Assembly (NCBI GenBank): GCA_002791835.1
Contig: PFNE01000032.1
Location: forward strand, 33,646 to 97,645
Length of the DNA: 64,000 nucleotides
Direction: 5' to 3'
From: Alphaproteobacteria bacterium CG_4_10_14_0_8_um_filter_37_21
GTDB lineage: Bacteria; Pseudomonadota; Alphaproteobacteria; Paracaedibacterales; UBA11393
Position numbers and translations under genes: made by a program
Shown: one piece after another, positions 1 to 64,000 of the stretch
Numbering within the stretch: position 1 is the stretch's first letter
How the letters are laid out: each line of letters opens with the position of its first letter
Notes under the pieces: model-generated
Told to the model about the DNA's origin: nothing
What the model saw: only the letters and a program-made list of their open reading frames with translations
Databases searched by the model: none

Positions 1-1532
1 CGTTCTTTAACGGCACGCTCTGCTTTTGCTGCTTTACGCTCTGTCTGTGAAATATGCTCTGCAATTCCATTCATGTCGCCTAAATCAGGTGTTGCATAAG
101 TATGTTTATCCAAATTTAAAGCATTAACTAAACTGCGGTGAACAATTAAATCGGCATACCGGCGTATCGGGGATGTAAAATGGGTGTAATGCGACAAACT
201 AAGGCCAAAGTGCCCTAAGTTTTCAGGTTGATACAGTGCTTGTGATTGACAACGTAAAACAAGTTCTTGAACCATAGCTTGGTTGTCGCTATTTTCAGCT
301 CCCTTTAAAATTTTATTAAAAGTATGTGGAGTTAGCTGCTGTTTTTTTGGAATTGTATGCCCAAGAGAAACTAAAACATCGGTTAAACTTTCATAACGTT
401 TTTGATCTGGGGCTTTATGATTACGATACACACTTGTATAGCCTTTTTTCAGCAGAACCTTAGCAGCACATACATTGGCCAATATCATAAATTCTTCAAT
501 AATTTTATTACTGACACGCTCCGCCGATTCTTCTATTTGCTTTGGATGTCCTTTTTCATCAAAAATCACCTTATATTCAGGGATAGATATATTCAGTGTA
601 CCCCTAATTTTACGGGCCTGATTTAAAGATTTATAAGCACCATAAAGATTTTCGATTTCTGTTTTTACAGGCATACAAGTTTTGTCATAATCCCCATCAA
701 TACCATCTTGAACTTGCTTGTATGTTAAGCGAGCAGACGATCTTATTAAGCTGCGCATAAATTTAAAGCTTGAAGGTTTTCCATTTGGATTAATAATAAT
801 TTCCACAGCTAAGGCTAAACGATCTTCATTTGGCCTTAGCGAACATAAATCATTCGACAATGAAACTGGCAACATGGGAATCACCGTATTTGGAAAATAA
901 ACAGAATTTCCGCGTTTTAAAGCCTCATGATCTAATGGAGTAGCGGGCTCTACATAATAACTAACATCCGCAATGGCAACCATGATTTTCCATAAGCCGT
1001 CCTGCATTGGTTCTGCATAAATTGCGTCATCAAAATCTTTTGCATCTTCCCCGTCAACTGTAACAAATGGTATATGACGTAAATCAACACGATGCGGTGA
1101 ATTTAAAGATGGACTTTCTTTTGTATTTTGTTCTGCCTGGTCTAAACATTCTTGACCAAAAACGTGTGGAATATCATTTTGCCAGATTGCAATTTTTGAA
1201 TAAGTAGATGGGTCTTTAATGTTACCAATTACTTGTACAAGTTCAAAAGATTCTTTCAAATTAAAGACAAGAACATCATTATGTTTTAACGTGGCCGTTT
1301 GTTCGCCTTCTAGTGCAACACCTGGAAAAGGATCTTTTCTATGAATAGAGGTAATATAACCTGTTTTTGGTGAAGTTTGCGTAAATGTACCAATTAATGA
1401 CTTTGCATAATGCAAAGACGCTACGCCTGGTTTTGAGATTCTTTTAGGAACGTTCCCATTTTTTTTATGTCTATGGCCTTTTTTCTCTGGCCCTTTGCGC
1501 TTATAACCACGCCTTTTCTTTTCTCTTGTCAT
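1..1532 (-). CDS. rnr: Ribonuclease R (RNB-family 3'-5' exoribonuclease), N-terminal ~510 codons; the 3' end lies beyond the window start
   Basis: Not in the ORF track (no stop inside the window). Hand translation of the minus strand from ATG 1532-1530 (ATGA overlap with the upstream stop) gives MTREKKRRGYKRKG...HIPFVTVDGEDAKDFDDAIYAEP...GNSVYFPNTVIPMLPVSLSNDLCSLRPNEDRLA. These are RNB catalytic-domain motifs. The frame stays open as far as I translated (about 780 nt, to roughly position 750). Confidence 0.85.
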   Translation of the reverse strand, partial: MTREKKRRGYKRKGPEKKGHRHKKNGNVPKRISKPGVASLHYAKSLIGTFTQTSPKTGYITSIHRKDPFPGVALEGEQTATLKHNDVLVFNLKESFELVQVIGNIKDPSTYSKIAIWQNDIPHVFGQECLDQAEQNTKESPSLNSPHRVDLRHIPFVTVDGEDAKDFDDAIYAEPMQDGLWKIMVAIADVSYYVEPATPLDHEALKRGNSVYFPNTVIPMLPVSLSNDLCSLRPNEDRLALAVEIIINPNGKPSSFKFMRSLIRSSARLTYKQVQDGIDGDYDKTCMPVKTEIENLYGAYKSLNQARKIRGTLNISIPEYKVIFDEKGHPKQIEESAERVSNKIIEEFMILANVCAAKVLLKKGYTSVYRNHKAPDQKRYESLTDVLVSLGHTIPKKQQLTPHTFNKILKGAENSDNQAMVQELVLRCQSQALYQPENLGHFGLSLSHYTHFTSPIRRYADLIVHRSLVNALNLDKHTYATPDLGDMNGIAEHISQTERKAAKAERAVKE

Positions 1533-2845
1533 TGAACTTTTGCTAGAATAGGTTCAGGAGAACGACCAACAGTTATAAATATAAGTTTATTAACATCTAT
1601 ATGGTCTTTCAACGCTTTTCTAATATTGCTTGGTTTTAATTGGGCAAGACGTTCTGGATAAGATGAAAGCCAACTTAGGGAACGCCCTAATAACTGTGTT
1701 TTTTGCATCAATTCAGCAATCTGGAGTGTATTTGTGCGTGCAAAGGCAAAGCTATGTTTTGCAGACTTCAGATATTCTTGAATTTTTTTATCTGATAAGT
1801 TAGTGTGTGCTTTACCCATCACATCTTTAATAATGTTAATTACTTCTGTTGTTTTTTCTGGTAAAAACCCTGCTTGACCAAGAACCACAGGAAAATTGGT
1901 ATCTCCAATAGCGCTTGCGCCAATATAATAAACAAGGCCTCGTTTCTCACGAACTTCTTTAAATAATTCTGATTCAGATCCTCCTATCATTTCCATACCT
2001 AGTGCAAAAGGCAAAAAATCATCATGCGTTGTATCAATAGAAGGGGATGCAAAAAACATAACGGTTTGCGGCACATCGTATTCACCGTGTTTGTGCTGAC
2101 CTAAATTTTTAAATTGTACTTTGGGTATTTTAGTTAATTTTGTATCAGAATATAATTTATCTGTGAAAGTATCTAATAGCTGATCCCATTCCTCAGGTTC
2201 ATAATCACCAACTAAGGTTACTTGCAGGTTCCTTTTTTGGAAAACATTTTGTAACGCACGTGTCAGGTCTTTATGGGTCAAAGCTGGTAGTGTTGTTAAT
2301 AATTTTTTTGTCTGACTATTAAGTGGATGGTCGCCAATAAATTGTTTATAAAACAATTGACGCGCAATGGCACTTGGGTCGTGTAAAGATTGTTCTAAGC
2401 CAGAAATTGTCTGCCTTACCAACAGATTTATTTTTTTTTGTGAAATGTCTTTTTTTGATAGTATCTTTTGAAGAATTGTAAATGCCTGTGACAAGTCTTT
2501 TTTGGGCACACGAACAGAAATAAAAACTTCAGTATCTTCTGCCGAAACCGATAAATCGCAGGGAATATTTTTTAAAACTTTTGCAATTTCTTGTTCTTCG
2601 TATGCTCCGCCACCGCGCTGTAAAACATCGCACAACATGGAAACAGTCCCTAGCTTATCCAAAGGGTCAGATGTCACACCTGTATTCTTAAAGGTAAAAA
2701 TAAAGGTGACAAAGCCCAAGTCATTAATTTTATGTGCCCAATAGACTTGCCCTTTAGGCGTTGTGTTTTCAGTTATCAAAAAACCGTTTGCAAATGCGCA
2801 ACTTACACATAACCATATTAAAATTAATATTTTCTGGGGATTCAT
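1529..2845 (-). CDS. M16 (pitrilysin/insulinase) family peptidase-like protein, exported
   Basis: 438-aa ORF with a signal peptide (ILILIWLCVSCAFA). It carries an M16 C-terminal-domain-like segment, GGSESELFKEVREKRGLVYYIGAS. I found no HxxEH zinc motif, so it is probably a non-catalytic type. It is translationally coupled to rnr. Confidence 0.65.
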   Translation of the reverse strand: MNPQKILILIWLCVSCAFANGFLITENTTPKGQVYWAHKINDLGFVTFIFTFKNTGVTSDPLDKLGTVSMLCDVLQRGGGAYEEQEIAKVLKNIPCDLSVSAEDTEVFISVRVPKKDLSQAFTILQKILSKKDISQKKINLLVRQTISGLEQSLHDPSAIARQLFYKQFIGDHPLNSQTKKLLTTLPALTHKDLTRALQNVFQKRNLQVTLVGDYEPEEWDQLLDTFTDKLYSDTKLTKIPKVQFKNLGQHKHGEYDVPQTVMFFASPSIDTTHDDFLPFALGMEMIGGSESELFKEVREKRGLVYYIGASAIGDTNFPVVLGQAGFLPEKTTEVINIIKDVMGKAHTNLSDKKIQEYLKSAKHSFAFARTNTLQIAELMQKTQLLGRSLSWLSSYPERLAQLKPSNIRKALKDHIDVNKLIFITVGRSPEPILAKVQ

Positions 2846-2866
2846 GATATTGAGCCTATATTAATG

Positions 2867-3094
2867 CTATTTTGTTAAAACTTTAACCGCAGCTTCTGAT
2901 GGATCTGATTTTTTTTCGCCCTGCGAAGCGTCCACAGGTTTTACGGCTTGAAATTCTTTTGGAATAGTAAGTGGTGGGTTATCTGTCACAGAAAATTCAT
3001 CAGGTTGTGAACGACTAAGGCCAAAGGCATCTTTTGCTGTGTCGCACCCAGTTAATAGTATACCAGCTATCGTCACTGTAAAAAAAATTTTCAT
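2867..3094 (-). CDS. Small lipoprotein (DUF3035-like)
   Basis: Start moved to ATG 3094, which has an AAGGAA RBS upstream. MKIFFTVTIAGILLTGC contains a lipobox. The mature part (GLSRSQPDEFSV..PPLTIP) resembles the alphaproteobacterial DUF3035 lipoprotein family, recalled from memory. Confidence 0.55.
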   Translation of the reverse strand: MKIFFTVTIAGILLTGCDTAKDAFGLSRSQPDEFSVTDNPPLTIPKEFQAVKPVDASQGEKKSDPSEAAVKVLTK

Positions 3095-3380
3095 AAACAT
3101 TCCTTCTTTTATTAACTTTATATATTTTAACATAACACAAACTGGTAACGTCTAAAGAATTATATTTAAAACGCGGTGCTCAAGATCATGAAAAATTTTA
3201 TGACCTGGCCCCCACACAATGAATAATGCATCCACCTTTTTCATATATAACGTTAACAGGCTGTCATTAGAAAAATGACAATGCATTTTCGGCACGGCTG
3301 TATCACCTATTCATCGTGCACTTAAATGTTTTTTATAGATAATCTGATGACAGCTAAATCCAGCAGCAACATTTAGCGAT

Positions 3381-4607
3381 TCAGCTTAAAGTTAACTTTT
3401 TATTTTTTTTCAGACTCATAAAACATAGAAAAGAAATAAGCGTTAAAACAATTGGGTAAAGTGCGGCATATACTTTGCTTCCAAATGTTACGCTTAACCA
3501 ATGGCAAACAAGGGGAGCAGCGCCCCCTAATATGCTAGCTGATAATGTTTGAACGATAGCAAATGTGCGTAGTCGTATTTCTTTTTTAAATAAAGATGGC
3601 GCTATGCTTATAACATTAACAACAATTAATTGTGAGCTTATGGCCAATAACAACTGCGGCAATATGTAAGCAACACTCGACGTTGAATTAAACACACAAT
3701 ACGATGCTGGCGCAAGAAAGGCAGCAAACAGAATAAAATATACTTTAATGTTCATGTTTGTTGGTTGCCTCTTTTTTTGCATCCACACAATGCCATAAAT
3801 AATGGCAGCAATAAAAATACAAATAAACGCATTTAAAAAAAACGGCAGGGGTGCTTTTTTCTCTAGCAACACAACCCCATATGTATTTAAAAATGTCGTA
3901 ATATAATACCACGGCCCAAAGGACATGCCCGTTAAAAAGAAGGCAATAATCATGTTCTTAACAACCTTTTTATCTTTTAATGTATTTAATAATCTTTTTT
4001 TTTCAATTCTTAGCTGAATAAAATTATCCGGCAAGCGTATAAGACGTAAACCGCCAGTCCAAAGACCTAAAAATCCAACTAATATAAATGCAGCGCGCCA
4101 AAAATGAATAACATTTAAATAATCAAGATAGCAAAAGCCACCCACAAGATAAGCAGCTGCGGTTCCAAGGGCAGCCATAACACCTAAATAAACAACAGAT
4201 TGGGATTGTTTTTGTTTATTGGTATGTGATTCATAGGTGTATATAGTTGCTGCAGCATACTCTACACCCGTAAAAACACCTTGTAATAATCTAAAAATTG
4301 CAATGTAAATAAGGGTAATCCAAGGGTTTATTGTAAAAGGCGTGCACCCCAAAAACATGGTCGAAAATGCCATGCCAACAACTGACACAACTAAAACCTT
4401 CTTTCGGCTAACGCCGTCACCTAGTGGCGACAATAGTAAGGCCCCAAGTGGTCTGCCTAAAAATCCAATCCAAAACAAACCATACTGAAGTGTGGCCTGT
4501 TGTTCTATTGTGAAGATGGAGGATAGTGTTTTTCCCAAGACAGGAAATAAAAGAGCAAACAAAACAAATTCGAAAAATTCTAAAAATGTGCCGTAATAAA
4601 CTAACAA
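3381..4607 (-). CDS. MFS transporter (metabolite:H+ symporter, ProP-like)
   Basis: 408 aa and multi-TM. It has a ProP-like N-terminal pattern: GTFLEFFEFVLFA...GFLGRPLGALLLSPLGDGVSRKKVL. The only in-frame start is TTG at 4607, and the N-terminus is unusually short (see findings). Confidence 0.7.
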   Translation of the reverse strand: MLVYYGTFLEFFEFVLFALLFPVLGKTLSSIFTIEQQATLQYGLFWIGFLGRPLGALLLSPLGDGVSRKKVLVVSVVGMAFSTMFLGCTPFTINPWITLIYIAIFRLLQGVFTGVEYAAATIYTYESHTNKQKQSQSVVYLGVMAALGTAAAYLVGGFCYLDYLNVIHFWRAAFILVGFLGLWTGGLRLIRLPDNFIQLRIEKKRLLNTLKDKKVVKNMIIAFFLTGMSFGPWYYITTFLNTYGVVLLEKKAPLPFFLNAFICIFIAAIIYGIVWMQKKRQPTNMNIKVYFILFAAFLAPASYCVFNSTSSVAYILPQLLLAISSQLIVVNVISIAPSLFKKEIRLRTFAIVQTLSASILGGAAPLVCHWLSVTFGSKVYAALYPIVLTLISFLCFMSLKKNKKLTLS

Positions 4608-4836
4608 ATTCTTTATCCATCTTGTTTAACCTCAATATCCTCACACACGTAGCATATGATTGGCAATATAAGTATTGCCTCTTTTTTATGTGGCATGTAT
4701 GTAATTTTTTTAGTAGTATAAATAGTGATTCCATTATTTCGTAAATTGCTGTCATGGATGTAAAAAGCATTTTTTCTAAAATTTGTGCTTTTTCATCATA
4801 TGGACAGTGCAACTTTTAACATGAGGAAACTTAATT

Positions 4837-5361
4837 ATGACAGCACCACTAATGCCAAAAGCAACAGCTGTATGGTTAATTGAAAATACAGCACTATCTT
4901 TTGAACAAATTTCAGCCTTTACAGGCTTACATATGATTGAAATTCAAGCAATTGCAGACGATGAAGTAGCATCATTAAAAGGCCTGAACAGCATAACAAA
5001 CAATCAACTAACAGCAGAAGAAATTAAACGCTGTGAAGCAGATCCTGATGCCCGTTTAGTGCTAACAAAGGTTGTAACACCTGATAACGTTTTAGGCGGC
5101 AAAAAAACACGCTATGTTGCTGTATCAAAACGCGGAGACCGTCCTGATGCAATTGCATGGCTAGTAAAATATTACCCAAACATACCAGATTCAAAAATTT
5201 GCGAATTGTTAAGCACAACAAAGCCAACAATTAAAGCCATTAAGATGAAAACACATTGGAACTCTCAAAATATTAAACCCCAAAATCCAGTGCAATTAGG
5301 CATGTGCTCACAAGCACAAATGGACTTTATTATTAGTCGCTACGGTACTACAAATAATTAA
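4837..5361 (+). CDS. DUF1013 family protein (TrcR-like cell-cycle regulator family of Alphaproteobacteria)
   Basis: The N-terminus MTAPLMPKATAVWLIENTALSFEQISAFTGLHMIEIQAIADDEVA matches the conserved DUF1013 N-terminus as I recall it. A GAGGAA RBS precedes the ATG. Confidence 0.75.
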   Translation: MTAPLMPKATAVWLIENTALSFEQISAFTGLHMIEIQAIADDEVASLKGLNSITNNQLTAEEIKRCEADPDARLVLTKVVTPDNVLGGKKTRYVAVSKRGDRPDAIAWLVKYYPNIPDSKICELLSTTKPTIKAIKMKTHWNSQNIKPQNPVQLGMCSQAQMDFIISRYGTTNN

Positions 5362-5371
5362 TTATTCATAA

Positions 5372-6088
5372 ATGCTTCAAGTAGAATTTTTATCTGTAAC
5401 ACTTGGGGGTGCAAAAATCCTTCATCAGGTTTCTTGCACTGTTCCAACTCACAGCATCATGGCTATTTTGGGTTTAAATGGTGCAGGAAAAACAACGCTT
5501 GTTAAAGCCATAGCCGGGCTTGTGCCTTTCACGGCAGATAAAGCAACTTTCAATAATCTCTCTTTAAAAAATTTAAAGTCGCATGAAATTGCGCAGCAAG
5601 GCATTATTTATGTACCTGAAAATAAGGAACTTTTTTATGGGCTATCTGTACAAGAAAACTTAGAAGTTGGGGCGCTTGTCAAAACCCTCATCCCTTCAAA
5701 AAAACACGTTCAAAAATTACTACAATCTGTATATGATTTATTTCCCAAACTCAAAGAACGCAGTACCCAAAAAGTAGAGACATTATCTGGCGGGGAACAA
5801 CAAATGGTTTGTATTGGGCGCGCCCTTATGGCGCAGCCGAAAGTTCTTATTTTAGATGAGCCAAGCCAGGGCCTTGCACCGCACATCGTGCAAAATCTTT
5901 TTAATAAAATTAAAGATTTAGCTAAAGCAGGCATGACTATTATTTTAAATGAACAAAATATCTATGCAGCATTAACAATAGCCGATAAAGCAATTGTTAT
6001 TGAAAATGGCATCGTGATTGAAGAGAAAAGCGCCGATAAGATGATGAATATGCTAACGCAAGGCAAACTATCATTACTCAATATTTAA
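5372..6088 (+). CDS. livF: ABC transporter ATP-binding protein, LivF type (branched-chain amino acid family)
   Basis: Walker A GLNGAGKTT, signature LSGGEQQM and Walker B LILDEPSQGLAP. Collinear with E. coli LivF (..YDLFPKLKERSTQ.., ..TIILNEQN..). Confidence 0.8.
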   Translation: MLQVEFLSVTLGGAKILHQVSCTVPTHSIMAILGLNGAGKTTLVKAIAGLVPFTADKATFNNLSLKNLKSHEIAQQGIIYVPENKELFYGLSVQENLEVGALVKTLIPSKKHVQKLLQSVYDLFPKLKERSTQKVETLSGGEQQMVCIGRALMAQPKVLILDEPSQGLAPHIVQNLFNKIKDLAKAGMTIILNEQNIYAALTIADKAIVIENGIVIEEKSADKMMNMLTQGKLSLLNI

Positions 6089-6172
6089 GTAAATAACAAT
6101 ATCTAGGAACGCGCGCAGTGCGACAATAGTTAAAAATTGCACTTGGGTTCAAAACAAAAAAACTGTTTTAAC

Positions 6173-7120
6173 TTAAGACGTTTTTTTATTACCCCACAGG
6201 GAAGCCACAATACCGCCGCTTAATAGTATGGCCGTCACACCAAGCGTTATACTTGTTGGCACTTTTGTAATTGGTAGAAAATGCACAGCAAAAATTTTAC
6301 CACCTATAAAAATCAACAGTAAGCTTAGTGAGTATTGCAGATATTTAAATTTATCTACCATCATTTGTAGTACAAAATAAAAAGACCTAAGCCCTAAAAT
6401 GGCAAAAATATTACTGCTATAGACAATAAAAGGATCTGTTGTGATGGAAAAAATAGCAGGGATGCTATCAACAGCAAAAACAACATCAACAAACTCTATC
6501 ATGATAAGGCTTAAAAACAATGGTGTTGCTGTATAGCATGTTTTAATCCATTTATCTTGATAAACTTCTGCCCCCTTTTTAAAAAACACTTCTTGATCAA
6601 GGTCATGATTTACATGAATAAATTTTTTAACAATGCGAAGCACCATGCTTTGAGAAATATCTTGATCAGTTTTTTGAGGCCTTAACATTTTAAGGCCTGC
6701 TATAACAAGGAATCCACCAAATATATAAAGAACAAAAGCCAATTCATTCACAACAATGCTGCCAAGGCCGATCAGAATACCACGCAAAACAACCGCGCCC
6801 AATATACCCCAAAACAATACTCTGTGTTGAAAGGCTGGGGGTATTTTAAAGTAAGAAAAAATCATTGAAATTATAAATATGTTATCAAGGGACAGAGACT
6901 TTTCAATTAAATACCCCGTTAAAAATTCTTGTGATTTGACACCCCCAAAGACCAAGTGCACGTAAGCAGCAAAACAAAAACTGATAACTATATAAAAAAT
7001 ACTAAGACCAAGACTTTTTTGAAAGCTTGGTGTGATGCCACGTTTATGAAAAATACCAAGATCTAAAATAAGTAGACTGAAGAAAATAACCAGTAGAAAT
7101 AACCAATGCAGTAGCGGCAT
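6173..7120 (-). CDS. TerC/Alx family integral membrane protein
   Basis: 315 aa and multi-TM. TerC-like motifs are EKSLSLDNIFI and FAVDSIPAIF..T.DPFIVYSSNIFAILGLRSFYF. Confidence 0.8.
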   Translation of the reverse strand: MPLLHWLFLLVIFFSLLILDLGIFHKRGITPSFQKSLGLSIFYIVISFCFAAYVHLVFGGVKSQEFLTGYLIEKSLSLDNIFIISMIFSYFKIPPAFQHRVLFWGILGAVVLRGILIGLGSIVVNELAFVLYIFGGFLVIAGLKMLRPQKTDQDISQSMVLRIVKKFIHVNHDLDQEVFFKKGAEVYQDKWIKTCYTATPLFLSLIMIEFVDVVFAVDSIPAIFSITTDPFIVYSSNIFAILGLRSFYFVLQMMVDKFKYLQYSLSLLLIFIGGKIFAVHFLPITKVPTSITLGVTAILLSGGIVASLWGNKKTS

Positions 7121-7228
7121 AGATTGAATATTACGAATAAATATTACTTAAAGCTTATCATTCTTTTATAACGCTTGCCACTGTTGCTGCCTTGGTGTGC
7201 AAAAAATATAGAAAACAATCTTTAAGGA

Positions 7229-8677
<1,449 letters not shown>

Positions 8678-8728
8678 TTAACCCTTGTGTATTATATTGT
8701 TTAAATCTGTTAGAACTACTTATTTTGT

Positions 8729-11488
8729 TTAGCTCTCAAGAGTGGCATTTTCTTCAACTGCCTCTTCAATGGGTTCATCTTGCGTGCCCTCGTCAGTGTC
8801 TGCCATTGGAACACGGCTAACGGCAACAACTTTTTCTTTGCCTTTAACGCGGAACAAGATAACACCTTGTGTTGCACGACCAGTAATGCGAACATCTTGT
8901 ATCGGGCAGCGGATTAATTGCCCGCCATCGGTTACCAACATAATTTCATCACCGCTTTCAACCGGAAAGGATGATATCACGCCACCATTACGGTCGTTTA
9001 CAATAATTGATTTGTACCCTTGAGTACCACGATTAGAAGCCCTGTAAGTATAGCTTGAACTGCGTTTACCGAAACCTTTTTCAGTAATCGTTAAAATAAA
9101 TTGTTCTTGGGCTGCCATTTCATTGAAACGGTCTTCAGATAAATCATGACCAGTAAGTGATTCACCTTCAGGTGCGTCTTCTTCACTATCAACTACATCT
9201 TGATTGTCTGCACGTAATTTATTAGACATTTTAATGTATTGCAGACGTTCTTCTGGCGTTGATTTCGTTACAGCAGATACCACAGTCATTGAAATAACTT
9301 CATCTTTACCTTGCAATTTAATACCGCGCACACCATTGGAGTTGCGGCCAACGAACACACGAATATTATCGTCTAAAATAAAACGGTTACACAGACCATT
9401 TTTCGTAAACAGCATCATTTCATCTTGCGCTGTACAGTGCTGAACACCAATTAATTTTTCGCCTTCATCCAAACGAATCGCTATTAAACCGTTAGAGCGA
9501 ATTTTTGAAAAATCAACCAACTTATTACGACGTACATTTCCATTCGATGTTGCAAAAACAAGGAACTGATCTTCATGCCTGCTAGAATCGTCTGGCAGAA
9601 TTACAACAGTTGCAACTTGGTCATTTTGTTCTAAGTTCAACAGGTTAATAATTGCGCGCCCTTTAGATTGTGGGGACGCTAGCGGCAACTTATAAACCTT
9701 TGTAGAAAATACTTTGCCACTTGTTGTAAAGAAAAGAACTTCACTATGCGTATTAGCAACAAAAACATCTGATACAGCATCTTCATCTTTAGTGTTCATG
9801 CCCGTACGGCCCTTGCCACCACGACGCTGCGCGCGATAAGTGGACAATGGTACGCGCTTGATGTATCCTTCTGTGCTGACAGTTACAACCATTTCTTCTT
9901 TTTGGATGAGGTCTTCAATATCAACCTCTGACGATGAATCTTCAATCACCGTTTTTCTGGGCGTTGCGAATTTTTCTTTAACGTCTTGGACTTCTTGTTT
10001 TAAAATTTCTAAAACACGTACGCGAGATGCTAAAATTTCTAAGTATTCTTTAATTTTATCAGCAATGTCTTGTAAATCTTTTAAGATTTTATCGCGCTCC
10101 ATGCCTGTAATACGGTGCAGGCGCAAATCAAGAATTGCATTCGCTTGAACTTCTGTTAATTGATACGCCTTTGCTAATGTTTCGCTATCAACATTTGCTT
10201 CAACAAGCTGTATCATCGGGGCAATACTTGATGCTTCCCAGGTTGTTGCTAGTAATTTTTCACGTGCATCTTGACGGTCCATAGATGATCGTATCAGCTC
10301 TATCACAGGATCAAGGTTTGCTACAGCGACAGCAAAACCTAATAATACATGGGCTTTTTCACGCGAACGTGCAAGTTCAAACCGTGTGCGACGCACGATT
10401 ACTTCTTCACGAAATTCAATAAAGTTCGTTAAAAAATCTTTTAAGGTTAGCTGTTGTGGCTTACCATGAACAAGGCCAAGCATATTACAGCCAAAACTTG
10501 TTTGCAGGGCTGTATGCTTGTATAGTTGGTTTAAAACAACCTCAGCGTGGCCGTCACGTTTAATTTCAATTACAATACGCATACCCTTACGGTTTGATTC
10601 GTCCCGTAAGTCGGATATGCCTTCAACCGTTTTTGCACGCACAAGTTCGGCAATACGCTCTACCAATTTTGATTTATTTATTTGGTATGGAATTTCTGTC
10701 ACAATTATGGCTTCGCGGTCTTTTTTAACTTCTTCAATATGTGTTTTAGCCCGCATAATCACAGATCCACGACCTGTATGATAGGCAGAATGAATGCCAC
10801 TGCGCCCCATAATAGAACCACCTGTTGGAAAGTCTGGACCCGGAATATATTCCATCAGGTCTTGAATAGCAAGGTCAGGGTTCTCAACCAGCGCACAAAC
10901 AGCATCAATCACTTCACCCAAATTATGGGATGGGATATTAGATGCCATACCAACAGCGATACCGCTCGTACCGTTTACAAGAAGCCCTGGAACTTTAGAT
11001 GGCAAAACAATTGGTTCTAATAGCCGCTCATCATAGTTTGGCTTAAAATCAACCGTATCTTTATCAAGGTCTTCTAATAATTCATGGGCAACACGGGCTA
11101 AACGACATTCTGTATAACGCATAGCCGCAGCAGGGTCACCGTCAACAGAACCAAAGTTACCTTGACCTGAGATCAAAGGCAATCTTAAACTAAAATCTTG
11201 CGTTAAACGCACTAAAGCATCATAGATCGCGTTATCACCATGGGGATGATAGTCTCCCATAACCTTACCGACAACGTTAGCAGATTTTCTAAAAGGCTTA
11301 TTATAGTCGTTACCACCTTGTTTCATAGCATACAAAACACGTCTATGAACAGGTTTTAAACCATCACGGACATCTGGCAAAGCACGGGAAACTATCACAC
11401 TCATGGCATAAGCCAGGTATGATTTCTTCATTTCATCTTCAATATTAATCGGAACGATATCGTTATGCGCTAAGTTCGTATTATCCAT
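8729..11488 (-). CDS. gyrA: DNA gyrase subunit A
   Basis: 919 aa. LPDVRDGLKPVHRRVLY, the active-site region AAAMRYTE and a QRDR-like HPHGDNAIYD, followed by a C-terminal beta-pinwheel repeat region. Confidence 0.97.
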   Translation of the reverse strand: MDNTNLAHNDIVPINIEDEMKKSYLAYAMSVIVSRALPDVRDGLKPVHRRVLYAMKQGGNDYNKPFRKSANVVGKVMGDYHPHGDNAIYDALVRLTQDFSLRLPLISGQGNFGSVDGDPAAAMRYTECRLARVAHELLEDLDKDTVDFKPNYDERLLEPIVLPSKVPGLLVNGTSGIAVGMASNIPSHNLGEVIDAVCALVENPDLAIQDLMEYIPGPDFPTGGSIMGRSGIHSAYHTGRGSVIMRAKTHIEEVKKDREAIIVTEIPYQINKSKLVERIAELVRAKTVEGISDLRDESNRKGMRIVIEIKRDGHAEVVLNQLYKHTALQTSFGCNMLGLVHGKPQQLTLKDFLTNFIEFREEVIVRRTRFELARSREKAHVLLGFAVAVANLDPVIELIRSSMDRQDAREKLLATTWEASSIAPMIQLVEANVDSETLAKAYQLTEVQANAILDLRLHRITGMERDKILKDLQDIADKIKEYLEILASRVRVLEILKQEVQDVKEKFATPRKTVIEDSSSEVDIEDLIQKEEMVVTVSTEGYIKRVPLSTYRAQRRGGKGRTGMNTKDEDAVSDVFVANTHSEVLFFTTSGKVFSTKVYKLPLASPQSKGRAIINLLNLEQNDQVATVVILPDDSSRHEDQFLVFATSNGNVRRNKLVDFSKIRSNGLIAIRLDEGEKLIGVQHCTAQDEMMLFTKNGLCNRFILDDNIRVFVGRNSNGVRGIKLQGKDEVISMTVVSAVTKSTPEERLQYIKMSNKLRADNQDVVDSEEDAPEGESLTGHDLSEDRFNEMAAQEQFILTITEKGFGKRSSSYTYRASNRGTQGYKSIIVNDRNGGVISSFPVESGDEIMLVTDGGQLIRCPIQDVRITGRATQGVILFRVKGKEKVVAVSRVPMADTDEGTQDEPIEEAVEENATLES

Positions 11489-11683
11489 GAATAACTAAAT
11501 ACTATTTAAGTGTTAACATATCCTACCATATATTCATTTGTTTTGCTGAAAAAAATGGCATATGTTCCTGAGCACTAAATATGCAGACATAACTATCAAA
11601 CTGTTTTTCATCCAGCCGGTTGTCGTGCATTTAAAAAAAGAAGATACTTAAAAGAGAACCAAATTTGTTTTAATAATATCGCT

Positions 11684-12115
11684 ATGGATATAGTCGCCAT
11701 AATATCGGGCATAATAATTTTATATTTAGGGGGCGAGGCACTCATTAAAGGTGCAGTATCTGTTGCCAGACATTTAAAAATTTCTAAAATTTTAGTAAGC
11801 TCTGTTATCGTGGGCTTTGGTACATCAATGCCAGAAATGACGGTTTCAGTAGACGCCATGTTGAAAAATACACCCGAAATTGCCGTTGGAAATGTAATTG
11901 GTAGCAATATTGCAAATATTTTATTAATACTGGGGATATCTGCCCTGATAACCCCCTTTCGCATGACTAATAACAGTATAAAAAGAGATGTTTGTGTGAT
12001 GCTGAGTGCGACAATAATTTTTTCTTTATTGGGTGCCTTGCAAAAAATTGGTTTTTTTCACGGATTATTATTATTAGGGATATTAGTAACTTATATAATT
12101 TATTCCTACATTCGC
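11684..12115 (+). pseudogene. 5' fragment (~145 codons) of a CaCA-family (YrbG-like Na+/Ca2+) antiporter gene
   Basis: MDIVAIISGIIILYLGGEALIKGAVSVARHLKISKILVSSVIVGFGTSMPEMTVS...GNVIGSNIANILLILGISALITPF corresponds to TM1-5 with the alpha-1 repeat (GTSxPE). Similarity ends near 12110 and the frame then runs out of register into nhaA-derived sequence. Confidence 0.7.
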
Positions 12116-12665
12116 GCCCTACATTATTGTTGGCATTTTTTTATGGGTTTGCGTTTTAAAATCAGGCATACATGCAACATTAGCCGGCATTATAGTAGCA
12201 CTGTCGATTCCACTTCGCACAAAAAATGTGTCTGATCACTCACCTGCAATTTCTTTGGAACACAAGCTACACCCTTGGGTCGCGTACGGCATACTGCCAA
12301 TATTCGCCTTTGCAAATGCCGGAATTCCCTTAAAAGGATTTTCTTTAGACATGTTACGCCATCCAATTACCATGGGCATTGCGCTTGGTTTATTTTTTGG
12401 CAAGCAAATTGGCATTATGACAATGACAATCATAGGCGTCTCCATTAAAAAATGCGCACTGCCAAAAGGTGTAACTTGGAAGCAATTTTATGCGATGTCT
12501 CTTTTAACTGGCATTGGCTTTACCATGAGCTTGTTTATTGGAAACCTAGCCTTTGACAATGCACACAATAAAATTTTCATTAGATTAGGGGTCATCTTTG
12601 GCTCTCTTTTATCTGGAATCGCAGGCTATATCTTGCTGAAAAAAACTTGTCCAAACAAGGACTAG
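12099..12665 (+). pseudogene. nhaA: 3' fragment (~185 codons) of Na+/H+ antiporter nhaA
   Basis: Reading the frame of ORF 12228..12665 back to the TAA at 12096-12098 gives YIIVGIFLWVCVLKSGIHATLAGIIVALSIPL...SLEHKLHPWVAYGILPIFAFANAG...GIGFTMSLFI. This is collinear with the C-terminal half of E. coli NhaA. The N-terminal half is absent. Confidence 0.8.
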
Positions 12666-12947
12666 GGAACAAGAATAGACTATAAAAAAGATAGGTTGCA
12701 TACATACTAATAATGTGTACTCTCTACGATTTAGAAGTTTTGTGCGTTCTAATCTTAAACACTTTTGAAATGTATTTTTTATAATGGTATGTTCATTCTT
12801 GATTCAACAGCGTTCGGGTGTGCAAGACCTTCTATCATGAACAACACAAAACCCCATGTAGAAATAACGTTATAAATTTCTAGCATTATGCGGGGAAAGT
12901 TCCTATATTAATAATGAACCCATACTACATAGATAAAGGATATTTAA

Positions 12948-13550
12948 ATGACGAATCTTGTTACACAAAAAGCACCAAATTTTACAGCACCTGCTGTTAT
13001 GGGGGATAACACTATCAATGAAGAATTCAACTTAATGGAATACCTTAATGGGGATATGGGTGTTTTGTTCTTCTACCCCCTAGATTTTACATTTGTTTGC
13101 CCATCAGAAATATTGGCATTTCAAAACCGTATGGCTGAATTTAAAGAACGCAATGTTAAAGTTGTTGCCGTATCTGTTGATTCTGCTTTCAGTCACATTG
13201 CTTGGAAAAATACACCCGTAAATAACGGTGGATTAGGAAACGTTCAGTTCCCTATGGTTGCCGACCTTACAAAGCAAATTTCAAAAGACTATCATGTTTT
13301 AATTAATGATGCTGTTGCACTGCGTGGTACATTTTTAATTGACCAAGATGGTATTGTTCAGCATCAAGTTATTAACAACCTACCACTTGGCCGTAATGTA
13401 GATGAAGCCTTACGCATGGTTGATGCCCTTGCTTTTCACCAAAAAAACGGCGAAGTGTGCCCAGCTGGCTGGAGCAAAGGTAAAAAAGGAATGGTTGCAA
13501 ATGCACAAGGTGTTGCATCTTTCTTAAAAGATAACGCAGCATCTCTATAA
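12948..13550 (+). CDS. Typical 2-Cys peroxiredoxin (AhpC/Prx1 subfamily)
   Basis: 200 aa. Peroxidatic Cys context FYPLDFTFVCPSEI and resolving Cys context GEVCPAGW. AAAGGA RBS upstream. Confidence 0.9.
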   Translation: MTNLVTQKAPNFTAPAVMGDNTINEEFNLMEYLNGDMGVLFFYPLDFTFVCPSEILAFQNRMAEFKERNVKVVAVSVDSAFSHIAWKNTPVNNGGLGNVQFPMVADLTKQISKDYHVLINDAVALRGTFLIDQDGIVQHQVINNLPLGRNVDEALRMVDALAFHQKNGEVCPAGWSKGKKGMVANAQGVASFLKDNAASL

Positions 13551-13567
13551 TATTGGTGCCTCCGCCT

Positions 13568-14314
13568 TTATGGCTGGGGGCGCTTACACATATAAATAAT
13601 GGGAATCAGAAGCACCCCAACAAGTGCCCGTGCAATATAGGCGCCAAGTACATATGTTACAAAAATTGTGTGCATACCTAAGGCGACTTTTGCAAAAATA
13701 CTCCATGCCAAAACACTAAAAATCATATTATCGACAAACGATGAAGACAAGCTTGCTAATAATGTGCGCGCCCATAAAAAACGGCCGTGCGTTAGTTTTT
13801 TTAAAAAGCTAAAAATGCCAACATCATAAAATTGACTTATACCAAAAGCACATAAGCTGGCGATAAAAATACGCGCCGATGGTACAAACAATGTTTGCAT
13901 GGCATTATAGGCATCCTGCGAACAAGATGCAGGCATATGCCCTAAATCAACAATCATTAAGACGCTGGTTAAAATAGTTGCAAAAAAACAAAGATAAATA
14001 TTACGCCTGGCTGCTTTTGCGCCATAAAATTCGGTAATAATGTCTGTTGTTAAATAAAGCGTTGCAAACAACACTGTACCAAGCGCTACAGGTTCTGCCA
14101 ATATATTATACTGGCACAAACGCAACACTTGAATATTGGCCAGAACGATGGCTAGCGAATTATAAACATACAAGCCAACAAGCCCAAATAGACGTTGTGA
14201 AAACAATATACACAAACCACTTGTCAAAATAGATATAATCGTCACAAATTCAGGTGGTAAGCTTTGTAATTCACTGATGATACGTGTCATAGAATCATCA
14301 ATATTAATGTGCAT
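13568..14314 (-). CDS. yhhQ: Queuosine precursor transporter (YhhQ/DUF165, VUT family)
   Basis: Multi-TM protein with the YhhQ-like segment LTTDIITEFYGAKAARRNIY and a C-terminal FVDNMIF. The start is ambiguous between TTG 14320 and ATG 14314. Confidence 0.7.
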   Translation of the reverse strand: MHINIDDSMTRIISELQSLPPEFVTIISILTSGLCILFSQRLFGLVGLYVYNSLAIVLANIQVLRLCQYNILAEPVALGTVLFATLYLTTDIITEFYGAKAARRNIYLCFFATILTSVLMIVDLGHMPASCSQDAYNAMQTLFVPSARIFIASLCAFGISQFYDVGIFSFLKKLTHGRFLWARTLLASLSSSFVDNMIFSVLAWSIFAKVALGMHTIFVTYVLGAYIARALVGVLLIPIIYMCKRPQP

Positions 14315-14401
14315 AAACAAACCTTTAAAACCGGGAAATATAAGTAAACTTAATATTCACGAATATACTATATTTTATAAGTAATGGCTACCAGCGCTTA
14401 T

Positions 14402-14431
14402 AAAAAAACGCCACAGAAAACTCTGCAGCGC
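14402..14431 (-). terminator. Intrinsic terminator downstream of groEL
   Basis: Minus strand reads GCGCTGCAGAG-tttt-CTGTGGCGT followed by TTTTTTT. The stem is about 9 bp and includes G-U pairs. Confidence 0.55.
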
Positions 14432-14454
14432 TTTTAACTTTAAACAAAAATGGT

Positions 14455-16125
<1,671 letters not shown>

Positions 16126-16168
16126 TTAATCCTTTAATTTAAAGTAAAATATATTTGTTGAACGTAGA

Positions 16169-16459
16169 CTAGGCCGCCATGACACCCATAATATCTGATT
16201 CTTTCATAACGATATATTCTTCGCCGTCAATTTTAATTTCTGTACCGCTCCATTTTGCAAACAAAACGCGGTCGCCAGATTTCACATCCATTGGGATAAC
16301 TTGACCAGCTTCACTGGGTTGACCAGAACCAACTGCAACAATTTGGCCTTCCATTGGTTTTTCTTGTGCAGAGTCTGGAATAATAATTCCACTTGCAGTT
16401 TTCTCCTCTGACTCGATGCGCTTTACAAGAACACGATCATGTAGGGGTCTAAATTTCAT
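16169..16459 (-). CDS. groS: Co-chaperonin GroES
   Basis: Start moved to ATG 16459 ([14 protein letters not shown]), with an AAGGAG RBS upstream. 96 aa. Confidence 0.95.
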
Positions 16460-16505
16460 AGAGATCTCCTTTATATTTTGTTGGTTATCATAAGGAAAAG
16501 GCATT

Positions 16506-16532
16506 TTAGCACTCTCACCCTCTGAGTGATAA
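16506..16532 (-). promoter_or_regulatory. CIRCE operator (HrcA binding site) upstream of groES
   Basis: TTAGCACTC-N9-GAGTGATAA against the consensus TTAGCACTC-N9-GAGTGCTAA (one mismatch). It lies 47 nt upstream of the groES ATG. Confidence 0.85.
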
Positions 16533-16559
16533 TTTAACGCGGCAACATAATTCTGTCAA
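16531..16559 (-). promoter_or_regulatory. Putative sigma70-type groESL promoter abutting CIRCE
   Basis: Minus strand reads TTGACA (16559-16554), a 17-nt spacer, then TAAATT (16536-16531). The -10 element overlaps the CIRCE arm. Confidence 0.4.
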
Positions 16560-16861
16560 TAAAAAAACTTCTCATCATGACAAAAAACAATCCAAATATT
16601 AACTTACCTATTTTTGATCATGTGCATAACTTCAAATTTTTGAATGACTTCATATATTTTTTTATTATTTGCAAAATAAGTTTTTACTTAATGAACCATT
16701 TTACGAGCCATAATATAACGACATTCTATTCTTTAAATACAAGTTGTTTTGGTTAGAAAAACGTTAACATTTCTATGTGGCAAGGCACTTTTACGACCCT
16801 TCTGGTCAAGACAAATGGTTTTTTTTATGTCAGCATAAAAAGATAAGCTTAAAATAATTTA

Positions 16862-18034
16862 ATGTATATGTTGTTTAAAAAGATAACTTTATCAATATTA
16901 TTGATTCCTTTTTTTTGCTTTGGTCAGGAAACCAATTTTTATGACGAAAATAACAACAACACAATATTTACAAACACAGAAAACCCGACAGACAAAGATT
17001 TTAGGCCCCAAAATTACCACATTATAACAGAAAAGACTTTTCAATCATTTTTAGAAAATTTAGAAAATTTTACTACAATAGCTGCCATGGTAAACCTTGT
17101 ATTTTCTTCTGTAGACTTTAAAATAAATGGCCACAATATAATCGCTTTCCTTGATGGACAAACCTTAGGAATCCCCAATACTTGCAATCTTACCAGTATA
17201 GTTGGCAAGATTTCGAATACAAGCGAAGAAAAAGATCTTTTATCCATTTTATTGTTTTTAAAGAAAAAAAATTGCTCAACATACCTTGCTTTACCTAAAT
17301 GCTTTATAAGTATCGGACGAAACACTTATTGCACCTTATACCATAAAGCTGAAGGAAAACAGGCAGACATCCCCATAAATAAGTTTGGTCAGCATTCTAA
17401 GCCAGATTGTGTTTTAGCTATCATAAGAAGAATTGCACACTCTTTATTTGACTTCCACGACATATTGCGCCCAAGCAAGGACGAAATCGATTCTTTTATG
17501 AAATCCGAAAAAGCAAGTTTGAAATTTTATTTAGGTGAAACAGATTCCCCTCCATGCACATCACCTGTGGGGACAGACGCTACCTTCTTAAGGTTATTTC
17601 TTTCTATAAATCATGGTGATTTACATACAGGCAATATATTTATAACAGCACAAGAGAAAATTACTTTTATAGATTTTTTATCTATGGCACGTAATTTGCC
17701 AGATCGAGATGGATATGCACCAATTACAAACGATGTGTCCTATTTTATTGCATGTACTTTTTGCCATCACCGCGAATTATTTAAAAAACCTTTAGGCAGA
17801 GGACTTTTATTACATTCCATGGTCCATTTTCTGGCAGCATACCTATCGCATATATCACCAGATTATCACCAAGATTTTTTTTATTATATATATGATCATT
17901 TCAAGATGCTTTTAAAACACCTAATCTTTCCTGGACCTGAAAACCAAGAAACGCGAATTCATTTTTATGACATTTTTTCATTAAATATCATACCAGAAAC
18001 CAGAAAGATTCTAGAAAGCGTAGCATGCACTTAA
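16862..18034 (+). CDS. Hypothetical exported protein with an APH/ChoK-like (protein-kinase-fold) catalytic motif
   Basis: 390 aa. The N-terminus LFKKITLSILLIPFFCFGQE looks like a signal peptide. HGDLHTGNIF (17612-17635) followed by ITFIDF (17660-17677) matches the catalytic loop plus metal-binding Asp of the aminoglycoside/choline kinase family. Confidence 0.5.
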   Translation: MYMLFKKITLSILLIPFFCFGQETNFYDENNNNTIFTNTENPTDKDFRPQNYHIITEKTFQSFLENLENFTTIAAMVNLVFSSVDFKINGHNIIAFLDGQTLGIPNTCNLTSIVGKISNTSEEKDLLSILLFLKKKNCSTYLALPKCFISIGRNTYCTLYHKAEGKQADIPINKFGQHSKPDCVLAIIRRIAHSLFDFHDILRPSKDEIDSFMKSEKASLKFYLGETDSPPCTSPVGTDATFLRLFLSINHGDLHTGNIFITAQEKITFIDFLSMARNLPDRDGYAPITNDVSYFIACTFCHHRELFKKPLGRGLLLHSMVHFLAAYLSHISPDYHQDFFYYIYDHFKMLLKHLIFPGPENQETRIHFYDIFSLNIIPETRKILESVACT

Positions 18035-18058
18035 ATTATATATAACTGTTTTAAGAAC

Positions 18059-18802
18059 TTATGACCATGACTTATCATCATGTGTTAGAATTTTATTCAG
18101 ACCATTATATGCTTCTAACGTACCAATATCACACCATAAGTGATGATAGCGTGCGCCCCATAAGCGATTATTTTTTTCTGCATGATGGAAAACAGGCAGC
18201 ATGGGGTAGTGTTTATCCTGTGATTTATAATTTAAAAACCCTTTTTTAGACCATATTTGCACCCCACCATAAATATACGAAGGGCGAGTATAAGATTTTT
18301 CAGAGTGTTCCTTATGCCTTAAAGGAAAAATTGTTTCTAAGTAACCTTTTTGTGGATAATAATCAGCATCTTTGTTAAAAAATAATGCATTTTCTTTTGG
18401 CACCATCATTAACAAAGCATCCATAATTTTGGTATCAAACGCATAAGCCATACGTTCAAGAAAATCAGGATCATTAAACCAAATATCCCCATTTATGGTC
18501 ACAAAAATATCATCTAATTCTGTTATAGCGTTCTTTATACCACCACCAGTTTCTAGAATTTCCTTTTCATTAATCAACACGATTTTTGGATCATTTTGAA
18601 AATGGTAATGAATTTGCTTTGCTAAGTAGTGCGTATTAATCACAATTTTTTCAACACCAAAATCTTTTAAATAGTTCACAATATATTGAATGCAGGGAAT
18701 ACTTTGAACAGGCAACAAGGGCTTTGGGGTTGTAAGTGTTAAAGGGCGTAGGCGCGTACCCATTCCTGCCGCTAAAATCATTGCTGTTTTTATATTGACC
18801 AT
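18059..18802 (-). CDS. murU: Sugar-phosphate nucleotidyltransferase, MurU-like (MurNAc-1-P uridylyltransferase)
   Basis: MILAAGMGTRLRPLTLTTPKPLLPV...IVINTHYLAKQI...ETGGGIKNA...VTINGDIW is collinear with Pseudomonas MurU as I recall it. Confidence 0.7.
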   Translation of the reverse strand: MVNIKTAMILAAGMGTRLRPLTLTTPKPLLPVQSIPCIQYIVNYLKDFGVEKIVINTHYLAKQIHYHFQNDPKIVLINEKEILETGGGIKNAITELDDIFVTINGDIWFNDPDFLERMAYAFDTKIMDALLMMVPKENALFFNKDADYYPQKGYLETIFPLRHKEHSEKSYTRPSYIYGGVQIWSKKGFLNYKSQDKHYPMLPVFHHAEKNNRLWGARYHHLWCDIGTLEAYNGLNKILTHDDKSWS

Positions 18803-19042
18803 AGATTTGCGCGCCTTAATTCAAAAGTAAAATGATGAACGCCATTTATAAACTTAGTGTATAAATAGGGGGGCGCCCTTATAGAAGATAAGTAATTTTA
18901 ACATTTGTAAAAAAGTCTGTACACTCACCATCATTAGTTTAAAAAAACAAGAATCCGTTTAGTTGCAGCACTAATATTCGCGTGTTTCTTGAAAAAACAG
19001 TTTGTGATATTCTATTGCTATAGATATTTGGAGCTTACGTTA

Positions 19043-19552
19043 ATGTCTCTTGCTAAAGTGAATCGTAATAAAGAACCTAAAAGTTTTTTGGGGGCACGCC
19101 CCCTTTTATTTGATCGCCTTGTTGACATGGATTCAACAAATCCCTTTGAAACGGCTGATCATCATTATTTAACAAAAGATCAGGTAAAACAATCTATTCA
19201 ATTAGAAATTAGCCGTTTGCTGAACACGCGAAGAGTGGGAGGCATGCCAAAAAATCAAGATGATATATTTCAGGATTCGGAGGAAAGTTTAAGTGCGCCA
19301 TCTTATTTTGGCTTACCAGATTTCCAATCTTACGATGCTGCAAATGCCCAAGATTGGGATTTAATTGCAAATTTGATAAAAAATTCTATTAGTTATTTTG
19401 AGACGCGCCTTAAAAATATAGAAGTAGAAGTTCTTAATTTTAATAATAATAAACAACTTCTAGAGGTTAATATTACAGGCAGTTTAAACCTAAAAAAAAC
19501 AAAGGGAGAGGTTACTTTTCCGGTTGTAATTGACTGTACACCGCGCCGTTAA
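19043..19552 (+). CDS. tssE: Type VI secretion baseplate protein TssE (gp25-like)
   Basis: Start moved to ATG 19043, with GGAG 8 nt upstream. TssE landmarks occur in the expected order: PLLFDRLVD, LEISRLLNTRR, YFGLPDF, ISYFETRL, LEVNITGSL. Confidence 0.75.
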   Translation: MSLAKVNRNKEPKSFLGARPLLFDRLVDMDSTNPFETADHHYLTKDQVKQSIQLEISRLLNTRRVGGMPKNQDDIFQDSEESLSAPSYFGLPDFQSYDAANAQDWDLIANLIKNSISYFETRLKNIEVEVLNFNNNKQLLEVNITGSLNLKKTKGEVTFPVVIDCTPRR

Positions 19553-19629
19553 TTCAAAAGACACAAGTGAACAAAATACGAACCAAAAGGTGCAAACCCA
19601 CTAAATGAAAAATTTATGCACCTTATGAA

Positions 19630-20268
19630 CTAACTGTTTTTTTTCCTCATTTTATTCACAAAGTCTACAAGTCCTACTTGGCGGTGGCGTTTTAAGCGCT
19701 CGGCCTTCAAGATAAGCTCTATTTGTTTTATGCTTTTATCTAGATCGCGATTGATAATAACATAATCATATTCAGGCCAATGGCTAATTTGAAATAAGGA
19801 TTCAGTCATACGCTGTTCAACAACTTCCTTTGTGTCCGTTGCGCGCCTGTTTAATCTGTCTTCTAATGCTTGAATTGATGGGGGTAAAATAAAAACTGTG
19901 ATAAGGTCTTGGGCACACTTTTCTTGTAGTTGCTGTGTTCCTTGCCAGTCAATATCCAATAAAACATCTTTACCAGAGGTTATGATCTCTTCCACAGATT
20001 GTTTTGATGTGCCGTAATAATTACCAAATACTTTTGCATGCTCCAAAAAACCACCGCTTTGTAAGCGTTCTTCAAAGTGTTTTTGATTTTCAAAGTGATA
20101 ATCTTTGCCGTGAACTTCTCCCTTTCTTATGGGGCGGGTTGTAACAGATACTGATAATTGAACTTGATTATCTTTTGCAAGTAGGGCGCGCGCTATGGTG
20201 GTTTTTCCAGCCCCAGATGGGGATGATAGCACTAACATAAGGCCTTTACGTTTTATGCTGTCTTGCAT
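19630..20268 (-). CDS. gmk: Guanylate kinase
   Basis: 212 aa. P-loop SSPSGAGKTT, plus VSVTTRPIRKGEVHGKDYHF. Confidence 0.93.
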   Translation of the reverse strand: MQDSIKRKGLMLVLSSPSGAGKTTIARALLAKDNQVQLSVSVTTRPIRKGEVHGKDYHFENQKHFEERLQSGGFLEHAKVFGNYYGTSKQSVEEIITSGKDVLLDIDWQGTQQLQEKCAQDLITVFILPPSIQALEDRLNRRATDTKEVVEQRMTESLFQISHWPEYDYVIINRDLDKSIKQIELILKAERLKRHRQVGLVDFVNKMRKKNS

Positions 20269-20822
20269 TAAAGCTCTCTTTCATGACTATTTGGTTTTAT
20301 CAGTTCGTCTTCAAATCCGAAGGTCGTTAAGTCTGTCATTCGATCGGGAAATAAAATGCCATTTAGGTGATCCATTTCATGTTGAACAACACGCGCATGA
20401 AAGCCCTCGGCAACGCGGGTGTGCTTTTCCCCTAATATATCATAAAAAGAATAGCTTATTTTTTTATATCGGGGCACTTTTCCAACAAGTGCTGGCAAAG
20501 AAATACATGCCTCCCATCCAACGAGTTGTTCATTGGATATGACTGTAACTTCTGGGTTTATTAAGGCATGTAGGTCCATAGGCTCTACAGATTCAACGCC
20601 ATATCTTGGATGAATTTTATCTGGCAGCCTGAAAATAAAAATACGTTTTGACACATTAACTTGAGGGGCAGCTAATCCTAAGCGTTTATTTTGCTGTTTT
20701 AGGGTGAACATCATGTCATGAATAAGTTCATGGTAATTTTCTATATGCTTCAAATTAACAGGTTCTGCAACTTGCTTAAGAACCGGATTTCCCATATGGG
20801 TAAAAGAAAGTAGCTTTGGCAT
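20268..20822 (-). CDS. def: Peptide deformylase
   Basis: Motif 1 GLAAPQV, motif 2 EACIS (a variant of EGCLS) and motif 3 QHEMDHLNG. One-nt overlap with the gmk start. Confidence 0.88.
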   Translation of the reverse strand: MPKLLSFTHMGNPVLKQVAEPVNLKHIENYHELIHDMMFTLKQQNKRLGLAAPQVNVSKRIFIFRLPDKIHPRYGVESVEPMDLHALINPEVTVISNEQLVGWEACISLPALVGKVPRYKKISYSFYDILGEKHTRVAEGFHARVVQHEMDHLNGILFPDRMTDLTTFGFEDELIKPNSHEREL

Positions 20823-20870
20823 ATAATGACCCCCTTTATTTTTTAGCTTCTTGCTTGGTATTCCAATAAA

Positions 20871-21146
20871 TTATACTTGGTTTTTATCGTGATCACAATT
20901 TTTTTTTGTGTCTGTATCTTTTTCGGGTACAGGATCATAAGTACCTTGTGTTTTTGCATCATCAGAAAGTGGCTGACACTTCATCATGCGCCGAAAAGTA
21001 ATGGCAATACCGCGCCTAAGCCCATGCAGTTCTATTGCTTGAATAGCGTAACGGGAACATGTTGGTGTGTACTTACAACTTGGTGGCAAAAGGGGGGAAA
21101 TAAGCCACCTGTAAAAATGGAGTAATGCGATAACCAAACGTTTCAT
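20871..21146 (-). CDS. yidD: Membrane protein insertion efficiency factor YidD
   Basis: LLHFYRWLISPLLPPSCKYTPTCSRYAIQAIELHG is the conserved YidD core. Confidence 0.85.
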   Translation of the reverse strand: MKRLVIALLHFYRWLISPLLPPSCKYTPTCSRYAIQAIELHGLRRGIAITFRRMMKCQPLSDDAKTQGTYDPVPEKDTDTKKNCDHDKNQV

Positions 21147-21221
21147 AATATGTGACCTTTTATGCTTGTGATAGACATAAATATCAAGTAACTTTATGTC
21201 TTTGATTCTAAGATAATAATG

Positions 21222-21617
21222 CTATTTTAGCCACATTGTCATAGCACTTGTTGTGCCGCAAAGAAAAGCACCCCAGGCAACATCGATAAGGCTTATATAT
21301 AGTGGCCATTTTTTGATGATGGCAAGATTTGTAAAGTCATAAATAGCATAGGTCAGCAACCCAAATATGGCACCCCAAAAAAAGGCTGATATAACACTGC
21401 TTTGCGCTTTAGGAAGCACAAATAAGATAATACCCAAAATTAAACATACGTAAACAACGCCAGCTGCCATGTAATTTAATTGCATACCTGTTGGGGTAAT
21501 ATGAAAAAAATGACCCAAATGTTTTTTGTATAATGACTTTGCCAAAAAACCAAGCCATACAGTATCCATTAATAATATTGTTACACTAGAAATGCAAAAC
21601 ATACGTAAATAAGTCAT
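21222..21617 (-). CDS. DUF2177 family membrane protein
   Basis: 131 aa with 4 TM segments. LLMDTVWLGFLAKSLYKKHLG and YAIYDFTNLAIIKKWP..SLIDVAWG resemble DUF2177, recalled from memory. Confidence 0.55.
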   Translation of the reverse strand: MTYLRMFCISSVTILLMDTVWLGFLAKSLYKKHLGHFFHITPTGMQLNYMAAGVVYVCLILGIILFVLPKAQSSVISAFFWGAIFGLLTYAIYDFTNLAIIKKWPLYISLIDVAWGAFLCGTTSAMTMWLK

Positions 21618-21765
21618 ATAATACCCCCTTTAGATTCTGTGCTTGCGGCTAAGCTATATGTGTGTATTTTGATTATGATCTTACATGATTTGATAACCGG
21701 TGACCATACATATGCCACGCGATGAAATGTATTGTTAAATATTTCTTTCTTTCCCCTCTTATGTA

Positions 21766-23265
21766 ATGATGACATATATTAAAAAACATTCTTATACGTG
21801 CATGATTTATCGTTTGAAATTTAACAACATAAAGACAGTTTTAATAAACAAGCCTTTTTTAAGTGCCTTTTTATTGGGCACATTGTCTGCCTTAAGTTTT
21901 GCACCAACAAATAATTTAGTCACCTTAAGTTGTGGTTTTTTGGGATTTTTATGGTTATTTCAGAACAATACTAAAACTGTAAAGCAAAGCTTTTTACTTT
22001 TTTTCATCTATATATATGCCTATTATGCAGCCAGCCTTTACTGGGTTAGCTTATCTGTTATTCCCGTGGGCCAGTGGTATTTAGCGCCAGTTGGCATGGT
22101 CTTTTTTCCTTTATTATTTTGTGTGCCCTCCTGCTGGGTTGGGCCTGTTTTGTTTAAGGTTAAAAAATACCCAGCATTTTATCCTTTTATTTTTGCCTTG
22201 TGCCTTTTTATAAATGAATGGATGATTGGGCATTATTTGTTCACAGGGTTTCCTTGGGTTCTGACAGCCTACGCCTGGAACGAATGGGGCATGCAGCTTG
22301 CAGCATTTGTGGGGGTATACGGTGTTTCACTTATAACGCTTTTATGGCTAGCGCTATTATATAAGCCAAATGCAAAAAAAGGGTTTACTGCATTTGGGGT
22401 GTTTATTTTTATCAGTTTTCTTGGACACGTGCGATATATCCATACGCCCTTAATATTTACAGATACTGTTGTTCGCATAGTGCACCCAAATCTTGAACAA
22501 ATAGATAAACAGAATCGGGAACGAACCTATCAAAATTTTTACTGCCATCAAGATTTATCGCAAAAAAATAGTAAAAAACCTATTAATCTTATTGTATGGC
22601 CTGAAGCTGCTGTTTTATTGGCAGCAAACACCCAAGAAAGCTGGCTTAATGCTTTAAAATCAATAGCACCGGACAATGGGTACGCTATCATTGGCGCCCC
22701 TCGGTTAGCAGGCAGTAATAATGAACCGATTTTATATACAAGTGCCTATATCTTAAATCAAACTGATTTAATAGATACTTACGATAAAATGCATCTTGTG
22801 CCTTTCGGTGAATATTTACCCTACCGCAGTATATTAAGTAAGTTTGGTGCAGATAAACTTACCCAAGGGGCTTATGATTTTACACCCGCAAAAAAGCGCG
22901 CCTTATATCAGTTAGATCATATCCCCCCATTTTCTATTTTAATTTGCTATGAAATTTTATTTCCTGGGGAAGTATTAAATACGGTGGGTGCAAACCACCC
23001 TGAATGGCTTTTAAATATTACAAATGATGCCTGGTATTTAAATTCTTCTGGTCCCTATCAACATTTACATATAGCAAGGTGGCGCGCTGTTGAAGAAGGC
23101 ATACCTATTGTTCGTTGCACAAATAAAGGTGTTTCCTGTATCATTGATGGCGTTGGTCGTGTACTGCAATCTTTAGGGTGCAATACGCAAGGTGTACTAG
23201 ATGTAACCCTTCCAAAACCCCTAAAAAATAAGACATTTTATAGTCAATACCGATGGTTTTCATAA
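21766..23265 (+). CDS. lnt: Apolipoprotein N-acyltransferase
   Basis: Multi-TM N-terminal domain plus a CN-hydrolase domain (LIVWPEAA, HLVPFGEYLP, ILICYEILFP). The start is uncertain (21766 or ATG 21802). Confidence 0.85.
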   Translation: MMTYIKKHSYTCMIYRLKFNNIKTVLINKPFLSAFLLGTLSALSFAPTNNLVTLSCGFLGFLWLFQNNTKTVKQSFLLFFIYIYAYYAASLYWVSLSVIPVGQWYLAPVGMVFFPLLFCVPSCWVGPVLFKVKKYPAFYPFIFALCLFINEWMIGHYLFTGFPWVLTAYAWNEWGMQLAAFVGVYGVSLITLLWLALLYKPNAKKGFTAFGVFIFISFLGHVRYIHTPLIFTDTVVRIVHPNLEQIDKQNRERTYQNFYCHQDLSQKNSKKPINLIVWPEAAVLLAANTQESWLNALKSIAPDNGYAIIGAPRLAGSNNEPILYTSAYILNQTDLIDTYDKMHLVPFGEYLPYRSILSKFGADKLTQGAYDFTPAKKRALYQLDHIPPFSILICYEILFPGEVLNTVGANHPEWLLNITNDAWYLNSSGPYQHLHIARWRAVEEGIPIVRCTNKGVSCIIDGVGRVLQSLGCNTQGVLDVTLPKPLKNKTFYSQYRWFS

Positions 23266-23276
23266 AGGATAATATA

Positions 23277-23708
23277 ATGCGTGCTAAAGTGGGTTTATTT
23301 TCAGATCATGGTGGTTATACTTTAAAACAAGACTTATTAAACTGTGCAAGCGAATATAATTTTGTAGACTACGGAACAAATTCTGCTGATGCTGTAGATT
23401 ACCCTGATTTTGCCAATCAGGCTGCACAGTGTTTAAAAGATAAAACCATTCAAAAAGCAATACTAATATGTGGAACAGGTATTGGCATTTGTATGGCAGC
23501 AAATAGACATTCTTGGGTTAGGGCATTTGTTGCGCATAATATAACAGAGGTGAAGCTTGCCCGGGAACATAACGATGCAAACACTATATGTTTTTCTGGC
23601 CGTTACCAAACGTTAGATGAGGTCAAAATTTTTATTGACACATTCCTAAAAACACCTTTTGAAGGCGGTCGCCATGCAAGGCGTGTAGATATTTTTTCTA
23701 AAATATAA
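23277..23708 (+). CDS. rpiB: Ribose 5-phosphate isomerase B
   Basis: Start moved to ATG 23277 (AAAGGA RBS upstream). LICGTGIGICMAANR and a LacA/B-type fold pattern. Confidence 0.9.
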   Translation: MRAKVGLFSDHGGYTLKQDLLNCASEYNFVDYGTNSADAVDYPDFANQAAQCLKDKTIQKAILICGTGIGICMAANRHSWVRAFVAHNITEVKLAREHNDANTICFSGRYQTLDEVKIFIDTFLKTPFEGGRHARRVDIFSKI

Positions 23709-23789
23709 TTTTTCGTGTTGTTAAGAGTTTGTTAATTTTTCCCTGATATTCTTTAATTAATAAGCCATGAATACATATGGGAAAATATT

Positions 23790-24659
23790 ATGAATAAAAA
23801 AACATTTTTATTGGGTTTTTTAAGCCTCACAGCCTTTAATGTACCATCTAATGCTATGGCATCTGATGTATCATCATTATTAAAAAAAGCATTCCCACAA
23901 TCAATGTTTTCTTCAAAGTGTTCATCTGGAAATGCTAAAATTAATTGGAATCTTGTTGCACAAGCAGAAAAAGCAGGTGGTGGTCGTACTATTGAGAAAA
24001 AAGCCGCAGATAGAATAAAGCCTTGTTTAGATGGCAGTAATCCAAATTATCAAAAGAAATTTAAAGAAAACTGTGGATTAGCAAGTGCGGATTCTCAGGC
24101 TAAAGAGAAATATTGTGGGAGTGGTATTGCACTCATCAACAAACAAGAAAACCCTTTTGGTGACGACGACGAACAAGAGGATTCTTTTGAAGGCGCTCAA
24201 CAACAACCTGTCATGGGTACACCAATGCAGGGTCAAGGGAATTATTTTGGAGGCGCTCAACAACAACCTGTTATGGGCACACCAATGCAGGGTCAAGGTA
24301 ATAATTTTGGAGGCGCTCAACAACAACAACCTGTCATGGGCACACCAATGCAGGGTCAAGGTAATATGAACAATGTGGACGCAGCCAGAATTGAAACATT
24401 AGAACAGCAGTTACAAGAATTAACGCAATATATACAGCAACTTGTGCCATTTGTACAACAGTTAAGCGAACAAGTACAATTATTGCAATCGCAGCAACAG
24501 CAAGGTGGCTTTTCTGGACAGCAACAAGGCGGCTTTGGTGGCCAGCAACAATACAATCAACAACAAGGCGGCTATGGCCAGCAACAATACACTCAACCAC
24601 AAGGCGGCTATGGCCAGCAACAATACACTCAACCACAAGGCGGCTATGGTGGGGATTAA
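23790..24659 (+). CDS. Secreted repeat protein: Cys-containing N-domain, 3x20-aa repeats, coiled-coil segment and a Q/G/Y-rich tail
   Basis: Signal peptide MNKKTFLLGFLSLTAFNVPSNAMA. GGAQQQPVMGTPMQGQGN occurs three times. A heptad-like segment reads IETLEQQLQELTQYIQQLVPFVQQLSEQVQLLQ. The tail reads QQGGYGQQQYTQPQGGYGQQQYTQPQGGYGGD. Confidence 0.6.
   Translation: MNKKTFLLGFLSLTAFNVPSNAMASDVSSLLKKAFPQSMFSSKCSSGNAKINWNLVAQAEKAGGGRTIEKKAADRIKPCLDGSNPNYQKKFKENCGLASADSQAKEKYCGSGIALINKQENPFGDDDEQEDSFEGAQQQPVMGTPMQGQGNYFGGAQQQPVMGTPMQGQGNNFGGAQQQQPVMGTPMQGQGNMNNVDAARIETLEQQLQELTQYIQQLVPFVQQLSEQVQLLQSQQQQGGFSGQQQGGFGGQQQYNQQQGGYGQQQYTQPQGGYGQQQYTQPQGGYGGD
24181..24363 (+). repeat. Three tandem near-identical 60/60/63-nt repeats inside the CDS
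   Basis: The units at 24181-24240, 24241-24300 and 24301-24363 align column for column (..ttttggaggcgctcaacaacaacctgtYatgggYacaccaatgcagggtcaaggKa..). They differ by a few substitutions and one extra CAA. Confidence 0.92.
24564..24649 (+). repeat. About 2.4 tandem copies of a 36-nt repeat (caaggcggctatggccagcaacaatacactcaacca)
   Basis: Units 24564-24599 and 24600-24635 are identical, and a partial third copy ends at 24649. More degenerate copies lie upstream from about 24494. Confidence 0.9.
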
Positions 24660-24698
24660 GTTTAACCACTATAAAAATCTGTAAATTGTTATACGAAT

Positions 24699-24748
24699 TT
24701 CCACCTTTAAAGTTAGCTCTGCTATAAGCGCTGCCTTTGAAGGTGGAA
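24699..24748 (+). other. Long hairpin 40 nt downstream of the repeat-protein gene (possible terminator or structured element)
   Basis: TTCCACCTTTAAAG, a 22-nt loop, then CTTTGAAGGTGGAA. The stem is 14 bp with one mismatch and has no U-tract on either strand. Confidence 0.35.
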
Positions 24749-24962
24749 AATAAATTGTGCCAGACGAACATTCTGAAATAATTCCAGTCAGATTGCAGAT
24801 AGGGGCACTAAAATTGATGAACATCTATCGAATTACCAATCATAAGGTAAGTGCGAACTAATTCATACAGACCGTATTATGTGCAGACAATTTTCTATCT
24901 ATACAGTACAAAGATCGTTATAATGATTTATAGTCTATAGTGATTATGTAAATTTTAAAACA

Positions 24963-26573
24963 ATGGTCTTATCCCCGCTTTTGACAGTATCAGATTTATC
25001 AATAGGCTTTAACGCTGATGGGCTAAAAAAATCTGTTGTACAGAATATAAGCTTTGATGTTTATAAAGGAAAAACAATTGCACTTGTTGGTGAAAGTGGA
25101 TCTGGAAAAAGCATTACAGCCTTATCTATTCTAGGTTTATTACCCTACCCCGTTGCCTATCATTCATCCGGATCAATTAAATACCATAATGCCGAAGGTT
25201 CTCATGAACTTTTAAATTTGGGTGAAAATAAGCTACAAAAATTTCGCGGCAATGAAATTGCGATGGTTTTTCAAGAACCATTATCTGCCTTAAATCCACT
25301 GCACACAATTGAACAGCAAATTTCTGAAACGCTTCATATTCACACCAACATGAACCAGTCACAAATTAATGATCGCGTTAAAGAGCTATTGGATATGGTC
25401 GAATTTAAAGATGGCTATAGTCGTTTAAAATCTTACCCTCATGAATTGTCTGGCGGTCAGCGTCAGCGTGTCATGATAGCAATGGCCCTTGCATGTGAAC
25501 CTAAAATTTTAATTGCTGATGAACCAACAACAGCTTTAGATGTGACGATACAAAAAGGTATTATTAATCTTATTAAACGCCTTAGTAAAACACAAGATAT
25601 GGGTATTATCTTAATTAGCCATGACCTGCATATGGTTAATAAACTAGCTGATGATGTCTGTGTTATGCAAAAAGGATCTTTTGTTGAAAAGGGACCTGTT
25701 CGTAACGTTTTAAAAAATCCACAACATCCATACGCACAAAAACTAATAGCATCCGTACCATCAGGCAAGCCCTCACCAATAAAATATGATGCGCCTATTA
25801 TTTTAAAGACAGATTCTTTAAGTGTTGAATACCAAGAAAGAAAAATATTAAGCTTTAAGAAAGCACCCCCGTTTCTAGCCGTTAATAACGTTGCCCTGTC
25901 CTTAAAACAGGGGGAAACTTTAGGGATTGTCGGCGAAAGTGGTTCTGGAAAAACAACATTAGCATTTGCCCTTTTAAACCTGCTTCAATCCAAGGGTACA
26001 ATTACGTTTAATGACATAAATATAAAAAATTTAGCTAAAAAAGAAATGCTTAATTTGCGCAAATCTATGCAGGTTATTTTTCAAGACCCATTTGGTGCCT
26101 TAAACCCCCGTTTTTCAATACACGATATTATTGGAGAGGGCTTAGCCGTTCATGAGTCCCACCTTTCACAAGAAGAACAAACACAAAAAATTGTTGATAT
26201 ACTGAAAGAGGTTGACCTAGACCCACAGGTGATGGATAGATATCCACATGAATTTTCTGGTGGTCAGCGCCAACGTATTAGTATTGCGCGCAGCGTTATT
26301 TTACAACCTAAGTTATTAGCCTTAGATGAACCAACATCAGCCTTAGACAGATCTGTACAATCAGGTATTATTGCTTTGCTAAGGAATTTGCAAAAGAAAC
26401 ATACGCTATCATATCTATTTATTAGTCATGATTTGTCTGTTGTGCGCGCCATGAGCCATCGTATTATTGTCATGAAAAATGGAGAAGTTGTCGAGCATGG
26501 TACGACAGAAAATATTATGGAAACACCACAGCACCCTTACACAAAAAAACTTATTAATGCAGCCTTTGGTTAG
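24963..26573 (+). CDS. yejF: Fused double ABC ATPase of a peptide/microcin-type importer (YejF)
   Basis: 536 aa with two ABC cassettes (GESGSGKS twice; LSGGQRQR and FSGGQRQR). Collinear with E. coli YejF, including LLNLLQSKGTITFND. Confidence 0.85.
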   Translation: MVLSPLLTVSDLSIGFNADGLKKSVVQNISFDVYKGKTIALVGESGSGKSITALSILGLLPYPVAYHSSGSIKYHNAEGSHELLNLGENKLQKFRGNEIAMVFQEPLSALNPLHTIEQQISETLHIHTNMNQSQINDRVKELLDMVEFKDGYSRLKSYPHELSGGQRQRVMIAMALACEPKILIADEPTTALDVTIQKGIINLIKRLSKTQDMGIILISHDLHMVNKLADDVCVMQKGSFVEKGPVRNVLKNPQHPYAQKLIASVPSGKPSPIKYDAPIILKTDSLSVEYQERKILSFKKAPPFLAVNNVALSLKQGETLGIVGESGSGKTTLAFALLNLLQSKGTITFNDINIKNLAKKEMLNLRKSMQVIFQDPFGALNPRFSIHDIIGEGLAVHESHLSQEEQTQKIVDILKEVDLDPQVMDRYPHEFSGGQRQRISIARSVILQPKLLALDEPTSALDRSVQSGIIALLRNLQKKHTLSYLFISHDLSVVRAMSHRIIVMKNGEVVEHGTTENIMETPQHPYTKKLINAAFG

Positions 26574-26635
26574 TATCGTCATTGCATGCTATTGTTTGAA
26601 TTGAATATTATAAAAATTCTTCTATTGTTCTTGGT

Positions 26636-26668
26636 AAGTATTAAGCTTGCGCAATACTTTTTGTTTTT
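26636..26668 (+). terminator. Putative intrinsic terminator after yejF
   Basis: AAGTATT, a 10-nt loop, AATACTT, then TTTGTTTTT. The stem is AT-rich and 7 bp long. Confidence 0.45.
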
Positions 26669-26739
26669 ACTATAATAAGGTCAATGATCATATATAAAAT
26701 GACTATGGTCTAAAGCATCATCAAGGACTATTGTTTATC

Positions 26740-27453
26740 ATGCAGAATATTAAAAAACAGCAAGAAATTATTCGATTGGATCGTGTTGGGCTGTACTATA
26801 CAAAAGATACTCCCATTTGTTTTAATTTAGATTTTTCTTTTTTTGCGGGTGGTTTTTATTTTTTAACAGGGCCAAGTGGGGTTGGAAAAACCTCTCTTTT
26901 AAAGCTTATTTACAAAGAAGTAACGCCAATGAGTGGTCTTGTTCGTGTTTTTGGTAAAGATTTATCAAAATTATCAGCACAAGAATTACCAAATTTTAGG
27001 CAAAAAATGGGGCTTGTTTTTCAAGATTGTCGATTACTAGATCATTTAAACACGTTAGATAATGTAGCACTTCCCATGAAAATAGCAGGAAGTGATCTTA
27101 AAAAAGCACGCGTGTATGCAAAAGAACTTTTGCATTGGGTTGGCCTTGGTCAGCATATAGATGCTTTCCCATCCACACTATCTGATGGACAAAAACAACG
27201 TATAGGCATCGCCCGTGCTGTGATAACAAGACCAAAACTTTTATTGGCAGATGAACCGACTGGAAACGTGGATGATATCTCTGCCTTTAAAATGATGAGC
27301 TTATTTGAAGAACTGAATAAAATCGGTACAACTATTATTTTGGCAACGCATAATAGGCAAATTGTTTCAACATTTCCCTATCCTGAATTACAACTTTACC
27401 ATGGTCAGCTTAGTTATTCGCAGCAAGACCAATATTCTATGAGCGGGCAGTAA
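26740..27453 (+). CDS. ftsE: Cell division ATP-binding protein FtsE
   Basis: GPSGVGKTSLLKLIY, LSDGQKQRIGIARA and LLADEPTGNVD. Start taken at ATG 26740. Confidence 0.9.
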   Translation: MQNIKKQQEIIRLDRVGLYYTKDTPICFNLDFSFFAGGFYFLTGPSGVGKTSLLKLIYKEVTPMSGLVRVFGKDLSKLSAQELPNFRQKMGLVFQDCRLLDHLNTLDNVALPMKIAGSDLKKARVYAKELLHWVGLGQHIDAFPSTLSDGQKQRIGIARAVITRPKLLLADEPTGNVDDISAFKMMSLFEELNKIGTTIILATHNRQIVSTFPYPELQLYHGQLSYSQQDQYSMSGQ

Positions 27454-27455
27454 AA

Positions 27456-28418
27456 ATGACAAATAAATATTTTTCTGAAATTTCCCTAGATAAAGAATTA
27501 AGTTACAGATACATACCGGCTATTTTTTCAGTAATGGTTTTTCTAATTATTATCTTAATTTCTGTTTCTCTAAGCATTGGCGGATCATTCTTCAAATGGG
27601 ATTTTGAAATGAAACACCGTTATACAGTGCAAGTTCCAGCACCGGAAATAGAATTAATTGATACGCTAGATGATAATGGCAATCCGGAAGAAAACCCATT
27701 ATCGTTTGAAAAAAAGACCGAAAAAGCAAAAGCAGATGCCCGCCTTGTGTTGCAGCAAACAATTACTGTTTTTAAATCAGACCCACAAGTCATCCGTGTG
27801 GATGTTGTGGACCCTAAAAAAGTACAAAAATTAGTACGCCCCTTTATTAGTACAAATACAGAAACCTTAGATTCATTACCGCTTCCAACATTAATAGAAA
27901 TTGATGTCAGACCAGGTGGTAAATTTAATTTAAATGCAACGCTCTTAAAATTAAAAAATATTCACGAAAATATTCAAGTAGACCATCAAGATAAATGGCA
28001 ACAGTCTATTAAAAATTTTGGGCAAGCTATTAAATTTGTATCATACCTGTTTATTAGTTTAATTGTTCTATGCTTGATTGCTTTAATGATTCTTATTACA
28101 AAATCAGCAGTACATTCTAACAAAAAAGTTATTGATGTTTTGCGGTTAATGGGTGCACGTAATAATTACATAGCACACCTTTATCAAATGCCTATTGTAA
28201 AAAGTACATTAATGGGTGGCTTTATCGGATCCTTATTAGCATTACCTGTCATTTACGGGTTTTCTCTTCTTGCAAAATCTATTGGCCTGCTATCTTCAGA
28301 ATCCATGGCTTTTTCACTCAGTAATAATTTAAGCGTTATTATAGCCACACCGCTTATTATCGCTTTAATTAGTTTTATAACAACACGTATTACCGTCATG
28401 CGTAGCTTAAATAGATAA
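27456..28418 (+). CDS. ftsX: Cell division permease-like protein FtsX
   Basis: Starts 3 nt after the ftsE stop (two intervening bases). N-terminal TM, a periplasmic domain, and a C-terminal 3-TM FtsX domain (VIDVLRLMGARNNYI). Confidence 0.8.
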   Translation: MTNKYFSEISLDKELSYRYIPAIFSVMVFLIIILISVSLSIGGSFFKWDFEMKHRYTVQVPAPEIELIDTLDDNGNPEENPLSFEKKTEKAKADARLVLQQTITVFKSDPQVIRVDVVDPKKVQKLVRPFISTNTETLDSLPLPTLIEIDVRPGGKFNLNATLLKLKNIHENIQVDHQDKWQQSIKNFGQAIKFVSYLFISLIVLCLIALMILITKSAVHSNKKVIDVLRLMGARNNYIAHLYQMPIVKSTLMGGFIGSLLALPVIYGFSLLAKSIGLLSSESMAFSLSNNLSVIIATPLIIALISFITTRITVMRSLNR

Positions 28419-28461
28419 ATATTTTTAACCCCAGTTTTGCGCTAAGATATCATTTGTAATG

Positions 28462-29364
28462 TTATTTACTGCGGGGATGGGCGTCTAAATAAGTTGAGAG
28501 TAATTTCTTTTTATCTATTTGCGTATATATCTGTGTTGTAGACAAACTAGCATGTCCCAAAAGTTCTTGCACAGCGCGTAGATCGTCAGAGCTTTCAATT
28601 AAGTGTGTTGCGCATGAATGGCGCAAGGCATGTGGGGTGGCTGATTCTGGCAAATTAGCAATTTCTCGGTATCGCTGTAATTGCCTTTCTGCCGTGTTCA
28701 CGGCAAAACGTCCGCCTTTAACACCATAAAATAAAGGTGCATTATTATCTTTAGCGTAAGGGCATATATTAAGATAATTATTAAGGGCGGTTTTCACCGT
28801 CTCCATTAAGGGTACAGATCGTTGCTTCCCCCCTTTTCCTTTTATCAAAATTACATGTGATATTAGACACCCCTGATTTAGCTGTAAAGCTTCACTAATG
28901 CGTAAACCCACACTATATATCAACATAAAAAATGCTTTATCCCTATACCCTACCCACGGTTCATCAGATAACTGTGCAATATTTTCAATTACGTCAAAAA
29001 TTTGCTCTTGCGATAAGGGTCTTGGTAGTGTTTTAGGTGTTTTCGGTGCGCGCATAACATCAAAGGGGGATTGCCGAATGTGTTGGTGCTTTTGTAAAAA
29101 TAGAAAAAACATTTTAACACTAGAAAAAGCCCGCCCAGTAGATTTTACTTGATAAGGTCCTTGTCGAAAAGAAAGCCACGATCGAATATTGGAAACATTT
29201 AAATTTTGCAAAATGGAAAGCGAAATGTCGCCACCAAAATGCTGCTGCAAAAATTGCAGAAATTGTCTAACATCTTTTGAATATGCTTTGAGTGTATTTT
29301 CACAATATCTTCCATACAGACTATTCAACCATTGATCAAATATTTTTTTAAATGCAGCGTCCAT
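28462..29364 (-). CDS. Tyrosine site-specific recombinase, XerC/XerD family
   Basis: ATPHALRHSCATHLIESSDDLRAVQELLGHASLSTTQIYTQ gives the catalytic R..H..R..Y pattern. The N-terminal SAM-like domain reads TLKAYSKDVRQFLQFL. Start taken at ATG 29364. Confidence 0.85.
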   Translation of the reverse strand: MDAAFKKIFDQWLNSLYGRYCENTLKAYSKDVRQFLQFLQQHFGGDISLSILQNLNVSNIRSWLSFRQGPYQVKSTGRAFSSVKMFFLFLQKHQHIRQSPFDVMRAPKTPKTLPRPLSQEQIFDVIENIAQLSDEPWVGYRDKAFFMLIYSVGLRISEALQLNQGCLISHVILIKGKGGKQRSVPLMETVKTALNNYLNICPYAKDNNAPLFYGVKGGRFAVNTAERQLQRYREIANLPESATPHALRHSCATHLIESSDDLRAVQELLGHASLSTTQIYTQIDKKKLLSTYLDAHPRSK

Positions 29365-29471
29365 ATAGCAGTCAAATATAGGTTTATCTTTAATATACAC
29401 ACACAAAAACATTGATTAAAGGGCATAATCAATGTATTTTAAACATAAAAGTAATTTGATAAACAATAAAT

Positions 29472-30287
29472 ATGACAAAAGTAGAAATTAAAAAAAACGC
29501 TCATTTAAAAAATGTATCAGCAGACCATCAAAAAACGCTTTTTTTTGAAAAAATTGTAGATATGGCCAATCCAAAAAGAATGAACCGCTTTACTGTAGGG
29601 AAACCAACGCAATATGTACGCCCATCTATACTAGGTGCAATAACAATTTTGTTTATTATTGTTATGTATCAATATTTTAAAAGTGCTAACGATACAGAAA
29701 ATACACTTGAACATAAGTTTTCAAGGCTTGAAAAGCTAAATAATCAGTCCTTTAAAAGCCTGGACTATTATGCAAATATTAAAGCAACAAAAATTTCAGT
29801 ATCGGGCGTTTCGAACATTTATGGTGCCTTAAATATAGCAGATTCACACTTAAAAGATGTGAATGTGTATGGCCCGTTAACAGCACAAAACGCCTATTTT
29901 CAAGATGCAAACATTTATGGATTTGCTATTTTATCAACAACACGCTTTCGTGACTTAGAAGTTTATGGTCAACTTTCAGCAAATAAGCTTGTGATTGAAA
30001 GTGATATATTTGTGGCAAGCACTGTTAATTTGGATCATGCACAAATCAACCGCATGGAATGTGCAGGCGCTGATATCAACCTACATAATTCAATAGTTAA
30101 AAAAATTACAGTTAGCGGAGAAGATGCTAAAAACCCCGTTATAAACCTTACAAACAGTCAAGTTGATCTTGTAAAATTTGATGGCATGGAAGGTGAAGTC
30201 ATCTTGTACGGCGACCTTTCTAGTGTACAAGAAGTAAAAGGTGGCACAATAACACGAAAAAATATCAGCGTATTAAAAAAGTCTTAA
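29472..30287 (+). CDS. Membrane-anchored protein with a beta-helix-like (bactofilin/polymer-forming-like) repeat domain
   Basis: One TM (ILGAITILFIIVMY), followed by repeats of about 16-18 aa: DVNVYGPLTAQNAYFQ / DANIYGFAILSTTRFR / DLEVYGQLSANKLVIE / ... Confidence 0.4.
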   Translation: MTKVEIKKNAHLKNVSADHQKTLFFEKIVDMANPKRMNRFTVGKPTQYVRPSILGAITILFIIVMYQYFKSANDTENTLEHKFSRLEKLNNQSFKSLDYYANIKATKISVSGVSNIYGALNIADSHLKDVNVYGPLTAQNAYFQDANIYGFAILSTTRFRDLEVYGQLSANKLVIESDIFVASTVNLDHAQINRMECAGADINLHNSIVKKITVSGEDAKNPVINLTNSQVDLVKFDGMEGEVILYGDLSSVQEVKGGTITRKNISVLKKS

Positions 30288-30293
30288 TATAAA

Positions 30294-30866
30294 ATGACCG
30301 TCAACCTTAAAAGATGCTCCTGGGTTGATATGAAAAAGCCATATTACATCGCTTATCATGACGAAGAATGGGGTGTACCCGTTCATAATGACAACAAACA
30401 CTTTGAAATTCTTTCCCTAGAAGGTTGTCAGGCAGGGCTTAGTTGGGATACGATTTTAAAAAAACGGGAAAGTTTTAGAGTGGCTTTTAAAAATTTTGAC
30501 CCAAAAATTATAGCCACATTACAGGACCCTTATCTTGAAGAATTGATGGACAACCCCAACATAGTACGTCACCGGAACAAAATATGGAGTGTTCGCACAA
30601 ATGCCCGAGCATTTTTAGAAATACAACAAAAATTCCAATCATTTAATACCTTTATTTGGTCAAAAATTGGCGGTAAACAAATTATCAATACATGGCAAAC
30701 AGCAGATCGAGTACCTGCAAAAACTGATTTAAGCACAGAAATTTCTAAGTGTCTAAAAGGGCATGGTATGAAATTTGTGGGCCCTGTAATAGTTTATTCT
30801 TATTTACAAGCGGCAGGCCTTATTAACGATCATACTGTTAACTGCTTTAGACATAAAGAATGCTAA
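30294..30866 (+). CDS. tag: DNA-3-methyladenine glycosylase I
   Basis: RCSWV......YHDEEWGVPVHNDNKHFEILSLEGCQAGLSWDTILKKRESFRVAF is the Tag signature. Confidence 0.9.
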   Translation: MTVNLKRCSWVDMKKPYYIAYHDEEWGVPVHNDNKHFEILSLEGCQAGLSWDTILKKRESFRVAFKNFDPKIIATLQDPYLEELMDNPNIVRHRNKIWSVRTNARAFLEIQQKFQSFNTFIWSKIGGKQIINTWQTADRVPAKTDLSTEISKCLKGHGMKFVGPVIVYSYLQAAGLINDHTVNCFRHKEC

Positions 30867-31037
30867 ATTGCTTTTAAAAAAAAATGAAGCACCGTCACAT
30901 AAAATAAATGCAAAATATTTAACAGCCTACAGCGTACCCTGGTAAAACACGCACCTTTTAAAAGTATGTTCTATACACAAATCTTACATAGTGCCAAAAT
31001 GATAAAAAGTACTAAGTTTCAGATGAAAATTACCTAA

Positions 31038-31730
31038 ATGCATTTTAAAAAGTTCATACCAATTTTAAGCCTTATTCTAACTGCTGGTATTATATTTCAA
31101 ACAGGTTTATATCAATATCTTAGTTTTTCAATAGTGCAGGAAAATTATATTCCTATTAAAAATTTTATTGATCAAAATTGCATACTTGCATCTTTTCTTT
31201 ATATTTCTGTTTATATTGCAGTTGTTGCCCTCTCCCTTCCAGGGTCTGCATTTATGACCATTACTGGTGGTGTTTTATTTGGCCCAATTTTAGGTTTTGT
31301 CAATGCAATAACAGGCGCTGTGTCAGGATCTTTCATTCCATTTTTTAGCGCAAGATTCGCGTCACAAGATGTTTTAGAAAAGAAAACCGGCCCATGGGCA
31401 AAAAAAATGAAAAGGGGTTTTAATAATAACGCATTATCTTATTTGCTAACATTGCGTTTGATCCCGATTTTTCCTTTTGCAGCTATTAATTTAGTCGCAG
31501 CCTTAATGCAGTTACCATTTAAAACGTTTTTTATTGGCACTTTTATTGGCACAATACCTGCAACCATTATTTTTGTATCTATGGGCGTTGCCTTGCAAGA
31601 GGTTATCTTAACGACAGGTTTTTCGCGCGAGCTGTTCATGAACCCCAAAATCTGGGGAAGCCTTACAGGACTTGGTATACTTGCATTAATGCCTATTGCT
31701 TATAAAAAATTCATCCAAAAAACTGTTTAA
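31038..31730 (+). CDS. TVP38/TMEM64 (DedA-related, SNARE-associated) family membrane protein
   Basis: 230 aa and multi-TM. LSLPGSAFMTITGGVLFGPILG and LTLRLIPIFPFAAINLVAA are typical of the family. Confidence 0.75.
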   Translation: MHFKKFIPILSLILTAGIIFQTGLYQYLSFSIVQENYIPIKNFIDQNCILASFLYISVYIAVVALSLPGSAFMTITGGVLFGPILGFVNAITGAVSGSFIPFFSARFASQDVLEKKTGPWAKKMKRGFNNNALSYLLTLRLIPIFPFAAINLVAALMQLPFKTFFIGTFIGTIPATIIFVSMGVALQEVILTTGFSRELFMNPKIWGSLTGLGILALMPIAYKKFIQKTV

Positions 31731-31811
31731 TAAAGTCGGTTATAGAACTGCATAAAAACACTCTCTTTTATGATCATTACCGGTTTTTATGCTATGTTGA
31801 TAGAGTACATC

Positions 31812-32360
31812 ATGAATGAAAATAAAATTGATATGATAACCCACAAATTTATAGCTTTAGGAATTTTTTCTAGTCGTTGGCTTCAGGCCCCTTTGTATTT
31901 AGGGTTAATTGGCGCCCAAGGGTTTTATGTTTATCGTTTTATGCAAGACGTATTCCATTTATTTATGCATAAGGGCCTTGCCTGTGAAGAGGAAGTTATG
32001 CTTGCGGTGTTAAGTTTAATAGATATGGTGATGATTTCGAATCTATTAATTATGGTCATTGTTGGTGGGTATGAAACATTTGTTTCTAGGTTACGCTTGG
32101 ACGATCACCCAGATATTCCAGAGTGGCTGGATCATGTTAACGCGAATACAATGAAAATTAAACTGTCCATGGCGCTTGTTGGCATTTCCTCTATTCATTT
32201 ACTTAAAACGTTTATTGAAGTTAATAAAATGAGTAAGCACGCCATTATGTGGCAAGTTCTTATTCATATTACCTTTCTTCTTTCTTCCTTGGCTTTAGCC
32301 TACACTGCTAAAGTAACGGACGCTCTACACCGTCATGGGCTTCAAGAAAAGGACAGTTAA
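31812..32360 (+). CDS. yqhA: UPF0114 / YqhA family membrane protein
   Basis: IFSSRWLQAPLYLGLIGAQGFYVYRF matches the E. coli YqhA N-terminus (ASRWLLAPVYFGL). The start is uncertain (ATG 31812 chosen). Confidence 0.72.
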   Translation: MNENKIDMITHKFIALGIFSSRWLQAPLYLGLIGAQGFYVYRFMQDVFHLFMHKGLACEEEVMLAVLSLIDMVMISNLLIMVIVGGYETFVSRLRLDDHPDIPEWLDHVNANTMKIKLSMALVGISSIHLLKTFIEVNKMSKHAIMWQVLIHITFLLSSLALAYTAKVTDALHRHGLQEKDS

Positions 32361-32449
32361 CCGTTCATTTTCAACATATACTTGACTTTCATTTTTTTTT
32401 CTTATATATTCTGTGATTATTGCTATTATATTCTGTAAAAGGAAATACT

Positions 32450-33814
32450 ATGACTTTAAATAAAACATTAATTACTGTATTTTTTTGTAGTTTACAACTC
32501 ATTGCTTCCAATGATGGTGGAGAAAAAGAACAACCCACGCCAAATTTGTCTCGTTCAAGTACGCCTGAATCACCTACGTATAATGGTTCTTACGCTAGGC
32601 GCGCCTTAAATACTGTTTCTACCCCAATCAAAAAAACTGCTTCATTTCTGTTTGATGACCCTCAAAATCCCGCTCAAAAACCCAGAACCCCTGAAGAATT
32701 AAATGTCATGTTGGGGGGGGATTTGCTAAAAAATTTATTAAAGCAACCTTTACCCCAAGATTTGCAAAACTTTATTTTGCATCATCCTGATATTTTAACA
32801 GCTATTGCCGCATCAGCAAGTGCATACAAAGATACCCGTTCGGAAGAAGCGCATCCTGTTAATATATATTTAAATTCTCTAGGGTTTGTCATTGAAGTAC
32901 TTTCTGACAACCTAGTTTTACTAAAAAGGACAACTGCTGAGGGCGTTAAACAAGCTTGGTTTTCTGTTACTGGCACTGATTCTATTTCTGATGCCATTAC
33001 AAATATTGGAATTGGTACACACATGCATGCACGTGACTACCATAATTTTATAACATCTGTGTGGTCAGATCATGTGGCGCCAAAACTCTATTCAAAAAAT
33101 AGCTATTGCGCATCAGCATTCAATTATATTTCAAATTTACCGTTAAATTTATATCATATGGTAAATATCGCTTTTTTTACTGCGTCTATGTATGGTTTTT
33201 CTAAAACTGATCGTATACAAAATTTGTATGACACATATTTTGGCATGTTATGTTCCGCAGGCTTTATGATGAGTGCTGCTATTTATTGGAACATGACGCC
33301 GCATGCATTATATACACTACGTTACAAACCACATACAAATCGCTTGCTAGCGCGCATACGTATGCGCCGCAAAGAATTAGAAGCAGAAGGGTATACAGAT
33401 TTCTTTGTAACAGGGCATTCTGCAGGTGGGCATGGCGCACAGATTTTAGGGTTATTAACCGGAATGCGTTCATTTAGCTTTAACGCACCTGGCGGGGCAC
33501 TGCGGCATGCACTGTGGATCTATAAAAGCCTTGAAGATACAGATGGTATCAAAGAGCCTACAGAAGATGAATATAAAGAAAATGTATTGGCAGTTACCAC
33601 AAATAAGGACCCTGTTTCTGCTTTACAGCATGAGCAAGACCCTATTCAACCAACACAAATCGCCTTAAATGGGATTGATGGATTTATTGTCCTGCATAAA
33701 ATATTAACACTTTTTATGCAAGCACAGACACTACATGTTTTTTTGAAGACACTGGCACAACAAGTATTAGTTTTAGATAATGGGGCACCACCAGAATTAC
33801 CTAAAGCACAATAG
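32450..33814 (+). CDS. Exported class-3-lipase-like alpha/beta hydrolase
   Basis: Start taken at ATG 32450 (AAAGGAAA RBS). Signal-like MTLNKTLITVFFCSLQLIAS. Lipase_3-like elements occur in order: WFSVTGTDSISDA, nucleophile elbow FFVTGHSAGGHGA (33413-33430), SFSFNAPGG and TTNKDPVS. Confidence 0.6.
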   Translation: MTLNKTLITVFFCSLQLIASNDGGEKEQPTPNLSRSSTPESPTYNGSYARRALNTVSTPIKKTASFLFDDPQNPAQKPRTPEELNVMLGGDLLKNLLKQPLPQDLQNFILHHPDILTAIAASASAYKDTRSEEAHPVNIYLNSLGFVIEVLSDNLVLLKRTTAEGVKQAWFSVTGTDSISDAITNIGIGTHMHARDYHNFITSVWSDHVAPKLYSKNSYCASAFNYISNLPLNLYHMVNIAFFTASMYGFSKTDRIQNLYDTYFGMLCSAGFMMSAAIYWNMTPHALYTLRYKPHTNRLLARIRMRRKELEAEGYTDFFVTGHSAGGHGAQILGLLTGMRSFSFNAPGGALRHALWIYKSLEDTDGIKEPTEDEYKENVLAVTTNKDPVSALQHEQDPIQPTQIALNGIDGFIVLHKILTLFMQAQTLHVFLKTLAQQVLVLDNGAPPELPKAQ

Positions 33815-34048
33815 AAATATTCGTTTTTATTAACATCGCTAGGGGTATTGTGGCGTTAAGATAGCTAAAATTTAACATTTTATAACTTATGTACACAGTA
33901 TAAATATATATTACACGAAACAGGATTCAAACAATATGGTCAGTAAATAAATTAGTATTCATAACCATTTTATAAAAAATATGTTTAGACTTCTTTGATT
34001 TTTCATTGTATTTTGAAAGTATCTATTAATTAAAGTGATTTACTAACA

Positions 34049-36331
34049 ATGTCTGATTCTATTTATACGCGTTCTGTCGCGTACCATAACAAAAAACCCT
34101 ACGGTAAAATTGCCATTCAAATAACAAAGCCTATGTCTGACCAGCTTGATCTGAGCTTAGCTTATTCACCTGGTGTTGCACGACCGTGCGAACTGATTCA
34201 CGAAAATCCGCTAGAGGCTTACAATCTAACATCTAAGGGTAACTTAATTGCTGTTATCTCCAACGGGACGGCTGTTCTAGGGCTGGGCAATATTGGGGCG
34301 TTAGCCTCAAAACCTGTAATGGAAGGAAAAGCTGCCCTTTTTAAAAAATTTGCAGGTGTTGATAGTATTGATATTGAAATTGATGAAACAGATCCCGATA
34401 AATTAATAGAAATTATTGCCTCACTAGAACCATCTTTTGGTGGTATTAATTTAGAAGATATTAAGGCCCCTGAATGCTTTTATATTGAGGAAGAACTAAA
34501 AAAACGTATGAACATTCCAGTATTTCATGATGATCAGCATGGAACAGCTATTGTTGTGGCAGCAGGTATCGTCAATTCTTTAAAACTTGTTGATAAAAAA
34601 ATTGATGATGTGCGTGTTGTTTTTAATGGCGCTGGATCTGCTGCAATTGCATGCGCTAAATTATTACTTGAAATGGGCGTTAAACCAACAAATCTATTAA
34701 TGTGTGATCGTGAAGGTGTGATCCATTCAGATAGAACATTTAAAGAGGATGACGTTAAACGTCAATTTATCACAACTGGGCCACAGCGCACATTAAAAGA
34801 TGCTTTAACAAAAGCAGATATTTTTATCGGCTTATCCGCTGCAAAATCAATGAGCGCTGATATGGCAGAAGTGATGAATGATAAACCTATTATTTTTGCA
34901 CTAGCAAATCCAGAGCCTGAAATACATCCAGATATCGTTGCAAAAGTGCGGCCAGATGCCATTATGGCAACGGGCCGTTCTGATTTTCCAAATCAGATTA
35001 ATAATGCTGTTTGTTTTCCGTATTTATTTAGGGGCGCATTAGATGTAAATGCAAGCGCTATTAATGAAGAAATGAAAATTGCATGTGTTCATGCACTGGC
35101 AAAAATTGCACAATCAGAATCAACTGATGTTGTTGCCAATGCGTATGGAGGTGTCCACCACACATTTGGCACTGAATATATTATTCCAAAGCCCTTTGAT
35201 AAACGCTTGCATACAACGCTGCCGCTAGCAGTTGCAAAAGCGGCAATGGATTCAGGCGTTGCAAGACGCCCGATACTAGATTTTAAATCGTATGCGAAAG
35301 ATTTAGAAGAATTTGCCTATACGTCGGCACAAGTGATGCGCCCTGTTTTAGACATGATTGAAAAAAATCAAAAAAATATGCCACGCATTGCCTTTGCTGA
35401 AGGTGAAGAAAGCCGTGTTCTACAAGCTGTTCAAGACCTGGTTGATAAAAAAGCATGTCGCCCTATTTTAATTGGTCGCCCTGATATTATTCAAAAACGT
35501 ATTGAAAAAATATCTTTACGCTTAATACAAGGCCGTGACTTTGATGTTGTGAACCCAGCGCAAGATGCGCGTTTTGATCAGTATTGGCAAGCCTATCACA
35601 ATATAATGGAGCGCGCCGGCGTTACAGCAAGCGTTGCTAAAAATACACTGCGCACGAACTTTACAGTCATTGCTGCCATGATGGTTAAATTAAAAGACGC
35701 CGATGGTATGGTATGCGGCAGTATTGGCCAATACAACGGCCACAGTCTGCATGTTCAAAGTATATTAGGGCTAAAAAAAGATGTGCATCATTGCTCTACC
35801 CTTAGTGTTTTATCTTTGGATACGGGGCCATTATTTATTGCAGATCCATCAGTCGCCAAAACGCCAACGATAGAACATATGTTAGAAACGACAAGTCTTG
35901 CTATTGATTGTGTGAAACGTTTTCAAATACAACCAAAAGTCGCTTTCGTTTCAAGGTCTAACTTTGGCACACAAAATCATGATGGGGCACTTCTTATGCG
36001 AGAGGCTGCACGACAGGCAAAAAAACGTCATCCAGATATTCAGATCGATGGGGAAATGCATGCTGATGTTGCCTTAACGCCGCATTTGCGCCAAGCCATA
36101 ATGCCACATTCCACGTTAGAGGGTATGGCGAATGTATTGATGATGCCCAGTATTGATGCTGCCCATATTTCTTATACAATGATTAAAGCTTTAACCCAAA
36201 AAAATAGCATTGGACCCATTCTATTGGGTGTAAATGCGCCTGTTCATATTGCAAGCCATACTGTCACTGTACGTGGGCTGGTAAACCTTTCTATGTTAGC
36301 AATTGCGGAAGTAAGTGCTTTGAATGAATAG
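34049..36331 (+). CDS. maeB: NADP-dependent malic enzyme with a C-terminal PTA-like domain
   Basis: 760 aa. [39 protein letters not shown] and a phosphate-acetyltransferase-like C-terminal half. Confidence 0.93.
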
Positions 36332-36341
36332 GGTATAAGTT

Positions 36342-36647
36342 ATGGTTGATTCTTTATCAGTTGAAACGTTATATAAAAACTTTGATGATTACTTAGTAAT
36401 CGACGTGCGCGAAAATGAAGAGTATTTATTAAAACATATCAAGGGTGCAATACTTTCACCCTTATCTGAACCTTTACGTTCTTTTAAAAATGATGGTAAA
36501 AAAATTGTTTTTATGTGCCGTTCTGGCAAGCGCAGCTTAATGGCGGCGCAAAAATATGTTCATCATAATTCCTTTGACACTGTTTATAATTTGACGGGTG
36601 GTATTCTTGCCTGGGGTACACAGGGCTACCCTGTTGTTGAAAAATAA
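36342..36647 (+). CDS. Rhodanese-domain sulfurtransferase
   Basis: 101 aa with the active-site loop MCRSGKRS. It starts 10 nt after maeB. Confidence 0.8.
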   Translation: MVDSLSVETLYKNFDDYLVIDVRENEEYLLKHIKGAILSPLSEPLRSFKNDGKKIVFMCRSGKRSLMAAQKYVHHNSFDTVYNLTGGILAWGTQGYPVVEK

Positions 36648-36675
36648 TTTTACAGAAATTACATGATGATTACAT

Positions 36676-36708
36676 AAAAAAACCTCTGTCTGCTTACCTG
36701 ACAGAGGT
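36676..36708 (-). terminator. Intrinsic terminator of the 36731..37741 gene
   Basis: Minus strand reads ACCTCTGTC, a 9-nt loop, GACAGAGGT, then TTTTTTT. The stem is a perfect 9 bp. Confidence 0.75.
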
Positions 36709-36730
36709 TCGTCCTGTGAAGTGCTTTAGT

Positions 36731-37741
36731 CTATTGTTGAAGTGGAATTTTTGTCATCATAAATTGAACAAAATCTTCACGTGTTGAAATTTGGGCCATT
36801 TGATCAAATTCAGCAAAAACAGACTGTTTTGGCATAGGAATACCCATTGTGTCACAGGCAGTTGCTAAAATCCATTCATTTACAGCACTAGACCCGCGTT
36901 TGTAAGGCATTGTCACAGCAAATTTATGGAAAAATTTAAATGCAGATTCAGGGGTGGGGGCGCAGAGAAGATCCTTAAATAAATCATATAATTCAGATAT
37001 AGCGGGACTATCTTTTGAAGCAGATCCATGCGTTTGCAATATTGCGTTCATATAGCTGTTACCATCAGAAGCATGGGTAATTGATAAACAAAATCGTCTT
37101 GATAACGCTTCTTCGCCTGATAAGGAGGTGCTATAAATAAAAAGTTTTGAGTTTTCAGGGAAATTTTGTTGCTGGTATTTTAATTTTTCTAAAATGATTT
37201 CACGTTCTATTCTAGTCCACCCCTTCTTATGAAGGAACTCATCTCTTTTCCCATTCGGGGCTTTAAGGTTCTTAATTATTTCTGACTGCTGTTCAGGGGA
37301 GAATGAAAAAATGAGATACATTGTTTCTAGTGCACCTGCTACAAAATCTCTCATAATTCCGTATGGGTGTAAGTCAGTGAAACTTGTTATGTCATCACGG
37401 ATGCAACCAAAGATATCCTTGTCTTCTGATTTGCATTTTTCTGCAATAGCCTGCCTCTTTTTTCCTAGATTTTCTAAAAATGTCCAAAACGAGATTTTAG
37501 TGAATTGACCGGGTATTTTTCTCCAGATATTAATTGACTTACCTAAACTGGCTATTACCTTTTGGCTTTCCACTTTATAAATATTTTTAGCATCTGGTAT
37601 ACCATGATAGTGGGGAATTTTATCTTCAGGAATTAACGCTGAAGACAGCGCATCATCTGATACTGGCAGTCGATTCGCATCCTCTGCAGCACATGCAATG
37701 CCTAGTGATAGTATAGAAAAAGTAATAATAATTTTTTTCAT
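36731..37741 (-). CDS. Hypothetical exported protein, no recognisable domain
   Basis: 336 aa. Clear signal peptide MKKIIITFSILSLGIACAAEDA. It has its own terminator and a long AT-rich upstream region. Confidence 0.55.
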   Translation of the reverse strand: MKKIIITFSILSLGIACAAEDANRLPVSDDALSSALIPEDKIPHYHGIPDAKNIYKVESQKVIASLGKSINIWRKIPGQFTKISFWTFLENLGKKRQAIAEKCKSEDKDIFGCIRDDITSFTDLHPYGIMRDFVAGALETMYLIFSFSPEQQSEIIKNLKAPNGKRDEFLHKKGWTRIEREIILEKLKYQQQNFPENSKLFIYSTSLSGEEALSRRFCLSITHASDGNSYMNAILQTHGSASKDSPAISELYDLFKDLLCAPTPESAFKFFHKFAVTMPYKRGSSAVNEWILATACDTMGIPMPKQSVFAEFDQMAQISTREDFVQFMMTKIPLQQ

Positions 37742-37947
37742 TTTTAATCCTTAAAAAAATATTAACTTTACAGAAAGCAATACAAACAACATTGTTTGTC
37801 AAATTTTTTAGCAATGAATATACGTTAATTTTTAGATGCAAAATCATTATTATTTCCTTGTGTTTTCACATCTAAATGGGGTATGAATGTAGGTAATAAG
37901 CTTTTATAAGCTGACTTTGTTTGTGATAAAGATATTGAATTAGTATA

Positions 37948-39201
37948 ATGATAAATTCTACAACGACAGGCCACATAACAGACACACAAACAAAGCCCGT
38001 AATCCCTTTATCTGTTTGGATGGTTGGCATGATGATGTTCATGGCATGCGCATCTTACGTTATGATTTATGCATATTGTGGTATTTTTTTAAAAAATGTT
38101 GCTGGTGTATCCCTTTCATGGATTGGCTTTTTAGAAGCTATGGCTGAAGCAGCTTCTTACCTTACTAAATTATTATCAGGTGTTATTAGCGACCAAATGA
38201 CGCGCAGAAAACCGCTTGTTGTTGCTGGCATTACACTAACTGTTATCAGTCGTTTGCTTCTAGCTATGTCGCCTACATTTGTTCTTATTACGTTAACGCG
38301 TATCATTGAACGCCTTGGAAATGGCATTCAATCCACACCGCGTGATGCCATGGTTGGGGATATTGCCCCCGCCTCCCGCAGGGGTGAATCGTATGGATTA
38401 AAACGCGCCTTGGCACAAGCTGGTAGTTTGTTTGGTGCATTTTTAGCCTACGCTGTTATGGTATATACAAATGATGATTACGCTAGCGTTTTTTACGTGG
38501 CTTGCATTCCATCGGTGATCTCACTTCTAATTTTAATTTTTTTCGTGCACGAAAAACGGGCACAAAAAATCTCTGCTGTGACAGCTGAAATTCCACTACC
38601 ACAGGTGAAACGCAAACATCCCATCCGTATGCAAAATTTACGACGCATGGGCCGTTCATATTGGATGTTAATGTTTGTAGCTGCTGTATTTTTCTTGGCA
38701 CGTTTTGGGGAAACCTTCATGACCCTTCATGCTAATGGTAGTTTTAAACTTGAACCACGTTATATTGCAATGGTTATGGTTGCCTACAACTTGGGGCACT
38801 GTTTGATAGCCTATCCAACCGGATATATTGCCGATCGCATGAACCGTTATTGGGTTTTGGCTATGGGCATATTAATGCTGATCTTATCTGACTTGTGCCT
38901 TGCAACTGCAACAGGATTAACAGCCTTTTTTATTGGTGCATTTTTGTGGGGGGTACAATTTGGTATTACACAAAACGTATTTACAACACTGATTGCAGAA
39001 ACTGTCCCTGAAGATTTGCGCGGCACAGGATTTGGTATGTTCTATATTATTTGTGCAGCAAGTGCATTTATAGCCGATACATTAGCAGGTCTTATTGGCG
39101 ACTATTATGGTATAGGTCAAGTTTATATTTATGGCTGTGTGATGGCGATTATTTCATTATTCTGCTTGATGTTTACGATGGGTTATCGCAAAAAAAAGTA
39201 A
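37948..39201 (+). CDS. MFS transporter
   Basis: 417 aa with about 12 TM. MFS loop motifs include SGVISDQMTRRKPLVVAG. Confidence 0.75.
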   Translation: MINSTTTGHITDTQTKPVIPLSVWMVGMMMFMACASYVMIYAYCGIFLKNVAGVSLSWIGFLEAMAEAASYLTKLLSGVISDQMTRRKPLVVAGITLTVISRLLLAMSPTFVLITLTRIIERLGNGIQSTPRDAMVGDIAPASRRGESYGLKRALAQAGSLFGAFLAYAVMVYTNDDYASVFYVACIPSVISLLILIFFVHEKRAQKISAVTAEIPLPQVKRKHPIRMQNLRRMGRSYWMLMFVAAVFFLARFGETFMTLHANGSFKLEPRYIAMVMVAYNLGHCLIAYPTGYIADRMNRYWVLAMGILMLILSDLCLATATGLTAFFIGAFLWGVQFGITQNVFTTLIAETVPEDLRGTGFGMFYIICAASAFIADTLAGLIGDYYGIGQVYIYGCVMAIISLFCLMFTMGYRKKK

Positions 39202-39225
39202 TTATTTTTTAAATTAGGTTGAATC

Positions 39226-40836
39226 ATGACACGTTATATTTTTATCACTGGTGGCGTTAGCTCTTCTCTTGGAAAAGGAATTGCTTCAGCGTCCCTTGGG
39301 GCATTACTTCAAGCGCGTGGCTATACCGTTAAACTTCGCAAATTAGATCCTTATTTAAACATTGATCCGGGTACAATGAACCCCTATCAACATGGGGAAG
39401 TTTTTGTAACAGAAGACGGCATGGAAACAGACTTAGATTTGGGGCACTATGAACGTTTTACAGATGTTAATTGTCTTTCAACTGATTATATAACCACAGG
39501 ACAAGTTTATTCTAATGTTTTGGCTAAAGAACGCAAAGGCGGTTACTTAGGGGCCACAGTGCAGGTTATCCCCCATATTACAGATGAAATTAAAAATTTT
39601 ATTACATCTAACACGGATGATGTTGATTTTATCTTATGCGAAATTGGTGGCACCGTCGGCGATATTGAAGGCCTGCCTTACTTAGAATCCATCCGTCAAA
39701 TTAGAAACGATCTTGGCCGCAAAGCAACTTGTTTTGTGCACTTAACCTTGATGCCCTATATCCCAACTGCATCAGAACTTAAAACAAAACCTACACAACA
39801 TTCTGTAAAAGAAATGTTAAGCTTGGGTATTCAGCCTGACTTATTATTATGCAGAAGCGACCGCCCCATTCCAGATGGTGCACTTCAAAAGATATCCTTA
39901 TTTTGTAATATTGAACGCAATAATGTCATCGCCGCTTTAGATGCAAAAGATATTTACGAAGTGCCATTACATTATCATCAAGAGGGTTTTGATCATCAGG
40001 TATGCGAATTTTTTAATTTAACACCACCAGAGCCAGATTTATCTCCCTGGTTAAAAAATCAGGCAGCCGCTAATGCGTCTTCAAAAAAAGAAATAAACAT
40101 CGGTATTGTTGGTAAATATGTAGCCCTACCAGATGCCTACAAATCTGTTGTAGAATCTATACAACATGCGGCACTTCATAACAATGCAAAAGCACATATT
40201 GTTTGGATTGATTCGGAAAATGATCAACATCTTAAAACAGAGCTTAAAGACCTTGATGCCATCATCGTGCCAGGTGGTTTTGGCTTCCGCGGTATTGATG
40301 GTAAGTTACAAGCCATTCGCTACGCGCGTGAAAATAATATACCATTTTTAGGTATTTGCTTTGGTATGCAGTTAGCCGTCATAGAAGCTGCACGTAATTT
40401 ATTGAATTTGAAAGATGCCTCATCAACAGAATTTGGTCCATGCCAGTCTCCTGTTGTTGGCATCATGACAGAATGGCTATCAAAAGATATGACAGAAAAA
40501 AGATCTGATGAATCAGATTTAGGTGGCACCATGCGCCTTGGTGCTTATCCATGCACCTTAGACGTAACGTCAAAAAGCTATGAAGCATATGGCACAAAAC
40601 ATATTACAGAACGCCATCGTCATCGTTATGAAGTGAATATGTCTTACAAGAATGATCTTGAAAAGGTAGGCCTAAAGTTTGTTGGACTCTCTCCAGATGC
40701 TACACTGCCAGAAATTGTAGAACATCAAAATCACCCGTGGTTTGTAGCAGCGCAGTTTCATCCTGAATTTAAATCACGCCCCTTTTTGCCGCACCCTTTA
40801 TTCAATGGATTACTAAAGGCTGCTCTTGCAAAATAA
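39226..40836 (+). CDS. pyrG: CTP synthase
   Basis: [19 protein letters not shown], a GATase domain with GICFGMQ, and HRHRYEVN. Confidence 0.97.
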
Positions 40837-40906
40837 ATATTGTTACCAGCTGAGGTGTTTTATAACGAATCTTTATCATTCTAGCACCCTAATTGCACAA
40901 TAGTGC

Positions 40907-40935
40907 TTGACGAAAATTCTTAAATTATTTAATCT
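40907..40935 (+). promoter_or_regulatory. Putative promoter of tRNA-Cys
   Basis: TTGACG (40907-40912), a 17-nt spacer, then TAATCT (40930-40935). The tRNA 5' end is 11 nt downstream. Confidence 0.35.
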
Positions 40936-40946
40936 AAACTCCAGGT

Positions 40947-41020
40947 GGCCGGTTGGCAGAATGGTTATGCAGAGGATTGCAAATCCTTTGATATCGGTTC
41001 GATTCCGGTACCGGCCTCCA
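40947..41020 (+). tRNA. tRNA-Cys (GCA)
   Basis: Hand-folded cloverleaf. Acceptor GGCCGGT/ACCGGCC; anticodon stem GAGGA/TCCTT with loop TTGCAAA; T-arm ATCGG-TTCGATT-CCGGT; encoded CCA. 74 nt. Confidence 0.88.
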
Positions 41021-41103
41021 TAATATATGTGTATTTATTTTAGTTTCTTTGTAGCAAAAGATAGTAGACTTGTTTATTAAAACAATGTACACTTAATCAA
41101 GAA

Positions 41104-41180
<77 letters not shown>

Positions 41181-41199
41181 CCTTACCAGGATTCTTTTT

Positions 41200-41505
41200 A
41201 TGACCTCAGTTATTATTTTTGAACATGAGACTGTCGTTAATCAATCTGCTTATGCTGTTAAAAATTTATGGCGGCTACAGTATATTAAAAATCAGGATCA
41301 AAGGCATATTGGCCCTATCGGCTGGATAGCAGATTGTGACACAAACCCCCAAGTTGATATTTCATTTGAAAGTCTAGAAAAAGCACTGTCATTTGCTGAA
41401 AAAAGTGGATATGTCGTTTTAGAAGTTCGTCACAGCCCTTTAAAAGAAGCACCTTCCCATAAAAGCTATGCCGACAACTTTAAAAACGGCAAAATAAGAT
41501 CATAA
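41200..41505 (+). CDS. NDUFS4-like 'ETC complex I subunit conserved region' protein
   Basis: Start moved to ATG 41200 because the ORF-track N-terminus overlaps tRNA-Pro. A C-terminal KSYADNF and an [13 protein letters not shown] segment match the alphaproteobacterial NDUFS4 homologue family. Confidence 0.72.
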
Positions 41506-41533
41506 TTTAACGTCAAATAACCCAGAGTAGCTC

Positions 41534-42187
41534 ATGCTTCAATTAGATGTCATTGTCAATAATTTACCTTTTCTTCTAGAAGGGGCACTCGTTACAATTA
41601 AATTAACCTTAATTGCTTTAATTTGCGGGTTGCCACTTGGTATTACCTTTGGCCTGATGCAATCATCAGACAGTAAAATACTTAAAGGTGTAGCAACGGC
41701 GTATGTTTCTGTTTTTCGGGGAACACCTTTGTTGGTGCAGTTAATGATTATCTTTAATGCTTTGCCCTTTTGGGGGCTTACACTTTCTGCATTTGAATCT
41801 GGAGCCTTAGCGCTTGCGCTAAATTCTGCTGCATACACCTCTCAATCCATACGTGCAGGAATACAAAGCGTTGATCAAGGTCAGTATGACGCTGCAAAAG
41901 TATTGGGGTTATCTTACGCGCAAACGATGCAATTTATTATCTTGCCGCAAGCCATACGTAATATTTTTCCAGCCTTAATAAACGAAATGATAAACCTTTT
42001 AAAAGAAACGGCTGTTATTTCGGTTATAGGTGAATTAGAACTGTTTAGGCGCGGGCAAGTTATTGCAAGTCAAACATTTTTAGTGATAGAACCCTATCTC
42101 ATGGTAGGAATTTGTTATTATGTTATGATTCTCATTCTGTCAAATTTAGCTGCATATGTAGAAAAACGCATGAAAGTTAACAGTTAA
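41534..42187 (+). CDS. Polar amino acid ABC transporter permease (HisM/GlnP type)
   Basis: 217 aa. VFRGTPLLVQLMIIF, and the EAA loop DQGQYDAAKVLGLSYAQTMQFIILPQAIR. Confidence 0.8.
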   Translation: MLQLDVIVNNLPFLLEGALVTIKLTLIALICGLPLGITFGLMQSSDSKILKGVATAYVSVFRGTPLLVQLMIIFNALPFWGLTLSAFESGALALALNSAAYTSQSIRAGIQSVDQGQYDAAKVLGLSYAQTMQFIILPQAIRNIFPALINEMINLLKETAVISVIGELELFRRGQVIASQTFLVIEPYLMVGICYYVMILILSNLAAYVEKRMKVNS

Positions 42188-43266
42188 TCTACCCAAATAT
42201 ACTTAACACGGCTCCTTAAAAGGGCAAGCATACTGCCTGGGGATACTTTTGTATGTTGAATAATTTCATCTAGTGGCAACCCGTCACCCCAAATAACAGC
42301 CTCATCACCAATTTTTACGTCCTTTATTTTTGTGACATCTAAAATAATCATATCCATCGAAACAGGGCCAATGATTGGGCAACGTACCCCATTCACAAGT
42401 ATTGGCGTTCCAACAGGTGCCGTAACAGGATAACCGTCAGCGTGCCCAAAAGCGATGACAGCCATAATCATATCTTCCTTGGCTTGATATGTTGCTGAAT
42501 AGCCTATATATTCACCTTTTTTCACATGGCGCACAGCATTTACAATTGATTTTAAGGTCATCACTGGTTTTAAGTTCAAATCTTCTGCCATAACGCCTGG
42601 TAGAGAAGAAACGCCATACATAGCGATGCCTGGGCGCACATAGTCGTAATGGGATTCTGGAAAATAAAAAATACCACCGGTGTTTGCTAAACTAAACTTT
42701 GTATTAATTTTTCTTTTTAGGTCTTTAACACACTGCAATTGATGGGCATTCATAAGTCCATCAGGTTTGCTGGCGCATGAAAAATGGCTAACAATTGAAA
42801 TACCTTCTTTAATTTTAGGGTGGTCTTGTAAGGTGTTATAAACCGACTCTACTTCTTCCATAGAAAAGCCCAAACGGTTCATGCCTGTGTTAACTTTAAT
42901 CCAAACTTTTAATTTATTTGGTGTGCTGACTTCATCAAGCCAAGAAATATGTTCTTTTTGATGAAAAACCATATCACAATCGTATTGAATTGCTAAAGGT
43001 ATATCTTCTGTCTGAAAGGGTCCTTGTATTAAAAGTATATTTGATTTAATACCAGCATTTCTTAATTCGATACCATCATCAATGGATGCTACGCCCATAT
43101 AACAATTAAGATCATCAATATGCTTTGCTGTTTCAACCATGCCGTGTCCGTAAGCATTCGCTTTAATCATAGCAATAACTTGTGAATGGTTTGCTTTTTT
43201 TTGAATTACACTTATGTTATGGCGTAAATTTTTACCTGATAAATAAGCAATGGCTGGACGCGTCAT
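42184..43266 (-). CDS. alr: Alanine racemase
   Basis: 360 aa. PLP-Lys context AMIKANAYGHG, and a C-terminal PIIGPVSMDMIILDVT. Confidence 0.9.
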   Translation of the reverse strand: MTRPAIAYLSGKNLRHNISVIQKKANHSQVIAMIKANAYGHGMVETAKHIDDLNCYMGVASIDDGIELRNAGIKSNILLIQGPFQTEDIPLAIQYDCDMVFHQKEHISWLDEVSTPNKLKVWIKVNTGMNRLGFSMEEVESVYNTLQDHPKIKEGISIVSHFSCASKPDGLMNAHQLQCVKDLKRKINTKFSLANTGGIFYFPESHYDYVRPGIAMYGVSSLPGVMAEDLNLKPVMTLKSIVNAVRHVKKGEYIGYSATYQAKEDMIMAVIAFGHADGYPVTAPVGTPILVNGVRCPIIGPVSMDMIILDVTKIKDVKIGDEAVIWGDGLPLDEIIQHTKVSPGSMLALLRSRVKYIWVD

Positions 43267-43637
43267 AATGTTAACCGTATTGTAAAATAATAATTGCTAC
43301 TGATCATAGCAGATTTATTGTGTTGACTATTAAAATCATATCATAATAATGACGCAATGTTTATTGTGATTTCTATCTTTAGGCATAACTTAAGCAAACT
43401 ATTTGTATGCCCTTAAATCTTATAGCCTTATTTTTTTGAACTTGACCTTATCCAGCGTAGCGTTTTTATAAATACTTTTTCTACTGTAATGCGTGGTAAA
43501 AATATGTGCTAATTTTTATATCGGTTCTTTGTGTATATAGGTTGACGTTTTTTTTTCATGAGCTTAAGCTTTTATTAATACTTACCAGGATATAATAATT
43601 TAACATGTTATTTATCCACAAAATAAGGAGAAAGCTC

Positions 43638-44195
43638 ATGACAATTCGTGTATCAGGAAAGCACATGGAAGTTGGCGCAAGCCTATCAGACCATGCACAA
43701 GAATCTATAAACGAAATAGTAAAAAAATATATGGGGCATGTTTTAGAATCTCATGCTGTTTTTAGCAAAGACCACCATAATTTTTTAGCTGATATTCAAG
43801 TACATATCAGTCATCATTTTATTGTAAACTGTCATGGAAAAGATAGTGACCCTTATAAAGCACTAGCACAGGCTTTACACAAACTAGAAACGCGTATTAA
43901 AAAATATAAAAATCGTCTGCAATCTAGAAAACGTGGAACTGAAAAAGTTGATTTTATTGAAATTTCTAAACATATCTTTGGAGATTCTCACGATGATCAT
44001 GAGCAAGAAATTCCAGTTACAATTGCAGAACTCAATACACCAATTGAAACTTTAACCGTAAGTGAGGCTGTTATGCGTTTAGAAGTAACAGAATATCCAC
44101 TGGTTGTTTTTAAAAGCGCTGCACACAATCGCTTTAATGTTGTTTACAAACGCCCTGATGGAAATATTGGGTGGATGGACTTAAAGTCTGAATAA
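43638..44195 (+). CDS. hpf: Ribosome hibernation promoting factor (long form)
   Basis: Start moved to ATG 43638 (TAAGGAG RBS). MTIRVSGKHMEVGASLSDHAQE, and a C-terminal dimerisation domain (VSEAVMRLE...PLVVFKSA..NRFNVVYKRPDGNIGW). Confidence 0.88.
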   Translation: MTIRVSGKHMEVGASLSDHAQESINEIVKKYMGHVLESHAVFSKDHHNFLADIQVHISHHFIVNCHGKDSDPYKALAQALHKLETRIKKYKNRLQSRKRGTEKVDFIEISKHIFGDSHDDHEQEIPVTIAELNTPIETLTVSEAVMRLEVTEYPLVVFKSAAHNRFNVVYKRPDGNIGWMDLKSE

Positions 44196-44218
44196 AAATT
44201 TATATCAATAATCATCGT

Positions 44219-44249
44219 GCCCCTTTATGAAAATTAAGGGGCCTTTTTT
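44219..44249 (+). terminator. Intrinsic terminator after hpf
   Basis: GCCCCTT, a 10-nt loop, AAGGGGC, then CTTTTTT. Confidence 0.72.
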
Positions 44250-44325
44250 ATATCCACCGTATGTATTGATATAATGACGCCAATCCATGTAGTGTAATGA
44301 TAAATAACAACAAAGAAATATCACA

Positions 44326-45690
44326 ATGACGCAATTAGCATGTTTTAAAGCCTATGATATTCGTGGCCGTGTTCCAGACGAACTAAACGTAGATCTTGTC
44401 TATAAAATTGGCGTAGCGTATGCACTAGAAATGAATGCCACAAAAATTGTTGTTGGCTATGATGCACGATTAGAAAGCCCCGAAATTTTAGATGCTTTAA
44501 TTAAAGGATTGAATAGCCAAAATGTAGCAGTTATTAACCTTGGCCTGTGCGGCACAGAAGAAGTGTATTTTCATACGTTTAATATGGAAAGCAAAGGTGT
44601 TAACGGCGGCATTATGGTAACAGCCAGCCACAACCCAAAGGGATATAATGGACTGAAGATGGTGTCAAAGGGTGCACGCCCTATTTCTGGTTCAGATGGA
44701 TTAAAGCGTATTCATGACCGTGTTGTAAATATGGTTTTAAATTTACTGTCATCAGCCCCTGCAGCACAAAGTGTAGAACAGCATAATAAAGCTGAATACA
44801 TACAGCATCTTATTTCTTATATAGATGTGGCAGCATTAAAGCCCCTTAAAATTGTTGTGAACCCGGGTAACGGTACAGCTGGCCTTGCGCTTAAACAGTT
44901 AGCAACCCACCTTCCTTGTGAATTTATTTATTTACACGAAAATATGGATGGTAATTTTCCAAACGGCATACCCAATCCCTTATTGCCAGAAAACAGGTCA
45001 TCAACACAGCAAGCAGTTAAAGAACATAAGGCAGACCTTGGTATTGCTTGGGATGGTGATTTTGACCGTTGCTTCTTTTTTGATGAAAATGCGCGCTTTA
45101 TAGAAGGTTATTATATTGTTGGTCTTTTAGCGCAGGCATTTTTGAAAAAAAATAAAGGTGCAAGCATTATACATGACCCAAGGTTAATCTGGAATACAAT
45201 TGATATCGCTAATACCTTGGGCGGTAAGGCCATTCAAAGTAAAACAGGGCATTCTTTCATTAAACAAATCATGAGGGAAGAAGACGCCGTTTATGGTGGT
45301 GAAATGAGCGCACATCATTATTTTAAAGATTTTGCCTATTGTGATAGCGGTATGATTCCATGGCTTTTAGTTGCAGAACTGATGTCTATGCAAAATACCC
45401 CCTTATCAAAAATGGTTGACGAGGGTATTGCCGCTTATCCGTGTAGTGGCGAAATTAACTACAAAGTATCCGATACAAAAAAAATGTTAACCAATATACG
45501 CCAATATTTTTCACATTTAAATCCAACTATTGATACACGTGATGGCTTAAGTATGAGCTTTGAAAATTGGCGCTTTAATATACGCGCATCTAACACAGAA
45601 CCCTTCTTACGTTTAAATATAGAGACAAAAAATAACCAAATTTTACTTGAAGAAAAAATTATAGAGTTTGAAAATTTAATTAATATCTAA
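44326..45690 (+). CDS. Phosphomannomutase/phosphoglucomutase
   Basis: 454 aa. Active-site GIMVTASHNPKGYNG, metal loop GIAWDGDFDRC, and GGEMSAHHYF. Confidence 0.88.
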   Translation: MTQLACFKAYDIRGRVPDELNVDLVYKIGVAYALEMNATKIVVGYDARLESPEILDALIKGLNSQNVAVINLGLCGTEEVYFHTFNMESKGVNGGIMVTASHNPKGYNGLKMVSKGARPISGSDGLKRIHDRVVNMVLNLLSSAPAAQSVEQHNKAEYIQHLISYIDVAALKPLKIVVNPGNGTAGLALKQLATHLPCEFIYLHENMDGNFPNGIPNPLLPENRSSTQQAVKEHKADLGIAWDGDFDRCFFFDENARFIEGYYIVGLLAQAFLKKNKGASIIHDPRLIWNTIDIANTLGGKAIQSKTGHSFIKQIMREEDAVYGGEMSAHHYFKDFAYCDSGMIPWLLVAELMSMQNTPLSKMVDEGIAAYPCSGEINYKVSDTKKMLTNIRQYFSHLNPTIDTRDGLSMSFENWRFNIRASNTEPFLRLNIETKNNQILLEEKIIEFENLINI

Positions 45691-45854
45691 TTTAGGTAAC
45701 CGTGTGGAAGTAACACAAAGAACCCTAGCGAATGCTATTAAGAATTTCTAGAAAGATCCCATAAAGGCGCACCCCTTTTTTCTTGTCTTCATTCGTTGTA
45801 CTCTAAAAAAGGAACACTTCTATTTCCCTACCCTTTTACGAAAGCGTTTTTAAA

Positions 45855-47162
45855 ATGAATCTATATAATCAGATCATGATTTTTCTGTCTGCTACCTACA
45901 CGCAAAGCATGTTATGGATTAAGACTTATATTTTAGATTTTCACTTTTTGTTACAAACCTTTTTCTTTATTGGTATTTTTTATGCTTTAAAAAAAATACG
46001 TAAAACAATAAAAAATCTTGGAAGCAAGCATATTAACCAGCGTTTTTTATTAACCCTACATCAAACAATCAAAATTCCTTTTGACGAACTATTTTTCATC
46101 TTAATGCTGCCGCTTACAGTACATATTATAGGTGAAATTATTCACTTTTTTGATGGAAAAATAAACTTTTTCTCTATTTTAACCCCTTTAAGTATAGCCT
46201 GGTCGATTATTCGATTATTCCAAAGCATTTTTGATGACAGTAAAATTGGCCGCGTCATTTCTTGGATGGCTTGGGGGGTTGCAGCCCTTAATATCTCTGG
46301 GTATGAAAAGAAAGCGACAAAATTTTTAGAAAGTATACGCCCTTTACAAGTAGGGTCGTACAAAATAACAATTTTCAGTGTCGTTGAATCTATAATTATT
46401 TGCACATTTGTATTTTGGGTCACAACCTTAATTGTAGAATTTGTCAAAAAACGCTTACAAATATCCATGAAAATCAATGCTTCTGAAAAAGTATTAGCCA
46501 TAAAATTTTTGCGGTTTTTTCTTTATAGTATCGCCGCTTTATATGCCCTGAATTTAATTGGTATTGATATAACAACAATTACTGTGTTTTCTGGTGCTAT
46601 TGCCTTTGGGCTAGGTTTTGGCTTGCAAAAAATTTCATCTAACTTTATTAGTGGCATCATTTTACTTCTGGATAAATCTATAAAACCGGGAGATATTATT
46701 GCTTTTGATGATACGTTTGGTCGCGTGACACATTTAGAAGCCCGTTACGTTTCTATTGAAGCGCTTGATGGTAAAAAGATTTTGATTCCAAATGAATTTT
46801 TGGTTACCAACAGGGTTGAAAACTGGTCATTTGGACACAACCGTATTTGTGTTGGCATTCCAGTTGGCGTTAGTTATAAAGAGGATATAGAAAAAATTAA
46901 AAGCCTGATGCTTAATATTGCTCATAACAATGCCGAAGTATTATCAACGCCCAAACCACTTGTTTTTCTGCGTGCTTTTGGTGATAGTTCTATAAATTTA
47001 GAACTAAGGGCTTGGATTGAAGATCCATCAAAAGGATATTCACGCATTAAAAGTGATCTTATGTTTTCTATTTGGCGCGCCTTTAAAGAAGAAAATATTA
47101 TCATCCCCTACCCACAACGCGATGTTCATATCAAAACAAGTGACGGGAAAACATTTACATAA
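45855..47162 (+). CDS. Mechanosensitive ion channel (MscS family)
   Basis: Multi-TM N-terminal part plus the MscS core (GFGLQKISSNFISGIILLLDKSIKPGDII...GRVTHLEARYVSI). Confidence 0.8.
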   Translation: MNLYNQIMIFLSATYTQSMLWIKTYILDFHFLLQTFFFIGIFYALKKIRKTIKNLGSKHINQRFLLTLHQTIKIPFDELFFILMLPLTVHIIGEIIHFFDGKINFFSILTPLSIAWSIIRLFQSIFDDSKIGRVISWMAWGVAALNISGYEKKATKFLESIRPLQVGSYKITIFSVVESIIICTFVFWVTTLIVEFVKKRLQISMKINASEKVLAIKFLRFFLYSIAALYALNLIGIDITTITVFSGAIAFGLGFGLQKISSNFISGIILLLDKSIKPGDIIAFDDTFGRVTHLEARYVSIEALDGKKILIPNEFLVTNRVENWSFGHNRICVGIPVGVSYKEDIEKIKSLMLNIAHNNAEVLSTPKPLVFLRAFGDSSINLELRAWIEDPSKGYSRIKSDLMFSIWRAFKEENIIIPYPQRDVHIKTSDGKTFT

Positions 47163-47256
47163 TAAAGCTTTATAACTGCATTCACATTCAGTTATAGGTG
47201 AAAGCTAATTTATCAACTTTTTTTGTTTAAGAATCACGAAACAACGCATGAAGGTA

Positions 47257-48474
47257 TTACGCAGCTTCTAATTTGGTATTCTCATTCAACAGTTCGTTTA
47301 ACGCTTGTGCAAGACCACTAATCATTTCCAACGTATGTTCCGGTGTTATGGTAATACGCACCATTTCTTGGCCAAGGGGTACGGTTGGGTAGTTAATGGG
47401 TTGTAAATAAATACCATACTCTATTAATAAGCGATCACAAAATTGTTTACAGTATGAAGCACCACCAATAATAACGGCCACAATATGGCTATCATTTTTA
47501 ACGAAGGGCACATTGTAATGTCGCAATGCATCTTTTAATAGCGCCACATTTTGCCACAATTTTTCACGTTCTACTGAGCTTTTTCTTAAATATTGAACAG
47601 ATTCTAACGCCGCTTGTGTTGTCGCAGGCGGGATAGAGGTTGTAAAAATAAAGCTGCTTGCAAAGGACCTGATATAATCAATCACACTGGCAGACCCTGC
47701 AACATAACCGCCAATTGCACCATACCCTTTTGCAAAATTTCCTTGAATTATATGAACTTTGTCCTGCAAGTTCAATTGTGCGGTAAGGCCATCTCCCTCT
47801 GGTCCGTACATACCCATTGCATGAACTTCATCAACATATAATAAAGCGTTATATTTTTCTGCCAAATCACAAAGGTCTTCAAGTTTTGCAAAGTCTCCAA
47901 GCATTGGATAGACAGATGTTACAGCAATAAGTTTAGGCTGTGTTAAGGGTAAATCTTGTATTAAAGTTTCAAGATGATCCATATCATTATGTTTAAAAAT
48001 TTGATATTTGCCTTTTCCTTCACGAATGCCTTGAATCATAGATGCGTGATTTTTCGCATCGGAAAAAATAGTCATATCTTTAAAAGCATTACTTAAAGCA
48101 GATAACGCACCCTCATTAGCAGCGTATCCGGATGAAAACGTTAAAGAAGCATCTTTTTTATGCAAGTCAGCCATTTCTTTTTCTAATAAAAGATGCGGAT
48201 AACTTGTGCCAGCAATATTGCGCGTTCCACCGGACCCCACACCGTAGTATTGTGCAGCTTCTTGAAAGGCACGCACAACTTGTTTATTGTGCGACATATT
48301 TAAATAGTCATTCGTACACCAAACAATAACTTCTTTTTGTTGGTCTTCATTACAGTGCCACAGGGCGTGAGGGAAATCCCCCATCATGCGTGACAACGGA
48401 ACAAACTCTCTATACCGTCCATCTTCTTTAAGTTTTACAAGCTGAGTATTAAATGCTTGATTATAGTTTAACAA
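47257..48474 (-). CDS. hemA: 5-aminolevulinate synthase
   Basis: LKEDGRYREF, VWCTNDYLNMSHN, and alpha-oxoamine synthase motifs (DEVHAMGMYG; PLP-Lys region GNFAKGYG). TTG start preceded by GAGG. Confidence 0.9.
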   Translation of the reverse strand: MLNYNQAFNTQLVKLKEDGRYREFVPLSRMMGDFPHALWHCNEDQQKEVIVWCTNDYLNMSHNKQVVRAFQEAAQYYGVGSGGTRNIAGTSYPHLLLEKEMADLHKKDASLTFSSGYAANEGALSALSNAFKDMTIFSDAKNHASMIQGIREGKGKYQIFKHNDMDHLETLIQDLPLTQPKLIAVTSVYPMLGDFAKLEDLCDLAEKYNALLYVDEVHAMGMYGPEGDGLTAQLNLQDKVHIIQGNFAKGYGAIGGYVAGSASVIDYIRSFASSFIFTTSIPPATTQAALESVQYLRKSSVEREKLWQNVALLKDALRHYNVPFVKNDSHIVAVIIGGASYCKQFCDRLLIEYGIYLQPINYPTVPLGQEMVRITITPEHTLEMISGLAQALNELLNENTKLEAA

Positions 48475-48553
48475 GGAAAACCTCTATCTTTAAATAGACT
48501 AAAATAATAAAATAATGTAAAGTTAGGTCGTACCAATTAAAGTTTTGCTCTTT

Positions 48554-49948
48554 ATGTCACAAGAATCTGCAACCAATACAATGAATCCATACCCACATGT
48601 AGATAATTTAGCACAAAATATATCTATTGTACCATTAGCCAATGCTGTTTTTTCTGTAACGCAAATATCAACTATATTAAAAAAACATGTAGAATCTCAA
48701 TTTTCTAACATAAAAGTAAAAGCAGAAATTTCAGGATTAAAGATCCATTCATCTGGGCATGCCTATTTTACGCTAAAGGATAAGGATGCCGCCATTGACG
48801 GTGTTGTGTGGCGCGGTACAAAACTTGATACGTCTTTAAAAGAAGGTACAGAGGTTATAGCAACAGGGCGTATAACCACATACCCAGCCAGATCTAAATA
48901 TCAAATGATTGTAACCCAAGCAGAACTTTCTGGGCAAGGCGACCTGATGAAAAAGCTTTTAGAAAATAAAGCTAAATTTCAAGAAGAAGGGTTATTTAAC
49001 AACAATCGCCCCCTACCCAAATTCCCAAAAACAATTGGTATTGTAACCTCTGCAACGGGGGCTGTTATTCAAGACATTTTACATCGTTTAAGGCAACGTT
49101 ACCCCTGTCATGTTTTGGTGTGGCCCGTACTTGTTCAAGGGAATGGAACCGCTAAGCAGGTAGCAGACGCTATCAATGGCTTTAACACACTTGATGATAA
49201 GCCAGATATTTTAGTTGTTGCACGTGGTGGTGGTAGTTTTGAAGATTTATTTGCTTTTAATGAAGAACCTATAGTTCGGGCTGTTTATGAATCTGGTATT
49301 CCTGTTGTTTCAGCCATTGGGCACGAAACAGATACAACCCTTATAGATTATGCAGCTGACCTTAGGGCGCCAACACCGACAGCTGCAGCAGAATTAATAA
49401 CACCTGATTTAGCCGATGTTAGATCAACCTTAATTCATTTGGCAAAACGCTTAATTAACAGCTATCAAAATATTTTTCAAAACTATTCAATGCGCTATAA
49501 ATTAGCCGCACAAAATTTGATAGACCCCATTAAATATACACAAGAAAAATCACAACGTTTGGATGATTGGGTAGAACGCTTAGAACGCTTACAAATTTCT
49601 ACCATATTAAATTTTGATCAAAAATTAACAAATCTTACATCAATGTTAAAGCCGCCAAAACATCAACTAGCGCAGCACCAAGACAAAATAAAAAGTCTGT
49701 CAGATCGTTTACAGTCATCTTTAGCGTATAATATAGAGCGCAATACGGTCGCTTTTCAAAATGTGGCAGCTAGGTTAAACCAAAGTTCTTACCAAAAAAC
49801 GCTTGATAAAGGCTTTTGCCTCATCACATCTGAAACTAAAAAACCTATCTACAAGGTAGCTGACATAAAAAATCAACCTGTTCATATCCGCGTTCAAGAT
49901 GGCATTGTAAAGACAACCTTAACTGATGTATTGCGCAAGGCCACGTAA
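48554..49948 (+). CDS. xseA: Exodeoxyribonuclease VII large subunit
   Basis: OB-fold N-terminus (VKAEISGLKIHSSGHAYFTLKD) and catalytic region (IGIVTSATGAVIQDI, ARGGGSFEDL, SAIGHETDTT). Confidence 0.9.
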   Translation: MSQESATNTMNPYPHVDNLAQNISIVPLANAVFSVTQISTILKKHVESQFSNIKVKAEISGLKIHSSGHAYFTLKDKDAAIDGVVWRGTKLDTSLKEGTEVIATGRITTYPARSKYQMIVTQAELSGQGDLMKKLLENKAKFQEEGLFNNNRPLPKFPKTIGIVTSATGAVIQDILHRLRQRYPCHVLVWPVLVQGNGTAKQVADAINGFNTLDDKPDILVVARGGGSFEDLFAFNEEPIVRAVYESGIPVVSAIGHETDTTLIDYAADLRAPTPTAAAELITPDLADVRSTLIHLAKRLINSYQNIFQNYSMRYKLAAQNLIDPIKYTQEKSQRLDDWVERLERLQISTILNFDQKLTNLTSMLKPPKHQLAQHQDKIKSLSDRLQSSLAYNIERNTVAFQNVAARLNQSSYQKTLDKGFCLITSETKKPIYKVADIKNQPVHIRVQDGIVKTTLTDVLRKAT

Positions 49949-50047
49949 AACACTATACATTTGTTTTTTCTCAATACATAAAATACTTGTTGGCATGAAC
50001 ACAACCATGTATCCTTAGAAGTAAATTTAGTATTAAGGAGATATCAC

Positions 50048-50494
50048 ATGGCAGGTGTAAACAAAGTAATTATTATAGGTAATGTTGGAAAAGACCCTGA
50101 AATTCGTCAAATGCAGGATGGTTTTAAAATTGCAAATTTTTCCATTGCAACAAGTGAATCTTGGAAAGACAAAACGACAGGCGAGAGAAAAGAAAAAACT
50201 GAATGGCACCGTATTGCTGTTATGAATGAACGCTTAAGCGAAGTTGTTGAAAAATATGTCCGAAAAGGTTCTAAACTTTATGTTGAAGGGCAACTTCAAA
50301 CACGCAAGTGGACAGACCAATCTGGAATGGATCGCTACACAACAGAAGTTGTGATTGGCCGTTTCAAAGGCGAGATTACAATGTTAGATAGCCGTAACAC
50401 GACTGGCGGTTTTGATGGTGGATCACAAAGCCAACCACAACAATCATTAGAACCTACAATGCCAGCATCTATTGATGATGAAATGCCGTTTTAA
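50048..50494 (+). CDS. ssb: Single-stranded DNA-binding protein
   Basis: [24 protein letters not shown], and an acidic tip DDEMPF. Confidence 0.95.
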
Positions 50495-50525
50495 AAGGAT
50501 TGACACTTTTTATCACTTTATATTT

Positions 50526-52337
50526 ATGAACATGCCCCGTACCTTTAAAATTTATCTAGCATTATCAATACTATGCTTTACTTTATCTGCGTACGGGCAT
50601 GAACCTAAAAAACAATATGGCTTGTCACTTTTAAATGGTTTGAAATATCCAAAAGATTTTCAACATTTTCAATATGTAAATCCGAAAGCACCAAAAGGGG
50701 GCACCCTTAAGATTGGTATACAAGGAAGTTTCGACTCCTTAAACCCTTATATTGTCATGGGGAATCCAGCACCTCGTGTTCAAATGTATACGCATGCAAC
50801 ATTATTTCAAGAATGCGAAGACGAACCAGCAAGTGCGTACCCCTATGTTGCCGATGCGGTCGAAATTTCAGCAGATAAAAAAAACATCACCTTTTATTTA
50901 AATCCAAATGCACGCTTTAGTGACGGGAAAACTTTAACCGCAGATGATGTTGTTTTTTCCTTTAATATTTTGCGTGAAAAAGGCATGCCTCTTTTTAAGC
51001 ACTATTATAGCGATATTAAATCTATCAAAATGATCGGCAAACATACGATCACATTTTACAACACAAACCCTAAAAACAGAGAAATTGCTTTTATTTTAGG
51101 ACAACTTCCCGTTCTACCAAAGCACCATTATACAAACACTTCTTTTGCAGAAACATCCTTAGAACTGCCACCAACATCTGGGCCTTATATTATTGAAAGT
51201 GTTAATGCGCCACATAATATTACGTATCAAAAAACAAAAAATTGGTGGGGATTAGATATTCCATCGCAGGTTGGCTTTCATAATTTTAACAAAATTGAAT
51301 ATACAACATACCGTGATGACACTGCATTATTTGAAGCATTTAAAAAAGGCAGCCTTCACTGGCGCCAAGAGAATAGCTCCCAAAGATGGGCATCAGGTTA
51401 TAAATTTGATGCATTTCAACAAAAAAAAGTATTAAAAGTTGTTTTACCAGATAACAATCCCAAGCCAACCATGGGAATATTCTTAAATACGCGCAATCCC
51501 CTTTTACAAGATATAAGGGTGCGTAAAGCTATTGGCTATGCTTTTGATTTTAACTGGATGAATAAATATATATTTTATAATTTATACAATCGTAATGATA
51601 GCTTTTTTTCAAAATCACACTTATCTAGCGCAGGGAAAAGATCACCTGAAATTTTAAAAATGCTAGAGCCTTTTAAAGATAAGCTTCCTGATACAGTATT
51701 TAAAACAGATGTTCAGCAACCATTTTATGCAAATAATACAGAAATGCGCGCAGGCCTAAAAAAAGCACAAGACCTTTTGGTGCAGGCTGGGTATAGTGAA
51801 ATTAATAAGGATAATATTCGCGTACATAATAAAACAAAAGAACCACTAGAGTTTCGATTTATTTTTGCAACCTCACCCACTGCACGCTTAATAACCCCTC
51901 TGAAAGAAAACTTAGAGCGCATCGGCATTAACTTAAAGCTTATTCAACTTGATAATAATACATACACAAATTCTGTTGAAAGCTATGATTACGATCTGAT
52001 TTATACAGGCTTTGCACAGGCAGCAACACCCGGAAATGAGCAGCGTGCGTTTTTCGGATCTAAATCAGTAGATGCTAAAGGCGGGAAAAACTATAGTGGC
52101 ATTAAGTCTGAAGTTATAGATAATCTTATTGAACTTATTGTAAAGCGCCCTACCGATGAAGAGATGATCGATGCAACAAAAGCAATGGATTATGTACTGC
52201 TGCACGGGCATTATATCATTCAAGGTTGGCATTTTGATGGTCATATGGTAGCGCACTGGGATTTTATAAAGGGTTTAGGTAAAGAACAGCCACTATACCC
52301 CCGCAATTTTCTTTCACGCTGTTGGTATCAAGAATAA
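50526..52337 (+). CDS. yejA: ABC transporter substrate-binding protein, family 5 (YejA-like)
   Basis: About 603 aa. Signal peptide MNMPRTFKIYLALSILCFTLSAYG. Size and pattern fit YejA-type peptide-binding proteins. Start taken at ATG 50526. Confidence 0.75.
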   Translation: MNMPRTFKIYLALSILCFTLSAYGHEPKKQYGLSLLNGLKYPKDFQHFQYVNPKAPKGGTLKIGIQGSFDSLNPYIVMGNPAPRVQMYTHATLFQECEDEPASAYPYVADAVEISADKKNITFYLNPNARFSDGKTLTADDVVFSFNILREKGMPLFKHYYSDIKSIKMIGKHTITFYNTNPKNREIAFILGQLPVLPKHHYTNTSFAETSLELPPTSGPYIIESVNAPHNITYQKTKNWWGLDIPSQVGFHNFNKIEYTTYRDDTALFEAFKKGSLHWRQENSSQRWASGYKFDAFQQKKVLKVVLPDNNPKPTMGIFLNTRNPLLQDIRVRKAIGYAFDFNWMNKYIFYNLYNRNDSFFSKSHLSSAGKRSPEILKMLEPFKDKLPDTVFKTDVQQPFYANNTEMRAGLKKAQDLLVQAGYSEINKDNIRVHNKTKEPLEFRFIFATSPTARLITPLKENLERIGINLKLIQLDNNTYTNSVESYDYDLIYTGFAQAATPGNEQRAFFGSKSVDAKGGKNYSGIKSEVIDNLIELIVKRPTDEEMIDATKAMDYVLLHGHYIIQGWHFDGHMVAHWDFIKGLGKEQPLYPRNFLSRCWYQE

Positions 52338-52462
52338 GTGCTATACAAATTAAATTTAGTCATTAAAACCATTATGATTATATAAAAAATCCAACATTTG
52401 AGTTGGCTTCTATGAAAATGCTATAATAAAAATATATTTTCAAGTTAGTACATGGTTTAAGC

Positions 52463-53032
52463 ATGGCAAAAAAAACAATTTTCTTTGATCAGGTTGAACA
52501 TGTACTGCAAGATCACCTATTGCACCATGATATAACGCATAATATTCCTATATTATATATTCACCCAGCTTCTTTAGTCCGCGTCTTAACAATACTGCGC
52601 GATCATCATTTGTTTTTATTCAAACAATTGGTTGATATTGTCGCAATCGATTATCCTGGCCGACTGCAGCGCTTTGAACTGACATACCACCTACTAAGCC
52701 TTCAAAATAATGAACGTGTATTTTTAAAAGTTGGGGTCAAAGACCAAGAAAAAATATCAACAGTTACACATATTTTACCAAACGCCCATTGGTACGAACG
52801 TGAAGTTTGGGACATGATGGGGGTTTCTTTTAAAGATCACCCTAACCTTGAACGTATTTTGACGGACTATAATTTTGAGGGGCACCCCTTAAGAAAAGAC
52901 TTTCCATTAACTGGGCATACACAAGTCTATTATGATCAAGAAAAGCAAAAAGTTGATTATCAACCCGTGGCCTTAGAACAAAATTATAGAATTTTTGACT
53001 TTGAGTCCCCATGGGCAAACAAAAACTCTTAA
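52463..53032 (+). CDS. nuoC: NADH-quinone oxidoreductase subunit C
   Basis: 189 aa. NAHWYEREVWDMMGVSFKDHPNLERILTDYNFEGHPLRKDFPLTG is the NuoC/30-kDa subunit signature. Confidence 0.88.
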   Translation: MAKKTIFFDQVEHVLQDHLLHHDITHNIPILYIHPASLVRVLTILRDHHLFLFKQLVDIVAIDYPGRLQRFELTYHLLSLQNNERVFLKVGVKDQEKISTVTHILPNAHWYEREVWDMMGVSFKDHPNLERILTDYNFEGHPLRKDFPLTGHTQVYYDQEKQKVDYQPVALEQNYRIFDFESPWANKNS

Positions 53033-53083
53033 CCTCCATATATATATTATAATGCACCCTTTTTACAACGGGGGTTAAGTCAA

Positions 53084-53120
53084 TTGATAAAAAAACCCTG
53101 AAACATAAATTGTTCCAGGG
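53084..53120 (-). terminator. Intrinsic terminator downstream of pnp
   Basis: Minus strand reads CCCTGGAAC, a 7-nt loop, GTTTCAGGG, then TTTTTTT. The stem is 9 bp with one mismatch. Confidence 0.55.
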
Positions 53121-53149
53121 TTCATACTTATTAAAATTGTTATTAGAAA

Positions 53150-55252
53150 TTAAGCACTTTTTACTTCAGTTTCTAAACACGCCTTCATACTTAGTCGTAC
53201 TTTATTACCATCCATACCAATAACTTTTACTTTAACCACGTCGCCTTCTTTAACTACATCTATTACTTTTGCAACACGTTCATTGTTAAGTTCACTAATA
53301 TGAACCAAGCCTTCACGTGGCCCCATAAAGGCTACAAAAGCACCAAAGTCAGCTGTTTTCATAACTTTACCGTCATAGATTTTACCAATTTCTGGCTCTG
53401 CAGTAATAGCATCAATCATATCATAAGCAATATTTAAACTGTTTTGATCAATTGCAGCAATTGTAATTGTTCCACTTTCATCAATATCAACCTTAGCGCC
53501 CGACTTTTCACAGATATCACGAATTACTTTTCCACCAGCACCGATTACTTCACGAATTTTATCTTTTGGAATTTTGATCGTTGTCATCTTTGGGGCATTA
53601 TCATTTAATTCAGAGCGTGAGGTTTTGATAACTTTATTCATTTCACCAAGGATATAAATACGTGCATCTTTTGCTTGCGCTAAGGCTTGTGTCATAATGT
53701 CATGGTTAATACTTGTTATTTTAATATCCATTTGAAGGGCCGTTACGCCCTCATTAGTACCAGCAACCTTAAAATCCATATCACCAAGGTAATCTTCATC
53801 ACCCAAAATATCTGTTAAAACAGCAAAATCTTCTTTTTCTTTAATCAAACCCATTGCAATACCAGCAACTGGTTTTTTCATAGGTACACCGCAATCCATT
53901 AACGCAAGGGATGTTCCGCAAACAGTTGCCATAGAAGATGAACCATTAGATTCTGTAATTTCAGATACAGCGCGTATAGAGTATCCAAATTCTTCACGTG
54001 TTGGCAACATAGCATTAAGCGCCCGCATAGCAAGTTTTCCATGACCAATTTCACGACGACCAGGTGCACCTAAACGTCCACATTCACCAACGGAGTAAGG
54101 AGGGAAGTTATAGTTCAGCATAAAACGTTGCTTACTTTCACCAAATAAAGAATCCACGGTTTGTTCATCTTGCGCAGTTCCTAAAGTAATGGCGACCATT
54201 GCTTGCGTTTCTCCACGTGTAAATAAAGCACTACCGTGTGCACGCGTTAAAACACCTACTTCAGGTATTATTTTACGAACATCACTTAATCCACGGCCAT
54301 CAATACGTTTCTTGCTTTTTAAAATATCTAAACGAAGAATATCAGCTTCCATGCCTTTTAAAGCACCTGCTAATAGTACAGAATTTGTATCTGGATTTTT
54401 TTCCAAAATTGCATCTGTCGTTTTAGCTTTAATATCTTTAATCGCTTGTGTACGTTCTTGCTTATCTTGAAGTGCATAAGCAGCTTTTAGATCTTTCTCG
54501 CATAGTGCTTTACAATCTTTAAGAAGTTCTTCTTTGGCTTTACTATTATCTTCAACAGCCCAAGCTTCTTTGCCAACTTCTTTTGCAAGCTTTTCAATCA
54601 TATCGATAATTGGCAGATATGCTTTTTTACCAAATTCCACAGCGCCAAGCATAATTTCCTCTGAAAGCTCATCGGCTTCAGATTCAACCATTAAAACACC
54701 TTCTTTTGTACCAGCAACAACCAAATCAAGGCTAGATTTTTCTTGCTGTTCAGGTGTTGGGTTTAAAATATATTCACCGTCAATATACCCAACGCGACTA
54801 CAGGCAACAGGTCCTGCAAAAGGCATTCCAGAAATGCTTAGTGCAGCAGATGCACCAGCCATAGCAGCAATACAAAGATCAGATTCGCCATCGGAAGACA
54901 TGACTGTACAAACAATTTGCACTTCATTGTAATAACCAGCAGGAAAAAGTGGGCGAATAGGTCTGTCGATCAAACGTGAGGTTAAGACTTCACTTTCAGA
55001 TGGTTTTGTTTCACGTTTAATATAACCACCCGGAATACGGCCTGCAGCATACATTTTTTCAATATAATGTACTGAAAGTGGGAAAAAATCTGTCCCTGGT
55101 TTTGCTTGTTTTGCACCAACGGCTGTACATAAAATTTGTGCGTCACCATAACGAACCATAACAGATCCGTCAGCTTGGCGTGCAATACGGCCTGTCTCGA
55201 AGGATAACTTTTTATTGCCTAATGAAATTTCTTTTGTCTTAACTTCAAACAT
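53150..55252 (-). CDS. pnp: Polyribonucleotide nucleotidyltransferase (PNPase)
   Basis: Start moved to ATG 55252 (MFEVKTKEI). Two RNase PH domains, a KH domain and a C-terminal S1 domain ([18 protein letters not shown]). Confidence 0.96.
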
Positions 55253-55388
55253 TCTTTCTCTTTTCCTGTAAAAAAAGGGCACACTAGATAGCGGCCCTCA
55301 AATTTATTGCAAAACATCCTTTTGGTTCAATAAAAAACACGTTATGACCTAAGGTTAATAATTGCAATATAATAATCTCTTTTAATAA

Positions 55389-55658
55389 TTAACGGCGTAA
55401 TTCTAGACGTTTAATTAAATTTTGATAACGCTCAACGCTTTCACGATTTAAATAGCTTAAAAGTTTACGACGTTGGCTAACCAATTTTAACAGTCCGTGA
55501 CGTGAGTGAAAATCTTTTTTATGATCATTCATGTGTGCTGTTAAGTTTTTAATACGTGTTGTCATAATAGCAACCTGAACTTCAGGTGAACCTGTATCAT
55601 TTGCATTAATTGCATACGCTTTAATAACTTTTGCTTTTTCTTCTGTAGTAATCGACAT
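55389..55658 (-). CDS. rpsO: 30S ribosomal protein S15
   Basis: Start moved to ATG 55658 ([12 protein letters not shown]). [18 protein letters not shown]-like [16 protein letters not shown]. 89 aa. Confidence 0.95.
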
Positions 55659-55888
55659 CATTTTTCCTTTATATAAAAAGTTTTCCATACACGATCTTTA
55701 AAACCATTATGCCGAGATGTCGCCCAGTCATAATTTATAAAGAAAGCAATTGTAATTAGTATAATCCATTTCACCATAAAACAGAAGAAAAATGTCTTAT
55801 TTCTGCAGATTAAGAAGGTGTGAGGCTATTTTAAATTTTTGCAGCGATTAAAATTTATGTAATTTTTTATACCTAATAATCCCAAAAT

Positions 55889-56080
55889 CTAAATAGGTGC
55901 CAAAAAAAACAAAGCCCACAAAAAATAATTTCGTGGGCCTTAAAAACATGAAGATTAGCGTTAAACTAATTATCCAGCATTAATGGATGATTGCGTTTCA
56001 GCACATGGTTCTTGTGCAGGTACTTGTGCAAAAACAACACCAGTAGTTAATACGCATAAAAGTGATAATAATTTTACCAT
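55889..56080 (-). CDS. Candidate small ORF (63 codons) with a signal-peptide-like N-terminus; alternatively an sRNA
   Basis: Not in the supplied track; derived by hand. ACAGGAGAAGAATA precedes ATG 56080. The product is MVKLLSLLCVLTTGVVFAQVPAQEPCAETQSSIKCW.... The ORF's stop lies 3' of the terminator U-tract, so the coding status of the 3' part is doubtful. Confidence 0.3.
55901..55938 (-). terminator. Intrinsic terminator of the small 56080-start transcription unit
   Basis: Minus strand reads GCCCAC, a 12-nt loop, GTGGGC, then TTTGTTTTTTTTGG. Confidence 0.55.
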
Positions 56081-56356
56081 TATTCTTCTCCTGTTTACTT
56101 ATTGACGTATAGGGAAATCTATACAAGGACAACTTAACATATATAAACAAAATGTCAAAATATTGATTAGAATTTTAATAGTTTATTGGACTTTATACGG
56201 ACGCGGGTTCTGTTACAGCTGATCATAAATGCCAAAATACCTGTGTTTTTACCGCTGCACATGTTTTAAAAACATTCATAAGACAACCAAAAAAAGTAGG
56301 CATTAATTTGCATTAACACCTATTTATCAAAACCAGCAGTCTGTAACTTAGAAGAA

Positions 56357-57766
56357 TTAGCCGTTTTGGCTAAATTGCATAACTTGGTTGCCACGGCGCA
56401 TTGTAATAGAAATTAAGCCTTTTTCAGCAGCTTCCACTACTTGTTGCGCCTTTGATATTTCTTTTCCATTAATTTTAATAATTTCATCATATTCCTGTAT
56501 GTACCGTGCGAAACCTATTTGTTTTTGGCTGTACTGTTCAGGTGTTTTAAGGATAATCGTCTTCCCTTTTAATGAATGTGGCAAGTTTTTACTGCCTATT
56601 AAAAAATCTGTAACATCTGTTATCACATAGCCACTTAACAAGTTATCCCCTTTAATTTCTATGGCTGTTACCCGCTCAGATTCAGGAACAGAAGGCAGTT
56701 TTTCTGTTATTTTTTGGATGCCACTATTTTGTCTCCAAATAATTAGTGTGATGTCATCATTTAGATTTGTTGTTTTTACACGAAAGTCAAAAATCGCCAC
56801 ATTATCAACAGGATAATTATTAACAGATAAAATAACGTCCTTAGGTTTTATTTTATTTGCAAAGGGGCTTTTCTCATGAACGGTTAAAACCATCACGCCG
56901 CCTTGGTACTCCTTAATTTTAAATCCATCCAAAGCTTTTGCTATATTATATGAAAAATCTTGACCAGAAATACCAACCCAAACTGGTTTGTGCTGAATAT
57001 TATTTTCCACTTGATAAATGATTGATTTAATTAAACGAATGGGTTTCGCAAACCCCACACCGTGACTAGCACCAGTTTTTGTAACAATAGCATTGGGCAT
57101 TCCAACATATTGCCCATGCTGATTAAAAAGCCCCCCACCAGAGTTTCCTGGATTCACGGCAGCATCTATTTGCATCACCACATCACCGTCAAGCACCCGA
57201 TTGAATGCAGAAATAATACCGCCTGTAATAGATTGACCAATACCAAAAGCATTACCAACGGCATACACGGGCTCTGCTATTACTAAATCATCTGAATCCC
57301 CTAATTGTGCTACAGGGAATTCTTCTGATGATGTTGTTTTAATCGCTAAAAGCGCAATATCTTGATAAGAATCTTGATACAATATTGTGGCTTCAAATTC
57401 ACGACCATCGTTCAATTTAACAAGAATTTTTTCAGCGTCTTTCACAACGTGGGCACAGGTAGCAACAAGACCCTTAGCATTTACGATAACACCTGACCCG
57501 CTGCCCATACTAACTTGTGGGGGTTGCATGCGGTTTCCAAAAAAGAACTGAAATGTTGGGTCGCCCATAAAAGGGTTAAAAAGATCGTGTTTATTGGTTT
57601 GACTTACATGTAAATTGACAACAGATTTAGATGCTTTATTAATTGCATCTGCCGTTTTGCTGAATATATTTTCACATTTTACAAATTTATTTTCATCACA
57701 AAATCCAGGGTTAACACATAAGAAACCACAGATAGATAAAGACATTATTTTTGATCTTAAAAACAT
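56357..57766 (-). CDS. Periplasmic serine endoprotease, DegP/HtrA family
   Basis: 469 aa with a signal sequence. Catalytic triad contexts are ATCAHVV, YQDIALL and GNSGGGLFN. PDZ-like C-terminal region. Confidence 0.88.
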   Translation of the reverse strand: MFLRSKIMSLSICGFLCVNPGFCDENKFVKCENIFSKTADAINKASKSVVNLHVSQTNKHDLFNPFMGDPTFQFFFGNRMQPPQVSMGSGSGVIVNAKGLVATCAHVVKDAEKILVKLNDGREFEATILYQDSYQDIALLAIKTTSSEEFPVAQLGDSDDLVIAEPVYAVGNAFGIGQSITGGIISAFNRVLDGDVVMQIDAAVNPGNSGGGLFNQHGQYVGMPNAIVTKTGASHGVGFAKPIRLIKSIIYQVENNIQHKPVWVGISGQDFSYNIAKALDGFKIKEYQGGVMVLTVHEKSPFANKIKPKDVILSVNNYPVDNVAIFDFRVKTTNLNDDITLIIWRQNSGIQKITEKLPSVPESERVTAIEIKGDNLLSGYVITDVTDFLIGSKNLPHSLKGKTIILKTPEQYSQKQIGFARYIQEYDEIIKINGKEISKAQQVVEAAEKGLISITMRRGNQVMQFSQNG

Positions 57767-57803
57767 AGGCTACACTTAATTAAATCAATACACATTTATA
57801 ATA

Positions 57804-58553
57804 TCATTTTAAAAGCGTTATCGTAATACGTCTATTTTTTGAAGAGGTGGGATTTTTATCATCAAATAATTCTTTAGATTCCTGCCCACGAATAAAATAC
57901 ATGCGCCCTGCATTAACACCATTTTTTTCTAGTCTTTTACGCGTTGCATTTGCGCGATCTGCAGACAGTTCCCAATTTGAATAATCTTTTGTATTTGTGT
58001 ATTGCACAGCATCAGTATGGCCAGTAATACTTATCTTATTTACTGTTCCGTTTATGATGATTGAAATTTCTTTTAATAAATCTTTCATTGATCCTAACAT
58101 TTCAACACCCCCAGGTACAAACATGGATCGCCCATCAGTATCAACAATGTTAATATTTAGCCCAGTGGGCGTTAATTCAAGATGAATATGCTGCATCATA
58201 GACTTTAAAAGTTTATTCTCTAAAATAAACTTTTCTATTGTTGACTTCATCTTCTTTAATGGTATATTGCCTGCTAAAGACATTTCTTCTTCTATTGCAT
58301 CTTTTACTGATAACACTTCATCTGTTGGCTCGCCATCATCAATTTTTGTAAAATTCGGTGTAAAATAGTCTGCAATACCTTTTTTTTGTTCAACAGTCAC
58401 GGTATTAATGAGCCACATCAGCATAAAAAATGCCATCATCGCTGTTACAAAATCTGCATAGGCAATCTTCCAGGCACCACCATGATGTGCATGCCCAACT
58501 TTTTTAAAGATTTTCTTAACAATTTTTATTTCTTGTTTATCTGTCACGATCAA
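57804..58553 (-). CDS. motB: Flagellar motor stator protein MotB
   Basis: HGGAWKIAYADFVTAMMAFFMLMWL carries the conserved plug/TM with the Asp. OmpA-like C-terminus (ITGHTD...NWELSADRANATR). Confidence 0.85.
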   Translation of the reverse strand: MIVTDKQEIKIVKKIFKKVGHAHHGGAWKIAYADFVTAMMAFFMLMWLINTVTVEQKKGIADYFTPNFTKIDDGEPTDEVLSVKDAIEEEMSLAGNIPLKKMKSTIEKFILENKLLKSMMQHIHLELTPTGLNINIVDTDGRSMFVPGGVEMLGSMKDLLKEISIIINGTVNKISITGHTDAVQYTNTKDYSNWELSADRANATRKRLEKNGVNAGRMYFIRGQESKELFDDKNPTSSKNRRITITLLK

Positions 58554-58556
58554 CCT

Positions 58557-59411
58557 TTACAATTCGATTGCATTGAGTGTTTCTTCCATTTCTATATAGG
58601 TTGGCCTAAACTCATGTTCAATACATTTTCTAGCAGATTCAGCTGCAATGATTGGTGGTAACTTATTCATAAAGCCAACAATACCGGCCTTAATACAATC
58701 GTAATATTTATTGTCAAGTTCTATAATTTGCGCCATACGTGCAGCTGTTGGCGCAATCATCCCGTAAGACGTTAAGATGCCAAAAAAGGTTCCAACCAAG
58801 GCACCACCAATTAAACCCCCTAAAATTTCAGGCGGCTTATCAATAGAGCCCATTGTTTTGATAACACCTAATACAGCTGCAACAATACCTAGGGCGGGCA
58901 TACTATCTGCCAGTATATTCATTGCCGCCGCCTTTTGCATGTTTTCATGTTGAATAGCCTCTACTTCATCGCGCATCATATCATCAATGATCATTGGATC
59001 TTCAACACCCATACTAATCATACGAATATAATCACAAAATAAATCAACGGCAATATGGTTATTTAAGAACGTGGGATATTTTTGAAAAATACTACTTTCA
59101 TGTGGGGATTCAATATGTACTTCTATAGCGATCATACTTTTTGTTCGTGAAAGCTTAAATATTGAGTATAAAACACCTAAAAGTTCTAAATACTCTTTTT
59201 TCTGCAAGCATTTATCTGCCATAGCACTGGTCATTGCGCGCATAATTTTTTTAATAAAATTCATTCTATTAGCAGATAGAAAAGCCCCAATTCCACTTCC
59301 TAGAATTATTAAATATTCAAAAGGTTGCCACAAAACAGCAAGGTTTCCGCCCATGCAAACATAACCTACACCAATGGATAAGGTAACAATAATTAATCCA
59401 ATATAGTACAT
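58557..59411 (-). CDS. motA: Flagellar motor stator protein MotA
   Basis: 284 aa and collinear with E. coli MotA: GGNLAVLWQPFEYLIILGSGIGAF, SMPALGIVAAVLGVI, ALVGTFFGILTSYG and PPIIAAESARK. Confidence 0.87.
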   Translation of the reverse strand: MYYIGLIIVTLSIGVGYVCMGGNLAVLWQPFEYLIILGSGIGAFLSANRMNFIKKIMRAMTSAMADKCLQKKEYLELLGVLYSIFKLSRTKSMIAIEVHIESPHESSIFQKYPTFLNNHIAVDLFCDYIRMISMGVEDPMIIDDMMRDEVEAIQHENMQKAAAMNILADSMPALGIVAAVLGVIKTMGSIDKPPEILGGLIGGALVGTFFGILTSYGMIAPTAARMAQIIELDNKYYDCIKAGIVGFMNKLPPIIAAESARKCIEHEFRPTYIEMEETLNAIEL

Positions 59412-59483
59412 ATTTTAAAAGTAAAAAGATTTTATTCTATCTTTATTTTACAGTTCATACCCTTAAGAAATACTTAAAATTTA

Positions 59484-60923
59484 TCAAGAATATTTGTTTA
59501 AGTTTATTTGATTCATGGCATATTTTCCAGGGGCAGGTCGAAGCGTTTCAAATGTGTCATTTTTTTGTGCCAAATGTTTACCACCCATTTTTTTTACTAT
59601 CCATGAAGACCAATTTCCCCACCAAGACCCATCGTGCTTAACAATTTCCTGTTTTTCATGACAATATGTTGAAAAATGATATTTATTTTGTGTGGGTGGA
59701 TTAATGATGCCAGCAATGTGACCCGACCCACCAAGAATATATTCCACATTATTTCCATTTGTTCTGAGCGCTAAAGCCGAAGCAGGGGGTACGATATGAT
59801 CCTTTTCAGTTGCCACAACAAAAGTTGGAAGCGTTAAATTATTTATATTTATTTTTTTTTGTTCTATAGAGTATTGGCCTTGAATTAGTTGATTTTTTAG
59901 CAAGAATTTTTCTAAATATTCTAAATGAAGTTTTGCTGGAATATTAATTGAATCCATATTCCAATATAAAATATCATTTTCAATAGGTTCTTTATTTAAG
60001 TAGTATTGATCAACCATATTTTTAAAAATAAGACTTTCTGATTTTAGTAAACAAAACATTTTAAACAGATCATCTCCAGATTGATAGCCCTTTGACATTA
60101 TCTTATCTACATATAAAGAAAAATTTTCGTTTGTTATAAATTGTTTCATTTGATGTAAGTGTGAAAAATCGACAGGTGTCGCTAAAAGTGATAGTGACTT
60201 TATTTGTGTATGATTATTTCTTATTGATGCAATAAGTGCTGCAAGACCACCAACACAGAATCCTAATAGATGTAGGGGCTTATTAATTATAGAAACACTT
60301 TTTTCTACACCCTTTATAATATAGTCCTCTAACCCAATATCTATATCAATGTAAGTAGCACTTTTCCAGGAGATAATAAAAACATCAATTCCTTCCTTAA
60401 GACAGTACTGTATAAAAGATTGCTCCTTATTTATGTCTAAGATGTAGTATTTATTGATCCAAGGTGGGGAGATTAGTAAGGGCTCTTTATATATATCACG
60501 ACAAAGTGGTTTATAGTGAATGAGTTCAATAATATGATTTTCATAAATAACATCACCTTTTGAGGGGGCTAAATTATCGCCAAGGTAATTATTTTGGATT
60601 TTGCTAAGTGTTGGAATTTTATTTTCCTGAACATCTTTAATCCACTTTTGAAATCCTTCTCGCATACTTAACCCGCCATCATGCAATATATTTTCCATAA
60701 CATTTTTATTTGTAAATGGATAATATTTTGGATTGCTGATAATTTTTAGATGCTCAAGGCATTGATCCATGTCTCGCACACCAACATTATGCAATATATG
60801 ACGCATTGAATCTAGGGCATCTGCTCCTAAATCATATTCCGAATTTATGAAGTCCAAAATCTTACTATGCATGTGAACATCTTTTGCATGGAATTCATTT
60901 AAATTATATGTTACTTTGTTCAT
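59484..60923 (-). CDS. phaC: Poly(3-hydroxyalkanoate) synthase PhaC-like alpha/beta hydrolase
   Basis: 479 aa. Lipase-box variant with Cys (LLGFCVGGLA), ATEKDHIVP, and GGSGHIAGIINPP. It is shorter at the N-terminus than typical class I enzymes. Confidence 0.78.
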   Translation of the reverse strand: MNKVTYNLNEFHAKDVHMHSKILDFINSEYDLGADALDSMRHILHNVGVRDMDQCLEHLKIISNPKYYPFTNKNVMENILHDGGLSMREGFQKWIKDVQENKIPTLSKIQNNYLGDNLAPSKGDVIYENHIIELIHYKPLCRDIYKEPLLISPPWINKYYILDINKEQSFIQYCLKEGIDVFIISWKSATYIDIDIGLEDYIIKGVEKSVSIINKPLHLLGFCVGGLAALIASIRNNHTQIKSLSLLATPVDFSHLHQMKQFITNENFSLYVDKIMSKGYQSGDDLFKMFCLLKSESLIFKNMVDQYYLNKEPIENDILYWNMDSINIPAKLHLEYLEKFLLKNQLIQGQYSIEQKKININNLTLPTFVVATEKDHIVPPASALALRTNGNNVEYILGGSGHIAGIINPPTQNKYHFSTYCHEKQEIVKHDGSWWGNWSSWIVKKMGGKHLAQKNDTFETLRPAPGKYAMNQINLNKYS

Positions 60924-60948
60924 GATACCTCTTCTCTATTCTTATTTT

Positions 60949-61554
60949 ATGCCATTAAAAGTAAATAAATCCTTAACGCCCCCAATTGTTTCACGTGAAA
61001 CAATTGACAGTTTCAAATCATATTACGAGTTGTTGTATCGGTGGAATAAATCAATTTCCCTGATGAAAATCTCTAATTGGGATGAATTTTATCAAAGGCA
61101 CATGATCGACAGCATTCAGCTTTGCGAACTTATAGATAAAGTTGTAAGAATAATTGATATTGGTAGTGGTGCGGGAATCCCTGGTATACCATTATCAATT
61201 ATGGGATATAATGTGACTATGGTAGAGTCAACTTTAAAGAAAACAACATTCTTAAAGCAAAGTATTAACAGCTTAAAATTAAATGCACATGTAATATCAG
61301 ATAGAATTGAAAATACTAACTTCAATGAACCTGTTACTGTCACGGCTAGAGCCCTGACATCTCTTGAAAACTTACTCTCTTACATGGAAAATGTTTCACG
61401 TGAAACAGTCGGTATATTTTTAAAAGGTAAAACCCTGGAAAATGAAATAGTGAAAGCAAAAAAAGAATGGTTGTTTGATTCTCAAATATATAATAGCATT
61501 ACAGGAGATGGTTATATTATTAAAGTAACAAATTTGAAACGGAAAAGCACATAA
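60949..61554 (+). CDS. rsmG: 16S rRNA (guanine527-N7)-methyltransferase RsmG (GidB)
   Basis: VSRETIDSFKSYYELLYRWNKSISL and a SAM motif IIDIGSGAGIPGIPL. The start is ambiguous (TTG 60916, ATG 60922 or ATG 60949); the first two would overlap the phaC start codon. Confidence 0.85.
   Translation: MPLKVNKSLTPPIVSRETIDSFKSYYELLYRWNKSISLMKISNWDEFYQRHMIDSIQLCELIDKVVRIIDIGSGAGIPGIPLSIMGYNVTMVESTLKKTTFLKQSINSLKLNAHVISDRIENTNFNEPVTVTARALTSLENLLSYMENVSRETVGIFLKGKTLENEIVKAKKEWLFDSQIYNSITGDGYIIKVTNLKRKST
60987..61002. promoter_or_regulatory. parS site 1 (perfect consensus), the core of a 24-bp perfect palindrome at 60983-61006
   Basis: TGTTTCACGTGAAACA, with the extended palindrome CAATTGTTTCACGTGAAACAATTG. 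Confidence 0.88.
61392..61407. promoter_or_regulatory. parS site 2 (perfect consensus)
   Basis: TGTTTCACGTGAAACA inside rsmG, 405 bp from site 1 and about 150 bp upstream of parA. Confidence 0.88.
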
Positions 61555-62333
61555 TGTCAAAAATTATTGTCATTGCCAACCAAAAAGGTGGTGTTGGGAA
61601 AACCACAACATCAGTAAACATTGCAACAGCACTTGCTGCTGCAGATAAAAAAGTCCTTTTAATTGATCTTGATCCACAAGCAAATGCTTCTACAGGCCTT
61701 GGCATATCTAGGGGCGAGCGTAAATTCACCTCATACCATCTGTTAATAGATGGATGCACTGTTGGCGAAGCCATCATGCAATCAATCGTTCCAGGGCTTT
61801 CAATTATACCCTCATCTATAGAACTTATTGGTGCTGAGATTGAACTTGTAGATAAGCATGAGCGTGAACATTGTTTAAGAAAAATGATAGAACCTTATAA
61901 AAATATGTTTGATTATATTTTTATAGATTGTCCACCATCAATGGGGCTTCTTACATTAAATGCACTCGTTTGTGCAGATTCAGTTTTAGTACCACTGCAA
62001 TGCGAATACTATGCCTTAGAAGGGTTAAGTTATCTCCTCAATTCTATACAAAAAGTTAGAGCTAACTTTAATAATAGTTTAAAACTATTCGGTGTTGTTC
62101 TAACGATGTTTGACAAAAGAAGTGGCCTTTGCGCTCAGGTTGCTAAGGATGTTAGGAAACACCTGAAAAACAAAGTATTTCAAACGGTTATCCCTAGAAA
62201 TGTACGCGTATCAGAGGCGCCATCCCACGGGAAGCCTGTGTTATTATACGACGTTCATTCAACAGGATCAAAAGCATATATGGGACTTGCAAAAGAAATA
62301 TTACAACAAGAAAAAGAAAGAATAGCAGCATGA
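61554..62333 (+). CDS. parA: Chromosome partitioning ATPase ParA (Soj)
   Basis: IIVIANQKGGVGKTTTSVNIA carries the deviant Walker A. LIDLDPQANAS is also present. Its start overlaps the rsmG stop (TAATG). Confidence 0.93.
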   Translation: MSKIIVIANQKGGVGKTTTSVNIATALAAADKKVLLIDLDPQANASTGLGISRGERKFTSYHLLIDGCTVGEAIMQSIVPGLSIIPSSIELIGAEIELVDKHEREHCLRKMIEPYKNMFDYIFIDCPPSMGLLTLNALVCADSVLVPLQCEYYALEGLSYLLNSIQKVRANFNNSLKLFGVVLTMFDKRSGLCAQVAKDVRKHLKNKVFQTVIPRNVRVSEAPSHGKPVLLYDVHSTGSKAYMGLAKEILQQEKERIAA

Positions 62334-63193
62334 GCACAACAGGAACTCCTTTAGGAAAAGGGCTCGCCGCTCTACTTGGCGACTTAGATTATACTGAAGA
62401 ACTTACAGCAGCAATGGGTTCACAGCTAGCAACGGCAGAAATACAGCAGTTACAACCCGGCAAAATGCAGCCACGACAACGTTTTGATTCTGAAAACATG
62501 GCACATTTAATAGAATCAATTCGTCAAAAAGGTGTTTTACAACCAATTCTTGTTCGATCGTTAACAGAAGATTCATTTGAAATTATAGCCGGTGAACGGC
62601 GTTGGCGCGCATCGAAAGAAGCTGGTTTAAAGAATGTACCAATTATAATTGTAGAGTGTGACGATGAAGAGGCTTTAGAAGTTGGGTTAATCGAAAACCT
62701 ACAACGCGATGATCTAAACGCCATTGAAGAAGCAGAATCACTAAAAAAACTTGTGGATGATTTCGGCAAAACACAAGAAGAAGTAGCACTGTCAGTTAGC
62801 AAAAGCAGAAGTTATGTAGCCAATCTTTTACGGTTAACAACCCTTCCAGACTATGTAAAAGACTTAATTAGAAATGGAAAATTAAGTGCTGGGCATGCTA
62901 GAACGCTTATTGGATCACCTAATATAGAAGAACTTGTTCAACAAATATTAAACGAGAAACTATCTGTTAGAGAAGCAGAAACAAGAAGAAAAGAGAAAAC
63001 AACACGTACACAGAAAAATACTTTAGGCCAAGAAACTGTTGATCCAGATATTATAGTGGTGCAGGAAATCATTGAAGGCGCGCTTAACTTGCCAACAAAA
63101 ATTAACATTAGTAAGCGTGGTGGGCAAATCAAGCTTTCATTTGATACGTATGAACAACTTGATACGCTGGTTTCAAAGCTGCAAACTATATAA
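62330..63193 (+). CDS. parB: Chromosome partitioning protein ParB (Spo0J)
   Basis: QPRQRFD, GVLQPILVR, IIAGERRWRAS, and an HTH region (QEEVALSVSKSRSYVANLLRL). ATGA overlap with parA. Confidence 0.93.
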   Translation: MSTTGTPLGKGLAALLGDLDYTEELTAAMGSQLATAEIQQLQPGKMQPRQRFDSENMAHLIESIRQKGVLQPILVRSLTEDSFEIIAGERRWRASKEAGLKNVPIIIVECDDEEALEVGLIENLQRDDLNAIEEAESLKKLVDDFGKTQEEVALSVSKSRSYVANLLRLTTLPDYVKDLIRNGKLSAGHARTLIGSPNIEELVQQILNEKLSVREAETRRKEKTTRTQKNTLGQETVDPDIIVVQEIIEGALNLPTKINISKRGGQIKLSFDTYEQLDTLVSKLQTI

Positions 63194-63270
63194 AATGTTT
63201 TAAAAAAATTGCTGATACAACAACAAATGATGCATAATAAAATGCACAGATTTAATGAAGTATATATTAT

Positions 63271-64000
63271 ATGAAAAAGTATATCACGACGCCTATTTAT
63301 TACGTAAACGATAAGCCCCACCTTGGTTCCGCCTACACCACGATTGCATGCGATGTTTGGGCCCGGTTTCAGCGTTTTTCTGGTCACGACACTTTTTTCT
63401 TAACTGGTACAGATGAACACGGCCAAAAAATTCAACAAGCTGCAGAAAAAGCAAAAAAAAATCCAAAGAATTTTGTGGATGATGTTTCTTTAACTTTTAA
63501 GAATATGATGAATCATTTAACAATTACAAATGATGATTTTATTCGAACAACAGAAGAACGCCATAAGAAAGCAGCTCAACATTTATGGACTAAGCTTGTT
63601 CAAAATGGCTACATTTATCCTGGAGAGTATGCTGGCTGGTACGCCGTTCGTGATGAAGCCTTTTATAAAGAGGCCGAACTTGTTGAAGGTAAAGCGCCAA
63701 CAGGTGCAGAAGTTACATGGGTAGTTGAACAAAGCTATTTTTTTAAACTGTCAGCTTTTCAAGATAAATTAATTGCTTTATATGAAAGTAATCCAAATTT
63801 TATTCAGCCACAATCACGCAGGAATGAAGTGTTTTCTTTCGTAAAGTCGGGCCTTCACGATTTATCAATATCACGTAGCAGTTTTGAGTGGGGCATACCA
63901 CTACCTGAAAATACTAATCATGGAAAAGAACATGTCATGTATGTTTGGATTGATGCCCTCACAAACTATTTAACGGGTATTGGGTATCCAGATAACTTTG
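63271..64000 (+). CDS. metG: Methionyl-tRNA synthetase, N-terminal 243 codons (runs off the window end)
   Basis: Not in the ORF track (no stop). Hand translation gives MKKYITTPIYYVNDKPHLGSAYTTIACDVWARFQRFSGHDTFFLTGTDEHGQKI...HDLSISRSSFEWGIPLP...VMYVWIDALTNYLTG. Confidence 0.92.
   Translation, partial: MKKYITTPIYYVNDKPHLGSAYTTIACDVWARFQRFSGHDTFFLTGTDEHGQKIQQAAEKAKKNPKNFVDDVSLTFKNMMNHLTITNDDFIRTTEERHKKAAQHLWTKLVQNGYIYPGEYAGWYAVRDEAFYKEAELVEGKAPTGAEVTWVVEQSYFFKLSAFQDKLIALYESNPNFIQPQSRRNEVFSFVKSGLHDLSISRSSFEWGIPLPENTNHGKEHVMYVWIDALTNYLTGIGYPDNF

Follow-up and report, generated by a model that had tools for sequence, protein, structure and literature searches.

A Deletion-Fusion Pseudogene, Very Probably Left by Loss of 1,166 bp From Adjacent CaCA Exchanger and nhaA Genes, in an Uncultured Alphaproteobacterium

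The interval between gyrA and ahpC in the window, which is the whole 64-kb stretch of DNA that was analysed, is almost certainly a non-functional deletion-fusion pseudogene that arose when one deletion of 1,166 bp joined the 5' half of a CaCA-type exchanger gene to the 3' half of nhaA. The undeleted form of the locus occurs in the same species, the breakpoints can be placed to within a 2-nt microhomology, and the same junction is found in contigs from about 10 samples. Lesions of other kinds are found in the same pair of genes in related lineages.

The Locus and Its Reading Frames

The 5' remnant of the CaCA gene (YrbG/NCX_Mj-type) occupies positions 11684 to 12113 of the forward strand and retains 143 native codons plus 1 nt, spanning TM1-TM5 and the first alpha-repeat (GFGTSMPE). 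The 183-aa ORF to which it belongs (11684-12235) matches PF01699 (Na_Ca_ex) over residues 3-142, corresponding to positions 3-150 of the 151-position profile (E 4.9e-28). This is the only Pfam stretch in the ORF, and the second Na_Ca_ex domain with its alpha-2 repeat is absent. The remainder of the ORF (12114-12235, forward strand) is an out-of-frame tail of 40 codons and a stop at 12233-12235, which consists of nhaA-derived DNA read in the wrong frame and translates as RALHYCWHFF...KKCV. The 3' remnant of nhaA (12114-12665, forward strand) comprises codons 211-393 and the stop codon at 12663-12665, roughly TM7-TM12, and lies in a frame that is open from position 12099. Translation of this frame from the TAA at 12096-12098 to position 12665 matches PF06965 (Na_H_antiport_1) over profile positions 199-374 of 374 (E 1.5e-62). 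The end of CaCA homology and the start of NhaA homology both fall within 12110-12114, and the two frames are offset by 1 nt (position 11684 is 2 mod 3, position 12099 is 0 mod 3).

The Pfam matches, frames and homology borders agree with a preliminary description of this DNA, made from the sequence alone, in which the 5' half of a CaCA gene was said to be joined out of frame to the 3' half of nhaA. The motifs on which that description drew (GFGTSMPE, GSNIANILLILG, YIIVGIFLWVCVLKSGIHATLAG, and GIGFTMS) are all present in the translations. Its division of the two proteins into halves also stands, while the lengths are to be adjusted, the native CaCA codons numbering 143 instead of about 145 and the NhaA residues 183 instead of about 190.

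The nhaA sequence of the window has no start codon of its own and falls short of the full length of about 390 aa and 12 TM; compared with the intact protein of the same species (P0241, described below), codons 1-210 are missing. Neither the CaCA C-terminal half nor the NhaA N-terminal half was found by tblastn elsewhere in the 64-kb window, where the sole match, of the CaCA C-terminal half to the retained N-terminal half, reflects the expected internal-repeat similarity. The remnant ORFs correspond to the NCBI proteins PIZ33036.1 and PIZ33037.1 (identical or 99% identical), both of which are annotated as "hypothetical proteins" on a 112-kb contig of the MAG with taxid 1973897. The locus is anchored on the left by gyrA (8729-11488, reverse strand), a 919-aa ORF whose orthologue on contig L086 carries the Pfam domains DNA_topoisoIV and DNA_gyraseA_C, and on the right by a gene for an AhpC-type peroxiredoxin (12948-13550, forward strand), a 200-aa ORF whose orthologue on the same contig carries AhpC-TSA and 1-cysPrx_C.

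The Undeleted Allele and the Size of the Deletion

The 90%-identity protein cluster that contains the NhaA remnant also holds P0241, a protein of 393 aa whose gene was found on 24 or more contigs, the longest of 247 kb. The loci of this undeleted allele (type B, L086-L093) are 98-99% identical to the window at the nucleotide level over ~20 kb and have the same gene order, namely gyrA on the reverse strand, CaCA, 18 nt, nhaA (393 aa), ahpC, Vut_1 and groEL/ES. BLAST comparison of L086 with the window gives two collinear blocks of 98.0-98.8% identity. The first pairs L086:1-9464 with window positions 2647-12113 and includes the counterpart of the CaCA 5' remnant (L086:9037-9464); the second pairs L086:10629-21182 with positions 12112-22663. 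Between them, L086:9465-10630 is unmatched, a length of 1,166 bp (2 mod 3) that contains CaCA codons 144-315, the 18-nt spacer and nhaA codons 1-210. The preliminary description had proposed a single deletion between neighbouring genes of the same strand, and the undeleted locus is laid out as that proposal predicts. The same gyrA...ahpC locus thus provides both the orthologues in synteny and the size of the deletion, and its conspecific CaCA gene is itself frameshifted.

The deletion junction lies at 12110-12113 (forward strand), where the two BLAST blocks overlap by 2 nt, TC, at 12112-12113. Direct comparison of the flanks showed neither filler DNA nor a longer repeat at the breakpoints. Downstream of the junction, the nhaA remnant shows 10 differences from L086:10631-11182 over 552 nt (98.2% identity). 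Position 12110 is A in the window, which gives the Ile codon also found in a sister species, and G in type B. The junction needs no additional mutation, because this A matches the Ile codon of the sister species, and A would seem to be the ancestral base.

The polarity of the change can be read from more distant relatives. Three loci (L098-L100) from a "Rickettsiales bacterium" MAG, whose CaCA is 68% identical, carry an intact 315-aa CaCA and, 12-36 nt downstream, an NhaA that is likewise intact (393 or 385 aa), in a neighbourhood that differs from gyrA...ahpC. The sister species is 81-85% identical to the window in nucleotide sequence, has the same gyrA...ahpC synteny and an intact 315-aa CaCA, and has the same CaCA 3' end. 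Judged by these outgroups and by the CaCA 3' end of the sister species, the undeleted state is ancestral.

The ancestor of the species would accordingly have carried, between gyrA and ahpC and on one strand, a CaCA gene of 315 codons, an 18-nt spacer and an nhaA gene of 393 codons. One event of illegitimate recombination or slippage at the TC microhomology would have removed the 1,166 bp, and because this length is 2 mod 3, the CaCA frame runs out of frame into nhaA and ends at a stop after 40 nonsense codons. What remains is a CaCA fragment without TM6-10 and the second alpha-repeat, and an NhaA fragment without a start codon, TM1-6 and the residues aligned with Asp133, Asp163 and Asp164 of the Escherichia coli protein. 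Bacteria are well known to lose genes through kilobase deletions at very short microhomologies, by which adjacent genes become fused.

That the deletion was a single event of this kind is inferred from the flanks, both of which follow the undeleted allele without any break in collinearity and meet at one clean breakpoint with a 2-nt microhomology and no filler. Two or more events, for instance truncation of the two genes independently and a later loss of the stretch between them, would lead to the same end state, and sequences of that end state by themselves do not separate a summed outcome from a single step. Lesions in the cassette, moreover, clearly tend to recur in this clade. No intermediate allele appeared, however, in any of the recovered contigs and protein clusters, and a history in several steps is very improbable.

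Parts of the Two Transporters That Were Lost

The alignment of P0241 with E. coli NhaA (PDB 1zcd, 7a0w; E about 1e-110) runs from end to end. Residue 211 of P0241, the first retained in the window, corresponds to E. coli residue 206, so that the remnant represents E. coli residues 206-388. Asp133, Asp163 and Asp164 of the E. coli protein correspond to D138, D168 and D169 of P0241, all encoded within the deleted 1,166 bp, and the absence of the Asp163/Asp164 pair noted at the outset is upheld by this alignment. In E. coli NhaA, Asp133 and the Asp163/Asp164 pair have roles in ion binding, and TM4 and TM11 cross one another.

The reconstructed 315-aa CaCA protein aligns over its whole length with NCX_Mj residues 9-296 (E 2e-35). 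Its second domain, marked by GSCLPEL, is kept in the type B fragment P0077 and in the sister-species protein P0248 and lies within the lost stretch, as expected from the earlier statement that the C-terminal half with the second alpha-repeat is missing. The ion sites of NCX_Mj are built jointly by alpha-1 and alpha-2, and because sites of this type need both repeats, a half CaCA protein cannot form them. The shift of frame and the loss of essential parts, taken together, suggest that neither transporter can be made from this locus.

Reproducibility of the Junction

The window appears to be MAG-derived, and since MAG contigs can be chimeric, the junction might in principle be a chimeric or collapsed join in a genome in which both genes are intact; one related contig (L107) is indeed a mosaic upstream of the locus. 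L001 and L101-L110 nevertheless carry the junction at 99.9-100% identity, and it recurs on no fewer than 12 contigs drawn from about 10 samples, including contigs of 100 kb and 112 kb. The assemblies concerned are those of ENA, JGI and Logan, with MEGAHIT (k141) and SPAdes (NODE) among the assemblers, and the deletion allele is also represented by the NCBI MAG proteins PIZ33036.1 and PIZ33037.1. Since many samples and assemblers give the same junction, misassembly, which the preliminary description had named as something that would refute its reading, is excluded for practical purposes. The intact nhaA allele, for its part, lies on a background that is consistently 1-2% diverged, which identifies the two forms as distinct lineages and not as mis-joined reads. 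The probability left to an assembly artefact is negligible.

The mosaic contig L107 (ENA ERZ27293371) is of interest in itself. Its positions 1-790 align with window positions 10719-11507, in the gyrA 5' region, at only ~87% identity, with 81 differences that are mostly at third positions and change 9 of 256 residues. Over window positions 11508-12606, deletion junction included, its identity to the window is 100%. A contig from another sample (L108) begins at window position 11485 and has the SNP 11507 T>A in common with L107. L107 may be either a chimeric assembly of co-occurring lineages or a true recombinant in which the deletion allele lies within a diverged background.

Independent Lesions in Related Lineages

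The CaCA gene of type B is itself disrupted. A +1 insertion of A, which changes GACTAATAAC to GACTAAATAAC at L086:9318-9322 (aligned with window positions 11964-11968), shifts the frame at codon 96/97 and produces a TAA at codon 97, leaving ORFs of 96 and 209 aa. This frameshift occurs in all eight of the type B loci shown and is absent from the window. Type B CaCA has also lost 3 nt in frame from an ATT repeat (window positions 12061-12072). A full-length conspecific CaCA (at least 90% identity) was not found among 5.8 billion protein clusters, in which the best full-length match, at 76%, belonged to the sister species.

In the sister species, nhaA is the gene affected. Codons 1-347 have been lost through an in-frame deletion of 1,041 bp that runs from the start ATG to an internal Met348 and sits at a 5-nt AATGA microhomology, with breakpoints that differ from those of the window. 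The relic of 43 codons (L096:1986-2140, also on L094, L095 and L097) is ~71% identical to type B. The sister species and the window lineage were found together in one sample (ERZ27293366; L097 and L103).

The three lesions have three sets of breakpoints and affect CaCA twice within one species and nhaA twice across two species, which points to three independent inactivations of the cassette. This pattern is what would be expected from relaxed selection under deletional bias, and with the independent lesions as its basis, relaxed selection on the cassette in this clade is the reading we infer. The same three lesions might instead record adaptive loss, in which exchange of Na+/H+ and of Ca2+/cations is repeatedly selected against in the niche of this lineage and recombination may carry the deletion allele into diverged backgrounds, as L107 hints; this is possible but considered unlikely. 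The preliminary description had spoken of reductive evolution, a term that the three independent lesions in relatives justify for the cassette only; the other genes of the window are apparently intact.

Several other NhaA sequences were considered as sources of synteny. The closest matches, P0122 and P0124 (70-75% identity), are encoded on contigs of 1.3-1.6 kb, too short to inform on synteny, and were dropped; the one readable downstream neighbourhood differs. P0125 was rejected because its gene ends at a contig edge, and P0126 because its contig has 0.39x coverage and many frameshifts. An exact look-up of P0121, an NCBI gene model with a non-ATG start, returned no contig. A scan of a collection of genome contigs with the NhaA remnant gave matches in mixed Proteobacteria only, at 59% identity or less, and the species is absent from that collection.

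State and Age of the Remnants

The remnants are little decayed. No further stops or frameshifts were found in the 183 codons of the NhaA remnant, and relative to type B it differs at nine codons, six synonymously and three by conservative non-synonymous changes. Between type A (the deletion allele) and type B, the pooled gyrA, ATP synthase beta-like, groEL and ahpC genes differ by 56 synonymous and 7 non-synonymous changes, and the counts of 6/3 and 56/7 are too small for a test of relaxed constraint. As the type A copies are almost clonal, the deletion is recent relative to the 1-2% divergence between A and B. The undecayed state of the NhaA remnant fits such a recent deletion, and residual expression of a C-terminal fragment would still be compatible with it.

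These features also bear on whether the short form could be functional, be it as a C-terminal NhaA fragment of 145-187 aa (TM7-12), as a 183-aa half CaCA protein, or as a CaCA-NhaA chimera made by +1 ribosomal frameshifting. Both ORFs are open, gene callers have turned them into PIZ33036.1 and PIZ33037.1, and the NhaA remnant is free of disabling mutations. CaCA proteins arose through internal duplication, and half-size units are conceivable in principle on that ground. Set against this, no Shine-Dalgarno-like motif (AGGAG) was seen upstream of the possible starts GTG 12228 and 12102, and in a promoter and terminator scan of 11400-13000, matches were not enriched over shuffled sequences. The residues aligned with the ion-binding aspartates of E. 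coli NhaA (Asp133 and Asp163/Asp164) are gone, and relatives have destroyed the same cassette by other lesions. A short architecture conserved among relatives, which the preliminary description had regarded as evidence against a pseudogene, was likewise not what the search returned: the short form occurs in near-clonal copies only (99.9-100% identical), and the next relatives, at 98-99% identity, have a full-length nhaA. A functional short form is very improbable, and the locus is best regarded as a pseudogene.

Genomic Context and Significance

Outside this locus, the window is a dense array of housekeeping genes that appear to be intact, including gyrA, an ATP synthase beta-like gene, TerC, groESL, ahpC, lnt, CTP synthase, a malic enzyme-PTA fusion, pnp, MscS, PhaC, a XerC/D-like recombinase and two tRNA genes. 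Three ORFs have no Pfam match at E <= 1e-5, at 16862-18034 (forward strand, 390 aa), 32420-33814 (forward strand, 464 aa) and 36731-37741 (reverse strand, 336 aa). In-frame indels make the first of these differ in length from strain to strain (L086, L087 and L088 have 388 or 390 aa). The ORF at 18989-19552 (forward strand), whose orthologue has a gp25-like baseplate domain (GPW_gp25), is isolated, with housekeeping genes around it, and the ORF at 28462-29412 (reverse strand) encodes a tyrosine recombinase of the XerC/D type, with Phage_integrase and SAM-like N-terminal domains. Phage or T6SS genes were not noticed adjacent to either of these two ORFs.

The locus introduces no new mechanism or family. 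Its value lies in a clean case of deletional gene loss within a species, dated by comparison and with breakpoints resolved to a 2-nt microhomology, and in the small natural experiment that it offers, in an uncultured alphaproteobacterium, on selection of a relaxed or negative kind acting on cation/proton antiport. For annotation, PIZ33036.1 and PIZ33037.1 are to be described as remnants of one deletion pseudogene, and metabolic reconstructions should score the lineage as without NhaA and without this CaCA exchanger.

Comparison With Known Antiporters and Pseudogenes

The type of event is well known, this instance of it is unannotated, and the two genes were, in their ancestral form, typical of the NhaA and CaCA families. 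P0241 resembles E. coli NhaA (PF06965; PDB 1zcd, 4au5, 7a0w) in keeping the residues aligned with Asp133 and Asp163/Asp164, whereas the window holds only the C-terminal 183 codons and is a gene fragment, not a functional member of the family. The reconstructed CaCA protein likewise has both alpha-repeats, with GTSMPE and GSCLPEL, in common with exchangers such as E. coli YrbG and NCX_Mj (PDB 3v5u, 5hwx), and differs from the window sequence, in which the first Na_Ca_ex domain is kept and the second, with its alpha-repeat, is deleted.

Deletion pseudogenes and fused pseudogenes have reportedly been described from bacteria under deletional bias. The split and decaying genes of Rickettsia and Mycobacterium leprae differ from the present case, which arose within a species (1-2% divergence), belongs to the MAG of an uncultured alphaproteobacterium from groundwater and is surrounded by 64 kb without general gene decay. 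What the locus has in common with those genomes is a kilobase-scale deletion at a very short microhomology, the survival in place of remnants of the adjacent genes that it crossed, and the occurrence of parallel, independent lesions of the same dispensable genes in related lineages.

Follow-up and report, generated by a model that had tools for sequence, protein, structure and literature searches.

A solitary tssE gene of a probably dispersed T6SS in a Holosporales bacterium of the UBA11393 lineage

Here we report that an isolated open reading frame (ORF) in a 64-kb stretch of DNA (all of which is referred to below as the window) encodes a genuine, intact TssE, the gp25-like subunit of the T6SS baseplate wedge, and is very probably the functional tssE gene of a T6SS whose genes are spread over the chromosome of a Holosporales bacterium of the UBA11393 lineage. 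According to the literature, a stand-alone tssE is the expected state for Holosporales, and a dispersed Holosporales T6SS with a lone tssE has already been published, so that the window case is confirmatory. Our analysis extends the dispersed-T6SS pattern to the UBA11393 lineage, establishes in quantitative terms that isolated tssE and vgrG genes are as constrained as housekeeping genes, and reveals that each of the two has kept a conserved 5′ region of its own while its genomic surroundings were repeatedly rearranged. Such private regions provide a small handle on how endosymbiont-type bacteria co-express a fragmented secretion machine.

According to a 2025 review, nearly every Holosporales genome outside Holospora has a conserved T6SS, which is described there as 'probably non-standard', with some components undetected (PMC11909080). 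In the Bodocaedibacteraceae, Paracaedibacteraceae and Caedimonadaceae, the T6SS core genes are found at four or more loci, comprising tssB-tssC-hcp, tssG-tssF and tssK-L-M-A, together with a vgrG at its own locus (PMC8163844). The tssE gene of Ca. Bodocaedibacter vickermanii, CPBP_00258, stands alone (Midha et al., Supplementary Table 3; PMC8163844). The T6SS gene closest to it is over 90 locus tags away, and it is transcribed, as RNA-seq reads map to it (PMC8163844). Furthermore, a 2025/2026 study reported that Bodo endosymbionts of the GTDB family UBA11393 encode a T6SS (PMC12999062).

Identity and structure of the TssE protein

The tssE ORF extends from an ATG at 19043 to a stop codon at 19550-19552 on the plus strand and encodes 169 residues (Table 1). 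A Shine-Dalgarno sequence, GGAG, is located at 19030-19033, 10-13 nt 5′ of the ATG. A longer reading from a TTG at 18989 was rejected as non-coding, because the upstream block contains a 1-nt indel between lineages, and this start is also ruled out by the N-terminus MSLAKV, which is shared by all close TssE homologues.

The window protein scores 83 bits against TIGR03357, the NCBIfam TssE equivalog model (cut-off 53.2; E = 1.4e-23), and 49.5 bits against PF04965, the Pfam GPW_gp25 family (cut-off 27.2). The profile search against gp25/TssE models that a preliminary description of the window had proposed as a check thus places the protein above both curated cut-offs. The five TssE motifs named in that description are all present, comprising PLLFDRLVD (residues 20-28), SRLLNTRR (57-64), YFGLPDF (88-94), YFETRL (118-123) and LEVNITGSL (140-148). 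In an alignment of 119 TssE sequences, the motif cores LFDRL, LNTR, G.PDF and FE.RL are the most conserved columns, and the family-invariant residues T62, R63, G90, E120 and R122 are all kept in the window protein. The EPRL turn contains a Glu-Arg salt bridge, and its glutamate is essential for the function of P. aeruginosa HsiF1 (PMC3352280). E120 and R122 of the window TssE, at positions that are invariant in 119 of the 119 family sequences, correspond to this salt bridge, so that both the essential glutamate and its arginine partner are present. The turn reads E120-T121-R122-L123, with Thr replacing Pro at the middle position of the EPR triplet; Thr is the minority state there, occurring in 11 of the 119 family members, and Pro occurs in 105.

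We analysed the predicted structure using an AlphaFold model built from the 119-sequence alignment. The model has an overall pLDDT of 76.2, rising above 90 in the C-terminal helix and the three-stranded sheet, whereas the N-terminal ~45 residues form an extension that is modelled at low confidence. The predicted structure adopts the gp25 fold, with helices on a three-stranded antiparallel sheet. In a Foldseek search against the PDB, all six matches at E<=1e-3 are gp25-family baseplate proteins, headed by T4 gp25 (5iv5 and 5iw9) and EAEC TssE (6gj1_D; TM 0.65 to the window model) and including the Klebsiella phage baseplate protein 9f4b and Geobacter GSU0986 (2ia7). A sequence-profile search of the PDB gave a single, non-significant match, to the eCIS gp25 7aeb_S (E = 0.09). 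The gene call and the name are already public, as the GenBank entry PIZ33044.1, named TssE, is identical to the window protein.

Genomic neighbourhood of tssE in the window

The units flanking tssE are on the minus strand on both sides, and tssE must therefore be monocistronic. The minus-strand unit downstream of the gene consists of gmk-def-yidD. The neighbours had been described as murU, gmk and def, and the latter two assignments are borne out by equivalog cut-offs; the first stands only in part, as the upstream product scores 136.6 bits against the MurU model, below its cut-off of 250, and is thus referred to as MurU-like.

Table 1 Features of the window discussed in this study.
Feature	Position	Strand	Evidence or remark
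tssE, T6SS baseplate wedge subunit (gp25-like), 169 aa	19043..19552	+	ORF + TIGR03357 + PF04965
Conserved non-coding tssE leader, TTTCTTGAA...TGATAT.CTAT...TATAGATATTTGGAGCTTACGTTA	18985..19042	+	Cross-lineage alignment
MurU-like sugar-phosphate nucleotidyltransferase, divergent from tssE	18059..18802	-	MurU is the best model, below cut-off
gmk, convergent with tssE	19630-20268	-	Above equivalog cut-off
def, convergent with tssE	20268-20822	-	Above equivalog cut-off
Isolated atpD	7229-8671		
Isolated nuoC	52463-53032		
Isolated NDUFS4-like gene	41110-41505		

In agreement with the preliminary description, no other T6SS gene was found in the 64 kb by Pfam searches of ORFs of at least 120 aa or by tblastn against the six-frame translation of the window, using as queries the 17 proteins of a complete canonical T6SS cluster from a Rhizobium tumorigenes plasmid. 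The tblastn search matched tssE (E = 2.6e-8), and its sole additional match was the OmpA-type domain of MotB. The gene does not lie at the edge of a normal T6SS cluster, with 19 kb upstream and 44 kb downstream containing no T6SS gene. Five window ORFs (16862-18034, 23790-24659, 29472-30287, 32420-33814 and 36731-37741) match no family, and none of them is Hcp-sized; a very diverged accessory T6SS component could conceivably be among them.

The window otherwise contains housekeeping genes, including gyrA, groES/EL, lnt, rpiB, ABC transporters, an xerC/D-like recombinase, malic enzyme, pyrG, alr, glmM, xseA, ssb, pnp and an htrA-like protease, as well as motAB, phaC, gidB-parAB, an isolated atpD and an isolated nuoC. 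The latter two genes, encoding the ATP synthase beta subunit and the 30-kDa subunit of complex I, respectively, are located alone, away from their usual operons, and fit an earlier remark on operon fragmentation elsewhere in the window; an NDUFS4-like gene is likewise isolated. In the related genome L031, atpB-E-F form a separate block. Operon break-up is general in the window's genome and is not specific to the T6SS.

Several further features of the window were observed. The ORF at 16862-18034 on the plus strand encodes a 390-aa product that begins with a hydrophobic leader and belongs to no Pfam family, and is kept at the equivalent position in L001 and L002. The product gave only weak local matches, in which residues ~248-273 (HGDLHTGNIF) align with the catalytic loops of small-molecule or atypical kinases such as UbiB, MTRK and Bud32, with E values of 3.5e-4 to 0.3 that are far under the cut-offs; it may be a secreted kinase-like protein. 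The plus-strand ORF at 23790-24659 encodes a protein of 289 aa that is rich in Gln and Gly, starts with a signal-peptide-like segment and matches no family. Its gene contains in-frame tandem repeats of 60 bp x3 (24185-24366) and 36 bp x3.5 (24522-24649), and its product is called as 277 aa in L001, a contig that shows no other difference. At 11684-12665 on the plus strand, two adjacent short ORFs of 183 aa (Na_Ca_ex) and 145 aa (NhaA-type Na_H_antiport_1) look like transporter-gene fragments and may be pseudogenes. A gidB (rsmG)-parA-parB set is found at 60916-63193 on the plus strand. In many bacteria this set is located near the replication origin, and the window may therefore be close to the origin.

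Dispersed tssE and vgrG loci in related genomes

The tssE gene is solitary in every low-GC Holosporales-type locus that we read, and these loci represent five different neighbourhoods. It lies between a murU-like gene and gmk in the window, L001 and L002; between a rimK-like gene and hypotheticals, among IS66 fragments, in L007 and L008; between an FAD-dependent oxidoreductase and hypotheticals in L011 and L012; between FYDLN_acid and the acyl-ACP-phospholipid acyltransferase gene (aas) in L009; and between sspB and an acyltransferase in L033, from the metagenome-assembled genome (MAG) GCA_977971875.1. Thus, the window and four other lineages lack a T6SS core gene adjacent to tssE. The nearest case is L011, in which a gene for a 721-aa VgrG is located 4.4 kb from tssE, with map, rpsD and ruvC between them. 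The same motif scan also recovered TssE relatives at 28-32% identity from bacteria of 52-67% GC, and those with enough flanking sequence all lie in tssA-B-C-hcp-tssE-F-G-vgrG clusters. In a metagenome scan, Holosporales tssE was found on short contigs only, besides canonical clusters of unrelated high-GC bacteria.

Using the L011 VgrG as a query, we identified an orthologue, P0013, that is 82% identical to it and occurs in exactly the two assemblies in which the window's exact TssE is found (ENA ERZ27293407 and Logan SRR6240744). In both, vgrG is on a different contig from tssE and is solitary in the arrangement glmS-LOG-vgrG-ruvC-rpsD-map. In tetranucleotide composition, the vgrG contig correlates with the window at r = 0.99, and its GC content is 0.366; P0013 corresponds to PIZ32755.1 (COY39_04530), which belongs to the same GenBank accession series as the TssE PIZ33044.1. 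From this co-occurrence, composition and accession series, the vgrG contig appears to come from the window's organism. The co-occurring VgrG is T6SS-type, being 29-34% identical to Rhizobium TssI with E values down to 5e-90, and its gene has a dN/dS of 0.04-0.09.

The vgrG gene occupies a locus of its own in L028 and L029 (the window's organism), L030, L011, L031 and L032, and the other vgrG genes of related Holosporales are each solitary, each in a different context. In the Holosporales MAG GCA_977971875.1, a solitary tssE and a solitary vgrG lie on different contigs. No further T6SS gene was found in the flanks of five vgrG and six tssE loci, nor did a TssC alignment match anything in IMG/VR. 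The preliminary description had proposed, as one reading, a T6SS whose genes are scattered; the five solitary tssE neighbourhoods and the solitary vgrG of the same organism support this proposal, and the literature likewise places the core genes at four or more loci, with tssE alone (PMC8163844).

Around tssE and vgrG in L007, L030 and L031 (JGI sample 3300056827), we observed many IS66, IS630, IS1 and IS5-type transposase fragments, which could plausibly have driven the changes of neighbourhood in these relatives; no transposase was found near tssE in the window itself. Two further observations concern the contigs that carry solitary vgrG genes. In L028, from the window's organism, an ORF at 5397-7232 on the minus strand, 3 kb from vgrG, encodes a 611-aa lipoxygenase (PF00305), a family that is uncommon in bacteria and typical of eukaryotes; the gene is also present in L029 and is absent from that position in L030. 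In L032, from the MAG GCA_977971875.1, a phage-portal gene (17979-19187, minus strand) stands alone among housekeeping genes, which recalls a report of dispersed GTA-like genes in endosymbionts of protists (PMC9254644).

The host genome falls within the Holosporales. The TssE of the MAG 'Holosporales bacterium UBA11393', the only species-representative genome with a close TssE relative, which a genome scan recovered on one short contig, is 87% identical to that of the window, and the VgrG relatives carry the names Holosporales, Finniella, Odyssella and Paracaedibacteraceae. The window has a GC content of 36.4% (0.364), and several metagenome assemblies contain its exact TssE, flanked by the same genes. 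The host is probably protist-associated.

Purifying selection on tssE

Seven lineages with 79-95% identity share the 169-aa TssE, the call in a single database entry being longer by 13 codons. In four lineages with 51-54% identity, the protein has 157-179 aa, and a full-length TssE is kept in more than ten lineages. The dN/dS of tssE (Nei-Gojobori, NG86) is 0.04-0.11 in 10 of 10 pairs among five lineages, although several pairs have a dS above 1.5, near saturation, making those ratios imprecise; the pairs with a dS of 0.5-0.9 give about 0.09-0.11. The dN/dS comparison across relatives suggested in the preliminary description thus reveals strong purifying selection. The housekeeping genes ruvC, rpsD, map, glmS and LOG, compared among the same kind of lineages, have ratios of 0.02-0.08. 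The GC content (0.351) and GC3 (0.247) of tssE are equal to those of its neighbour genes, and a recent horizontal acquisition was rejected on this basis.

Conserved regions upstream of tssE and vgrG

The ~58-65 bp directly 5′ of the tssE ATG are nearly invariant in five lineages with different upstream neighbours (Table 1; the pattern can also be written TGATAT.CTAT...TATAGATAT). The similarity ends abruptly further upstream and, on the other side of the gene, right past the stop codon. This leader holds the Shine-Dalgarno GGAG and an imperfect inverted repeat, occurs once in the window and, in the window, carries a 1-nt indel relative to the consensus. It matched no Rfam family, and RNA structure prediction gave a weak hairpin only, without covariation. 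A scan for sigma-70 promoter and terminator consensus sequences around tssE gave matches at chance level, the 'terminators' falling inside the ORF. From its conservation pattern, the leader is presumed to be a DNA-level promoter/operator and ribosome-binding region, or 5′ UTR, that moves with the gene. This conservation is not described in the papers that we consulted.

The vgrG gene has its own conserved upstream block (CTCGACAAAAAGG...), which is kept between vgrG genes of ~50% identity in unrelated contexts and may be a promoter or operator. In L028, L030, L011, L031 and L032, the block reads C[TC]CT[CA]GACA[AT]AA..G ... TCA.AATA and lies about 40-65 bp 5′ of vgrG. No motif common to the tssE leader and the vgrG upstream block was visible, and we therefore make no claim of a regulon. 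It is unlikely that the leader is the operator of a dedicated regulator of a dispersed T6SS regulon, or that it marks an extra, T6SS-independent function of tssE; were either the case, this lineage would provide a natural experiment in the stoichiometric co-expression of a machine after operon break-up.

Alternative explanations

The preliminary description had also considered that tssE might be the relic of a lost cluster, an ORF left over from a T6SS that has gone and not yet decayed. The 64 kb without any other T6SS gene, the genome fragmentation and IS activity in relatives, and the possible gene fragments elsewhere in the window would all accord with such a loss. It is, however, contradicted by the strong purifying selection on tssE, with dN/dS at 0.04-0.11 in comparisons that are close to saturation at synonymous sites, and by the retention of length and invariant residues in more than ten lineages. 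Moreover, the conserved leader survives rearrangements, an equally constrained vgrG is kept in the same organism, and a T6SS has been reported in the same GTDB family, UBA11393 (PMC12999062). We regard decay from a lost system as very improbable.

A further reading raised in the preliminary description is a gp25-fold protein used elsewhere: it would have been recruited to a role outside the T6SS and be kept by selection for that role, independently of an injection machine. The E. coli protein IraD, a gp25-like anti-adaptor of RssB, shows that recruitment of this fold is possible. IraD is among the weaker fold matches of the window protein (6od1_B, E 1e-2), Thr takes the place of Pro in the EPR turn, and the gene is solitary and monocistronic with its own conserved control region. 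Against recruitment, the protein passes the TssE equivalog cut-off, beyond the general gp25 domain; its best fold matches are baseplate gp25/TssE proteins; and a continuous sequence gradient connects it to the TssEs of canonical clusters. A solitary tssE is also the norm in Holosporales that have a full T6SS gene set (PMC8163844), and we consider recruitment, for which we found no positive support, improbable. It is scarcely credible that the gene was left behind by a prophage, an eCIS/T6SS-iv or some other phage-tail-like element and is not a T6SS-i component. To our knowledge, gp25/gpW-like proteins are universal in contractile tails, and a related MAG carries the solitary, GTA-like phage-portal gene; yet the surroundings of tssE lack sheath, tube, spike and gp6/gp7-like genes as well as integrase-linked or other phage genes, the composition of the gene is native, and the co-occurring spike is a T6SS-type VgrG. 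The tssE gene is not in an operon with particle genes, and its product does not resemble the gp25 of eCIS or phages more than T6SS TssE: its match to the eCIS gp25 7aeb_S has E = 0.09, compared with E = 1.4e-23 for the T6SS-i TssE model.

Proposed model of a dispersed T6SS

In the dispersed T6SS that we favour, TssE would play the part established for TssE/gp25: together with TssF2-TssG(-TssK), it would make up the wedge that surrounds the VgrG hub in the cytoplasmic baseplate, and it would set off TssBC sheath polymerisation on the Hcp tube. The gene would be expressed as its own monocistronic unit from the short conserved leader, which stays joined to tssE through genome rearrangement. Its partner genes would be at other loci: vgrG was observed at such a locus, and tssBC-hcp, tssFG and tssKLMA are expected by analogy with related genomes. 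We infer that the protein assembles into a working T6SS, and published analyses of related genera suggest that the remaining core genes are present in the window's genome.

Comparison with known systems

The closest published counterpart is Ca. B. vickermanii (PMC8163844), which resembles the window's organism in its low-GC, rearranged genome. The two belong to different family-level lineages, the window to UBA11393, and their TssE proteins differ in length, with 169 aa in the window and 143 aa in Ca. B. vickermanii (the 432-bp CPBP_00258). Unlike in the system described in PMC8163844, no ywqK partner was found beside the vgrG of the window's organism within the flanks that we read.

A comparison with canonical T6SS-i TssE proteins (EAEC 6gj1, P. 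aeruginosa HsiF1 and Rhizobium tumorigenes L013) revealed that the window TssE passes the same equivalog model, shares the predicted core of a helix and a three-stranded beta-sheet, and keeps LFDRL, LNTR and E.R. By contrast, it is only 24.5% identical to the Rhizobium TssE and has ETR in place of the canonical EPR. Moreover, whereas canonical tssE is co-transcribed in tssBC-(hcp/tagJ)-tssE-tssF-tssG, the window tssE is monocistronic among housekeeping genes.

T4 gp25 (5iw9 and 5iv5), a phage baseplate protein and initiator of sheath polymerisation, belongs to the same Pfam family and is the best structural match (Foldseek E 7e-5 to 3e-4, probability 1.00), although it shares only 15-16% identity with the window TssE. 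E. coli IraD likewise has a gp25 fold and stands alone, but its role is non-structural; its fold match is much weaker than those of gp25 and TssE, it has no match to the TssE equivalog architecture and, unlike IraD, the window tssE has nothing that ties it to RssB-type regulation.
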